Below are positions 1-64,000 of a stretch of DNA of 64,000 bases, piece after piece. Source of the DNA: Nitrosopumilaceae archaeon. GTDB taxonomy: Archaea > Thermoproteota > Nitrososphaeria > Nitrososphaerales > Nitrosopumilaceae. The translations under genes and the position numbers were made by a program. The number at the start of each line of letters is the position of its first letter. Position 1 is the first letter of the stretch. The notes below the pieces were generated by a model. That model did no database searches, was not told the origin of the DNA, and saw only the letters and a list, made by a program, of their open reading frames with translations. Location of the stretch: positions 832,001 to 896,000 of the forward strand of contig CBDBMG010000003.1 of NCBI GenBank assembly GCA_965207375.1. The letters run 5' to 3'.

Positions 1-461
1 CCTGTGGTGTGAGGTCACTTTCTCCCCCATATGATGTATAGATCATTTCTAAATAGTATTACAATTGAATTAGTCAAATTATGAGAGCGTATATAGTACC
101 TTTGAGATGCTGCAACTTCCGTTCATCCAGTTTTTCTGATTTAGAGTTCTTCCTTCCCATGGCACAAGATTTTCCAAGTGTCTCCACCCCAAAGGTCAGA
201 ATTAATAATTTTCTAAAAGCAGCTTTCCATCCCATTCTCTTGTCCGATAAAATTAGTTGCACAGCTGCAGATTCCGACTCTCTTCATTATTTCTAACATC
301 AGGGAGAAAATTCTCTAAAACAGATATTCGCTGTTTAATTCCTTGAATTTCGCTTTCCATGTTACAAAGTACCCTCCTTATGTTTGTTGGCTGATTTTCA
401 AATGAACTTAATACCAGTCCTTATTTAAAATTTCATCATCAGGCAAGATGCCGTCTAAATT

Positions 462-750
462 AGTCAGTGTTACTGGTGGATTGTAGGCAGTTGTGACTAA
501 CACTGGTTGATTGTAGGCAGTTGTGAATAATGTTCCTGGACGATAGGAACTTGTGACTAAAGCTGGTGGATTGTAGGCAGTTGTGGCTAAAGCTGGTGGA
601 TTGTAGGCAGTTGTGACTAACACTGGTGGATTGTAGGCAGTTGTGACTAAAGCTGGTGGATTGTAGGCAGTTGTGACTAACGCTGGTGGATTGTAGGCAG
701 TTGTAACTAACGCTGGTGGATTGTAGGCAGTTGTGACTAAAGCTGGTGGA
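462..750 (-). repeat. 30-bp coding minisatellite (~9.5 copies), encodes VTTAYNPPAL
   Basis: ggtggattgtaggcagttgtgactaa recurs every 30 bp. Confidence 0.95.
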
Positions 751-811
751 CAATAGGATCTTATGGCTGTAGTGCTTGTGACTAAAGTCGAATGAGAGGT
801 TGTGAGTGGTG

Positions 812-3094
812 TAAGGTTGGGCGATATTTTGATAATACCGTGGTACCGCGGTACTAGAGTATTGCGATACTGTAAACCTTGACACTTGAATAGCTAGCGA
901 TATTACCGTTTATGCGGTTTTATTGCAGTATCGCCGCATGCGCAAGTTATTTGACGTCACGGTATTGTAAATGGTGGACAGCGAGAACAACTTGAGTATG
1001 GGTAAAGAACATAAAGATGAAGACTTACGTGAAGTATACGTGTTAGTGAGGAAGCCGAACACTACTAGCAAGGTTTGGGAGCACTTTGGTTTAAAGGGCA
1101 ATAAGGACGGCCTTCCCGATCCAGCGGAGGTGGAGAAGCCAATCTGTCGCCATTGTCATAAGGCTATCTGGGCAAAGTGATCTAATACTACTAATTTATT
1201 TACTCATCTACAGGACAACCACCCTGAAATTTACGTTGAAGTGTCCGCAAGCTAGAAGCCAACTAACCAGCCAACACTTGCGCAAGTTATCGAGAGGGGC
1301 AAGAAATATGAAGGCACTTCTAAGCGAGCTAAGGAACTGGACTATGCTGTAGCTTATTTCATAGCAAAAGATAACCAGCCTTTTTATACTGTAGAGAAAG
1401 AGGGATTTAAGAAAACGGTAAGCATTTTTGACCCGAAGTATGCCTTACCTTCAAGAAATTTTTTTGCTGAAAAGCAAATTCCTAAGCTTTACAATGAGTT
1501 GAGAGATACTGTAGTTAAACCAGCCATTAATGGAGCCACCTACTATGCAGTGACAACTGATTTGTGGACCAGCTGTGCTAGGTACCCTTTCATGAGTTTT
1601 ACAATGCATTTTATTGACGATAATTGGCAACTGAAGACATTTTGTCTTGACACAGTACCTATTCTAGATGACCACACTGGCCAAAACCTAGCTGATGCAG
1701 TTCAAGACATTCTGGGAAACTGGGAGCTTGATTCAGTTAATCTGATATGTGCAACTACGGATAATGGATCAAACTTTGTGTCAGCCTTCACGATTCTAGA
1801 TTGGAGGAGAATTAGCTGTTTTGGACACAATTTGGATCTATGTGTTAATAAAGCCATTCAATTAGAAAGGGTACAGAGGGCTTTAGGAAGGTGTCACTCT
1901 TTAGTTGCTCTTTTCAATAGAAGTTGGAAAAAAACAGGGACCTGCGAGAGAAACAGATCCAACTTGGGCTGGACCAGCACAAGTTGATATCAGATGTTGC
2001 AACAAGATGGGGGTCAACATTTCAAATGATTGACAGAATTTTAGAGTAGCAACAAGCTGTTAGTGCTGTTTTGGATAATGACCGTAAGAATTGGCATCAC
2101 ATGCCAACTGATCAAGAATTTTCAGTTCTGGAAACTGTGATTTCAGTTTTAAAACCTTTGTCAGTTTTCACTGATGCCCTTTCTGGTGAAAAACACCTCA
2201 CCATTTCTGCAGTTCGTCCTCTTTTAAGGCATATTTTAGATGAAATTCTTGTAGTGTCAGCTGAAGACTGTTCTCTAAGCAAAGAAATGAAGGAGATTAT
2301 TTCAGATAAGCTTCAGACATACTACATACATGAAGAGGTATCTGACTTGCTAGATAAGTGTACTTACCTTGATCCACATTTTAAGGCCAGGTACTTGAGT
2401 GATGAAGAACGAACCCAATCTCAGATTAAACAAGAAGTGGAAGATGTTTGTGTTTCTGTAATACAAGAGTTACATGAACCAGAACAACGTACAACTGAAG
2501 GTATTCTAGCTGTTCCACCAGCAAAGAAGATGAAAGGGCTGGGGGCTATCCTCAAAAGGATAGTGCAGGAGAAAAGGAATGAACTAGACGATTCCAGGTC
2601 ACCTCAAGAAGTGGTACAGAAGGAAACTTCTCGGTATCTCTACTTGCCAGATTTGGACCCAGAAAAAGATCCTCTGAGTTGGTGGAAAGATGAAGCAAAA
2701 CACTTTCCTATACTAGCACGACTTGCCCGCAAGTATTTATGTGCTTGTGCTACAAGTGTTCCTTCGGAACGAGTTTTCAGTAAAGCCGGCTATATAGCTA
2801 ATCATTTTCGTCCACGTTTATCTGCTGAAAATGTTAACAAACTGGTGTTCTTGTCTAAGAACTTGTAACTCTACAACTCTGAGGATGTAGCAGCTGATTA
2901 GCTATCATGATTATTTCTCTACAAAATACATGGTTTATAATTATTTGAATTTTTTATATGTACATAAAATGTATCTAATTACTGTATATTGATGTAAATC
3001 ATGTAATACATGACATTAACAATATTTGTAATTATTGCCTAGTCATCTTCTTGCAATTATCGTGAGTAGAAAATCTTGGTATCGCCCAACCCTA
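812..3094 (+). mobile_element. hAT (Ac/ZBED1-like) DNA transposon, full length but decayed
   Basis: TIRs taaggttgggcgata / tatcgcccaacccta; 8-bp TSD GAGTGGTG at 804-811 and 3095-3102. Confidence 0.95.
971..2868 (+). pseudogene. hAT transposase (BED finger, DDE, C-terminal dimerisation domain) with stops and frameshift
   Basis: SKVWEHF..CRHC BED finger; TTDLWTS; TTDNGSN; CFGHNLDL; WWK..ARKYLCACATSVPSERVFS; split over 3 ORFs. Confidence 0.93.
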
Positions 3095-3279
3095 GAGTGG
3101 TGGCTGGGACATTACAGTTTGTAATATAGTAAGGGGTGGAGGGAGTGGTGGTACCTCATCATCATCATCTTCTTGAAGTATTTGTTCATTTGCTGCTCTC
3201 CTGGCATCTTAAGTTTTTCTTTGCAGTTTCTTTTTCTTTCTTAGTGACTTTAATTGTTCATCATTATCTGTTGCCTTCT

Positions 3280-3352
3280 TTGTGGTGGCATTTTGCTTTG
3301 TGGCGGTATTTTGCTTTGTGGTGGCATTTTGCTTTGTGGCGGCATTTTGCTT
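3280..3352 (-). repeat. 18-bp coding repeat x4 (ATTKQN)
   Basis: tttgtggYggYattttgc in tandem. Confidence 0.85.
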
Positions 3353-4489
3353 ATTCTTTGTGGTGGCCAGCTCTTTCATAGAGGTAATCAATGAGCCTTT
3401 GTCATCACCTGCAATTATTTAATTATGATGATGAATCATGAAATATAATAGTACCAGCTGCTAAGACTAGCACTGTAAGTTTTACCCCCCCCATTTCACT
3501 CCGACCTCTTCTCCTACCTGCAATGTTCCTGAAACAATGGCACTAGCAGCCACAACACTGTGTTGTTGAAATAGTAGCTGCACAAGTGAATTGTTTAGTG
3601 TTCTTTACTGGATGAATCGATGATAGACCCAGTGTAGACTCCCTTCCTAGGCCACTTAAACTTCACCTTTTCTCCTTCAAGTGATAGAAGCACTTTTGCA
3701 TTTCTCTTGATAATACTTACGCTGTTGTCCACTTCCCAAGTAATAAGAAGAAATGCCATTGTATGATTGAAAAGGTACATTACTAAGTAGTGCACCTGGG
3801 TGCTTTAGTGGATGAAGGGGATTGGCTGCCACGCATGTAACATAAATCGTTTTTCGTATACTATAGTGTGTGTAAAGATTTTCCGTTTTGCATAGCTCTT
3901 TCTTCATTATTTCTTGTACTCGCTATGGCTAGTTGTGCCGAGATTTTAAGCGATGTTAATGTTCCTTTGACATTAAACTTATCTGTGGATGCATCGACTA
4001 ACTTGGTGGAGGATGGTGAGCCAGTTATGCCCACCAGCCGATTTCACCATAGAAGAAGCGGTCGGCATACCAATCAAAGTAAATAGGTAGTTCCATTACT
4101 ATGTTCCTTCAATAATATAATAATACTATTAGTATATCGAGAATATATCATTTCGACGATTTGCACAATTAGCTACATTTCCCGGTGACTTAATTACATA
4201 AAGAAAAATACATAATTACATAACCATTATACAATAATAATAATCTCATAAATAATTAATTAAATAATTAATTAATAATTAATTAATGTGTGGCAAACTG
4301 GGAAGGGCTAGGTCTATAATAACACTACCAAGTGAAAACATTTGATACAAAGGGAAATTAAAACAAGGGAATTTTTAAAAGACCTTTTCGTTGCTGAGAT
4401 ATCCCAACTTCTTCAAAATTTCGCCATTTTCTCTTCATTTCAAAAACGAAATCATTTTTAAGAGCCTGCAATTAGCAAAGTACTTAAGT

Positions 4490-5400
4490 CAAAGCCTTAT
4501 ACTATAGCTTAAAAGAATCGCTATTTTATATAGAATGTAATGGTGTTTGTTTCAATTCTGTAGGAGCTGGCATCTAGAAGTTATGGGGTAATTTCTACTG
4601 ACATGCAAAAACAAGTTAAATCGCTGTTATTGCCGTGATGACATGCAATTACAAAAGGCCCCATAAAAACCTCTGTGTTTCCTCTATGAAGCTCAATTAA
4701 AGTTTAAAGGATTCATTATGCTACAGCGAATCGATTTATGTACGTAGATTTGAAGCTGAATAAGCAAGATTCGTACAGCTGTGGCCTCCTCTAGGTGGCA
4801 TTCACGAAGAAAACTGGAAAACCCATGGAAATATTTTTACAACTGTCAAGAAGAAACGTCCGTTGCTGTTTTACAAGACCATGTAACTGGCGATGTATTT
4901 AACACACAGCCACGTAATATAGCTTAAAAGAATCGCTGTTCTATATGGAATAGATCAGTCTTTGTTTATAATCTATAGAAGCTAGCATTCAGAAGCTATG
5001 ACCTGCCTTCTACTGACATGCAAAATTTATTTGACGCCATATTAAAATACAATTACAAATGGCCATATAATGACCTCCCTGTTACTTGTATGAAATTCAA
5101 ATAATGTTTAAAGGATTTGTTATGCTACAGCAAATCGATTGATGTACATATTAAGCTAAACAAACCGACATCACAGGAATTGTGAGCCCCTCTTCACTGG
5201 CTTGTGAAAGGGATTCCGTGTACGAGATAAGAAATTGTTTACAAGAACTAAGAAAAACATACGTTGCAAAGCACTCGTGTGTCCTATGGCCTTGGAATGT
5301 GGCTTAAAAGATTCGCCTGAGTGGATTGATGTGTGTTTCAAATGTATCAGCGAATTTGTTTAAATAGTATGGAACCATTTCATTGGTATGCGTGCTGTTA
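4490..5400. repeat. Degenerate ~415-bp tandem repeat (2+ units), non-coding
   Basis: atagcttaaaagaatcgct at 4504 and 4919, diverged copy near 5299; ttctactgacatgcaaaa at 4593 and 5008. Confidence 0.75.
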
Positions 5401-6067
5401 TAAAAGCGCACGAAACAGCCGACTCATAAATAGGTGTTAAAGCTTGCCTACTTAAACATATGGTTACAAAACAAAGCCTTTGATTATAAAACCAAAAGTT
5501 TTTACCTGTAAACACAGCCTAACTAGCGTATTGGTTCGTCTCCGAGTTTAACTAAAAAAAACGGAATTCCGTGTTACATGCTTTGCTAACACGCATACGT
5601 TGAGCAGAAAGAGGTACAGCAATCCGTTCCCAGTAAATATTCCAGTCTTCCGAGTAATATATAAACCTTGAATAGCTTGTTGGCCAGTGGAATAGTAAGA
5701 TTTGATCTCAAGAGAATATTCAGCTAGGGGTAACGATGACTACTCTATTAGAGAGTTTTCGTAAGTGAAGATACATGATTGCTCAGCTTTCAGTTCCTGC
5801 CCTCAGGTAAACTATACTGCCCTATAATATATGCATATTAGATAATGATTATTATCAATTATACCTAGTTACGTACGTGTGTCAAGACTCATATAGGTTA
5901 CTATCCTAAGATTCATATAAGTTATAAGCAGATTACATCCTGTAAATACTGGTAACTGGCTTATTATATTACTCAGTTATTTTACTCAGTTATAAAAGGG
6001 TACTATCCTTACCCTGAATATTTGAAAACTGAGGAAAACAATATATCGAAAAATATTATAGTTCAAT

Positions 6068-6242
6068 ACATTTGTAATTGTAAAGTAGCTAGTTATACCA
6101 ACAGTTGCAATGTGTGATAATTGATGAAGCCAGGTATCATAGAACTATTTGAAAACTGGAAAATGATATTGTAATTCAAATACAGTAGTAATTGTAAAGT
6201 AGCTAGTTATATCCAGTTGCAATGTGTGATGAAGCAGGTATC
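6068..6242. repeat. ~113-bp-period direct duplication
   Basis: gtaattgtaaagtagctagttata..cagttgcaatgtgtgat..gaagc.aggtatc occurs twice. Confidence 0.8.
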
Positions 6243-6599
6243 TTTAATTGTACATCCCTTGCAATTGGTTTTATATACGTATGGTTATGTAGTCCACAGG
6301 CTAGTAATAATAATATTAATAACGATTTCTTTGCCACAGAAGAAATACCAGGACACCACACCAACTTGTACTTCAGCTACGTACGTAGCTGTATTATTAT
6401 TGTTGTTATCATTGATTTTACAGTACAAGAATAAAGTATACATAAAAGATAAAACAATAAAATAGAACATGTTACTGACAGCTGAAGGTAATTCATGCCA
6501 ACAGCTTAGGGGAGGTAGCTGTAGCTACGTACATAAAGGGAAAGAAACTAACTAGCTATTTAAAAATGAATGATTGTACATAGCTAATACACAATTCAC

Positions 6600-7277
6600 C
6601 CAACTCTTCCTTTGCCAAACTAATCCCGCTTTAATATTACGGTAGCCATACAGCCTCAAACTGACTAACGTGGAGCTTCAGCATCCAAAGAACCGGAAAC
6701 ATTAGTTACATTAATACTGCTACCTACAAGCTCTTCATTCAATAATTTCATTTCATCTTCCGCTAACTCATCGCTACCACAGAACTCTCCAGGTTCTACT
6801 GCTAACATGCACGTGTCCGAGCACGTGTCATCTTTTGTAATCCTGTCAGCCGTATTGTCAATATTGCTCAAAGTGGTCAGATCAATAATGTCACTACTGT
6901 TGTCTTCCTTTGTCCTGATCTTCTGACAGTCATACAAGGTAAGTTGCCCTACGCCTGAAGGAACTAACGACGTTGACCGGCGCTTCGACATAACTCACAT
7001 TCGAGCTCACGCGACAAATATAATCACATTTCTTTTAATCGTGGGTTTAAGTTTAAACATGTGTAAAGAATGTCTACTATATACATGCTAGTGCTACACT
7101 ACTGGCTGGTGAGTGAAAATAAAATTATAAATAGCATAATCCATAATTCATAATGTTTTTGGCTGCTTTGGGCTCCAGACTGCAATTGCCCGGGCTAAGC
7201 TATCAAGTTGCCCAGGCTTAAGCCCGGGTTAGCCCAGGTGTAGCTACACCATTGGATGAATGTAGCTACGTCACTGG
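6600..7277 (-). mobile_element. Probable 5' end fragment of a hAT-like element with a truncated N-terminal ORF (6665-6991)
   Basis: Minus strand begins caRtgRYgtagcta..cctgggctaacccgggcttaagcctgggc, resembling hAT termini; ORF MSKRR..GQLTLYDC has no catalytic motif. Confidence 0.35.
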
Positions 7278-8473
7278 ATGAATGTAGCTATCTGGCAAGT
7301 CTTCAACATAAAGCCACACAAAGTTGAATATCTGTTTCTGGTCCAACCATCATTCAATAAATTGACTAGGCTACCACATTTATATTTCATTTTAAAGCTG
7401 TGACTCAACTTTTCTCAGCAACAAAATTTTATGCATATTTTTCAAATCTGTGCGTATAAGGAAAATTGTTTGTGTGTGCGTCTACGTGTATGTCAGTGCT
7501 GGGCCAGGGCCCCCTACTTTACAGCATGAATTTCTAAGTCTTACAAGTCTGTTCAATACAATTAAGATCCATTACTATACTAATAAAACAGTCACTATCA
7601 TTGTGACAAGTGAATACACTCTAATAAAACAGTCTTGCTTAGCACAAATTTTACACATGAGCATATAATGAGCCCCTTACAATTTTTTATACGTATATGC
7701 ACAGCCCCCTAACAACTAGCCTCTGTAAGGATTGAAATTGTCTGGACACTGGTTCTATTAGAAACTCAGTGACTTTCCCATTGATAATTTGACCAGTCAA
7801 ATGCTTAACATGGTATCATTATCAAGTGCTGGTATGTGTATGTCAGTGTATGTGTTATCAGTTACCGGACAAAAATGATCACTGAGGCAGGAGGACTAGA
7901 AACATATTAACTTTGCTTGACCTTACCTTTAGTGAGCAGAGCTTGATGCCTAGCTTCTGTTCTTTTCTTCTCATAGTTCTTTTTTGAACATAGCTGTAGT
8001 TTTCGATGCCCTCTCCTTTCAGACATCAATAAAAATTGTGCTCATCTATTTTGGCACTAGCAACATAGTTTGGGATAAAAGTGATATGATTTCTATTAGC
8101 TGATGCTTGAACTTAACAGTAATTGTTTTAGTTCTTTACATACAAATATTTGAGTTAAACACCCAAAGATTAATAAAACCTCTTTTTAAGCACAAGGAAT
8201 GTAGGAACTACTGGGAACAACGACAATAAGCTATTTACACTTGTTATGACATGATATTAAAACAGAAGACTGTAGTAGCCCTTCTACCATACTCTCCACA
8301 CCCAAAACTCATAATAATTGCACGAAATGTATTAAAATCTTCTTTATTAAGTTATTCACACGTATTACGAATAAAAATGCACTTGATATGTTAGGCTTAA
8401 ATTATAGTCCAAATATAATTTACAAGACACGATGAGACACGAAAGGAACAACACTTCTAACCGAGCTATAATA

Positions 8474-9359
8474 CGGTACCGCTCAGTTTAAACTTGACAC
8501 TTGCACGCGTGTGTCACTGTAGTCGCTCGCAGATTTTGCCAGGCAACTCGCGAGTTACGCGCAAGCGCACAACAAATCGATCCTCGTGACGAGTCATATG
8601 CACATGAAGTGCACTCAAGAGAAGGTTACCCTGCTCGCGAGCTGTCTCACGTTACGTGCGCTTGTTAGTGCCTCGCGAGTTATGCACGCGTGTAGTTTGT
8701 CTCTCCTCGTGATTCTAGTAATACTCAGCATTATCATCTAACATACCAGCTGTGAAACTACAGATAATCATCCTGGAGTAGATTTCTTCGTCGACAAATC
8801 AAGCGCGGGCGCTTACAGTTGTAATACGGGTGCCTAACACGTGTTTATAATAAGCTTCTTATATTTTAGGGCGCCAATAACACGTGTTAGTGATTTAGTA
8901 GTTTTTATAGTTTGTTGCAGTCTTTGGGAAGCAAAGGAAAGGCCTACAGTAGATTGGAAAAGAGGTAGTACTGTAACTACTACATTGCTGTTGGTTAAAG
9001 TCTTCCTGCTCGGTTCCACACAATTAAATTATATCACCGAATGTCTTAAAACCTTTGATAGATCTCTAGCAATGATTATATGATAGAGCTAGGCCTTTCC
9101 ACTTTATTAATTTCACCCCATGCATTAGCCATGCGAGTGCATCTGTTTGCGTGCGATAGGCTTCTGGCGTGCCTCGTGACGTAGCTCACACATGTCGTGT
9201 CGAGTGTATGCTCGCTCGCGGGCAGTGTATTTTATTGTGCATATATGCTCTCGTGCCATACAACCAGCATGCGAGTAACTCGCGTGTGCTTCGACAAAAT
9301 CTGTTAAATGCACACGTGTTTGCTGCACGCGAGTGTTAATTTTAAACTGAGCTGTACCG
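8474..9359. mobile_element. Non-autonomous TA-target element (MITE-like), 886 bp
   Basis: TIRs cggtaccgctcagtttaaa / tttaaactgagctgtaccg flanked by TA; CpG-rich interior; related TIR to 30671-31469. Confidence 0.85.
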
Positions 9360-9554
9360 TAACAGTTAGAAACCATCTTTATCCAAAAATCGCGCCTAGA
9401 ATATGTACATCATTGATAGTTTAGGAATTTTTACTAATTCCTATGGAGTGTGCCACTCCGTGTACAATCCTGGTTACGTAGTCTATATAATCTATGATTC
9501 AAGTAACACACAAATTTACATCAATTAAAAACTGCATGGTTACATCATTGTTTA

Positions 9555-9645
9555 GCTATATACATTCATCACATAAAAATTCATCAGGTTCTTCCACAAT
9601 CCCCACACAAGTGAAGTGAAACCATCGTTCACATAAATCACAACT
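9555..9645 (-). pseudogene. PHD-finger fragment, probably the C-terminus of the transposase relic at 13470-14465
   Basis: Minus strand reads CDLCERWFHFTCVGIVEEPDEFLCDEC, matching CEGCDKWFHFVCMG..PENFYCEEC of ORF 19803-21524. Confidence 0.65.
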
Positions 9646-9984
9646 TGTAATAACCGTACAGAACTAGTTATTAAAGAGAGCCACTTGGGACTAGCTGATT
9701 ATTCAGTGCTCATAAATATGCTTGAAAGAGGTATAAACAACAGTGTATTTATAGGTACAAAACAGGATACTGAAAGGGTGAGCATACATACGTGCAAATA
9801 CAGTACAACAATGATATAAGGTCATATGTAGTAGCATGAGGTGTAAGTAATTACAAAAGCTAACTCATACCTACGTAGGTATACAATAGAATCCCTATTC
9901 CAGGATGTGCAATCTAATACAAATAGTGATCTAAAACAAGTATTCTTAAATGTCCAAATAAGTAAATGTTCATAAATTATTACA
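9646..9984 (-). repeat. Gypsy 3' LTR (339 bp) with adjacent polypurine tract
   Basis: tgtaataa...ttattaca terminal inverted ends; PPT aaagatggaggag (minus strand, 9985-9997) immediately upstream. Confidence 0.85.
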
Positions 9985-11952
9985 CTCCTCCATCTTTAGG
10001 ATTGAAAGTCCTCAGGTGGATAACGTTGAGGTGGTATGGAGACACGAGTCGAACGACGCAATGGAGGTTGCTCGGGTTGTGTAACTTCTTGGTTGGATTC
10101 ATTATGCGAATCCAAACTAATGTCAGGTAGATCTGTCCAGTCGGAGGTTGGACTTAATGTGGAGTCTTCAGTGCGGGACTGCAAATGGTCCACATGTCTG
10201 CGTACAATTTGTCCGGTTTCCAATTCTATCATATATGACAAAGGTCCTCTGGCCTTGATGATTGTTCCAGGGATCCAAGCATCATTTGATGGAAATTTGC
10301 GGGCATACACAGCATCTCCTACTTGAAAATGTCTTTCTTTTCTGCATTTATCACAGTGGTTTTGTTGATGTTGCTGTTTTCAGTAAACCTTGTTGTTTAA
10401 ATCTGGTACAGCCAAATCTAGCTGTGTACGTGGTCGTCATCCAAGTAAAACCTCTGCAGGTGAGGTACCCGTCGTATGTGTGTTATGCGATATTGTAACA
10501 GAAAACATAAAAGTTTGGTCTGTAAAGAATCTTCAGCTGGTTTCTTTAAAAATTCTTTAACAGTCTGGATTGCTCTTTCAGCCAACCCATTAGATGCTGG
10601 ATGATAAGGAGCTGAGGTAACATGACAGATTCCATTCAACTTAGTAAAATCCTGAAATTCTTGACATAAAATATGCAGCATTATCAGTTACTAACATTTC
10701 TGGCAAGCCATGTGTTGCAAAAATGTTTCGAAGGTGTTCAATTATAGTTGTCGAAGTTGTTGTTTTCATTATTTTTACCTCCATCCACTTAGAATGAGCA
10801 TCCACCAAGATCAAGAACATGTGACCCAACAGTGGTCCTGCATAATCTAAGTGTACACGACCCCATGGGTGGGAAGGCCATTCCCATGGTTGTAGTAATG
10901 CAGGTGACGGCAAGTGACGTGTCTGCTGACATGGAGCACAAGTTTTAACAGCATCTTCAATAGCTTGATCAATTCCTGGCCACCAAACGTAACTTCGTGC
11001 CAGGTTCTTCATTCTGGACATTCCAGGATTAACTGCTCAATCAATTTCTGTCTACCTGAGGATGGCACTACAACACGATTACCCCCACATTAGACATCCA
11101 TCGTGAATGCTAAGTTCTGCCTGTCGATTCATAAATGGCTTAACATCTTCCGGCTTAAGGTCAGTCACTTTAGAGGGCCAACCTTTCAACATAAATGAAC
11201 GTACTACTGACAACACTGGATCCCGGTTCGTCCATTTCTGAATCTGTTGTGCCGAAACTGGAATTGATTGAAGCATGTCTATTACCAAAAGTGTTTCACC
11301 AGGGATGGGAATCTCTGATGGTATTTGAGGTAATGGCAACCTACTGAGCATGTCAGCATTTGCATGCTTAGATCCAGGTTTGTATACATCTTGTAGTCAT
11401 AAGCTGCTAATGTTAATGCCCATCGTTGAATTCTTGCTGATGCCATGGCTGGCATAGGGTTGGATTCCTTAAATAAATACTGAAGTGGCTTGTGATCAGA
11501 TAAAATAGTGAAATGTCTACCACACAAATATTGGTGGAACTTCTTGACACCAAATATAATTGCTAAACTTTCTTTGTCTAACTGTGAGTAGTGCTTTTCA
11601 GCTGGGGCCAATGTTCTGGAGGCAAAAGCAATTGGCTTTTCATAGCCATCTTCCATTTTGTGGGAAAGCACTGTTCCAATACCATATGGTGACGCATCAC
11701 ATGCTAGTACTAATTCTTTTTTTGGATCGTAATATACTAACAAACAGTCTGAGGTCAGTGATTCTTTAGCTTTAGTGAATGCCTTCTGTTGGTCTGGTCC
11801 CCATTGCCATTTTATCTGCTGCTGCTGGAGCAACCTGTAGAGGGGAGCCAGAATGGTACGTAGATAAGTTAGGGAGGAACTTACAGTAGTAGTTTAACAA
11901 TCCTAAGAATGACTTGAGTTGTGTGACATCCTTAGGTGCTGGAGCTTCATGG

Positions 11953-12320
11953 TAGAGGTGCAATGATACATGATTTGGGTGTATCGATATATTGCCGCTT
12001 TTGTATCACGATACAGCGATATATTGTACGATACAGTAAAGTGTGAATTAGCTGATTTTCACAGATGAACCAAACCTTTTTCCTAAATTACAACTTTCTA
12101 TAAGCACTAAATATTTGCAGAGCTGTAAAACTGGCAGCCCACAATATACAACTAATGAAATATTGTACGTATAAGTATACAGTTTTAATGTTGATACACT
12201 GCGATATATCGATATATCACGATATTCGATATATCGATACAACTTAAATGTGTATTGATACAGTATCATCGCCTAATGTATCACGATATGGCGATATATC
12301 GATATATTGTTGCATCTCTA
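11953..12320. mobile_element. hAT-type MITE (368 bp) inserted in Gypsy RT
   Basis: TIRs tagaggtgcaa / ttgcatctcta; TSD cttcatgg / cttcatag; cgatat subterminal repeats. Confidence 0.85.
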
Positions 12321-13469
12321 CTTCATAGATAGCCTGCACTTTTTCACTGGTTGGCTGTAATCCTTGGGCTGAAATTTTATGACCCAGGTACTCAATTGCA
12401 GTTAACATGAAGGAACTGTTGTTGTGTTTGAGCCGAATGCCTGCCTTCTCCAGAAGCAAAAAGACTGTTTCTAATGTCTGCAAATGTTCATCGTTTGCTC
12501 CAGTGATCAGTATATCATCCAAGTATACACAAACATGAGGTATACCTTGGAGAATGGTTTCTATGGCTCTTTGAAAAATTGCCAGGGCTGAAGCCACACC
12601 AATTGGGAGTCGATTATAACAATACAGACCCTTGTGTGTATTGATTGTGGTAAACAGTTGAGAATTCTCGTCCAATGGAATCTGCTAATAAGCATGAGCC
12701 AAATCTAATTTAGAAAATAACTGTCCTCCAGAGAGAGATACAAACAGATCCTCAATACGGGGGAGGGGTATGAATCTGTTTTGGCTGCTCGGTTCACAGT
12801 TAATTTGTAATCCCCACAAATCTTGATGGATCCATCTGCTTTAACAATAGGAACAATAGGAGCTTCCCAATGTGCAAACTCAATATGTCTTATGTATAAC
12901 ACCATTTTTCTCTAGGCGGTTTAATTCTGCTTCAACCTTGGCTTTCAACGCAAAGGCACTGGCCTTGCCTTAGGAGTAGCATCTGGGTGGATGTGAAATT
13001 TGGCTTTCGTAACCCAATTCCTCATTGAACAATTCTTTATGCCTCTCCACCAGTTCTTGGCAGTGACTTGTTGCTTGGCGGACTTGGTTTAACTAATTCC
13101 AGTCCAGTACAATACTCTTCAGCCAGTTATGACCTAGTAGGCTTGGGCCATCTCCAGTAGTTACAATCAAGGTTACCTGTGCTGTTTGCTTTTGATACGA
13201 AACAGTGACAGATATCTTTCCATTCACTTTGATGGTCTCTCCAGTGTAGGTTTTCAAAATGGAAGAGCATGGTTGTAACAATGGAGTGGAGTGATGAGGC
13301 CATAGGATGTTGTAAGTTATTTCACTGATCACAGATAAGCTGCCCTTGTATCTACCTCCATTTTAAGATCAGCTCCATTGACCTTCACAGTAACCATGTA
13401 GGGCTTTGTGTCTACACTAGTGGAATGATACATTGAGTAACTTGAATCTTTTGCTTCAGCTGCTTTATT

Positions 13470-14465
13470 AGCACCTCTCTTCCGGTTTTCTTTTATGGTA
13501 CATATATAAATGATCTAACCACATTCTGACATCACCAACTGATAATAAAACCTCTTCAGCAATTTTGGGCACAAACTAATTCAGAAGGCGAGTAAGACTG
13601 CAATTTATCAAACCTCTCTTTGATTACAGCTGATGGAGGCTTTCTCATTGGTGATATGGGTGACAACAAGGATACATACCTGAGGAGGCAAAAAGTGTCT
13701 GGCACATGTTCCTTTGCATTCATTACAGTTAGCACTACCCCAGGGCCTTGCAGGATCAGGAATTGGCAAAGGCAGATGTAAAATCAGTGGTACCAATGTG
13801 GTAGCTGTTTTGTCCACTCCTGCACACAAGATGGCAACATGAAGCATCAAAACAGCAAACAAGGAAAAAATGTATTGTGCAGGCAATTCTTTAATGCTAT
13901 GTAGTTTCTTTAACTGCCACACTGTATCAAAGTAATTGTACAAATCTGGTTTCTCCTTTTCAAAGCTTCCTTTTGCTTCTTATTACCTTTAGCATACTGA
14001 AGAAAGTATTTATGTATTTCTTGATGCTCTAATGAATTTGCTCCGTGATAAAGATGAATAACAGAGTCTCCACATGGACACTTATTCACTCGACTAATAT
14101 AAACATCAGTTGCCAAGTCCATGTTTTTGTCATACTTTTCTTCATCAATTTTTCTTGTTGTTGAGTCCATGCACGATCCTCCTAAAGTTAATGGAATAAA
14201 TACGTTGGCATGTGCCAAAGCCAGGCAGCCATTCTGTAATTCTACACGGTTTAGGTAGCTTGATCCACTATTTTGTGATGTAACAAGACATGCAATTGTA
14301 GATTTTTCTCTGTCCATATAAATTGTACTTCTTCATGTATTGGCCCTTCGTCTGCAGCACATCAGCTTGAATACAAAAAACATTGGTTTGACTTCTAGAG
14401 TTTCCTCTAACATTTCCAAGTCAGCACAGTGCTGAGATGGATTCTTTGGAAAACTCCCTACTGCT
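13470..14465 (-). pseudogene. Second, decayed member of the Zator/TP36-like transposase family seen at 19803
   Basis: NSGSSYLNRVELQNGCLALAHANVFIP, YISRVNKCPCG and LPIPDPARPWGS..C..C match ORF 19803-21524. Confidence 0.85.
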
Positions 14466-14925
14466 TTAATTATCCCAAAATAATTTTCTACCAACCATAG
14501 AGACTTCATCAATAATCATATATTGCATACTTTCTAGTAACTGTTGCAACCTTTTGAGATTCTCTCCTTCAAGGTCCTTGAACTCACCTGTAGTAGGTAG
14601 GGATGGAAGTGAGTGGAGGGTGTTACCATCAATATTAAATGCTGCCACTCCCGTTGGCGTAACAACATGGATCTTGTCTTGGAGGAGCAGTCTGAGACAG
14701 TGAGTGAGGTAAGACTTGCCTGTACCAGATGTACCCGATATTACCATACGAAAGGTAGTGGGATTATTACTCTCCATGTGATCTTTTAAGTTGTATGTTG
14801 CCAATTGTTTTCCTTGTAGTTTAGAAGAATCTGCTGCTGTTGTAAATTGATGTAGCAGAGTTGTCTGATGGTGTCTTGTAATAAATGTAGGCAACTCCTC
14901 TATGTTGGCATAGGCTGTGCTTCCG
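14466..14925 (-). pseudogene. Helitron PIF1-like helicase fragment
   Basis: GTSGTGKS Walker A, PTGVAAFNIDGNTLHS, IIDEVSMVG. Confidence 0.85.
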
Positions 14926-15270
14926 TTTAGCAGGAGGATCCTTACTACTGCCACTAACAACGCTGTCGGTCTGTGACAGAGTGGCTGCGCCCGCAGGTGG
15001 TTGTATTAAATTTGAGCCACCAGTGGCCCCACTCTTCAAGGTGGCCACATCTGACTGAAGAGTTTGTACTGATGATACGAGCTGCTTGATCAAAGCGTTA
15101 TCCAGTTGAACTGCAGATTGATCCTCGGCCATGGTAATTCGGTAGAAGAGGAGTTACTTCAACTGTCTTAGCCAAAGAAAAAGCCAGTAGAGTGGAGCCA
15201 TGTGGCGTATTTATACTAACACAGGATGATGACCTATTTTGACTGTTTTTGATCACGTGTACTTCAACAT
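14925..15270 (-). mobile_element. Unrelated GC-richer 5' gene fragment (possibly DIRS-like gag start) lodged in the Helitron relic
   Basis: ORF MAEDQS..LIKQLVSSVQTLQSDVATLK..PPAKRK abuts the helicase out of frame; no diagnostic motif. Confidence 0.3.
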
Positions 15271-15285
15271 CATATGTCATTGTAA

Positions 15286-16190
15286 TTAGTCAATTACATG
15301 TTGATATGGAAACAGAGCCTTCCGAAATGTAATTGTAGTGAGAAAGTATAAACTTACACGAAGTTCAGGTGGTACTGCACTAGGGTCCATATTGTTTGTT
15401 ACAGAATACAACTTTGGTACCTCAGAGTCAACACGACAACGGTTACATACACCTGTTACATCAGCCTTAATGCAAGGGTAACGTTCCAAACAAACATCAC
15501 ATAGCACATTTGCTAAGGCAGTCAGGGTTGTATGGAATTGCTGCATTCTCTGGGTTACTTCTGAATCATCAACTTCAAGATTTATACTTTGTGATGGTGA
15601 CAAATTATTGGTATTCTGCTGTTGCTGTCTTGGCTCTTCAATTAGAGCTTCACATTGCACTGTACTCATAGATGCACGTCTATTTCTCTCATACTCTCTA
15701 CACATAGCCAATCTATATAAAGTTGGTCATTACAGGAATATAATCAAGACAAATGGTAGTCATAATTGGAAATGGCTGCAATGTTGTGGGGACTTTCTAC
15801 ATGACACTTTGTCACAAAGTAATTGAACTGTAACCAGAAAAGCAGAGCGGTAAGAGATAATAAACATATTGTGATGTAAAAAGCACTCATCATCCCCATA
15901 TTATGTCGGCCATTTTCATTTTTGTGACATCATTGCAGATATTACCCATTTTATGTAATAACCTTGCTTGTCTCTCTTCAGTTTCATTTTGTCTTATCAG
16001 CCTATCATGATCTCTTCTTCTACTCAGTCTCTCTTCTTTCTCTGACTGACTATCAGCCAACTGCTGCTCGTCTATATATTAAATGCCAGTGCAAAATGTA
16101 AGATTTGCGTTTATAAACCTTGCGTGTCTTTCTTCATCAGTTTCCCTCTGGCTGGCAGCCAACCGTCGCTCCCTTTGCCTACCTAATCTA
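15286..16190 (-). pseudogene. Helitron RepHel N-terminal exons
   Basis: RETDEERHAR-type repeats; CDVCLERYP..CNRC..PKLYSVTNNMDPSAVPPEL motif seen upstream of Helitron Rep domains. Confidence 0.7.
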
Positions 16191-16199
16191 CATATTAAA

Positions 16200-16438
16200 T
16201 GCAACTTTAATCTACACATACGTATGTGAGTTGCTACTCGCATGCTCATGTGTGCTTCCATAGGAACACTTGGTACACTGGTGTGATGCCACTCGAACCT
16301 GAGTGTAATGCCACTTGAAACCCGAATGTATTGCTACTCGAACACAAATGTATTGCCACTTGAACACATGTCTTGTATTGTCACTCATACACACGTGTGT
16401 ACCACTCACGAGTGCGACATTGCACTAAATCTGTACCG
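16200..16438. mobile_element. One-ended fragment of the cggtacag-TIR MITE family
   Basis: Ends aaatctgtaccg|ta like elements at 8474 and 30671; ccact(c/t)gaa repeats inside. Confidence 0.5.
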
Positions 16439-16440
16439 TA

Positions 16441-17900
16441 GGATATTGAGCATATGGAAATTGCAATTTTACGAACCATAAAAACCAACATACGTATGTT
16501 TTGCAACAATTGGATTAGTTTCTTCATCATCACCGTCTATTAGTGACTGTTCAAATAAACAAAGCATATTGTTGACACTACCAACATCAACAAATCCCAC
16601 CACTTTGCACTCATGCTTATCATACGTATATACTATTCCCTCTTTAATTTTCATTTCATCAAATATTAATGCCACATAGCTACGTACTTTTGATAGTCTT
16701 CTAGTGTATCCATCTTTGTCACTGATAATAACTGTCTGGTCACATCTGTCTATATTCCAACACCAGCTTTTATATAGTGTGTATAGTCTTGTAGTGTACG
16801 ACCACATGGCAATACAAGTATATGTCTCAAAGTGTCATTTGCTGTACTTGAAATCATCTTAAGATGAAGACACCAATGAATAAGCATTGGGTACCATCGC
16901 CTCTGGGTAGGATGTTTTGCTGTATTTTGATTTGCTCATTCCAAAACAGGCAATAAAAACTATTGGAATTATACTTCTTCTGTATTTCTTCAGAATGCTG
17001 CTTCATGATCTCATTCAGTCCATGATGTAATTCGTCATCAATTGTAATACCTTTCAGTTTATTGCATTCTTTAATCCTCTCCAACAGATAATTATTTTTC
17101 TTTTGTAAATTCTTTAATTTGGATTTTATTTGAATCTTTTTTCTGTCTCTCTGGTTTATTTAGCCACCTCTCATTAAGATGACTATTCATAGTCTTAGAT
17201 GGAGGATAGTCTTAGATGGAGGATAGTCTTAGATGGAGGTGCATTTTGTCATTTAAGCCATCCGTGATATACGTATAGGTCAGAGAATTTCTCAATATGA
17301 TGTGCATTGTGAACATTTACTATTTGTCGGATGTTCTCACTGTTTCAGATAATTTTTGCTTACCATAATCCACCTCAAACTCATCGCAGCTACATCACTA
17401 GCAGAATTCAAAATTATTCCTTTTTTGTTTTTAACCATATTAATAAAATGTTCATCACGATGACCAGGACAGATGTTAAGTTGATCTAGTTGAGAAAGAA
17501 GTTTTGGTAATTAACAATCATCAATTGTGTTGGGTATATCAAACAAAGCAGTGCATACTTCTCTGCTAACTTCATGACCATGTACTGTGACCTTACAAGG
17601 TAAATCTGAATCGATAATCACTAAATGTAATATTTCCAAATTGTGTTTACGAACATCTTGTATTTTATAAAAATGGACTGGTGTATTGCAATTTGAAGCA
17701 GCACACTCCATTCATTTGATGGTAGTTTAGATTTTTTGATTCTATCAAGCATTATAAATGATGGATTTTGACTGGATAATGATAATCATGACATTGATAG
17801 TATTATTAATGTTATTGATGATGATAATGATTGGGATGACATTAGTGATGATGCTTGCCAAGCTGGTGATGATAGTGATGATGAATGACTAATTTCTAAA
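16441..17900 (-). pseudogene. P-element/THAP9-like transposase, N-terminal half, decayed
   Basis: LFWNEQ; VALIFDEMKIKEGIVY..DKH..VVGFVDVG; homologous to 41154-42569. Confidence 0.8.
17189..17239. repeat. 17-bp tandem x3
   Basis: atagtcttagatggagg repeated three times. Confidence 0.9.
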
Positions 17901-17999
17901 GTGAATATATGCAGTGAATACAAACATGCATGTTTCCCTAACTGATTGTATTAATGCATTGCTATAACTAGCTATCCAATAGCTGTGCAGTTTGGTGGT

Positions 18000-18330
18000 A
18001 CAAATACTGTATCAATGTTGTGCTCTTCAAGATCCTATCAGTGCACTAAAATTATCAAAAATGCATAAAGCTCTATGATCTTCAGGGAGTTGCAATTGAT
18101 GTCTTTTAAGGCCAATAATTTTATGAATGTATCCATGGTGATTTCATTGCACCAATGATTTGGGGTAATTACATCCCAATTACTAAGAAAAGGGGAAAAG
18201 GCACAGTTGGTAAAGAACCCTTAGTCTTACGTTGGTACACAAGCTGTAATGGTAACGACTCTCCCTCCTGTCATACTTCCTGCTAATATGTACAACTTTA
18301 ATCTACCGCTTGTCGTCATAACATATTACA
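18000..18330 (-). pseudogene. pogo-like DDE transposase fragment
   Basis: Minus strand relics YDDKR, LPLQLVYQRKT, NHW, HRALCIFDNFSA. Confidence 0.6.
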
Positions 18331-18491
18331 CTCAAATAAATATAATAATATATTAATATTACATATTAATACAATAATAAATTACATATTAATATACAAT
18401 GAAATTAATATATTATAAAACAATATACATAATGAGTACCAAAAATAGGGACAAACCTACGCAAACCTAACCCTTATGGAATTATAATTAT

Positions 18492-18827
18492 ACTAGAATG
18501 ATAAAAAATTAAAAATTTAAAAAGTAAGTAGGGATTGAACTTTGGATTCAATAGTGCTACAAAAAGTAAGGAAACAAGGAATAAGATTTTGGGACGAGAG
18601 AACATTCTGGCATGAGATAATTTATAAAAGTTTAATCCCTACTTTTGGCAAACCTACTGAATGAAGTGAGTCAAAAGTAGGGATTAAACTTTTATAAATT
18701 ATCTCATGCCAGAATGTTCTCTCGTCCCAAAATCTTATTCCTTGTTTCCTTACTTTTTGTAGCACTATTGAATCCAAAGTTCAATCCCTACTTACTTTTT
18801 AAATTTTTAATTTTTTATCATTCTAGT
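18492..18827. repeat. Perfect inverted repeat: 156-bp arms, 24-bp spacer
   Basis: 18492-18647 is the reverse complement of 18672-18827. Confidence 0.97.
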
Positions 18828-19802
18828 TTGTTTACTTTTTATACATGCTAAGCATTCAATAATCTTTTAGCAGGCGCACAAAATGTTACAGGCGCTTACG
18901 TAATAATTATGCTTGTTTACAGGTGCTTGTTAACAACACGCTGACATGGCAAAGCAGCTGTGTGATAGCAAATAACGCTCGAAAAACAGCAAAAGCTATT
19001 TGTCCAAGACTATAATCTCGAAGTTCAGGATGTAATAAAGTGCACGCGAAAACATCGTGCCACTGTAACTAATTATATCACGTGCAAGCCAGTGACGCAA
19101 TAAGCAGAAGCCGTTACAGACTATCGTCACCTTCGGTGAAATTCGCACCTTACTAAGGAATAAAGAAGAACAAGGAAAGGAATGAAGGATAAAGGGAATC
19201 ACCATGGCGCAATGGGTAAATCGTCTTCGGAATAAGATTTTCGTAAATGCGCCGCCATTACCTTTATTGTGTGAAATTTTTGGAGCCCTACACCTAGCGC
19301 AACCTGGTCTTACGGCAGGCTGGCTGGCAGGCTGGCAGGCTGTCAGACGAAATACAGGTGAATTTCGAAATTTTCAAAGTTGGTTGTAGGTCGAAATATT
19401 CGACTTATGCACCTATCATTGTCAAGCCCCAGGTACCCCAGGTCGGGCAGTGGTGGGGATGAGTGGGGATTTGCAATAGTTGGCTTACAAATTCCCCACC
19501 CCTGGGGACAACTTTATGTTGCAAATCCCCTACTGTTCCCTTAGTATGAGGTGGGGATTTGTAGGGAAATCACAAAATAATTCTGTAGCTCGCTAACATG
19601 ATATGCTTTGCTGCAAATCCCCTACTGTTCCCCATAGTATGAGGTGGGGATTAGTAAGAAAATCACAAAAATTAATGATCTACATAGCTTATACCTGTAG
19701 CCAACATAACGATACATACAGTTAGGTACATGCTACATATGTACAACAATTTCTAAATACTGAATGCTAAATATTAAGTCTTCACAAATTCCTCACTACT
19801 GT

Positions 19803-22800
19803 TTACAATTCTTCATTCAAGCATTCTTCACAATAAAAGTTTTCTGGTATGTTCTTATCATTGGTTCCCATGCACACAAAATGAAACCATTTGTCACAAC
19901 CTTCACAAGCTATCCATTTTTCTACTGTATCTGTATAATCTATGTATTGTTCGTTGCATACACCACAGTAATACACATCAGAAAGTTCACTGGCCTGCAT
20001 TGATTGATGTTTAGCCTTTCTATTCATCATACGAGTTCTTGCAGCTTTTATAGCACCTTGTTTTCGATTATCTTTAACAGTTTGTAGGTGTTGTATCCAC
20101 ATTTTCACTTCTTCTGGAGGAAGGAGCACGGTTTTAGCAATTTCTTCTATTTGAAGGTCAGATGGACTTGTCTTCAACTTATCAAATGTTTCTTTAATAT
20201 ACACTGATGGTGGTTTCACCATACCTTGTTGTGGAAGCAACATTGCAACATCAGGTGGTAAAAAATGCCCATAACATACTTTTCCTGTACATTCTGAACA
20301 AGTAGCCGATCCCCAAGGTCTAGCAGGGTCAGGGATTGGTATGGGTAAGTATGAAACATTCGGGCCATTACAGAACCAGTTAGGTAAATCCTTATAGTAA
20401 CCACTCCTGCAGAAGGGATGTGAACATGTGGGTTGGTAACAGCATACTAAATGAAATATGTATTGTGAGCTTTGTAACAAGTGGTTCTTTCTGATGTTCC
20501 ACACATTCTCAATATATGCAAAAGTGCTTGGATCGTCATCTTTCAAAGTACATTTTTGTTGTTTTGATCCTTTAAGAAACTGAATAACTTTTAACCTGAG
20601 TTCCTGATTTTTCATAGAATCAGCTCCTTCAATAACTTCAATGGTGCCTTCTCCACAAGGGCAACCATTAACCCTATTTATATAAACCTCTGTTGCAAGC
20701 TTCATGTTGTTTTTAAATTTGACAGAATCAACTTTTTTGCTTTTTGCATCTAAACATGAGCCTGCAAGAGTTGAAGGGATAAATAGATTAGCATGACCCA
20801 ATGCCATACACCCATTCTGCAATTCAACTCTATTGAGGTAAGATGCCCCACTGTTGCGTGTGGTCACTAGAGTAGATACAGTTGGTGTTTCAATATGCCG
20901 AGCTGTCCAAAAAAACTGTATTTCTTCATGATTGGGTCCTTCATCATTACCTCCGTCCACTCTTACACATTCTATTACCTTTGGTGAATTATTTACAGGG
21001 TCATTAAACACAGGTGAAAGGTGAGGAAGTGTCTGTAAAAAGGCTAAATCTGCAGCATGTTGAGCTGCATTCTTTGGGAACAACCCACTGGCTTTCACAA
21101 CCCCAACACAGACTTCCTGTGTGGTCTGTGTACCACTAAAGTTGTAGGAGGTAGTTTGCAAAGTAGAGGGATATCGATTTACATAGTCAGTATAAGTGGT
21201 AATAGATTCTTGGCCTTGTACTATTGGGGTTCTGTGGAGTCTGTGGGTTGCCATTGTATCTAGCCGAAACCCTGCTGCATCATCTCGATTAATATTTAAT
21301 ATGTGTCTTCCATCCCTGTATTGTAGTAAATTTAATCCTCGGTATAGAGCATTACTCCAATGGGAGTCTGGGTTATACTTAAGTTGAAATCCTTTTCGAG
21401 CTCTCCTACAGGTAACATGTGCAACCCCTTTGTACCTCACAGCAGATTTCCTACGTTTATTACGGGCAACACACAACTGAACTACAGTTCCATAAGAAAA
21501 ACTACGTTGATAAACCCTTTGCAAATGCTCTCTTATGCGATATTTCTTTCTTTAACATAATTCTCTATAACCTCACCAATATCTGGATAGTCTTTCAGTA
21601 TTCCTCTAACTTTCTGACTTTGCTTACGAGCTAGAAAATTCTTTTCCGCTATCATTTTAGCTTTCAAATATCGTGTTCTTCTCTGTATGCTTTTTCTTCG
21701 TTTTATTATAAGCGAACGTGCTTTTTCACTTCTAATATCATCTATTTTGATGTATTTCTCATTATCGGTACAGTCAGAATCACTTACAATTTCACCATTT
21801 ATCTCTGCAGCTTTGTGCTTCCATAGTGGTCTAATAGTATTCAGTTCATTCCAAAATGCACTGTGTGATTCATTTAACAGTTTTTGGTGCTCACTAACTG
21901 ATGACACAGCTTGTGCAAAATACTCTTCTAAGTTGGTAATAATTGTTTCCTCTTCGTCTTCACCATCACATTTGCAGCTTTCCAAAATTTGTGTAATAAA
22001 TTCATACCAGTTGAAATCTGATCCAACCAATAGTTTATCTAACTCTGATGTGGTAGGAAGAGGCTTAAGATTACTGAAACTGCTATCATGATCATCATTC
22101 TTGTCATCTTCATCTTCACTGCTACAGCTCAACTCACCCTGTATTCCTAATGATAACAGCACTGCACTTTCTTGAGTAGAGGCTATATTTTCAATGGCTT
22201 CTCTGATATCACTTGCCTCTTTAAAATAATTCTCAACTGTGGCAAAACGTTCAGTCATGTTTTGCCAACCATATAGTTTGCAAGCAGCTGTTGCAGAAAG
22301 CTGAGAAGTTTGACAGATAATGTGTCGCATAACTTCGCGTTCCCGATTGCTTTGTGCTAATGTAAGTAAATGTTTCATATCTTCTTTAGTAAAATGGGAA
22401 CGATTCTTACTACACATCTTGGACTCCATGATTTCAGTTAGCTTTGCATAATCCAAGCCTTTTAAAGCTTCAAGTAAGTAAACCTCAGCTTTACCACTGC
22501 TGGAGATGCCAATAGTAACTGCCACAAGTGGTAACTGTAAGAGTCTGCGTTTTGCCTTGGTTGATGTGTAGGTAACATCAGGAAAGCAAGCTTTAAATAC
22601 CTGAGAAAGAAGAACTAATCCATGTGCTATGACTATGTTACCTGCTTTAATCATAACTTGACAGTGAGTGCATTTTTGTTGATCATGGAACTGCATACAA
22701 TATTCATGTGCAATATAACAATACTCTACAAGGGAAAGTTCAGTGCATTTACTTACACATATATTATGCTGTATTTTAGTATAATCTTTACAGTAAGCTA

Positions 22801-22822
22801 AATACGGTTTATAAATAGGCAT
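19803..22822 (-). pseudogene. ~1000-aa DDE transposase with C-terminal PHD finger, split by one frameshift near 21530
   Basis: NRDDAAGFRLD, VRVDGGNDEGP, YLNRVE (43 residues between second D and E); C4HC3 PHD at C-terminus; ORFs of 429 and 573 aa abut out of frame. Confidence 0.75.
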
Positions 22823-22886
22823 AAGGATACTAATTGGCCTCCTTGTAGGTGGGCATGCATGGTCACTGTACTACAAGGAGGCCGAC

Positions 22887-24492
22887 TTAAAAAGGATGCA
22901 TGTGTCTTGATAACTGCAAGTTGGCATCTTCAGTAGTACTACACTGTGGGTCTTGTTCACTTACTGAAGATGCATCAGTTTTTTTGTCAGCTGCTTTACC
23001 TTGAACCAAACGTGTGGCATCAGGATGGAAAATATGCAGCCATTCATCATAGCGTTCATCTGGGAGGTCATATTGTTCCTCCAGCCTTCTTTCAAATTTT
23101 TTGATTTCTTCTGCTGTAAATTCAGTAATTCGATTTCTCTGCCTAGTAGATGGCATGTATTTTCTGATATCTCCATATTTTTTTATATCTTCAGATTGTG
23201 AAGAACTTTCAAGACTTGGCTCAGATTCACTAAAAACTGAATTTGGACTACTTGGCAAATCATAGCTCTCTACCCTTTCTGCATGATCACCAGAAGTTGA
23301 ACTGCTACTATTTTTATTGCCAATAGACTGGTATTTTTTAGATCGTTTTTCCTTAGCCAATAATTGCTTTAATTCTTCTTCAAGTTCACGACATTTGGCT
23401 TTGATTTCAGATATTTCACCAGTAATTTCATCACAAACTTTGTAGTTCTTCATGTTAGCAGCAGCATTTACCCTTTTTTCTTTAAAAGAAATTCTTTGTC
23501 TTGAATCTTTAATTTCTTCTTCAATGTCCTGGATTCGTTTTTCACGAAAATCTTTACTTAACTTCGGACGCTTGATTGCTTTATTAGCGCTATTGTTCAA
23601 GAATCTTTTTGAGCGTGAATAGCCTTTCTTGAAATTATATCCACTGTTGTATACTGCTTTTTGATCAGCCTCTAATAACATACCTCTCTTTGCTAGAAGA
23701 CTGGGTTCTCGTATAGCTATGTCTTGTGCACATTTATTGATCTCCTTTTGATAGTTGCTTAAAGGACGATTTTTTTCTTTTTTGTAAATAACTGCCTCGT
23801 CACGTACACCTTGTTCTAAATCAGGTTTCAATTGCTATATAATCAATAGAATATGTACATGAAACTAATTTGCAATTTGTCATAAAAATTAAATTACAAC
23901 AACAAATTAACTTGGAAAAGTATAAAATGCACTGTGCTAGCTGTCTAACTATATAAATTCATCTTTATTGCATGTACCTTCAAATGTGGTTTACATAGGG
24001 TCAACTTAGAAGATGTCGGACAAAGACGAAGTTGCTGAGCATCATACTTTGATGGTACTGATTCAACACTAGTTACTTCCACATCAGATAGCTAATTCAA
24101 AATCAGTGATAAAAACCATATAACAACCAAACAGACATGTACACACTATTTCACTATAGCCATATTTTGCAAGCACAAACCTGTGAAATATCACTAGTTT
24201 CCTTCAGTGATGAAATACTAGGCATGACTTCTGGCTCCAATGTCATCTTTATTACACTCTTATCAGGTATAATCTGTGTTTTCTCAATATCAATAAATAT
24301 TCCACCCCAATTAACATCCTGCAATTGAAACACGAGTCCAGGTTTTTGATGTTCATAAGGTGGCAAAATGTCAGAAAATGTTTGTAGGGCAGAGGCCTGC
24401 AGTGACTCCAGAGATGCCGCCTTGCCTAATCTCACTACCCTTCTCCTTTCACCAAAACAAACTAATACTTCCTTATCACATGTTTCTTCCAT
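22887..24492 (-). CDS. Spliced accessory gene: N-terminal ubiquitin/PB1-like domain, NAB NCD2-like domain, coiled coil
   Basis: Exons approx. 24492-24180, 24092-23978, 23836-22887; AVIYKK..LSNYQKEINKCAQDIAIREPSLLAKRGMLL..VYNSGYNFKKGYSRSK resembles NCD2. Confidence 0.6.
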
Positions 24493-25299
24493 ATTAAATC
24501 TTCGAACTACGCACGTTATTTATATGGAAAAGGAAAACGCACAAAACAACAAGAACCACGTTGAAACAAAAAAAGTTCGTACGAAATTTTATAAAGACGA
24601 GAGAATGATTTATAATACAGTATGGTCAGGTATTTTTGTATGTTTGACCTTTATACGTAGCTATTTGAATGTTCAATCTTTGTGAAATTGCTGTGCAAAT
24701 GCCCCTACCCTGGGGACAAATTTAGGTGACAATCCCCTACAAATCCCCACCCGTAGCGCGACCCGGGGTACCTGGGGCTTGACAATGATAGGTGCATTAT
24801 CGTTTCGTTTAACCAAGATACAGCATCATTACAGCCTTACCAATGCATTCCAGCTGGTTTTTTCGGGTAAAGCCTATTGCAAGGTTGATTTTTAAAGCGC
24901 AAAATTTTCCCGAAGCCGTACAATTTCTTACCAATCCCTACTATTAAGTACTACCGTACTTAATGATATACAACATTGAACACAACTTCAAAAAATCTGA
25001 TTCGTTCAGTAGCCCTACAACACACTTGTGTTGTGAATGTTTTGACATTAGCTCAAATACACGTGCATCCTTGTTATAACAGGTTTTAGGTGATGCATAA
25101 ATGTACAAAATATTTTCCAAGGTGCCAAATTGTCGATGCTAACTTTTGATAATATTCAAACATTGTTGGTGGTGCATCATCACCTGCAAGCTCTTTGTAA
25201 TTTTTTGAACCTTTATTCTCCGACAACAAAGTGTTCATGTTTGCATTATGCTTTGAATAGGCAATAATCGACACTTGAATGAAAACAAGCAAATAGTCT

Positions 25300-25780
25300 C
25301 CAATTTTGTTGGGGAGAATTCCAACCCCATCTATAATTGGGACCGCCAACATCCCTGAGTGCCAAGAAATATACCTGAACTTGCTGGTCTAATTCTTTCC
25401 CCAACAACTAAGGACTACCCTTTAATCCTTTGGGAAGCCGTTCAATGCTAACATCTTTACTATCTCATTATCCCTTGTCTTTCTGGTAATCTCATGTACG
25501 TAACTAATCTTCCAGTCCCGTACAGTACTCTCTTTCAGCTGAGGTACTTCTTTAGCAAAACGTCTTATCGCATTTGTAGTACCATTTTGTGCAGCATATT
25601 AAATTTTACCAATTCTAGACTTTTGTTCAGGTGTCAAATGCGCACGTTTTCCACCTTTGCCATCACTTTCAGCTATTCTTATAGCCACTTCTTTGTTCGT
25701 TTCCTCTATTGAAGTAGATGGTACAACCTAATTTGTTCACGCTCCTGTTTGAAATACTTGAAAAACATTAATGCCATTTT
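25300..25780 (-). pseudogene. pogo-like transposase N-terminal (HTH) fragment
   Basis: YAAQNGTTNAIRRFAKEVPQLKESTVRDWK..GEELDQQVQVYFLALR. Confidence 0.6.
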
Positions 25781-26254
25781 ATTACGTATTTAATATTTAC
25801 CAGCTACAATTAAAAGTTTCTTGACCATTTATTATTTGCTAGAAAATATTTGCGATTGCTTCCAACTTTGTGAAATTTGTTTGATTCCCAATATAAGGTG
25901 TTTTGTACTTGTCAAATTACGCACTAATTTATCTAGTGATGCTTCATACGTATACTGTAAAGTTTCGAGTTGCCCGTACTTCACTTGATCTTTTAAGATT
26001 TTTAGTTGCAAGGCAGGATATGCAAGCATTTCCATTGCAAAACAATTTTTGTTCTGAACTGTCTGGGAGATTCTCTATAGCTACACTCAACTACATTTGT
26101 GATGTTATATTGAAACCCACAATCAAATCCTATAGGGCTCACTATATAAAGGATTGATCAATACCTACTATATAAATGGAACTTCTGCAGATCAAAGCTA
26201 GGCCTCTTTATATATTAACAGGTACTCGTTATTGTTGGGCTCTATTTTATTGTT

Positions 26255-26690
26255 GTCTAGCCTTACTAAATCGTCGAATGCCTTTTCAATTGGCTTTGCT
26301 AGTGCTACCAGGTTCCTGATCAGCTGATAGGTTGACGATCCTACCACGCTTAATAGGATTGCACGCTTTTTAGCTGCTGCGTCCACGTCATTTGCAGTAA
26401 AGTACTCCTGTAGTCTTTCACTGTAAGATGTCCAGTCTTCCTTTTGAGGATCATATTCTCCAATGGTTCCGTGATTAGCCATAGTTATTCGTTTATCCTT
26501 GTCGCCAGTGTAATATTTGCTGCGATATCTACTACAGATTTATGAACTGAACTATATAAGAAAACTCTAGCTATTTATACTGAAGGTATACAAAGGCACA
26601 ATAAATGAATAGTATAATGGAAAGTATAAAAAGGAATATGGCCTATAGCTAGACTATTAAACTGCAGTATGTTAAATCATTCATTTACAA
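26255..26690 (-). mobile_element. Gypsy 5' fragment: LTR remnant, PBS and gag N-terminus (LTR differs from 9646)
   Basis: PBS tggcgacaaggat (tRNA-Ser type) next to LTR end ..attaca at 26509; gag MANHGTIGEYDPQKEDWTSYSERL..RAILLSVVG. Confidence 0.85.
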
Positions 26691-26739
26691 TAACCTAAAG
26701 TACTCTACTTAGAAATGACCTACGTAACTACTTATCTAT

Positions 26740-28357
26740 AACAATGTTCATTGTTCAGTATTCTATTTATTACAATACACTTCTGAACAAAAAGTTCAAA
26801 ATAGGCTTTAAATATGTTTCTTCAAAGAAAATCCGTTGCCGTAAAATGCTACCTTGCCTCCACAAAACAAAATCGCAATACTTTGTATTTGTTAACAACA
26901 TCTGCAACTGAACTTGACAGAAGTAAGATGCTCTTTTTTCAGAATCAATGTTACTTTATCCAAACACAATGAAGGATCCAGTGCTTTTTCTTCAAATTTC
27001 ATATTCCAGCATGAATATAGGCATTTAATTTCCAAAGTTTCATGGTCACAACACATACACTGCACAAGGCCAGCAGAAGATGCTCCTAAAAATGGCAACT
27101 CTCGGCTTACAGCCCTACTTTACATAATTTAAACGAGTGATGGTCAATTATCATGATTTCTTCATAAAGCTTTCTTGCTCCATCTTCATGCTGGCAGCCA
27201 TATTGGCATGCCTTACCAGCAAAAACACTTGATTCTGGATAGCATACAGATTTTAGCAAGGATACCAGTGGTTTGTGCAACTTTGTTCGTGTAGCTTAGA
27301 AGCGGTGACACGCCCAGCTCGTTGCTAAAACCACAGCTTCGATTTGGATTGGCTTCTTGTGTGGAGCTCTATTGCACAGGTTTGTTCTTCTGTAATGGTG
27401 TCACCACATCAGAAGCTTCATTCTCAAACTTTTTATCAAACAATGAAGTTAGCAATGATGGCAGTACTCCTTTGATGTACAAAGGTACATAAGCATCACT
27501 GTATGGCTCGACTAAAGAAAGAAAAACTGGCTTATGCTTGAATTTACTAAGTTGTAAATAATAATCACTTATTTGGGCTTCAGTTGGTTTCAAAACATGT
27601 CGAACCGAGGAGTGAGGATTATCATCAAGTGCTACTTTTTGTTTTTGCTGTGGAGTCCTAAAATCTATTTTACTCACAGGTAAAAATTCCACAGTACAAA
27701 AAGAAGGAGGTAGCCAATTGCATGGCAATGATGTATAAGAGAGGTTTTGCTTAGCCTGAGTGTTGGCCTCCACTAAAAAACTAACAGCTGCGGTGTTTGA
27801 ACAAACCTCTCCAATCCCAGCCATGTATGTACAGTGTGCACTTATTGCTTCTCCATCTAATTTGAGGGCCACCCAGACTTTCAAAAGTGTAGCTGAAAGT
27901 GTCTAAGAATGTTTAACTTGTGCTACAGCTACACATTTGGCACTCTGTTCAATTTTCACCACCTTGACTCCGCTATTCCACCCATTACAAAAAGATTGTA
28001 ACCGACTTTTGTATGATTTAAGCATCTCATGGGTGTACTTACTTGGTGTCTGAATCAAGTGGTTATAAATGTCCACGTAGGTGACACTCGGCCAGTTAAG
28101 CCACTCCATTTCTGCATTGTAGTTCCCGATTTTATCCCGGGTTTTTTCTTTGCCACCCCTCTGAAGTAAACAAAACGGGTCGGCAGTGGCTTGAAGCTGT
28201 GCAACTTTATCCTGGTAACATTTCTTGCCAGCTTCATCGCTAAGTTCTGTCAAATATTGTGATGGCACGAATCCACTCATCAGTTCATCAATCCACCCAA
28301 AATGATGGCATAAAATTTTCACGTGATGTGGGCAACGCCCCCTGCAAGTCCTCTATA
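26740..28357 (-). mobile_element. Relic with SWIM-finger + YqaJ/lambda-exonuclease gene (ISL2EU/Kolobok-type accessory gene); one probable terminus at 28357
   Basis: WPSVTYVDIYNHL; AHCTYMAGIGEVCS (SWIM); QSKSKLWF..RAGRVTAS; PFLGAS..LEIKC (YqaJ). Confidence 0.7.
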
Positions 28358-28593
28358 CAACCGACAATAGAAAAATACAAAATCAGACTGTCATCAAACA
28401 TGCATGCTACAAGTAAATTCTTAACATCTATTATAAAAAGTTGTCTATCCCCTCTATTAAGGATTTAATTTGTCAGTTTAGCATCAATTGTTGGTGTACA
28501 TATCAAAAAATATTCCGTAAAAATGAAAGTAAATATTTCCATATATCTTTACAAATGAATACAGCTTTATTCCGTACACTTATTAATTTGAAA

Positions 28594-29380
28594 ATGTCTG
28601 GAAGACCGAAGCATTCGGTTAGCAGGCTAAATTATTCTGAATTGGCAGATATTAAAATTCCAAGAAGATCTCTAAGTACCAAAGTAAACGAGACTACTTT
28701 GCCTAAATCTTCAACACTTTACCAATTAAAGATTCTAGAGCGTGATGAAGAAAACAAGCGAGTAAAAGTGAGGTATATTGGGTACAGTAGGAAGTATGAT
28801 GAATGGAGAAAGGCAGATGATATTGTTGATTTAAATGAGAACGATAGTAGTTTGGATGAAGGAGCTTCGTTGTTGCTAGGCAGGCACCAGCTACGTATCT
28901 AAGTTTTGTCTATTTGAGGAATTAGCGTGCCAAATAAAATCATCATTGGTCTCTAATAGAAAGGCTGATCCTGTTTGCTCTATCGTCATGAGCTTTGATA
29001 GTTTACACTTTGAAGCTCTCATTCGACGAGGTGCTAGAAATGGAACAAAAGGCAAATGTGAAGTCTATGGTTTGTCATCACTGTCTAAGTTAGACGATTT
29101 GTTGGGAGAGAGATGGTATATGAGGGGGCTAAATTCAGCTGGAGATTTCTGCTATATTGAACCAGGTACTGTGAAGTTTTATTTAAAGTGCCAACGCCAA
29201 AAAATTAATTTCCAACTACAAGATGATGACACTATGAAGACACAATATTTTGGCAGTAGATGTCATTTAGTGTTCCAATTTGTAAGAAGTAATGGAACCT
29301 TAGCACAGTGGAATAGTATCCTCCGCTCATGCTACAGTCAACTTTTATACAGCGTATATTATATGTACTGTGCATTATAA
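28594..29380 (+). pseudogene. Chromo-barrel/Tudor-knot-like protein, one frameshift near 28900
   Basis: KILERDEENKRVKVRYIGYSRKYDEWRKADDI resembles chromo-barrel (V.Y.GW...YDEW); continues FEELACQIKSSL..LLGERWYMRGLNSAGDFCYI. Confidence 0.65.
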
Positions 29381-29389
29381 CACTATAGC

Positions 29390-32300
29390 CTACATATTCA
29401 TTGTGGGGCATGTTCTCTTGTTGTGGCCTATTGTCTTGCAAGTAGAACATATGTGTGTGTGCTTAATTGTAAAATGTTGTTGATCAGTCAGCTCTTCCAA
29501 ACGGTTCAATTTAAGCATGATTTGTCTTAATGCTTCCTCACTCCTGTGATTTGTGCTCTTGAAGTAATCTTTTGTAATATCATCATTTAATTTTTCTACG
29601 CCTTGTTGGGAGAATTTAGCAAGACTTCCAACATCCCTTAAAAGTTTTGGTACATGTGCAACCAACACATGCATATAAGGGGTAACATTCTTTGTTTGAT
29701 ATAGGGATTTAAATAGAGTTATCCAACTTGTAGTTTTTTTCGTAAAATCTTCGATTTCTTGTTCATCCATGTTTTTGTTTGACCATAGAAGTTCATATAT
29801 ATTTTTGAACATGTCCCAAAGTGTTTGAACATCTCTTGCATTTCTTAAACTGGGAAAAAGTTTAGGAATATTAATTGATTTGAATAGCTTTAATTTTCAG
29901 GTCCAGTTAAGTCTCTCCATTTTAAGGTTCTTGATTCTTGGTCCATGTACATGTCAAAGGGGATTTTGCAGCAGTCATTTAAGTATGTGATATATGTATT
30001 AAGGTGTTTTGCTGTAGTTTGATTAAATTCATTTTTTTTCAATTTTTCAATTCCGTCCATTCTTCTTAACTCAAGAATTAGTGAGTTGGTTAGTATGTTA
30101 CTAATCCTTAGGAACAAATGTAATATGTCGGGTATTACTTGATTAATCGGTATAGATGGAAACAGTGGTTGATGTATACAACCATACTTTTCTGTATTTT
30201 TCCCTATGGCAAGACGTTGAATTTCTTCAACTGTTCTTCCACCATCTTCAACAGAACACCATGATTTAGAAATATCGTGCCTTTGTTTTGCTGGACACTT
30301 ACACCATATACAAGAGTATTTAGCATGTGCAGCTTGTATGCCCAGACAGATTGCTAAGTATTTCATATCTGCACCTAAGAAAAATTGAATGTTAAATTTT
30401 TGGCCATCAATAGTGATTGATTGTATTGATTGTATTTCATTAGCAATGTCCTTTACTGCTTCTGACAAGTATTCATATTTTTCCTGGGAATTGAGCATAG
30501 CAATAGTGTGGTTCCCGCTAGGTGAATTGGGGTTTTCGTTACCATTACTAGAACATGCATACTGCGGCTAACCTGTGTGCCGTCACCAGTTATTTTCACC
30601 TTTACAGATGATTTCTTTGAAGGCTTGGATTTATTTTCACCATGTGTTCCAGTCGTACTGTAAGGCGGTACGGTACAGCTCGATTTAAACTTGAAGCACG
30701 CGTGCGGGTGACACGCATGTATTTCGTAGCTCATCTCAAGTATTTTTCAAATTCGTGCGTGTCTGTAGACAACTGCACGAGAATTTCGCGAGCCATACAC
30801 GCACGTATGACGTCGCCTAACATGCTCGCGTACGTACGTGCATGGACGCACGTTACAATCCACGCACATTCACTAAGGAATTTTGATCGCCACCAGTAAC
30901 TCTGTTCAGTGTGCAAGCGCACGAGACGACAATCCTAACGTGCACGTTCGTCAAACTTACATGCATGGTTTAAAGATGGTCCATTCATGATGGATTGCGT
31001 GCAATAACTTTATTCTCTTGTGGATATTCCATTTCTTCTGTTCGTAAAAGGCTCATAGACTGAGGGACAACAACTTCAACTGACACGTGTTACTTCACCA
31101 TTATTTAGAACCACCGATGCACGTGATGCGGACAGATGTAGGAGGGCGTGTGAAGTGTCCTTATTGATGCAGTTTAAGTTTCAGCCAGTTACAAAGTACG
31201 TACGTACGTCCATACGGTACGGCTTTATATTGTTTTATTGTTATCCCTAGTCGAGTAACAGGTTCATTCATGTTACGAGCTAAATGCACGCCGAGATACA
31301 CGAGTCTCGAGTGCATAACTCGTAACGAGTGTTGTTACTCTCCACGGGCGGTTTATACGTCATTAATCTCCAGTGCGCTCGCGAGCACGTAGCGAATATT
31401 TCTATGCTCGTGCAGTGCGCGTGCAGTTGCACATGCGTGTGTTCTTAAAGTTTAAATCGAGCTGTACCGTATTTAAGTGATTGCTGTATTCCTAGAATTG
31501 GCCCTGGTGTAGGACAAATGGTACTATTACAGTCCATTTCTTTGGATGTTTTATTTAAGGTTAACCAGCGTGGTAATGATGGATGGACTATAGATAGTTC
31601 ATGATATGCTTTGTCAGAAATATTGAACCTTTCCTTTACATATAAGGTTTGTTTAGTGATAGTATTATTATTTTCTGATGTACGTTGTGGTTTTATTAAT
31701 GTAATTGAGCCATCTTGGTGTATTGATAACATTTCGTTAGTCTCGATATTTCTCATTTCTACGTTTGATGGTTGAAAATGGGTATTTTCTGTAAATTTTA
31801 GTGATATGCATACATTGCTTGCTATCTGCTTTTTCTGTTGACTCTTGTATTGTGTACTGTATTGTGACCAAGATTTATTATGCTTAGTTACCTTGGGACC
31901 AAGTGATGTAGCAAGTTGTTTGTGTTTTTCCTGTGCTTTCTGTAGCTTTATGTTGGCATCCTTTATAATAATTGCTGACAGTTTCCTAAATCTTCTTGTA
32001 GTCGTCCAATTTTCTTTGCTTGAGCTTGTACAAAAAAAATTTCTACTTTCTGTTTTTTTGTCCTGGGTACAATTTCATTTGGATGTAGTATAAGTGACCG
32101 GTTTGTTTCCTTCCAGTTTTCAATTTGGTTAGCCCTTCCCCGTCCACCTAGCTTGTGCATAGTTCTTCCCATTCTCAACAGTTTATTGGTAAACAAGGAT
32201 CTGAAACGATCACTAATAACAACATCGCATTTGCAGTGGTTAAAGGTCTTGCATATAACCTTTTCAACTAACAACTGATTGTGTGACAATGATCCTGGTG

Positions 32301-32400
32301 CTTCAATATTTACTTCATCCGATAGATCTAATTGTGGCACACCATACTTGGTTGGATGACTGATGTTGTACAGAAAATAACTAAGCAATTTTAGTGAACA
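29390..32400 (-). pseudogene. RAG1/Transib/Chapaev-like DDE transposase, decayed, split by a MITE
   Basis: KVKITGDGT; FLGADMKYL; CIWC; PDILHLFLR; VTPYMHVLVAH; SQQGVEKLN; C-terminal CxxCxxxGHxxxxC. Confidence 0.75.
30671..31469. mobile_element. Non-autonomous TA-target element (799 bp)
   Basis: TIRs cggtacagctcgatttaaactt / aagtttaaatcgagctgtaccg flanked by TA; removal restores SLKY-RLTVRLEHM frame. Confidence 0.92.
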
Positions 32401-33299
32401 GGTGTATGGTTGTTAATTTATTTTTTGTAACACATTGTATTACCATTTGTTAACGTTTGTCACAGTACATGCCACAAACCACGAAAACATAACTGCAAGC
32501 CATACAACCTTTGTTATGCTAATTAATTACTTCCTGGTTACTAACTTGTTTATTTCCAGCGAACATACTTCGTTACCAGCGGATAATGCAGCCATTGAAG
32601 ACAAGAAACAAGCGACAAGACAAGAAACTTTAGGTGAATCACCATTAGCAACGTGTTCTAGGTTTTGGCGGCTATTTTGGCTGTGATTTTAAGCACATCT
32701 ATGAAACTATTGTAATTTAATATCAACAAAGATTATATTTCCAAGCGATATTTGTGTAATACACCTCAAGGTAACTATAAACACAACATTATAACTCTGC
32801 GGGCAAATCCCACAATACAATATGTATTGGGCATTTATATCCATAGCCGCACTTTGTTGTGGAATGGTGACTATAGCAAGGCTAGTGAGGCTACTTTGCT
32901 GACAATAAACAGTATAACAAAATGTTCATACTTCCGTTTCTAAGCGATATAGAAGTGTGCATTCTTTCTATGCGCTGTAATTAACGAAAATCTACAAGAC
33001 ATTCTTCCCGTAGGCGTAATATATTTTCCGTATTTTTGTGAGCGTGGTCATTCATTTGCTTTGTATTGAAATTTTCATGTACACTTTTTGAAATGAAATT
33101 TTACTTTATGCACTGCAATATGTGCAATAATATTGCACATGTAATAATTATTGCACATGTAATATTATTGCATGCTAACGATTCTGATTGGTGATAATAT
33201 TAAAGTATTGCCTAACCTTACTGTATATAGCTAAAGCCTGTAGCAACTACTAACATTAAATATCATACCTTGACATACTGAGCTACGTAGCTAGCTAAT

Positions 33300-34480
33300 T
33301 CACTTCACTTACACCAATATCCTCAAAAGCAATCCCACATCTTCTTCATTTACAACTGAAATCCTCTTGGCTCCAGCAAATAAAATTGGATGAGGTTTCT
33401 GTCCAAAACCCAATTTGTACAGAGAGTGCCCAGTAGTTTCATATACTTGAGTATTCATGAAATGGAAACCATAAGTAAAACGTATAATTTGTTAGTAATA
33501 TTACCATTGCTATACTTACGTATATTGTCAATGTTTCACCATTTAAAAACCATACAGTAATGTTAACTTTATCTTACAAATAACACGAGGTAACATCCTT
33601 GACCATCCTGTATCTTCTTGAGTGGCCAACTTCTGCTTGAGTGTTCAGTGTGCTCTCTCTACTCCTTGTGTTTGTGGATGTCAAGGTTGATCATGTATGA
33701 TTTTGTATATTGGTGTGCCATAATTCTATAAGGCACTCAATTATACTGTTAGCAAACTCCCTTCCATTATCTGAATGCAAAATTTTAGGCACACAAAAGT
33801 ATGGGAAGACGTATGTTCTAAAGACAGTAGCAATGGATTCTGCTTCTTTTGATGGAGGGGAAATACAAAGTTGAATTCTGTCCAGTAGTCAATGGCATGC
33901 AGAATCCACTTCTATTCTCCATCTGATAGGTGTCTCATATCAATTACAAAATAGAACTATGCATGCAGCAACAACCAGCATTCTCATGCGTTTTGACCTG
34001 AAGCCTTGAAAAGAAATTGTTTGATATGATAGGTTTCATGGGAACATGGTTAATACGTATGCTGTACCTTCTTCTTTTGAGAAAATGTCATACATGCTAA
34101 CGAAAGCTTCATCTGTTAGCTACTTCGTGGTATACCATAATATAAAGATGAAATCTACAAACACAAACTACAACAGAATATAGCCAGCTTATTACGCACA
34201 TTGCTATACCTTCTCAAACGTCTTCTTGTATCCAGCATGCAGCAGTTCATAACATGGTATCAAAAAATTTTCCACGACTACAACACGATTATACTGACTC
34301 ATCAATAAATTGTCCTGTACATTCTATAAAATAACCATGGTGTCATCAGTAGTGCATGAAATTATACAAAAGGGAGAGACAATTATAATCAGTCTGACAT
34401 TTGTCAACTATAACTGGGCTGTTTCAGTGGCACCCAAAGGTCATTAATTTTGATCTTTCAAATGTCCAAGCTCTTTTTTA
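33300..34480 (-). pseudogene. Intron-containing integrase-like (Ginger / SCAND3-KRBA2-type) transposase relic
   Basis: HAGYKKTFEK; IDMRHLSDG..WILHAIDYW; PKILHSDNGREF. Confidence 0.7.
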
Positions 34481-34818
34481 AAACTTTATTGATAGCTATT
34501 TATACTCCAGTAGCTATAGCTAGTGCTGTGTGTAATGCAACTATAGTGGCACTATAGTTACCCTATACATCACCCAGATATCCAATCACCTTAACTTGGC
34601 AAGATATCCATCTTAACTTGGCATGCAAGACATTGTATAAATGAAAGGTATAATGTACATATTTGATATAAATGTGTAAATTTGCCACAGTTCTATAACT
34701 ACTCTACCATTCTATAACTACTAACCACAGTTCTATAACTACCTCTTGACATTTTGTGGCACTTTATGGCATATAAAGAACTGTTGTACCTTTTGATCTG
34801 CCACACAAAATACAATAA

Positions 34819-35047
34819 GGCCACTCTAAATATATTTCCTGTTTCCTGTCCTCCATTGAACTATATATAAAAGCATGCAGGCGGGAGGTACATTTTCCAT
34901 TCCATTATTTTTTAGGTCATAAATAGTCCAAGAGATAGCTAAATCGATGTTGTTTTTTGAGAAAAACCATAGATAATGGAAGAATAGTGTTGACAGGAAA
35001 CAGATGTGGATGGTGAATGGGAAACAGGAAATATATTTGGAGTGGCC
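34819..35047. mobile_element. PIF/Harbinger (Tourist)-type MITE
   Basis: TIR ggccactcYaaatatatttcctgtttcc at both ends; flanks taa / tag. Confidence 0.85.
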
Positions 35048-35339
35048 TAGGTCTTATTACATTTTGCGTGGGCTGATCAAAGGTACAGCTAAGAGTTTCG
35101 ACTTAAAACAAGTTCTTACCACTACGTATTAAATCACCAAGAAACTAAGTTTAAAGCCAATTTAAACTTCAAAATTAACAAATTAACTATGCATGCCCTA
35201 GTGAGGAATCTATGCTCATGTTGTGACATCTCCACATACATAACGATAGTGATAGATAAACGGTATGTAAAGCCTGGTTTTTAGATGGTAAATATATCAA
35301 GTTGTTTTCCATCAAATTGTTTGGCCATGATTGATGTTT

Positions 35340-35490
35340 GTGTAAAGATATCGTTATCAGGACTGTAGCATCTTCCTTAGGCTATGATACTATCAAGGAG
35401 AAAACTAATTAAGAATTTTGTCGAGAGAAATGATGTTCTAGCAGTTTTTACCCACCGGATTTGGTAAAATGCTGTGTTTCGTCACCTAAA
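35340..35490 (+). pseudogene. RecQ-like helicase N-terminal fragment
   Basis: VASSLGYDTIKE..NFVERNDVLAV..PTGFGK.LCF (frameshifted). Confidence 0.5.
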
Positions 35491-36926
35491 AACAGTGGTT
35501 CCTTTACCAGTACTTATAGAAAACCTTCTTCCCTTATAGTCGTGCAAGTTCCTCATCAACACACAACTCTAAGAGGGTTAGAACATGAAGCAAAGCCTGG
35601 GATGGTTCGTTAGTTGTAATATGCTGAGATGGTTAGCTGCACTTGATACAAACATTATAGGGTTTTGATACAACTAAACAAGCAGCGATACAAGGTAGAA
35701 ACCAATCCTCATAAGTGTTTCTTTATATTCCTCAGTATATTCTCTGTTGCAACATACTCTCGAACATTTCTGCCTCACAAACATGGTGCATTACTACATA
35801 ACTGTTTAACATTAACTGTGACATACGTAAATGTGTACCTTCTATACTAGGCAGACCAGACTATGTGTGAATGGTTTGCACATGATTGTCATCAATCAAC
35901 AAGCCTTTATTAGCCTTTTTCAAAATGACATCACAAAACAAAATGTCGCTTCTTAGCTATTTGGGGAACTCTAATATATGTATTCGTTTGCATTTGTTGT
36001 ATTATGACATTATTTTTTGCCATGGAGAAATACATACGTATGTACTGAAGAACAAAATAAAAGATTTTCACTTAACAGGGAAAGAAAGTGAAGTACGCAG
36101 TTCCTATCAACGAAAACTGAGTGTATGGGTGGCGATAGAGAAACTGCATGTGCAGCGCGATAGTGTAGCTACTGCGGTTTGCGCAAACCTTTAAAAAGTT
36201 TTTATGAGCAGCACCAAGTGAGCAGCATGCTTGTTTAATATTTCAGAATATCAGCAGTCTATGATGGTTAACATAGGTGTATGTTCGTTTAGTTAACAGC
36301 TATAACTACCATATCACTGTACAGCAGCATCAACTTTGTTCTATACATTAACAAAATGATGAACGCAAATGCAAAATTTGAAAAGCGTCTGCAGTTTTTG
36401 CAAGGTGTGCAAACCGCTTTAATCACATAAACAACCGGAGTTTGAGAACTTTAAGAGATATTATAGCTGTCAGGACAACCAACAGAAGTAGTACTACTAT
36501 AGCTTTAGCTACTCACCATTTATTAGAACAGTTGTCAGCTTGTTTGTGGAGGCATAATTCCCTCATGGTTTTGCACCTCTTCAGTTTGTTGCCTGTCAGC
36601 CCTTTGTGGGAGTTGAGTCTTGAAGTAAACTCCCCTGCCCATGGTTTTTGCCACGCTAAACCATTTGGTATATAATTATTTAATTCAATTGAGTATTTTA
36701 TCAATGTTATTCCCTGGTGATTTTTGCCACTGTGAGCCACCAGGGGAATTTTAGTTATTTGCTAACAAGAATAGTCACATTGACAAGATGAATATGATAG
36801 AATTATGATCAATATGTAATGATGACAATATTTTGAGAAGTATTGAATTGTGATGAATTTGAATTCTATAAACAGATGAATTTGTGAAAATGATGATTAG
36901 CAAACAAACTAATATCTATATACGTA

Positions 36927-37176
36927 TGTGACTGGCTCTGCGAAAAACCTCCATGTTAGTGTATTTTACATAGCTTCATACAAACAGCTGTAAAATCCTG
37001 ATAGTTGCATTAATTTTTAATTGCTTTATATTTAACATGTAGCTGGATCATTTATCAATTAATATGCAAGTTTCTACAACATTACATGGAATAGTAAGAG
37101 AGTTATGAGATTTTAAAGTTCTAAAAATGGGTCAAAATTTGCACGCTAACATGGAGGATTCGCAGAGCCAGTCACA
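36927..37176. mobile_element. 250-bp MITE, TA-flanked
   Basis: TIR tgtgactggctctgcgaa at both ends. Confidence 0.88.
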
Positions 37177-37210
37177 TATATACCACTTTGTGTGGAAGGA
37201 TCAAAATATA

Positions 37211-37460
37211 TGCGACCGAGTCTGCGAATACAGGTCTTACATATCTGCACATCCAATTACACGTATTCAGTGAAACATAACTTCCCCTGTGAATGAGCTA
37301 CCAATCTGCAATTGCGCCACTTACTAGGATTTAGTCTGTCTTCTTCTAAATTCTTACGTACATCCATATGTACCACATCCACAGAGTGAGTTATGCATCT
37401 TTAAAGTCATAGAATTGGATATGCATGCAGATAAGACCTGTTTTCACAGACTCGGTCACA
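37211..37460. mobile_element. 250-bp MITE, TA-flanked, related family
   Basis: TIRs tgcgaccgagtctgcgaa / ttcacagactcggtcaca. Confidence 0.85.
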
Positions 37461-37479
37461 TATCTTACATATATTGACC

Positions 37480-38889
37480 TGCTGCCATATATGCATTCCA
37501 AGAGAACTATTTCAACAATATTAAGTTAATTAGGAAGCTGTTCAAGTTGAAGCAGCACGCCAGCAGTTCCTCTATAGCAACTGTGTACATCACTTTCTTT
37601 CCCTATAATTGAAAACAATGTCACAATACAATAATGCAAATCAATACAGAGTCCCCAGAGGAGGTTGGTCATGTGTCATAAAACTCACGTGACTTAATAC
37701 ACTGGATTCAACCTTTTCAACCCAAATTTTGCACATGTGCAGTATGTATATCAATACCACGATACTACCTGAATCTACAATGCAAAAGCATCCACGAGTA
37801 TTATCAAGTCCAAAGTTTACAACTCCAGCAAGAGCACAGAAACAAATGCCATTATGGAAGATTATGGAAGAGGAAATTGGAGAAACTGTTGATTCTAACT
37901 TATGAATATGATAAATCCTTGGATGAATCGTGTAGCAGTAATTGGAATATTGCTGAATACCCCTGAACACCGGCCACACTTGAACAAAGGAAGTTTGATG
38001 AAATTGAGGAAAATGCTATATATTATGTGGCTGGATATATCATTAGGAAACTAATTTGGAAGCATGAAAAAACAAGTGGGGCTTTTTGTTAATGCATTGT
38101 GGGACATGTTAGGTCTACGTACAAGTACTTACAATGATGAAATCAAGATTTGGATAAAGGCTCAAGATCATGGAGGATTGCAACATGTTTCTAATGATAC
38201 TTTTAACTGCTTTAAAGCTATTGAAGTAGTTACCTACCAGTAGGCTTGCGCCTAATATGCCGGCATAATTTGAGGAATAATAGGTACCATTTTATACGAG
38301 AATTATTCTGGAATAATAGGTCCTTAGTGAGCATAAAATTTATTAAACGATCGTCCGCCCACGCAATTAATTATAGCGCATATTGAAAATATTTCGTCTC
38401 CAATTCGGCAATAACTTTGTGTACTTTCTCAATGTTATAGGTACTTTCTATGCAAGGTCTTTAATTCTATAGCTGTGTAATCAATGGTTAGTTGATATAG
38501 CTGTTATTTTCTTACTATCAGAGCGGAATAATTTGGGAATAATAGGTGGTATTTTAAGAATAATAGGGAAACATTTTGAGAAGTTCTGGAAGGAATAATA
38601 GGTAAATTTTTGAGCATATTAGGCGCATCCCTACCTACCAGCTTATTGAAAGAGGATACAAAAAAGAGCAAATAATATCTGAAGCAAATTCTAACCCAAA
38701 CATCTTGTTTTTCTGGGAGTTAATTTCAGATTTAGAACAAGAAAAATCTATGATGTTTCTACAAGATGTAATAGAGTTATGGTTCACAGTAAGGGGATTC
38801 GCTGTAACAAATAGGCTGTTTAAAGAGTGCAAGAAAGCTTCAAAAAGCAACATCAAAGGCAAAAAGGTCTGAGGAAAGCTTTACAATAA
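37480..38889 (+). pseudogene. Accessory gene convergent with the P-element transposase
   Basis: DEIEENAIYYVAGYIIRKL..WIKAQDHGGLQHVS..CFKAIEVVTYQL..VIELWFTVRGFA..KGLRKALQ*; frame rejoins across MITE 38241-38633. Confidence 0.65.
38241..38633. mobile_element. hAT-type MITE (393 bp)
   Basis: TIRs taggcttgcgcctaatatgc / gcatattaggcgcatcccta; perfect 8-bp TSD CCTACCAG. Confidence 0.92.
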
Positions 38890-39836
38890 ATCACCAGTGT
38901 TGTACTATTGTGTAACTGGAGCATAACATTCAATTATATTTAGCTATACAAATTTTATGTGTCTGTTGCATCTACGTATGCTTTGGCAAAGGCCTACAAA
39001 GGGGTGACAATTGTAACTTACTTTTTGTTTACTTCCACCAAGTGCCAGGGACTTTTGTATAACTAGAGCTTGGTTATTTTCCATGAACTGAGCAACGGAT
39101 GGGTTATCATTACGCTGCCCCGTGGCTCTCTGCTGTTCAAAAAATATTTCTGAAGTATCTTGATTGAATCGCTCTGTCAAAATGTAGTTGGCCCTTTCAT
39201 GTGATAGCAGAAATTTGGTTGTCCATTTCAGGCAGAGTGTGTGCTGTGATATATACATATGTAATCAACTGTTGTTGTTTTCTCAAATTTGAAGCATACC
39301 ACAAATCCTAATTCCTTCAATACTCTGCTGAGGCAATGTACAATATGCCTTTTCTTCCTTAGGTATTGAGCTATCATCTGCAACTGGCTTCTTCCAATCT
39401 TCCAAGTACTGTAGTAAGGTAGTTTGTGGCCACTGAAAATAACATTGAATGTATCGACCATTTAATGAGCAAATAGCTATATAAATTACACACCTCTAAT
39501 CTTTCATCTCTACTTGAATAGAAAGGTTTCAAGTCAGGTTTTCTTTTTCAGTCTGCTTCTTCAATGGCACGAGTATTGAAAATATCAAAAAATTGTCAAA
39601 GATCCGACAAAACTTCTCTGTCTCAGTTGTGTTGGCTTGTATTCTTCTGAGTTCCCGCAGTGCTTGGAAACTATTAGCCACACTGCTACTAAGGACCTAA
39701 GTGTAGTCTTGTGTAAGATTATTAACAGAAACAACTAACCTGAACAGCTAAACAAACTGTCATCCTTGAGTATAAGTTAAAACTGTGTGCTCTCTAGTAA
39801 GCTTCCTTCCTATGGACAGACCTGTACTGCTACTAG

Positions 39837-40010
39837 CAATGCTTGAAATAAGAATTACAAATTGGTCGGCCATTTATTGAAAGTAGGAACGTATCATTGG
39901 ATTCCCCATTGGAAGTGTACAGTAAATTTGTCCTAGCATATCAGTTTTGATCAACCAAACCTGAAATTGGTCGGAAAATGGCCGATGGCCAACTGTTATT
40001 TCAAGCTCTG
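39837..40010. mobile_element. 174-bp MITE with apparent 6-bp TSD
   Basis: TIRs caatgcttgaaataa / ttatttcaagctctg; TACTAG on both flanks. Confidence 0.7.
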
Positions 40011-40154
40011 TACTAGTCTTCTCTACTAATTCAATCAGGTGCGATCATCTAATTTCAACTCCACTGTTCTACAACAAAGATCAAGTATGTACAACTCAGT
40101 AAGAAATTTATCCTCACCACAAGATGATGAGACCTTTTGTCCTGAGAATTGTAC

Positions 40155-41167
40155 TAGTGTTGTTTTAGTAAGGGCTTATAATTTTAGTTTTAGTAACTTA
40201 GCTCAATAATTTTAGTTTTAGTTTTAGTTTTAGTAAGATTACTGAATTATTTTTAGTTTTAGTTTTAGTTTTAGTAAGATTTCTGAAATATTTTTAGTTT
40301 TAGTTTTAGTTTTAGTTAGATTTCTGAAGTATTTTTAGTTTTAATTTTAGTTTTAGTTAGATTTCTGAAATAGTTTTAGTTTTAGTTTCAGTTTTAGTTA
40401 GATTTCTGAAGTATTTTTAGTTTTAGTTTTAGTTATATTCTAAATACTTTTAGTTTTAGTTTTAGTTTTAGTAATATTTCTGAATTAATTTTAGTTTTAG
40501 TTTTAGTTAACTAAAATAAAAATGTCTTACTAAAACTATTTTTAGTTTTAGTATTGAGTAAAAACAGGCTTAAAACAGGCTTAAACAGCGTTATGTTGCA
40601 TCATATATGCCATTTGAAGACGTAATTACCCTTAGTTTTAGTTACGCTTTTAGTTTTAGTTTTAGTTTTAGTAAAAATTTACATTCTATTTTAGTTTTAG
40701 TTTTAGTTTTAGTACTGACTAACATTTAATTTTAGTTTTAGTTTTAGTTTTAGTACTGATTTGCAATTAATTTTAGTTTTAGTTTTAGTTTTAGTACTGA
40801 CACGCAATTAATTTTAGTTTTAGTTTTAGTTTTAGTACTGACTTACAATTAATTTTAGTTTTAGTTTTAGTTTTAGTACTGACTCACAATTAATTTTAGT
40901 TTTAGTATTAGTTTTAGTACTGACTCACAATTAATTTTAGTTTTAGTGCTGACTCACAATTAATTTTAGTTTTAGTTTTAGTACCGAGTCACAATTAATT
41001 TTAGTTTTAGTTTTAGTACTGACTTGCAATTAATTTTAGTTTTAGTTTTAGTTTTAGTACTGACTTGCAATTAATTTTAGTTTTAGTTTTAGTTTTAGTT
41101 AACTAAAATATAATTGCTTTACTAAAATTATTTTTAGTTTTAGTTTTGATTAACTAAAACAACACTA
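40155..41167. mobile_element. Non-autonomous hAT-type element filled with (TTTTAG)n arrays
   Basis: TIR tagtgttgttttagt / actaaaacaacacta; perfect 8-bp TSD AATTGTAC. Confidence 0.93.
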
Positions 41168-43535
41168 AATTGTACCAAGCATTACAGATGATTTTTATCA
41201 AATGTGGCATATTAGCAATAAAGTAAATGAAATCTCCGGATGAACGACACACATTAGGCACTCTGTATGTGACACCTGATTTCATATAGTAATACTGCTC
41301 CATCTGATGCCATCTAAAGAATTTTCTGTTAGGAGCAGCACCATCTGCAACCACACAAACTAGCTACTTGAACAACAGGTAATTGAAGCATTCTAATAGC
41401 TCTCCACACCAAATACACTAAGTAATTATAATTAGAGGTGACACCTAAGAATGCCACATACAAGACCAATATAAAATATATACGTATTACAAACCTGTGG
41501 TTGCAAAATGAAACAATGGAAAGTTCAATTTAAAAATTTCCTCTAATTATGGTCATTATATACGTATGTTACCATATGAGTTGCCACAGTGTGGCTTCTC
41601 AGAGACTGCCCACGAGTGCATTTCTCTTGGAATGCAGAGAACCATTCATCCAGGCTTTGCTGGCCACAATCAACAAATCCAGTAATTGTTCCAGTATGTT
41701 TGTCAAATACAAGATGCTCACGAATTTTCATCATAAAACAACAAACCTATAATAGAAGTTTTAGTTGTAGTGTTTATCATACGTACGTTTCCTATTCTGC
41801 ACTCTTAGATGATTGATTATAGTTGCATCAAAGCCTGGTCTCATGCTTATGCCAGTGCGTGTAATCTCTCAATGTCCTGTTTGAAGGTAAGCATATATAA
41901 CCTGACACGCAAAATATCGTAAGTCTTCCAGGATGTCAACATTATGTTAAGGCATAATCTTATAAACAAGGGGTGCCACCTGACACCATTTCTCTTTGCC
42001 TTGTTAGCTTTTACCTTTGTGGAAGATAAAATGAGGTATGCACAGAAACTCAATGCATACCTGTTGTTCTCAAAAAATCTGCTTGAAATAATCTTTCTCC
42101 AATGCCTTGTGGTCCTCAATAACTCTTTGCATATCTGAATTCAAACTATCATCCAGTTGTATACAAGAACTAGATTCCATCAACATTTTTGCTTTCAGTC
42201 TAAGCCTTCTGAGTTGAGCATTTTTGCTTTTAATGGCTCTCTGCAATGATTGTATGTATGCGGATCTTTGAGGTGTTTGCAAATATCTTGTGTTGATGTG
42301 ACTGCTAACAGTTTTTAGCCTACTGTGTCTTGAAACTAGAGAACGGAGAGTGTTACACGATATTCACTGCAAGTTAAACAAACAGACTGCTCCATCAAAA
42401 ATATACTACATTGTACATGTCCAACAGTAGCTGAGTATTCAACTCCATCCACATTGATGCACATGCTTTCATCCAGAGTAGCCACAATATCACCAGAAGG
42501 AGATAAAACCTTTTTCTTTCTCAGTTTAGCCACTTCTATAAACTCTGGTTCAAAGTTTCCATGGCACAAACTTTGCCTTACTTATACACTGCATTAAGCT
42601 CTTCAAGAATGGTTTTAGGATAGGTACTAAAACATTATTTATTGAAACTAAGTGGCTACCAACAAAAACTTGCCAAGACATATCACTTCTAATCAGCAGA
42701 CAACGGGAAAATGTATAGATGACGATGATGACTGGCTGGAAACTTGAGTACAGTGAATTTCTTTAATACCATGCAAAACGCAGATGGTGACATCAGTTTG
42801 TTCACGTGGGGTATGTATGTTTCCAATTCAGGAGGGGTATCTCTTATCTATGGTATAAATTTATTACATCCATTTAAATTTTAAGTTATGTTAATGATGG
42901 GTGCATGGCTGCACATGCATTGCATGGGCCCCCAAAATATTGATAACATACAGTGCTGCCTTATGACTGTTATCCTAAGTGATATTCCATGTATACAAAT
43001 ATAATCTATTAGGAGTTCTGCATTCTGCCAATTCATTGTTAGTTCTTTACTCTTAAGGTTCAAACAACCAGATTTCTAAATGTCCAACTGACAACTGATT
43101 CAGGCACAGCTGGTGATAGTACTTGAGTAAGGTGCGTAGGAAGCACTCCACAACTGAGGTGGCACGATAAGTTATCAGGATACATTATATGGAGTAACGG
43201 TAAAAACTGGGGGGTACGTGCTCCCTGATTCCGACGCCTATGAGTTTTTACAAGATACCAGCCCTGGTTAATTAATCTATTTTCATGTAATTTTTATGTG
43301 TTGATAATTGATGATTACTGCATTGGATATACACGTACTTTGCATATAATTATATACTTATACTAGGGCCCAAACGAATTTGGATTACCAGGGTTCGAAC
43401 ATTCATTAGTTAAAGTTCACAAATCTTTTGAACTTAAAAAATCATTGTGCATAATAGTTACAAATTGATCTGTAAAACAAAATTACAGCATATTTAATAG
43501 TACTTGACTCAAAGCAATATTATGATATTTTTAAA

Positions 43536-44493
43536 TTATGTTATTAAACAGTAATTGTTATGGAGAAAAATTAATGCATTTACATTCTCCCTGCTCAAAC
43601 TGCTGCGAAGTCTAGTGACAGTTAACCCTGCTACTGAAAACAACCTTTCACTGCTTATGGAAGTTGCTGGGATAGCAGAAAGAAGTTTTACAAGCTGACT
43701 GAGATGAGGATAACGTAAAGAGTTGGCTTTCCACCAAGCTAAAGGATCAGAATTCCTAGGAGCACCAGATTCAGAAAAATACAAATCCACTTCATCCTCT
43801 AATGTAACAGATGGATTATTTTCTTCTCTTCCAAACAAAATATCCAGAGCTTTCTTCTTGGTTGGAGGTTGTGAATTTTGTGAGACTTGTGAGTCTGAGT
43901 TTAGCGTATCACAAGCAAATTGTAGCTGTTGTATTTGGTCTCTTAATTCTGCTTTTACTTCTGATATTTTTTCTGCATTAAGAAATTTTAGGGCTTTGTA
44001 CCGAGGATCCAAAGCTGTTGCAAGCACTTTGATATCTGAAGAATCAATGTCATCCAAATGCCACATACTTCTAATCTGACTATCAACAGATATCTTAAAT
44101 CTTCTAATGTTTGTTGAATCATTTTCTTTAACTTCCAGATGCTTGAGAATTCCAAAAAGAACAGGAAGAATTGACGATAGAGATGAGGTTGCCTCAGAGC
44201 ACAGGTATGTTGTTCCTATTTCTAGTGGGTGAAGTATTTTTACTAAATCACCAAGTAGCTCCCACTGTGTGGTTGTCAAATCTAGCCTTCTATGCTCTAC
44301 CCTTGTCACAGATTCATCTGCTAGAACTGCTGAAATTGGCCATCTGTTTTGAAGAAGCGATTCACACATGTAAAAGGTACTGTTCCATCGTGTTTTACAG
44401 TCATTTTTCAATTTTTGTTTAGGTTGATTCATGCTTTCTTGCCTTTTTCGTAGCTCTTCAGTAGCTCGGGTACTATGGTGGAAGTGTTTGACC
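43536..44493 (-). pseudogene. hAT transposase, C-terminal half
   Basis: DCKTRWNSTF, LDPRYK, WWK..IPATSISSERLFS. Confidence 0.93.
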
Positions 44494-44599
44494 GGTTGTT
44501 TCCCCATATAAGAATCACAAAATATGAATTATAAATATATGTAAATAACATTTATTCCAGTGCAGTATTTCTAAATTAAATGCTTGAGGAATGCTCTAC

Positions 44600-46020
44600 T
44601 GGTTCTAGTGGTTCTGATGGTTCTAGTGGTTCTGATAGTTCTACTGGTTCTAGTGGTTCTAGTAGTTCTTATGGTTCTGATGGTTCTAGTGGTTCCAGTA
44701 GTTCTTATGGTTCTGATGGTTCTAATGGTTCTAGTAGTTCTTATGGTTCTGATGGTTCTAGTGGTTCTAGTAGTTCTAATGGTTCTAATGGTTCTAGTGG
44801 TTCTAGTAGTTCTTATGATTCTGATGGTTCTAGTAGTTCTTATGGTTTTAAAGGTTCTAATGGTTCTAGTGGTTCTGATGGTTCTAGTGGTTCTAGTAGT
44901 TCTAATGGTTCTAATGGTTCTAGTGGTTCTAGTAGTTCTAGTAGTTCTTATGGTTCTGATGGTTCTAGTAGTTCTTATGGTTCTGATGGTTCTAGTGGTT
45001 CTAGTAGTTCTAATGGTTCTAATGGTTCTAGTGGTTCTAGTAGTTCTTATGGCCAGTTCTGATGGTTCTAGTGGTTCTGATAGTTCTAATGGTTCTGATG
45101 GTTCTAATGGTTCTAGTAGTTCTTATGGTTCTAATGGTTCTAGTCGTTCTAGTAGTTCTTATAGTTCTAATGGTTCTAGTGGTTCTTATGGTTCTGATGG
45201 TTCTAGTGGTTCTAATAGTTCTAATGGTTCTGATGGTTCTAATGATTCTAGTAGTTCTTATGGTTCTGATGGTTCTAGTGGTTCTGATGGTTCTACTGGT
45301 TCTGATGGTTCTACTGGTTCTAGTGGTTCTAGTAGTTCTTATGGTTCTGATGGTTCTAGTGGTTCTAGTAGTTCTAATGGTTCTGATGGTTCTAGTGGTT
45401 CTAGTGATTCTTATGGTTCTGATAGTTCTACTGGTTCTAGTAGTTCTTATGGTTCTGATGGTTCTAATGGTTCTAGTGGTTCTAGTAGTTTTTATGGTTC
45501 TGATGGTTCTAGTAGTTCTGATGGTTCTAGTGGTTCTACTGGTTCTAGTGGTTCTAGTAGTTTTTATGGTTCTAGTGATTCTAGTGGTTCTAGTGATTCT
45601 AGTGGTTCTAGTGGTTCTTATGGTTCTAGTAGTTCTGATGATTCTAGTGGTTCTTGTGGTTCTAGTGGTTCTAGTAGTTCTTATGGTTCTAGTGGTTCTG
45701 ATGGTTCTAGTGGTTCTAGTAGTTCTTATGGTTCTGATGGTTCTGATGGTTCTAGTGGTTCTAGTGGTTCTAGTGGTTCTAGTGGTTTTAGTAGTTCTTA
45801 TGTTTCTGATAGTTCTGATGGTTCTAGTGGTTCTAGTAGTTCTTATGGTTCTAGTAGTTCTTATGGTTCTAGTGGTTCTAGTAGTTCTAATGGTTCTAGT
45901 GGTTCTAGTGGTTCTGATGGTTCTAGTGGTTCTAGTAGTTCTTATGGTTCTGATGGTTCTGATGGTTCTGATGATTCTAGTGGTTCTAGTGGTTCTAGTA
46001 GTTCTTATGGTTCTGATGAT
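44600..46020 (+). repeat. 9-bp minisatellite array, left arm
   Basis: ggttctagt / ggttctgat / ggttctaat / agttcttat units over ~1.4 kb. Confidence 0.97.
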
Positions 46021-46259
46021 GCACTTCATTACTAAGGCCACACCGGCTATTTCAATGGCAAACGTAACGGAACTCAAAACTTTTTAAACTGGTTATTGTT
46101 TTTGAAGCCTGTGGTGGGCACATACACAAACACACACGCACACATACTGACACACATGAACAAACATGCACGCTTACTGACGTCCGTACAGAAATGATTT
46201 CAAGCAACCAGGGATGCGCCTGCATTAAAAATTCTAATATCATGCAGCTCTAGTGACAT

Positions 46260-48960
46260 TGTCTTTATGGTGCATAAATTACATAATTCCTTGAAAATTC
46301 TCACAATAAATAGCTATATTGTTGCATGTTCAAACATGTGTTTTAATTTTGAAGCAATCTGGGTAGCTGTTTTATATCTAAGCACAACTTCATCCTCTAA
46401 AGGCAAAAATTTGATTGTGAATAACTGATAATTTCATTGTACAGTTGAAAAGTATCTAAATCCTCTGTCTCCTCGATATTCTGTAGTTCACTTAGCACAA
46501 TTGTTTCAAATGTTGACCAAATATTTACAGATAATACTTCTCCTCTTTCCACTGCAAATTTCTTGCTTGATGGAATTTCTATTTGTAATGAGAGAGCATG
46601 CCTCTTTCTCTTGCCTTCGATTGATGTAACTGGCTTTTGACCATATGGATTGTTACAATTTTTGCAGTGACAATATGAACTACATGTAGTGCTACTTAAA
46701 TAACACTTACATCTAGTAGCATAAGATTGGTTTGGAGTACAGGATTTTCCTGAATTATTACCATTAATCCCACATCTGCAAGAGCTGTGCTCTTTGTGTG
46801 ACTTGCTGCTTGCTTTGGAATCCTTCACTGTGTAAATATAAGGTATTATTGCATCATAATGACCTGATCCTGTAGGGTTATATAGTAAGAACATCATATC
46901 AATTGGTTGACCAACTAGAGGAGTTACATATGTGGGATGATATTAACATCCAGAGATAATAATTATGATGGATGCTTTTAGCGCTGTTGCTATAGCTAAG
47001 GGCATCAAATCACCAAATGCATTGTCAAAGAATCCATTTTGCAGAAACTTGTGTGCCTCTGTAGTATAATCATTAAGTAATGGAATGAATTCCTCATATA
47101 ATGGACGATTTTCTCCACTAACTTCCTTCACAAATATCTCTCGCAGTTTGAGAGATAAAGATTCTAGATCAGTAGTGCCTAATTCAATCCATCTGTTAGG
47201 TCTTGATTTAATATTCATAGCCACCGCTTGGAAAAAGTAATTTCCATTTGGAATTGTTGGAGAAACAGTCAATCCATATTTGCTTAGATTGTCATGATGA
47301 TTAACAAAGCTGCTATCATCTTTGTTTAGAATACGAGTTGTGAATTCTTTAAATACATGAATGTAATCATTTAGCCTTGACACATTTGTTTTCTGTAATC
47401 CTTCAACAACTCGATATTTCTGAACACATTTTTGAAATGTGGCCATTATCAAATCTAAGTTTGTGCTATTTTCAAACGTAGTTTGCTCATAATGATCACA
47501 TCCTGTGTCGTTTGTAATGGTTTGATGCTTTGGCATAATTCCTATTGTTCTTGTACTCATTGTTGGAACTTTGCATAAAGAGTTGGCTGTAATTGGTTTG
47601 CTTACAACCTTTCCTCCAAATTTTATTGTGGCATTGTTTGAATGTAGAATTACAGTTAACAAGGCATAAGCAAGAAGTATTCCAATCCTACTTCTATTCC
47701 AATGAGTTGATGAAGTCCTTTATTTCGATTGGTTCCACATCCTGCTGGAATATTAGACAAATACCCCAATGTTATGTGTTTCTTAAGCCTTTCAGTAGCA
47801 ACATCTGTCTCACTATTAAATAATTTTACACCATTGTGATCAGCTACTTTCTACCACTTTTTAATAAAATTATTCAAAGCTTAGTAAGATCTTTTCAGAT
47901 GAGGGGGTTGTAGAAAGTCTTTTCTCTCCAGAATCACCATCACATCTAAATACCAAACGCAAATCTTGTAAGCATTGTAATCTATATGGATGTCTTTTAC
48001 GTAAAGTTTTAGAAATTCTTTGCACTGCATGAAATATATCCAATTTTACAGATATATTTTTTCCAAAAACATTTTCTATTTTGTTGCGAAGTTTGCAACA
48101 GTCATCAACATACACTGTCCTCAAATTTTCATCTGATCTACTTCCAAGATTTTGTAATAGAGCCACAACTTCCTGAAAACTTGTACCTTTTGTTAACTGC
48201 CAAGATACTATCTTTCCTTGATCATTTAGTACCAGAAATAAAGAATTATATACATTAATCCATTTCTTATCTTCTCTAAGATATCCTATGTTAGAAGCTA
48301 CTTTAAAAGTATGATCAAAACTAATACTTGTTCCTCTATAGGAATAGCTTCCATTTCTTGCAAATATAATTGTTCATTCTGCAAAAATCCAGCTAAAAAG
48401 CACTTCGCTAAAATATCATTGCTTGGGGATTTAGAAGTGGGTGATTTCCAAAAGTCACTAGTAGTACTGCCATCTTCTTTAGTACTATCATCATTATTGG
48501 ATAACAAGGTTTTTTGGTTGTTTTTAGTATGTTTTGTTTATTATTGTAACATTCCCACCGTTTTTCTAATATGAAAGATTCCATGTCAAAGAATGTCATT
48601 CCTTTTTTACAAAGGGATGTACACATGTTAAACAGTTGCCTTGTCACTCCTGTTTGAAAAATGAATGGTATCACTTCTTTTGGCAATAGAGATAGTACTA
48701 CTGTGTCATGTGATAGTAGTTTGTGTCTATTGTCACAAACATAAACAGCGCTAATCAGATAAACAATATCCTCGACACTATGAAGTAACCTTGGTTGTCT
48801 AGAAGCACTACCACCATCATTCCAATAGGCTTCATACATAGAACCTCCACATTCAATACACTTAATTAATCTTGGGGGGTAATTTGCGGATATATTAAGT
48901 ATGGGTTCCATATAATGACAGTACACGTATGTCTCTTTTTATTCTTCATTTAAAAGTATA
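46260..48960 (-). pseudogene. MULE-like DDE transposase fused to OTU-like protease and CXC (tesmin-like) domains, frameshifted
   Basis: SFDHTFKVASN, VYVDDCC, LDIFHAVQR, CGTNRNKGLH; TIPNGNYFFQAVA..FGDLMPLAIA..GHYDA (OTU-like); CRCG..C..RCKC..CSSYCHCKNCNNP (CXC). Confidence 0.7.
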
Positions 48961-50767
48961 TCCTAAACAACAAAAACATCCTGGCTGTAAAAAAAGTACA
49001 AGGCCAATCAGAAGCAGCATTGTAAATAGGTATGTAGCTATGTATGTGTGACCAAAACTTTGATATCAGGTAAGATAAAGAATAGAACTGGTTAAAACTA
49101 GTGCGCTATGCATTTACTTAGTATACTATGCATGGTGTTTCCTTTTGTCCTTCTCTTTCCTCTATGCAGTCAGTTACTAAGAAGAGAAACTCATAAATAA
49201 CCCTGCTTACAGTATTAAGTCACAAAAAATAACCGCACAGTTGTCAAAATGCGTGGTTAATGCTTACTAACTAGCATAATCATTTTTGTATGTATGTATT
49301 ATCCTGTTAACTGTAAGAGTTATAATTATGGCATATAGCAGGCTTAGAGAAATAATTTTATGATGTTTCCAACTGTATTTTGCTTAACAACTGGCATGCA
49401 AAAATTATCAGGCACCTATGTATGCATCAAAGTTTCAAAAGTACTGGAAGATGGTGGTATTATTGGAATAGAAGCATTAACACCCGTCCTTGGCTCCACC
49501 TCAGACTCATGTAATAACTAAGAATCATACTCAGACCATGATATAACTTATACTTATTGAATAAACATAGATAACTCATACTACTAATTCAGTCATATTA
49601 TGATGTATTCTTAATGTTAATAAATAGGAAAGTTCGACGTTCTATCAAAAATATTGATACCAAACAGCTGATATTCACTGTGGCCATAATAACAAGGTGA
49701 AGTTTTAACCATCACATTTCCATTTCTTTTCAACAAAATCAAAGTTACAATATAACTACGTAGTCATATCAAAGAATGTTAGTTAGCTACTAGTCATAAA
49801 CATTGCTTCCTTTACATAATTTCCTGGTACTTGGCAGTTTTTTCGTAATTTCCTAGGAGCGACACTTTCAGCAGTTGCTTTCATTTTCTTCTGCTTTTGC
49901 TCTGACCTGTGCAAATTATGTACATGTGATCACAAAATAGCTGTAGTATTCATACATACATGTAAACTGTGTTAGTAGTAGTTTAACGTAGTTTACTATG
50001 CACGGTGCCTGGTTCGTAGATGGTAAAACATCAGCTTGTAATTTTATAGCAGAGAGAGGAGATTTCAATTTAACAAACCAATAGTTAACACAGTCAATGG
50101 AAGGTAGCTAACAACAAGTACAAAATCGTATGTTTTGGAAAGTCACAGACCAAAGAGTCATCACTGGGATCACATAACAATCCCTTTATAATCCAGTGTA
50201 TTAGCAATGCTAAAGTTTTACCTTCTAAAACCAGGCACCATATGTCTGTTACTATACGTACTGCTTTGATAAAAAATACAATTGCATCACAGGTAAGTCA
50301 CATGAACAATGACTCATCACAAAGGAATGCAGCACTGCATCCACATTTAAATTCAAATTTTTAAGTCTTATACTGAACAGCTAATACAATGTTATCTTAA
50401 TCTTCTTTGGTAGTAGCTAACGACATGCTTTGTTTGTTACTAAGGCTACACCCATCATCAGTGCCATAATTATAATGAAACTGAAAAGAAGTAGAATTTA
50501 CTAAACTTCATTAGTCTTTAATACACAGACACAGACGCATATCAACATCTGCACAGAAACAATTTCAGGAAACCAGGCATGCACAGGCCACAAGCTGGAG
50601 TTGGTTTGTTAAATTGGAATCTCCTTTCTCTGCTATAACAAGTTTATATTTCACCATCTAAAAACCAAGCGCTGTGTAAGTTAAACCACTGTTAATCAAC
50701 TGCTATTCAATGTATTTTAATAGTCACGTGAGTAAAGACTCATCATTAAGGAACGCATAGCAATGCA

Positions 50768-51445
50768 TACCTTCGATTGATTGTTTTAACTGTTGGTTAG
50801 TTAAAGTGGAATTTCCTGTGTCTGGTATAATCAAAGTGGTTAAAATTTGTATCATTTCACATGTTAACGTACATTCGATTGATTGTGTTAACTGTTGGTT
50901 AGCTAAAGTGTAATTTCCTGTCTCTGCTATAATAAAAATGGTTAAAATTTGTATCATTTCACATGTTAACGTACCTTCCATTGATTATTTTAACTGTTAG
51001 TTAGTTAAAGTGGAATTTCCTGTGTCTGGTAAAATAAAAGTGGTTAAAATTTGTATTATTTTACATGTTAACGTACCTTCGATTAATTGTGTTAACTGTT
51101 GGTTAGCTAAAGTGTAATTTCCTGTCTCTGCTATAATAAAAATGGTTAAAATTTGTATCATTTCACATGTTAACGTACCTTCCATTGATTATTTTAACTG
51201 TTGGTTAGTTAAAGTGGAATTTCCTATGTCTGGTATAATCAAAGTGGTCAAAATTTGTATCATTTCACATGTTAACGTACCTTCCATTGATGGTGTTAAC
51301 TGCTGGTTAGTTAAAGTGGAATTTCCTGTCTCTGCTATAATAAAAGTGGTTAAAATTTGTATCATTTCACATGTTAATGTACCTTCCATTGATGGTGTTA
51401 ATTGTTGGTTAGTTAAAGTGGAATTTCCTCTTTCTGTACAATAAA
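50768..51445 (-). repeat. 102-bp tandem repeat (~6.6 units), each an apparent 54-bp exon + 48-bp intron
   Basis: Motif recurs at 50787, 50889, 50991 etc.; minus strand unit gaag|gtacgt...ttttattatag|cagagac. Confidence 0.9.
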
Positions 51446-53469
51446 AATGCTTAAATTTTATACATTACTTTTTACACCTGTTTACTTTCAGTTGATTGTG
51501 ATAATGGCTGCTGATTAAGATCTTGTTGAAATTCTGAAAATGTAATAAGGTTACAACATTTTAGCATTTCCTCATCAAAATAGTTGCTTACTTGAAAGTA
51601 AGTTTTCTTTGATTTTGTCATCGAATATGTCCATATAAAGAATAATTGCTTTTGCTTTGCCATTTTTAAAATTAATTGCACAATTGCACTCTCCAACTTC
51701 ATGACTAGCCTTTCTTGCTTTTCTAACCTCTGCTGCTAGTTCTTCCTTTTTCATTGGTAAAATAAAAGGAACTCCCTCAAATCGAACAGCTATTGCTGGT
51801 CTTTTCTGTCCCTTTCGGTTAGGTAATATTCTGATAAACTGATTAAACTAAATTAGAGAGTTTTGTAATGTAATACAAAAGGTATTCTGTTGTCAAAGTT
51901 ATTTAGCATTTTTCAGTACAGTAATCACAGCTTATAAGTATTACTTTTATAGCAATGCCACAAGTCTGTATGAATAATACAGGTGTCACAGTCAAGTGGC
52001 AAATATAGCAAGGGGCGAAGCTACCTGTAAGTGCTATATTTGTCATGAGACACTCACTGAGTGCTGTATTTTTCATATGAAAGAAGTGCAGTGCTTTAAG
52101 TCTTAAAATTCACATTTCTTTATATATAGCATTAACAAAGAAATTGCATTTATACTATTTGAAGACTAATTGTGTCAATAAGCCAAAATTCCATAAATAC
52201 TCTACCATATTATGTCTACCCAACCACAGTTCTATAACTACCCAACCACATGCACACTCCCATATCATACCTTATACAATACCTACCCAGCCCATAACCC
52301 TACCCACTAGCTTGAAACAACTATTGGGTTGCGCCACCACTGTGGGCTGGCTAATCAATAATAACTTTACTAGAATGTACATATCAATCCCAAACCATTA
52401 ATATTGTTTTAGCATACATGATTATGTAGCTATCATACATATATGAGAAGCCTTGGCAAATTGAAGTTAACTTGTACAAGCACACTAGTGATTTTATGAA
52501 AAATAACCACTGCATTTGATCCTCCCATGCATAATACTACGTATACATATATTTTGGTCAACTCATTTTTTTAGTGATATTGTGATAGCGTACTGTAAGT
52601 CACTCAAAGTCATGCATGTTTTGCATAAACTTATTACGTACCATTAATGATTATGCGTGTATACTTCAGGACTCACGTGATAAAATAACATTTGTGTTAC
52701 CAAGTGACAGAATCACCTCAGTGTTATTAGTAGATTAAGATATCAAACTAAGGAAGCTTTAAAAAGGCACAATTCACCGAAAGCCACATAGTAGCACATT
52801 AAGTTGTGCACCTGTACATTTCCATTAGCCAGACACTCTTGTGCAGGTGCTTATCAATTAGAGATGATACGTAAGTTCCGCAGCACATGGCACAACAATT
52901 AAAATTTCTAATCAGTTATCGCCTATGCATACGAGACATGTTTTCAAAACCTAAAGTTACACAGCAATTTAAGCCTGTTAATAAAGATCCAATACATTTT
53001 AGGCACCTCGTACTAGATGATAGATCCGATCGATCTCATAGGTGGCCCTGCCAGGCTAATAAGGACATGTTAGTATATCCCATGTAATTCTGCACAAAAA
53101 GTATACACAATATATTGAGCTGTGTAAAGGCGGTGCACGACTTTCGGTGACTTACGCTATGCAAGCCTAAAAATAACTAAAAGTAGTTACTTACAAATAT
53201 TGTTTCAATCAATGGGATTTAAGTTACGTACAGTTATACCCCAGTACAAGTATAATATCATAGTTATTATCCAAAGCTGAGGACACAACAGATATTTAGC
53301 AAGCATTAGTTAATATTATACGTATCTCTTTGAATTTAAGAGAATTATTTTTCAATCAAAAATCAGCCAAATAAGGATTTGTTTAGTGGGATATATAAAG
53401 TTATATGCCATGCAGTACACTGGTATCGACCATGCTAGCTTGTGCTTTTGATACTTAATGTTTTGATTA

Positions 53470-53900
53470 CCTTTTAACGCCATCCGACTGGCGCACGCCT
53501 GGCTTCTATTTCTTTTATCCAGGAAGTGTGTATGCATGTGTGTGTGTGCGTGCGTGTGTGTGTGCGTGCTCCCAGGCTATGAAAACCATTCACATGAAAT
53601 GAAGCCTGAACAACCAATCAAACAAGTCCTACTGCCTGTCAGTTCTTTATGTGGCCCTTACTATCGATATAACTGATGGGCGTGGCTTTAGTAACAAAGT
53701 GTGTCGTGAGTTACTGTCGAAAAAGAGCAAGCTTAAGGTAATACTATACATATTTGCCATTCAATTCATAACAAAGACATTTACATTACTAACAAGACAA
53801 AGTTAAAAGTGGGCATACTATGCAGGTTGTGAAGCTTATAAAAGAAGGCTACCCTATAGTGTTACAGTAAGAATTTGGCTTTATATGACTTTTTAAAAAA
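53470..53900. repeat. Probable interspersed non-autonomous repeat with (TG)n tract; related reverse fragments near 46110-46230 and 50520-50600
   Basis: gcgcacgcctgg..(tg)n on plus; (ca)n..atttcaRgNaaccagg in the other two sites. Confidence 0.4.
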
Positions 53901-56489
53901 CTAAATACTGGAGTATAATGGTGATTTAAACATAGGAATTAAATTTGTATACATACATTGTTATGTGTGAGTCTGAATTTAATAGCAGTAGATTTACACA
54001 GCACCTGGTTTTTAGATGGTAAAACATCACCTTGCTATGGACAGGCTTATTAGTCTTTAGGAAAATAATCTTCAATATTATAGCAAATTCTAAATAATGC
54101 ACATCATAATAAACTCGTGCATTACTTAGTAATGACTGAACTGTGCAGGTGTTAAGACTAACAACCATTCAGCAGAAAGTAAGCTCCACCTCAGCCTCAT
54201 GCAAATTAACAAAGGATATCTGGCCTTATACGGGGTTTAACTAATACATACATATGTATAAAGCCACACCTCATTTGTATCCAAATCTTCACAACCTTGT
54301 AGCAAAGCAGTAGCAAAGCGGTTGAATATATTGCTCTCCTCCTTACTGACTTCCTGGCTTTTAGGATCACTTGGATCAGCCTCCAAAAGTATTGGTAATA
54401 CAGTTTCTATCATATGCTTCAGCACTCTTGCTTTCATTTCTTTAGCAGATGAGTCATTTAAGCCATAATCAAGCATCTGTTAGATACACATGAAAGAAAT
54501 CAGTAACATACATAGAATTTCTGTTATTTAATGCTCATTAACACCTAGGACTCTTTGCACATATAATGAAATGTAAAAGTTTACCTTGTTTGTAAAGTAG
54601 AGTAAAATTGAACATCCTGTAACAACTCGGGGGTCGGAAATTCCAACAATTTCAAAGAATATAGGATTTAGTAATTGCAGAATTTCTTCACGACCTTCAG
54701 TCTTAAGATCAGTTTCAATCCTTACTACGACACCAGCCATAGAAGAAGCTGCTTTTAAATGGTTGGGTAGTTGTTGAAATGCTGCTGCCTGCATTGAATC
54801 CATAGGTCCTACTTTGGGAAGGTTGAATGGAACTAGCAGTGTGCGTGATGAAATTCTGTAAAATAAAACAGTAATTTTGTACCAAAATATGCACTCAGCA
54901 TATATACATTTACCTTTCATTTTTTCCAAATGTGAAATTACTGCTATAGAGAGGGCACGTTAATGGAAGTAGGCTACCACAAGCCACATTTGCTGAAATT
55001 GTGCCATTGTAGAATGAAACAATTACGTCTGCCACATCAACAGGAAAGCTTGGATCATCTATTCTAAATGGTAAATTTGAAATTGTTGACCTTTGAAGGC
55101 AAAAGGCTTTGCTACATTTCATGTAGTGGTTTTTAGCATTGTCGGCTCCAAAAAGTGACAGCGCTGCATGGATTGAAACTATTTTCCCGGTTGAAACTGG
55201 CCCAGAGACCATTACTTGTGGGCACAATCGAAACAGTTTTATTAGTTCTTGGTAGTGGAAGGTCATTATTCCAGCACCCATCATTAACACACAACTTAAA
55301 AAGTTATACATCAAACAAGTTTCCAATGTGTTTAGTAATGCTGGAAATGATGCAGTAGACAGAGGCAACTCCAAATCACATGTTATTTCTTCCAGTGACA
55401 GCTCCTTTGAGTTGTTTCCTAATAATACAGAATACTTCAGCCACACATAATTGTGTTCAGAGTAACTTATGATGTGGCCATTACTGTTTAAAGCCACCTT
55501 GTCTGAAAAAAACCACACTTTTCCGCAGACTTGTTTGCCTAATGATGAAACTCCCGCTCGTGCTACATAATCTGGTTGGTCCTTATGAAAGCATTGCCGC
55601 TTATAGCTTATGTACTGTGCAAGCTCTTTGTCACTAAATGAACACATCATTCTGCCACTCCCAAAGGTCGAATTTATTTGATTGATGAAATCCAATTTTC
55701 TGTGGACTGCAGCTATTGTAATATTATACTTACATAATGAATGTAAAGGAATATTAAAAATCTTACCTCTTCTCTTGGTCAAATTGCCGTGTAATTTTGC
55801 AACAATATCCGGTTTGTTGTTTTGCTTCAACAAAATCCACTAACTGCATACCAAAGTCTGACTTAGGTAGATATAAATTACCCCTGTATATTCTAAATGA
55901 CGATTCCTTATCACAGAATCTATATGGATTGTCCACTGTGACTTCATCAGGATCAATAAGGCGCACTTCAAGATCACTACTCATATTGATATTACTAAGT
56001 CACTTGCAGAAATGAGCATTTCATTTAAAGTCTCACTGTATATAAATGGCTCTTTGCTTTGATGCTCAGTGTGAAAAATAAATCAAAGACAATATTGATG
56101 ACACCTATTCAACTCAGTGCATCATGAAGTCACACCAATGGTCATGATGCTTTGTAGGTCTCATTTGATGTTAAGTGTACCTAAATGACCTTTACTTTGA
56201 TATGTAGCTAAACTCAAGGCATCATTAACAATTACATAAGGGGAAAGACATTTTATAAAGTAGATATAAGTTTAAGCCAAATGGTAATTCAAAATAGACA
56301 TATGTATCCTTAGAAGAATACGTACGTACATACATACATACACACAATTAAACTTTAAGTAGAAGAATAAAAGGATATTTAACTGAGTTAACCACAGATC
56401 TAGAGTCACTGTATCACTAAACATAGCTACATAGCTACATGTGCAGTAGCCCATAACATGATATTATTTTGCAAGTATTGATTTATGTC

Positions 56490-57958
56490 TCATAAGAACC
56501 ACCAAAACCTTTAGAACCATTAAAACCACTAGAAACAGTAGAACCATCAGAACTGCTAGAACCATTAGAAACACTAGACCCATCAGAACCGTTAGAATCA
56601 TTTTCCACCATTAGAACCATCAGAACCATTAGAACCATCAGAACCGTTAGAACCATTAGAACCACTAGAACCATTAGAACCATTAAAACTATCAGAACCA
56701 CTAGAACCATCAGAACCACTAGAACCATTAGAACCACTAGAACCATCAGAACCAGTAGAACCATCAGAACCATCTGAACTACTAGAACCATCAGAACAAC
56801 TAGAACCATTAGAACCATCAGAACCACTAGAACCATTAGAACTATCAAAACCACTAGAACCATTAGAACCATCAGAACCATTAGAACCATCATAACCATC
56901 AGAACCACTAGAACCATTAGAACTATCAGAACCACTAGAACCATCAGAACCACTAGAACCATTAGAACCATCAAAACCACCAGAACCACTAGAACCATCA
57001 GAACCATTAGAACCATCAGAACCACTAGAACCATTAGAACCACTAGAACCATCAGAACCATAAGAACTACTAGAACCATTAGAACCATCAGAACTACTAG
57101 AACCATCAGAACCACTAGAACCATTATAACCATTAGAACCACTAGAACCATCAGAACCATTAGAACCATCAGAACCATCAGAACCACTAGAACCATTAGA
57201 ACCACCAGAACCATTAGAACCATCAGAACCATCAGAAATATTAGAACCATCAGAACTACTAGAACCATCAGAACCACTAGAACCATTAGAACTATCAGAA
57301 CCACTAGAACCATCAGAACCACTAGAACCATTAGAACCATTAGAACCACTAGAACCATCAGAACCAGTAGAACCATCAGAACCATCTGAACTACTAGAAC
57401 CTTCAGAACCACTAGAACCATTAGAACCATCAGAACCACTAGAACCATTAGAACTATCAAAACCACTAGAACCATTAGAACCATCAGAACCATTAGAACC
57501 ATCAGAACCATCAGAACCACTAGAACCATTAGAACTATCAGAACCACTAGAACCATCAGAACCACTAGAACCATTAGAACCATCAAAACCACCAGAACCA
57601 CTAGAACCATCAGAACCATTAGAACCATCAGAACCACTAGAACCATTAGAACCACTAGAACCATCAGAACCATAAGAACTACTAGAACCATTAGAACCAT
57701 CAGAACTACTAGAACCATCAGAACCACTAGAACCATTATAACCATTAGAACCACTAGAACCATCAGAACCATTAGAACCATCAGAACCACTAGAACCATT
57801 AGAACCACCAGAACCATTAGAACCATCAGAACCATCAGAAACATTAGAACCATCAGAACTACTAGAACCATCAGAACCACTAGAACCATTAGAACCAATA
57901 ACCACTAGAACCATTAGAACCATCAGAACCACTAGAACCATCAGAACCATTAGAACCA
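56490..57958 (-). repeat. 9-bp minisatellite array, right arm (inverted relative to left)
   Basis: agaaccatc / agaaccact / agaaccatt units over ~1.47 kb. Confidence 0.97.
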
Positions 57959-58064
57959 GTAGAACATTCCTCAAGCATTTAATTTATAAATACTGCACTG
58001 GAATAAATGTTATTTACATATATTTATAATTCATATTTTGTGATTCTTATATGGGGAAACAACC

Positions 58065-59025
58065 GTTTGACCACTGCTTTTGCAGCACCTAAAGCCTGTG
58101 CTATAGTGCTGATACTGAATCCTTCCATAATACATTACTGTAGACACTGAGCAGCACAGTTCACACTTTTCCACTGCTTGTCATCTTCTAAAAGACGTCC
58201 TGCCCGTTGAAAATTAGACCCTTGATCGTGAACAATAGCAAATATTTTGTTATCATCAATTTGGTACTCACTAACAACCTCCTTCAACTTCTCCACAATG
58301 TTGTCACCTGTGTGCTGCTCTGGAAACGAATAAGTAGCCAGAGTATAGCTCTTCATTTCCCAACAATCATCAATAAAATGTACAGTCAATGAAATGTAAG
58401 CTTCGTTAGCAAAGCTAGTCCAAATATCTGTTGTCATAGAATACTTTGTTGTATTTTCAGCTAAAACTTTCTTCAATTTTTCCTTCACCATAGCATACTT
58501 CCGACCAACAACATCCATTATGTGGACTGACGATGGAACTACACAGCCAGGCTCTAGGAAAGATAAAAGTCGCTTAAACCCTTCTCCATCAACGACAGCA
58601 GCAGGTCGTAAATCTTTAGTCACCATGAACGCAATTAATTCTATTATCTTTTTACTACGTGCTGGTGTACACTTATGGCGATTAAGGAAAGTATCCATGC
58701 TGGTTTGCTGCTTGTTGCCGCTTCCGACGGTATCGTTCCTTTTATATTTATCTTTGTGATAACGAATCAAATGATCTCTCAGGTTACTTGTTGCTCCGAG
58801 GTAAGAGTATTCATTGTTGCACAATCGGCACAGCATTTTCTTTCTGCCTGTGTCCTTAGTAAAGTAGTCCCACACGTCTGAGCGGTATTTCTTAGGCCTT
58901 AGGCTATCGCTACTATCCACAAAAATACTTTCTGTTTCACTCACTGCAGTCGCTGGGTTATCCTCGCTACTTCTTTCACTCCGAGTTTCGCTCCTAGTCT
59001 CGCTAGAACTTTCGTCAGATTCCAT
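58065..59025 (-). pseudogene. hAT transposase, N-terminal half (BED finger, first two catalytic Asp)
   Basis: SDVWDYF..CRLC..TSNLRDHLIRYH; TTDIWTS; VHDQGSNF; CAAQCLQ. Confidence 0.93.
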
Positions 59026-61623
59026 GTTCACTTTCACCAACAACGGATATTGTTGTACTTTTCCGCATACTATTCTTTCATATAATTCGAAGCACTCAAC
59101 CCACATTCGAAAGTTCGTTCATTCGAACGAATGTTCGAATCCAGCTAAGTTCGTTTGGGCCCTAACTTATACATTATCGTCTATCACTGTAATTGCTTTA
59201 CTGTTTATCATATCGGTACAAATTTCTAGATACCATTGACCTGTTCATGTAGCTGCACTGTTGCTTGTACACTGAGAACGTACAGTGTATAATTATTATT
59301 GCACGTGAAGGACCGCAGGTCATAAGTGGTAAGTGTATACATACCATCTATCATAGCCCCATGGAAGTTGTCTCGCTCTGTTGCAACTCAGATCATTAAA
59401 CTAAATGAATTCTGTAGCATGGACATTCAAGAATCCTGATCCTGATGATTTAAGTATACACGACCATATAGGGAGGAGGTTTTCTTGGGTTCTAGAAACC
59501 CCCTAGAACTTCTGGTTATTCTTGTACCACATCAATGTACAAGAAGTGCAATAGAATTTTGCGGATCAATGATTTCTAATATATAGCAGTCAAAGGCTCT
59601 GTTACAGCAGTCAGCTTTAATATTGAGTGTACTATAAGGCTATACCTATTTGAAAAATATTTTTCTGTATTAAAGTTGGGTTAGTAGGTTGTTATAAGAT
59701 AAAACCAATAAGGTACAAAATAGTTTTTAGTGCAGCCCATGCATAATATTATTTTTACATTGAATTGAGCAATTATTTAGTGGCCGGGTTGCAATACAGT
59801 AACAGTTTCAAATGTATCTGTCCACTCACAGCACAAAATTGCATACAGATAAACAACAGATTTTCCATGAAAACAGGTGCTTGTCACCAATTCTTCGTAA
59901 TATTAATCACATGAATTTCATGTGACTTTTTAGCGCTTATGTAAAGTCAGTCAGTCAGTCAGGTCAGAGCAACAGCTTCAAATAGGCCATAGAGTACTGA
60001 TACCACCACACAAATCGCATCTTTCAGTCATATATATCAACTAAAAATTGTTAACTATATAGCTATTGTATAAATTTGTACCGCAATGTTTAAGTAAGGA
60101 CTAAGGAGAGCCCGATCTCTGGTCTTGCCTTTTTAAAGTCCTGAGTATGCTTGATTGCAAGTTCATTGATGATCCCATCTCTTAACAACTGCTTGGCTAT
60201 CTGGGTTGGTATTAGATGGATGATACATACATGATTAGCTAGCTATATGTAGCTAGTACATGCAGCTATTAGCTACGGCTGCACATGTACATACCTTCAA
60301 ACAAAAAACTCCACAATTGTGACCATCATATGCATTCTGAAGCCGTTTATTCAATTCTGTCACATCAACTTGATTTATATCATCATTGCATATTTCATTC
60401 CACTTCTTCAAGTATCTCCTACTTATAATTAATATCAGCTCACAATGAACTATCTGACTATATAGCTAGCTACGTATATAGTATACAACTTACATTACAG
60501 CAGTAAAAACTCCTTGCGCATAACGAAATGCCCTTGGGCCCAATGAATCGTAAAACCCAAAACTTTGCTTTTCAAGGTCTATAACCTACGTATACAGCTA
60601 CAGCTATAGCTAGCTATAGCTATAACTACATAGAGTTATGCTGTAATGATATGCAGCCATGCAGAAATATTAAGTTGGCCATAGCTACATAAACATATAG
60701 TTAACTAGCTATAATGTACAATTAGAATCCAATGGTTTAGAGAGCAGTCCAGTGAATTAGAGGTTAGAATCCAGTCCAGTGAATAGTGACAGCCCATGCA
60801 TGTAGCACTATATAATAGTTAGCTGCATGTACGTATATGGTTTAGAGAGCTATAACCAATCTATGTATATAGTCAAGATAAAAGTAGCTATTTATACGTA
60901 CGTATATACTTTTGGTCAATTTCAATTTGGCCAATAATATCACTCTTTTACTTTCCCAATGGTAGCATCTCCCCTCCTGCAGTGAGGTGACATTCAAGAA
61001 AACCCTGTCTGTTTCATTTCTTAGTCAATCAAGGTTCCATCTGGGTTTTGATTCTTGTAATACAGCTTGCCTTTTACCAGCTTGTAATTTTTGCAGCTTC
61101 TTCTTAATACAAATTTCTATGATTTTGTGAATCCATCTGGATAAGTTTAGTAGATGTTTGATTGTGGCATAGGATATCATCTACAAAGCAAATGGCGATC
61201 ATAAATGATGTTATGAGCACAGAAAAGATTGCTATACTTTCAAAGCACTTATCAGATTCTTTTTTACCGATGGATAGTAATGAGATTTCACTTTTATCAT
61301 GAACTTGCACTATATGTACATACAATAATAGCATGCATGTAAAATACTACAGCTACTGTGCATATATAACTAACTGCATAATGATACATAACATAGCTAG
61401 TTAGCTACAGATCAAAATTAAGGTCAGGTAACATAATTATATTCCCTGACCTCCGCCTTGTCGTACAAAGACTTTTTTCATTTTTTGCTGTGTACTTGAA
61501 CAGTGAACAAGTTGATTGATGTGCTTCAACAATTCACTCCCACAAAAAAGATCCTTGCACCAAAAACACTTGATTTTTCCTTCATCATTGTCGATATAAA
61601 GTGGCTGTTGCTCATGTAAAATA

Positions 61624-61819
61624 CCGTATAGCGTGAAACTTTGGCGGAGGAAAACTTTGGCGAATTTGCTCCTGCAGTATTTTGGCGAGTAAAACTTTGA
61701 CGAATCAAATCCTCCAATCCTTTTAAATAATTATATTTTTTAAAAATTGGAGGGTTAAATTTTGGCGAGTTTCAAGAATTTGCCAAAGTTTTCCTCCGCC
61801 AAAGTTTTGCGCTATACGG
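61624..61819. mobile_element. 196-bp TA-target MITE
   Basis: Long TIR ccgtatagcg..aaactttggcggaggaaaactttggc.aatt at both ends, TA flanks. Confidence 0.9.
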
Positions 61820-62227
61820 TACCTTCTTCTTCGTCTGCAGAATTCAAAATCCTCTCCAGTTTTCTTTGTTTAACCTGACGAAACCATAACATGCTATATG
61901 TATTAGTTATATCACTATTATGAGTATGATATCTTAGTTATTACGTATATAGCTGCATGAGTCCAAGGCAAATTAAAGTCATTTACATGCTGAAAAACAA
62001 TGATTACTGTCCATGCACAATTACACAAGTCATTGACCTAAACAATGTACTTTTTCTCACGCAGTTACGTGAGGTAATGAGCCACCCAGCCACCACACCG
62101 CGCACACATAGCATATATACATACCATCTATAACACTTACTAAACCAGTATTTTGGGTGATACAGGGCAACCGAGGAAATTGTTAAGGGGCGGGGGCATT
62201 AAAACAAATTAAGTATTATTCTCTGGG

Positions 62228-62540
62228 CAGCACACACATGTGCCACAAAGGTCATACCAGCATGCTGCAAAGGTTATACCAGCACACGCACATGCTGCAA
62301 AGGTCCTATCAGCACACACACGTGCTGCAAAGGTCAAAACAGCACACACACGTACCACTAAGGTCCTACCAGCACACACACGTGCTGCAAAGGTCATACC
62401 AGCACACACACACGTGCTGTAAAGGTCATACCAGCACACACACGTGCTGCAAGGGTCATACCAGCGCACACATGTGCCGCAAAGGTCCTACCAGCACATA
62501 CATGTGCTGCAAAGGTCAAAACAGCACACACACGTGCCAT
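62228..62540. repeat. ~30-bp minisatellite (~10 copies)
   Basis: ccagcacacacacgtgctgcaaaggtcata and variants. Confidence 0.93.
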
Positions 62541-62719
62541 TTTAGAAATCTACAGACGAACACGTAACACATGACATGAGTGGTATGTTATTTTCCTCTC
62601 TTTAAACTTTGAACCCGGTGTTGACTCCAGCTATTCTATTGTCAGAAGGTCCGAATGAGCCAGTTTCATTTCAGAGGACATTTACAGTGCGTCCTACTGT
62701 GTAGTGCAATAGCTACGCT

Positions 62720-63100
62720 TAATGCTTATCTTTCTAATATTTGAGGATATCATCAGGGATTCCCTGAATTAACTGAGTACCAGCTTGCTGCTGTTGCTCC
62801 CAGACTTTATCGCACCTCTCTTGTCAGTGAACCATTGCAGATGTGGAATACGTATGTCACTGCTGCTCGTCATGACCACTCTCGCCACGGCGGTGGAGTT
62901 CTGTTATTGCATAGAGATAATTTACTGATGAATTCTGTTGATTGTGAGATGTATTATATGTCTGGGACCTCAGATGTGCTTTATCAAGAAACAATGATTT
63001 TGTCCATAAATTACATCGACAATCCAGTGTGTTTGATATGACTCTAATTGATAATAAACCCAAACCGAGTGGATAAAATGTAGGGGGAAATGTGTCGATA
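62720..63100 (+). pseudogene. LINE APE endonuclease N-terminal fragment
   Basis: YVTAARHDHSRHGGGVLLLHRD (RxDR..GGGV motif), YRQ relic. Confidence 0.6.
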
Positions 63101-63164
63101 TAATTGTGAGTAAATAACTCGCTCGAATACCATGGCCAATGTAGGGAGCACAGCGATCGGGCGA

Positions 63165-64000
63165 CAAAATCGTGGGTCAGTGACAGAGCCTTTACATTAG
63201 TAAACAGGGGTGATATGAGAGACCTTTCATGCAAGTGGAAACTCCCTAGCTCTACACACACAATGAAACAATAAATACACTGAATAACAAAGTTTATCAC
63301 AACAGTACTTCAAAATATTAAACACCATCTGAAGCTTTCTTCACATCAAGAGAACTTAACACACTGCGTACCTTAGAAAGTTTCACCCACCAAGATATTT
63401 TGCAAGTTACATTAGACACTTAGTAGACAAAGTAGGATCTAAATCAGCAGACAGTGATGCCTTGCTCACAAAATAAGAAGCAAGACTGTCAACATCAGGG
63501 GCAAATCAGATTTACATAGTCCGCTAATATTCTTAGTAAGATTCCACCATATACGATCATTAGTTCCTGACTGCAGTTTAGTGAGAAGAGATCTTCGATG
63601 ATGATGAAGGGCAATAGCTTGGGCCCGCTTAGCTGGAATCACAGAAGTACTTACAATAAGCTGGCCAATCATGCCTAGCCTGCAGTTTTTGTTTGTAGGC
63701 ACGTTGGCAAAAACAATTCCAGGATGTTTAACAATAGATACGGTGGAGGACACCTAATGATCACGAACTTTTTTAAGAATTTTAACAAGGGCATCAACAA
63801 CATCAGAGATAGGCTCAGACTTCAACATGTCCCATTGGGCTCGATGAAAGTAACCATTGATATGATTCCATGGAGCAGAGTTCCAATGATATACGTACCC
63901 TTCTAGAAGGTAATGGAGATGGCATATGTAAATTTCACATTAAAATAGCAATAATTTATGATCACTAGCCCCCAAATATGGATGATAGGAAACAGTTCCA
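63165..64000 (-). pseudogene. LINE (CR1/L2-like) ORF2 fragment: endonuclease end to pre-RT region
   Basis: YLGASDH near 63960; DRIWWNLTKNISG; VKLSKVRSVLSSLDVKKA; EFPLA*KVSHITPVY. Confidence 0.75.

Follow-up and report, generated by a model that had tools for sequence, protein, structure and literature searches.

A two-gene DNA transposon whose family encodes a PHD-finger DDE transposase and an NCD2-like accessory protein

The element, its ends and its insertion site

The window, i.e., the whole stretch of 64,000 nucleotides that was analysed, contains at positions 19408-24796 a genuine cut-and-paste DNA transposon of 5.4 kb. Its ends are organized as follows.

19405..19407, no strand: left copy of the target-site duplication (TSD), TTA, read directly; a single TTG or TTA stands there in 35/35 uninterrupted paralogues
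19408..19439, plus: left terminal inverted repeat (TIR; TGCACCTATCATTGTCAAGCCCCAGGTACCCC), the first 11-15 nt of which are common to elements at other loci
19449..19670, plus: left subterminal repeats, namely four exact copies of GTGGGGAT, variants of it, and a 40-nt direct repeat (family D20)
24690..24764, minus: right subterminal repeats (GTGGGGAT and variants; pairs I6 and I7)
24765..24796, minus: right TIR, read directly and found in the repeat search
24797..24799, no strand: right copy of the TSD, TTA, read directly and from paralogous empty sites

When read directly, the TIRs show perfect complementarity over 32 nt, as the initial annotation had claimed, while the repeat search gives them as 42 nt at 95%, with one flanking base included. 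The motif GTGGGGAT occurs seven times in the window against 0.87 expected for its whole length, and five of these copies lie within 250 nt of the element ends. The copies of the 40-nt direct repeat are at 19538-19577 and 19631-19670.

The insertion point falls inside a dispersed host repeat. In the copies of this repeat that lack the element (contigs C2-C4), the flanks abut with one trinucleotide in common in 35/35 cases, mostly TTG and in three cases TTA. The TTA flanks, which had been proposed as a TSD from the outset, are thus a true target-site duplication, beyond chance.

The transposase gene

The transposase is encoded on the minus strand by two open reading frames (ORFs), with the following features.

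21533..22822, minus: N-terminal ORF of the transposase, 429 aa; it starts with the ATG at 22822 and stops at 21533-21535
21533..21551, minus: break in the gene, where the two frames overlap and ~79 nt (26 codons + 1 nt) are missing
19803..21551, minus: C-terminal ORF of 582 aa, stop included, with the DDE core, a Cys/His cluster, a homeodomain-like fold, and a PHD finger
20796..21302, minus: RNase H-fold catalytic core, residues 84-252 of the C-terminal ORF (AlphaFold model, pLDDT 90.2)
20262..20483, minus: conserved Cys/His cluster (H357, C371, C376, H378, C381, C421, C426, H429)
20058..20219, minus: homeodomain-like three-helix unit, residues 445-498, from Pfam and structure comparison
19821..19967, minus: PHD finger (PF00628), residues 529-577 of the 582-aa ORF

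Comparison with homologues indicates that a small deletion with a frameshift splits the transposase of the window copy. All six full-length homologues aligned carry ~26 extra residues (GADAWRRTGVLTFDGN...) at the ORF junction, the deletion length of ~79 nt being derived from this protein alignment. The conserved 26-residue block is kept in P0074, a sister copy that is 98-99% identical. The earlier description of a ~1000-aa DDE protein thus holds for the family transposase, which has this length and a DDE core, but not for the window copy with its two ORFs in different frames. The break in the gene had been overlooked in that description.

The RDDAAG, DGGNDEG, and NRVE motifs all occur in the protein and show conservation, which agrees with the D-D-E residues proposed initially. 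Among 131 sequences, D90, D91, D199, D203, and E204 are conserved in at least 90%, and N240 and E243 are invariant. In the model, strand 1 ends with D90/D91, D199 comes after strand 4, and a helix starts at E243; the second D and the E are 44 residues apart. The best structural match of the core is Mos1 (3hos_A, Z 8.9, rmsd 3.8, 190 residues aligned), followed by Metnase (3k9j_A, Z 8.8) and by retroviral integrases and IstA (Z 8.0-8.5). Since Mos1 is within one Z unit of the integrases and IstA, the fold identifies a DDE enzyme and not its superfamily.

Every column of the Cys/His cluster is either invariant or conserved in 90% or more of the sequences, and the cluster is probably zinc-binding. 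The three-helix unit matches the Pfam Homeodomain with an E of 0.0056, below the Pfam cut-off, and homeodomain chains superimpose on it with Z 6-7 over 53-60 residues (rmsd 1.4-2.8). The C-terminal PHD finger, another feature noted at first reading, is well supported: PF00628 matches it (E 1.1e-7; score 32.2 bits, cut-off 24), and a PHD match is found by Pfam in 15/21 family members. In the PDB, its sequence matches are PHF20, Spp1, MLL5, and CFP1 (E 4.5e-6 to 5e-5), and the Foldseek and VIA matches are PHD fingers, several of them solved with H3K4me2/3 peptides. Aromatic positions Y, Y/F, W, and W are seen in the alignment, which we take to be an aromatic cage by comparison with the BPTF residues. 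As for the N-terminal ORF, its model (pLDDT 86.5) yields weak winged-helix-like matches (Foldseek E of at least 0.17), the other matches being generic to long helices.

The accessory gene

Upstream of the transposase lies a second gene on the same strand.

24181..24492, minus: exon 1, ~104 aa; homologue P0280 also has this N-terminal domain
23978..24091, minus: putative exon 2 (in-frame model, consensus splice sites)
22887..23834, minus: exon 3, 315 aa, stop included, with an NCD2-like stretch, a coiled coil, a Ser-rich linker, and a conserved C-terminal block
23616..23783, minus: NCD2-like stretch, residues 18-73 of exon 3 (PF04905, E 0.014; score 15.9 bits, cut-off 25)

The gene is predicted to be spliced, as proposed in the initial annotation: three exons form an in-frame model of 457 aa with the splice sites CAG|GTTTGT, TTTGAATTAG|, AAG|GTACAT, and TTATATAG|. 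An alternative two-exon model lacking exon 2 (419 aa) is likewise open. Of the 26 metagenome loci whose sequence extends 2.8 kb or more upstream, 22 carry the gene on the same strand, which supports its being part of the element.

The accessory stop (22887-22889) and the transposase ATG (22822) share a strand and are only 64 nt apart, so close a spacing that the accessory exons and the transposase might be read as one spliced gene encoding a fusion protein. We consider this very unlikely, as the homologues in Dendronephthya gigantea have separate NCBI gene models with neighbouring numbers (LOC114531845 and LOC114531847, on one 1,171,076-nt contig), accessory homologues share a conserved C-terminus (..HPF, stop), and full-length transposase homologues begin near the same Met.

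The suggested likeness to the NCD2 domain of the corepressors NAB1/NAB2 is weak in the window copy but recurs at the same place in 9/14 accessory homologues (best 28.1 bits, E 2.2e-6), one of which exceeds the Pfam cut-off. The N-proximal 55-75 residues resemble the C-terminal half of the NCD2 profile; unlike NAB1/NAB2, the accessory protein covers only part of NCD2 and lacks NCD1. A word-limited profile search returned no NAB proteins.

The perfect TIRs, the open accessory ORF, and the sister copy, which is broken elsewhere, are signs of recent activity, and the window copy is a recent insertion. The best explanation of the locus, held with good confidence, is that a two-gene DNA transposon inserted recently into a contig of a eukaryotic host and that this copy is no longer able to produce a transposase of its own.

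The family

The element belongs to a widespread, poorly catalogued animal family, the named members of which come from octocorals only. The family is large: 2062 cluster representatives are found at E<=0.001, 1115 at <=1e-10, and 292 at <=1e-30, and a separate protein search gives 699 proteins at E<=0.001. Its members have in common TGCACCTATCA... termini, 3-bp TWA duplications, GTGGGGAT subterminal repeats, and two genes on the same strand, arranged in the same order at many loci. Further copies confirm the TWA duplications expected at the outset: 22/26 terminal-pattern matches have TAA or TTA next to them (background 5.3%), the remainder being one match cut by a contig end and three chance-like ones. 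When both ends are paired, identical TWA flanks are seen in 7/8 elements (the window copy, two MITEs in G000, L015, L019, L027, and L091), the odd one being L045 with flanks TAA/TTA.

Relationship to known transposon superfamilies

The element most likely represents a Zator/ISAzo13-like branch of compact DDE transposases, an assignment that is plausible but unproven and that we hold with no more than even confidence. From the earlier placement with Zator/TP36, the 3-bp TSD stands, since such duplications are common to Zator and ISAzo13 according to the introduction of PMC10045372. The ESM Atlas language-model search points the same way: its best match is a Mucoromycota cluster (0.95), and the nearest named clusters are PF07592 (0.84 and 0.83, below the tool's trust level), a link given by this search only and by no sequence method.

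Sequence comparisons with ISAzo13 by HMMER and HHalign, on the contrary, are non-significant. PF07592 is matched by 0/21 family members at E<=5 in Pfam, NCBIfam returned no transposase family, and tblastn of the transposase against plasmids gave no match. With hhalign, 34 verified ISAzo13 transposases reached probabilities of 0.08-2.4%, the DDE residues being out of register, and hmmsearch --max, which switches the filters off, yielded no score above 5 bits between the family and ISAzo13. In an ungapped 12-column scan against ISAzo13, the in-register E motif was the top window (18.7, reached by 17/200 column shuffles), the D2 block scored 13.1 (reached by 152/200), and the D1 block ranked 4357th.

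These results bear on two other readings. It is nearly an even call whether the element is an ordinary member of the catalogued Zator group (e.g., a cnidarian Repbase/Dfam ‘Zator-N’), where two genes and a PHD finger would be known features. The 3-bp TSD, the compact DDE core in which the second D and the E are ~43-44 residues apart, the Atlas lead to PF07592 and Mucoromycota, and the occurrence in marine invertebrates, Zator among molluscs being found in bivalves (PMC10294476), fit this reading. Moreover, as PMC5751038 states that RNase H domains of Repbase Zator have no detectable Pfam similarity, a missing PF07592 match is what would be expected of a true Zator; the same paper reports that Zator in fungi is found mostly in Rhizophagus and only singly in Basidiomycota. 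The negative profile comparisons, made with ISAzo13, speak against it, and the passages of the literature searched describe neither a PHD finger nor a second gene in Zator.

Alternatively, the family might be a separate, unnamed lineage of compact DDE transposases at the superfamily level, related to Zator/ISAzo13 no more closely than to IS630/Tc1/mariner or integrases, with TWA duplications being convergent. Non-significance of every HMM and profile-profile test against ISAzo13, the lack of a Pfam or NCBIfam transposase family, and the unusual set of a Cys/His cluster, a homeodomain-like unit, a PHD finger, and an NCD2-like helper protein favour such a lineage, which nevertheless appears rather unlikely given the Atlas features leading to PF07592, the shared 3-bp TSD, the ISAzo13-like D-to-E spacing (44 in the window transposase, 43 in ISAzo13), and the ISAzo13-like G-[ST]-S-x-x-N-[KR]-[IV]-E and D-G-G motifs.

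The family also differs from the Zator/ISAzo13 group. Zator elements have GG termini and a single ORF, whereas the family has TG...CA termini; the Zator motifs DDK, DGGPDE, and NxVE were aligned in the initial annotation with RDDAAG, DGGNDEG, and NRVE. Its transposase is ~1000 aa long as compared with ~400 aa in the ISAzo13 transposases retrieved, and the family adds the Cys/His cluster, the homeodomain-like unit, the PHD finger, and a conserved second gene. The novelty of the family is uncertain, the comparison having been made with ISAzo13 transposases.

PIF/Harbinger elements likewise combine TWA (TTA/TAA) duplications with two genes, both of which the family apparently keeps, on one strand. 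Yet a divergent PIF/Harbinger (PHIS) origin is very improbable: DDE_Tnp_4/Plant_tran is matched by 0/21 members at E<=5, the second protein is NCD2-like with a coiled coil and has no Myb/SANT match, the Atlas neighbours are PF07592 and not PHIS families, and the ~1000-aa transposase with its PHD finger is much longer than the typical Harbinger enzyme of ~400 aa. In structure comparisons, the core is matched best by Tc1/mariner transposases (Mos1, Metnase/SETMAR; Z 8.7-8.9 over 170-190 aligned residues), which like it have a compact RNase H fold and no large insertion domain, but identity in the structural alignments is 7-9%, the family lacks DDE_1, DDE_3, and Transposase_1 matches, the D-to-E spacing is 34-41 there and 44 in the family, and Tc1/mariner duplicates 2 bp (TA) rather than 3 bp (TWA).

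A DDE enzyme associated with a PHD finger, with two genes per element, is also known from RAG1/RAG2 and ProtoRAG, where the finger reads H3K4me3. There, however, the PHD finger resides on the second protein, RAG2, and not on the transposase, the enzyme has a Transib-like core and duplicates 5 bp, and no sequence or fold-specific link connects the two systems.

Proposed mechanism

We infer the roles of the N-terminal half, the homeodomain-like unit, the PHD finger, and the accessory protein as follows. The N-terminal half together with the homeodomain-like unit would bind the element ends and the subterminal repeats, and the DDE core would excise the element and insert it at TWA, into a target cut with a 3-bp stagger. 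The nearest relatives of the PHD finger are readers of H3K4me2/3, and the finger may tether the transposase to marked nucleosomes, which would bias landing sites. The accessory protein, with its NCD2-like stretch and coiled coil, may act as an oligomeric cofactor or a regulator of transposition, a role for which the second protein of PIF/Harbinger offers an analogy. The window copy itself would be mobile only with an enzyme supplied by an intact relative.

A related relic in the window

An older, different copy of the family has left a degraded fragment nearby.

13449..14476, minus: degraded fragment of a related transposase, detected by tblastn

The initial annotation had placed such a relic at 13470-14465, and the fragment indeed matches residues 599-913 of homologue P0010 with 42% identity and frame changes. 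A tblastn search with P0010 residues 599-952 aligns it in two frames, at 42% and 33% identity, and its DNA identity to the element is 64%.

Insertion site and target duplication

The element is bounded by inverted repeats: the 32 nt at its start, TGCACCTATCATTGTCAAGCCCCAGGTACCCC, and the 32 nt at its end are complementary without a mismatch, both on direct reading and with a repeat finder, which reports a terminal inverted repeat (TIR) of 42 nt at 95%, one flanking base included. The positions concerned are the following.

Window 19408-24796: the element
Window 19405-19407 and 24797-24799: TTA flanking copies, read in the sequence
Window 19008-19407 and 24797-24968: host repeat flanks, dozens of copies in contigs C2-C4

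The element sits within a dispersed host repeat, and the left 400 nt and the right 172 nt of its surroundings each match dozens of sites in contigs C2-C4 of the prokaryote-filed assembly (G000, GCA_965207375.1). The repeat measures at least 570 bp, is present in at least 35 copies of 72-98% identity, and provided the paralogous empty sites for the comparison. In all 35 of the 35 places in C2-C4 where both flanks fall on the same repeat copy, they abut and share exactly one trinucleotide, mostly TTG, with TTA in three copies. Since the paralogous empty sites carry this trinucleotide only once, the insertion duplicated 3 bp. Thus, the perfect 32-bp TIRs and the TTA target-site duplication (TSD) proposed in the initial annotation are both borne out.

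The motif GTGGGGAT is concentrated near the ends. Five of its seven exact occurrences in the window fall no farther than 250 nt from an end of the element (0.87 expected in the whole window), and it is also found next to the termini in other loci of the family.

The transposase gene and its interruption

All long frames of the element are on the minus strand. The accessory gene adjoins the right end, and the ATG of the transposase, at 22822, lies 64 nt past the accessory stop codon.

24492-24181, 24091-23978, 23834-22887, minus strand: predicted three-exon accessory gene, 457 aa
22822-21533, minus strand: N-terminal transposase ORF (N-part), in a different frame from the C-part
21551-19803, minus strand: C-terminal transposase ORF (C-part), 582 aa

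A conserved block, GADAWRRTGVLTFDGN..KVTY, is present at the junction of the two ORFs in six of six aligned full-length homologues and is absent from the window copy. A sister copy, the 732-aa protein P0074 from a 4.8-Mb contig, matches the N-part at 98% and the C-part at 99% identity, and runs unbroken across the junction with 26 residues kept there. Therefore, the window copy has lost about 79 nt, a length inferred from the protein alignment. A mini-intron or a programmed frameshift at 21536-21551 is ruled out, because P0074 encodes the 26 missing residues. The DDE protein of about 1000 aa that had been claimed for this locus is accordingly found in homologues, which reach 950-1019 aa, and not in the window copy itself, where it is split into two ORFs in different frames.

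P0074 diverges and stops after residue 724, so it is broken elsewhere than the window copy. Perfect TIRs, an open accessory frame, and two near-identical copies interrupted at separate points all point to recent activity. The window copy cannot make a full transposase and could thus move only with the enzyme supplied in trans.

Catalytic domain and PHD finger

In an alignment of 131 sequences (residue numbers refer to the 582-aa C-part), N240 and E243 are invariant, and conservation reaches at least 90% at D90, D91, D199, D203, and E204, and likewise in a Cys/His set comprising H357, C371, C376, H378, C381, C421, C426, and H429. The residues suggested earlier as the D-D-E triad (D90/91, D199, E243) are therefore conserved among homologues. 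In the AlphaFold model of the C-part (pLDDT 90.2, pTM 0.81), D90/91 terminate strand 84-91, D199 follows just after the fourth strand (193-198), and E243 stands where helix 241-252 begins. This is the canonical catalytic arrangement of an RNase H fold, and the transposase has its conserved DDE triad within such a fold. The known structures matching it are as follows.

Structural matches of the transposase model (all rows are from an all-against-all structural search)
Mos1 (3hos_A): Z 8.9, rmsd 3.8, 190 residues aligned
Metnase (3k9j_A): Z 8.8, rmsd 3.1, 172 residues aligned
Mos1 core (4mdb_A): Z 8.7, rmsd 3.2, 170 residues aligned
Foamy-virus and other integrases, IstA: Z 8.0-8.5, rmsd 3.5-5.2, 134-173 residues aligned

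The largest numbers of aligned residues belong to mariner-type cores. Because the Z values differ by less than one unit, the fold identifies a DDE enzyme and assigns no superfamily. A Foldseek search of the PDB with the same 582-aa model returned only PHD fingers, at E≥0.0027, with Mos1 at rank 22 (probability 0.63).

A PHD finger, taken as a score over the Pfam cut-off together with the Cys4-His-Cys3 pattern, occupies residues 529-577 of the window protein (PF00628, 32.2 bits against a gathering cut-off of 24). PHD matches were obtained in 15 of the 21 family members, and the terminal finger noted initially is borne out. In the structural search with the model, PHD structures matched at Z ~7 and rmsd 1.9. 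By sequence, its nearest solved relatives are PHF20, Spp1, MLL5, CFP1, PHF23, and KDM5 (E 4.5e-6 to 1e-4), and several of the matched PHD structure entries are, by their titles, complexes with H3K4me2/3. In the alignment, family members retain the aromatic residues of the finger at Y-C, x-Y, W-I-x-C, and x-W-x-H, which would correspond to the BPTF cage.

Residues 445-498 match homeodomains structurally (Z 6-7), with a Pfam Homeodomain E-value of 0.0056 that is below the cut-off. The N-terminal half (model pLDDT 86.5) gave generic long-helix matches only (best Z 8.0), and Foldseek found weak winged-helix-like similarities for it at E≥0.17.

Accessory gene and protein

The three-exon model of the accessory gene is open and has consensus splice sites, in agreement with the spliced upstream gene that had been anticipated; a predicted two-exon version on the same minus strand is open as well (419 aa). 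A search of sequencing runs listed 20 holders of DNA or unknown type, from 5 studies, and none of RNA, which bears neither way on expression. The domain encoded by exon 1 is also found in the homologous protein P0280. The 14 accessory homologues share four regions.

Region 1: block PLSNYQK..NK.A.DIA..DPSLL..RG.LLEA....VY.SGY.FKKGYSRSKRF
Region 2: coiled coil with invariant residues
Region 3: Ser-rich linker
Region 4: C-terminal block ending in HPF

The recurrent Pfam match other than coiled coils is NCD2 (PF04905), which is found in 9 of the 14 members in a constant region and covers profile positions ~48-125 of 125. In bits, the nine matches score 28.1, 24.5, 23.1, 21.1, 20.0, 19.1, 18.7, 15.9 (the window copy), and 15.3, so that a single homologue of the 14 passes the cut-off of 25 bits and the window protein stays below it. 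A profile search with the accessory alignment, word-limited with 8000 candidates scored, recovered no NAB protein and only two new fragments. The proposed NCD2 likeness is a partial-profile match that is weak in the window copy. Judging by these scores, the accessory protein is probably a distant homologue of part of NCD2 rather than an NCD2 member.

A complex prediction that combined both transposase parts with the accessory core (score 0.00, mark 0.32) speaks neither for nor against binding.

The family across loci

A word-indexed search with the 582-aa C-part ORF found 699 proteins at E≤0.001, many of them 950-1019 aa long; the named homologues in it came only from octocorals, namely, Dendronephthya gigantea and Paramuricea clavata, the latter under the name “Chromatin modification-related YNG2”. 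In an exhaustive HMMER search, the number of cluster representatives was 2062 at E≤0.001, falling to 1115 at ≤1e-10 and to 292 at ≤1e-30. The family is thus large, with more than 2000 clusters at 50% identity. Since it falls outside the transposase models of Pfam and NCBIfam, its proteins of about 1000 aa are annotated in animal genomes as “uncharacterized”, and the PHD finger leads some of them to be annotated as chromatin factors, such as the YNG2 entry.

Eighty family loci were found by a scan of metagenome contigs. In 26 of them, the sequence upstream of the catalytic ORF is 2.8 kb or longer; 22 of these carry an accessory homologue upstream and on the same strand as the transposase, and the four others include short fragments. 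The gene pair is therefore conserved in the family. The termini were collected with the pattern TGCACCTATCAATGT, allowing up to three mismatches, followed by a run of C or G. Of 26 matches, 22 are flanked by TAA or TTA (TWA), against a background of 5.3%; of the remaining four, a contig end truncates one, and three look like chance. Paired ends have identical TWA flanks in seven of eight pairs, namely, in the window element, two MITE-sized elements of G000, and metagenome loci L015, L019, L027, and L091, while the ends of L045 are unequal (TAA/TTA). Collecting copies through their termini, which had been suggested as a check, thus confirmed TWA duplications. With the ends, the 3-bp TWA target, the catalytic triad, and the two-gene layout defined, the family can be masked and classified correctly.

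The two MITE-sized elements, C2:106889-107290 (402 bp) and C4:533921-534206 (286 bp), have family termini and TAA duplications, and look like MITE-like non-autonomous derivatives of the family. Lone family ends, both TAA-flanked, lie at C4:738698 and C4:302532 of G000.

The window also holds the related relic that had been reported near the element.

Window 13449-14476: degraded related transposase (relic)
Window 9562-9642, minus strand: PHD-like fragment matching the C-terminus of the homologous protein P0010 (55% over 29 aa, E 3.5e-5)

Two further GTGGGGAT copies occur below the relic, at 9599 and 12810. Together with the PHD-like fragment, they may be scattered remains of the relic's old element.

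Relationship to known superfamilies

The 3-bp TWA duplication and the presence of a second gene resemble PIF/Harbinger (PHIS). However, no DDE_Tnp_4 or Plant_tran match was found in 21 transposase members at E≤5, and no Myb/SANT domain was found in the accessory protein among the first 25 of 55 families listed for the 14 homologues at E≤1, nor in the window ORFs. Because neither family protein matches PIF/Harbinger families, the element was filed as probably Zator or beside it. Tc1/mariner (ITm) elements, to which the largest structural alignments belong, differ in duplicating the dinucleotide TA rather than TTA/TAA, and DDE_1, DDE_3, and Transposase_1 have no match in the window ORFs or in the 21 family members. 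Academ, hAT, MuDR, P, Kolobok, CMC, Transib, and piggyBac were rejected on the compact D-to-E spacing and TSD length, as compared with their generally known features.

In published accounts, what defines Zator is a TSD of 3 bp and a resemblance to the bacterial ISAzo13/TP36 transposases (PMC10045372; PMC7386202; PMC4455052), and the family described here resembles it in having a 3-bp TSD (PMC10045372), with TTA in the window and TWA at 22 of 26 termini. Another account describes Repbase Zator cores without detectable Pfam similarity and fungal Zator mainly in Rhizophagus (PMC5751038). In the present family, Pfam detected no PF07592, the ISAzo13/TP36 transposase domain, in four ORFs or in any of 21 members, Pfam and NCBIfam gave no transposase family match to the family proteins, and tblastn of the transposase core found no match in plasmids. 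A search for PF07592 in the phylum of the prokaryote of G000 found none over the cut-off in 151 genomes.

The link to Zator was judged through ISAzo13 transposases and published Zator descriptions. The ISAzo13 transposases were retrieved with a motif typical of them; ten of ten tested were confirmed as PF07592 at E≤5e-115, and 34 sequences were aligned. Comparison of the family with this set by hhalign (whole alignment and trimmed core) gave a probability of 1-2.4%, with a sensible alignment only in the helix-turn-helix region before the core, i.e., the block deleted in the window copy. The catalytic cores alone aligned out of register (E 0.63), and hmmsearch --max in both directions yielded at most 5 bits. 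In an ungapped 12-column profile-window scan, the top window was the in-register E motif, SGASYLNRVELQ versus PGTSKWNKIEHR, with a score of 18.7 that was equaled by 17 of 200 column shuffles. The D2 block, which holds the D-G-G motif, scored 13.1, reached by 152 of 200 shuffles, and was an unremarkable fourth among independent windows.

The points in favor of an ISAzo13 link are the 3-bp TSD, the D-to-E spacing (43, versus 44 in the family), and the results of the ESM Atlas. There, the nearest named clusters are PF07592, at 0.84 and 0.83, which is below the trust level of the tool, and the best match, at 0.95, is a Mucoromycota cluster; a second search with full-length P0010 returned only the Mucoromycota cluster, at 0.75. 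Overall, the element is a compact-DDE, TWA-duplicating transposon that probably belongs to Zator or stands beside it.

Possible mechanism

In such a transposon, the N-terminal half and the homeodomain-like unit would bind the ends, the PHD finger would tether the transposase to chromatin, and the accessory protein may serve as a cofactor or regulator. It is unlikely that the family represents an undescribed superfamily-level animal transposon lineage in which the transposase's own PHD finger reads histone marks, choosing integration sites, and an obligatory helper shares an NCD2 repression module with metazoan NAB corepressors, either because the NCD2 of NAB was domesticated from the helper or because the transposon acquired a repression module from its host and uses it to regulate its own chromatin. 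If the PHD finger steers integration and the NCD2-like helper acts on chromatin, the family would offer a compact example from nature of a transposase coupled to histone reading and, if true, of interest for targeting and domestication (RAG2-like logic, the origin of NAB).

Host DNA and other features of the assembly

ORFs of at least 150 aa cover 78% of the length of contig C1 of G000 (2.16 Mb) and 11-19% of C2-C4 (2.14 Mb). The low ORF density of C2-C4 relative to C1 indicates that the window, which is C4:832001-896000, is eukaryotic host DNA filed with a prokaryote genome. C2-C4 look like host contigs binned with a symbiont, and the host is probably a marine invertebrate. The prokaryote-filed assembly is thus flagged as holding 2.1 Mb of eukaryotic host DNA.

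G000 is filed as a prokaryote genome that is 99.95% complete, and only C1 is gene-dense; C2, C3, and C4 measure 0.43, 0.78, and 0.93 Mb, and abound in spliced genes and in repeats of the eukaryotic type. C1 carries seven copies of a 366-371-aa ORF with a weak PF07592 match (positions 198-259, E ~3e-4, below the cut-off), for example, at 288781-288951 and 551481-551651. This ORF probably represents an IS630-like insertion sequence in the symbiont and is unrelated to the element.

Long tandem arrays lie in the window at 44487-45800, 56475-57700, 40093-41150, 50600-51577, 442-828, and 62223-62586. Two of the window arrays have a 9-bp period, with ~140 overlapping register copies each and a strong GC/AT skew, and other arrays have periods of 41, 102, and 30 bp.
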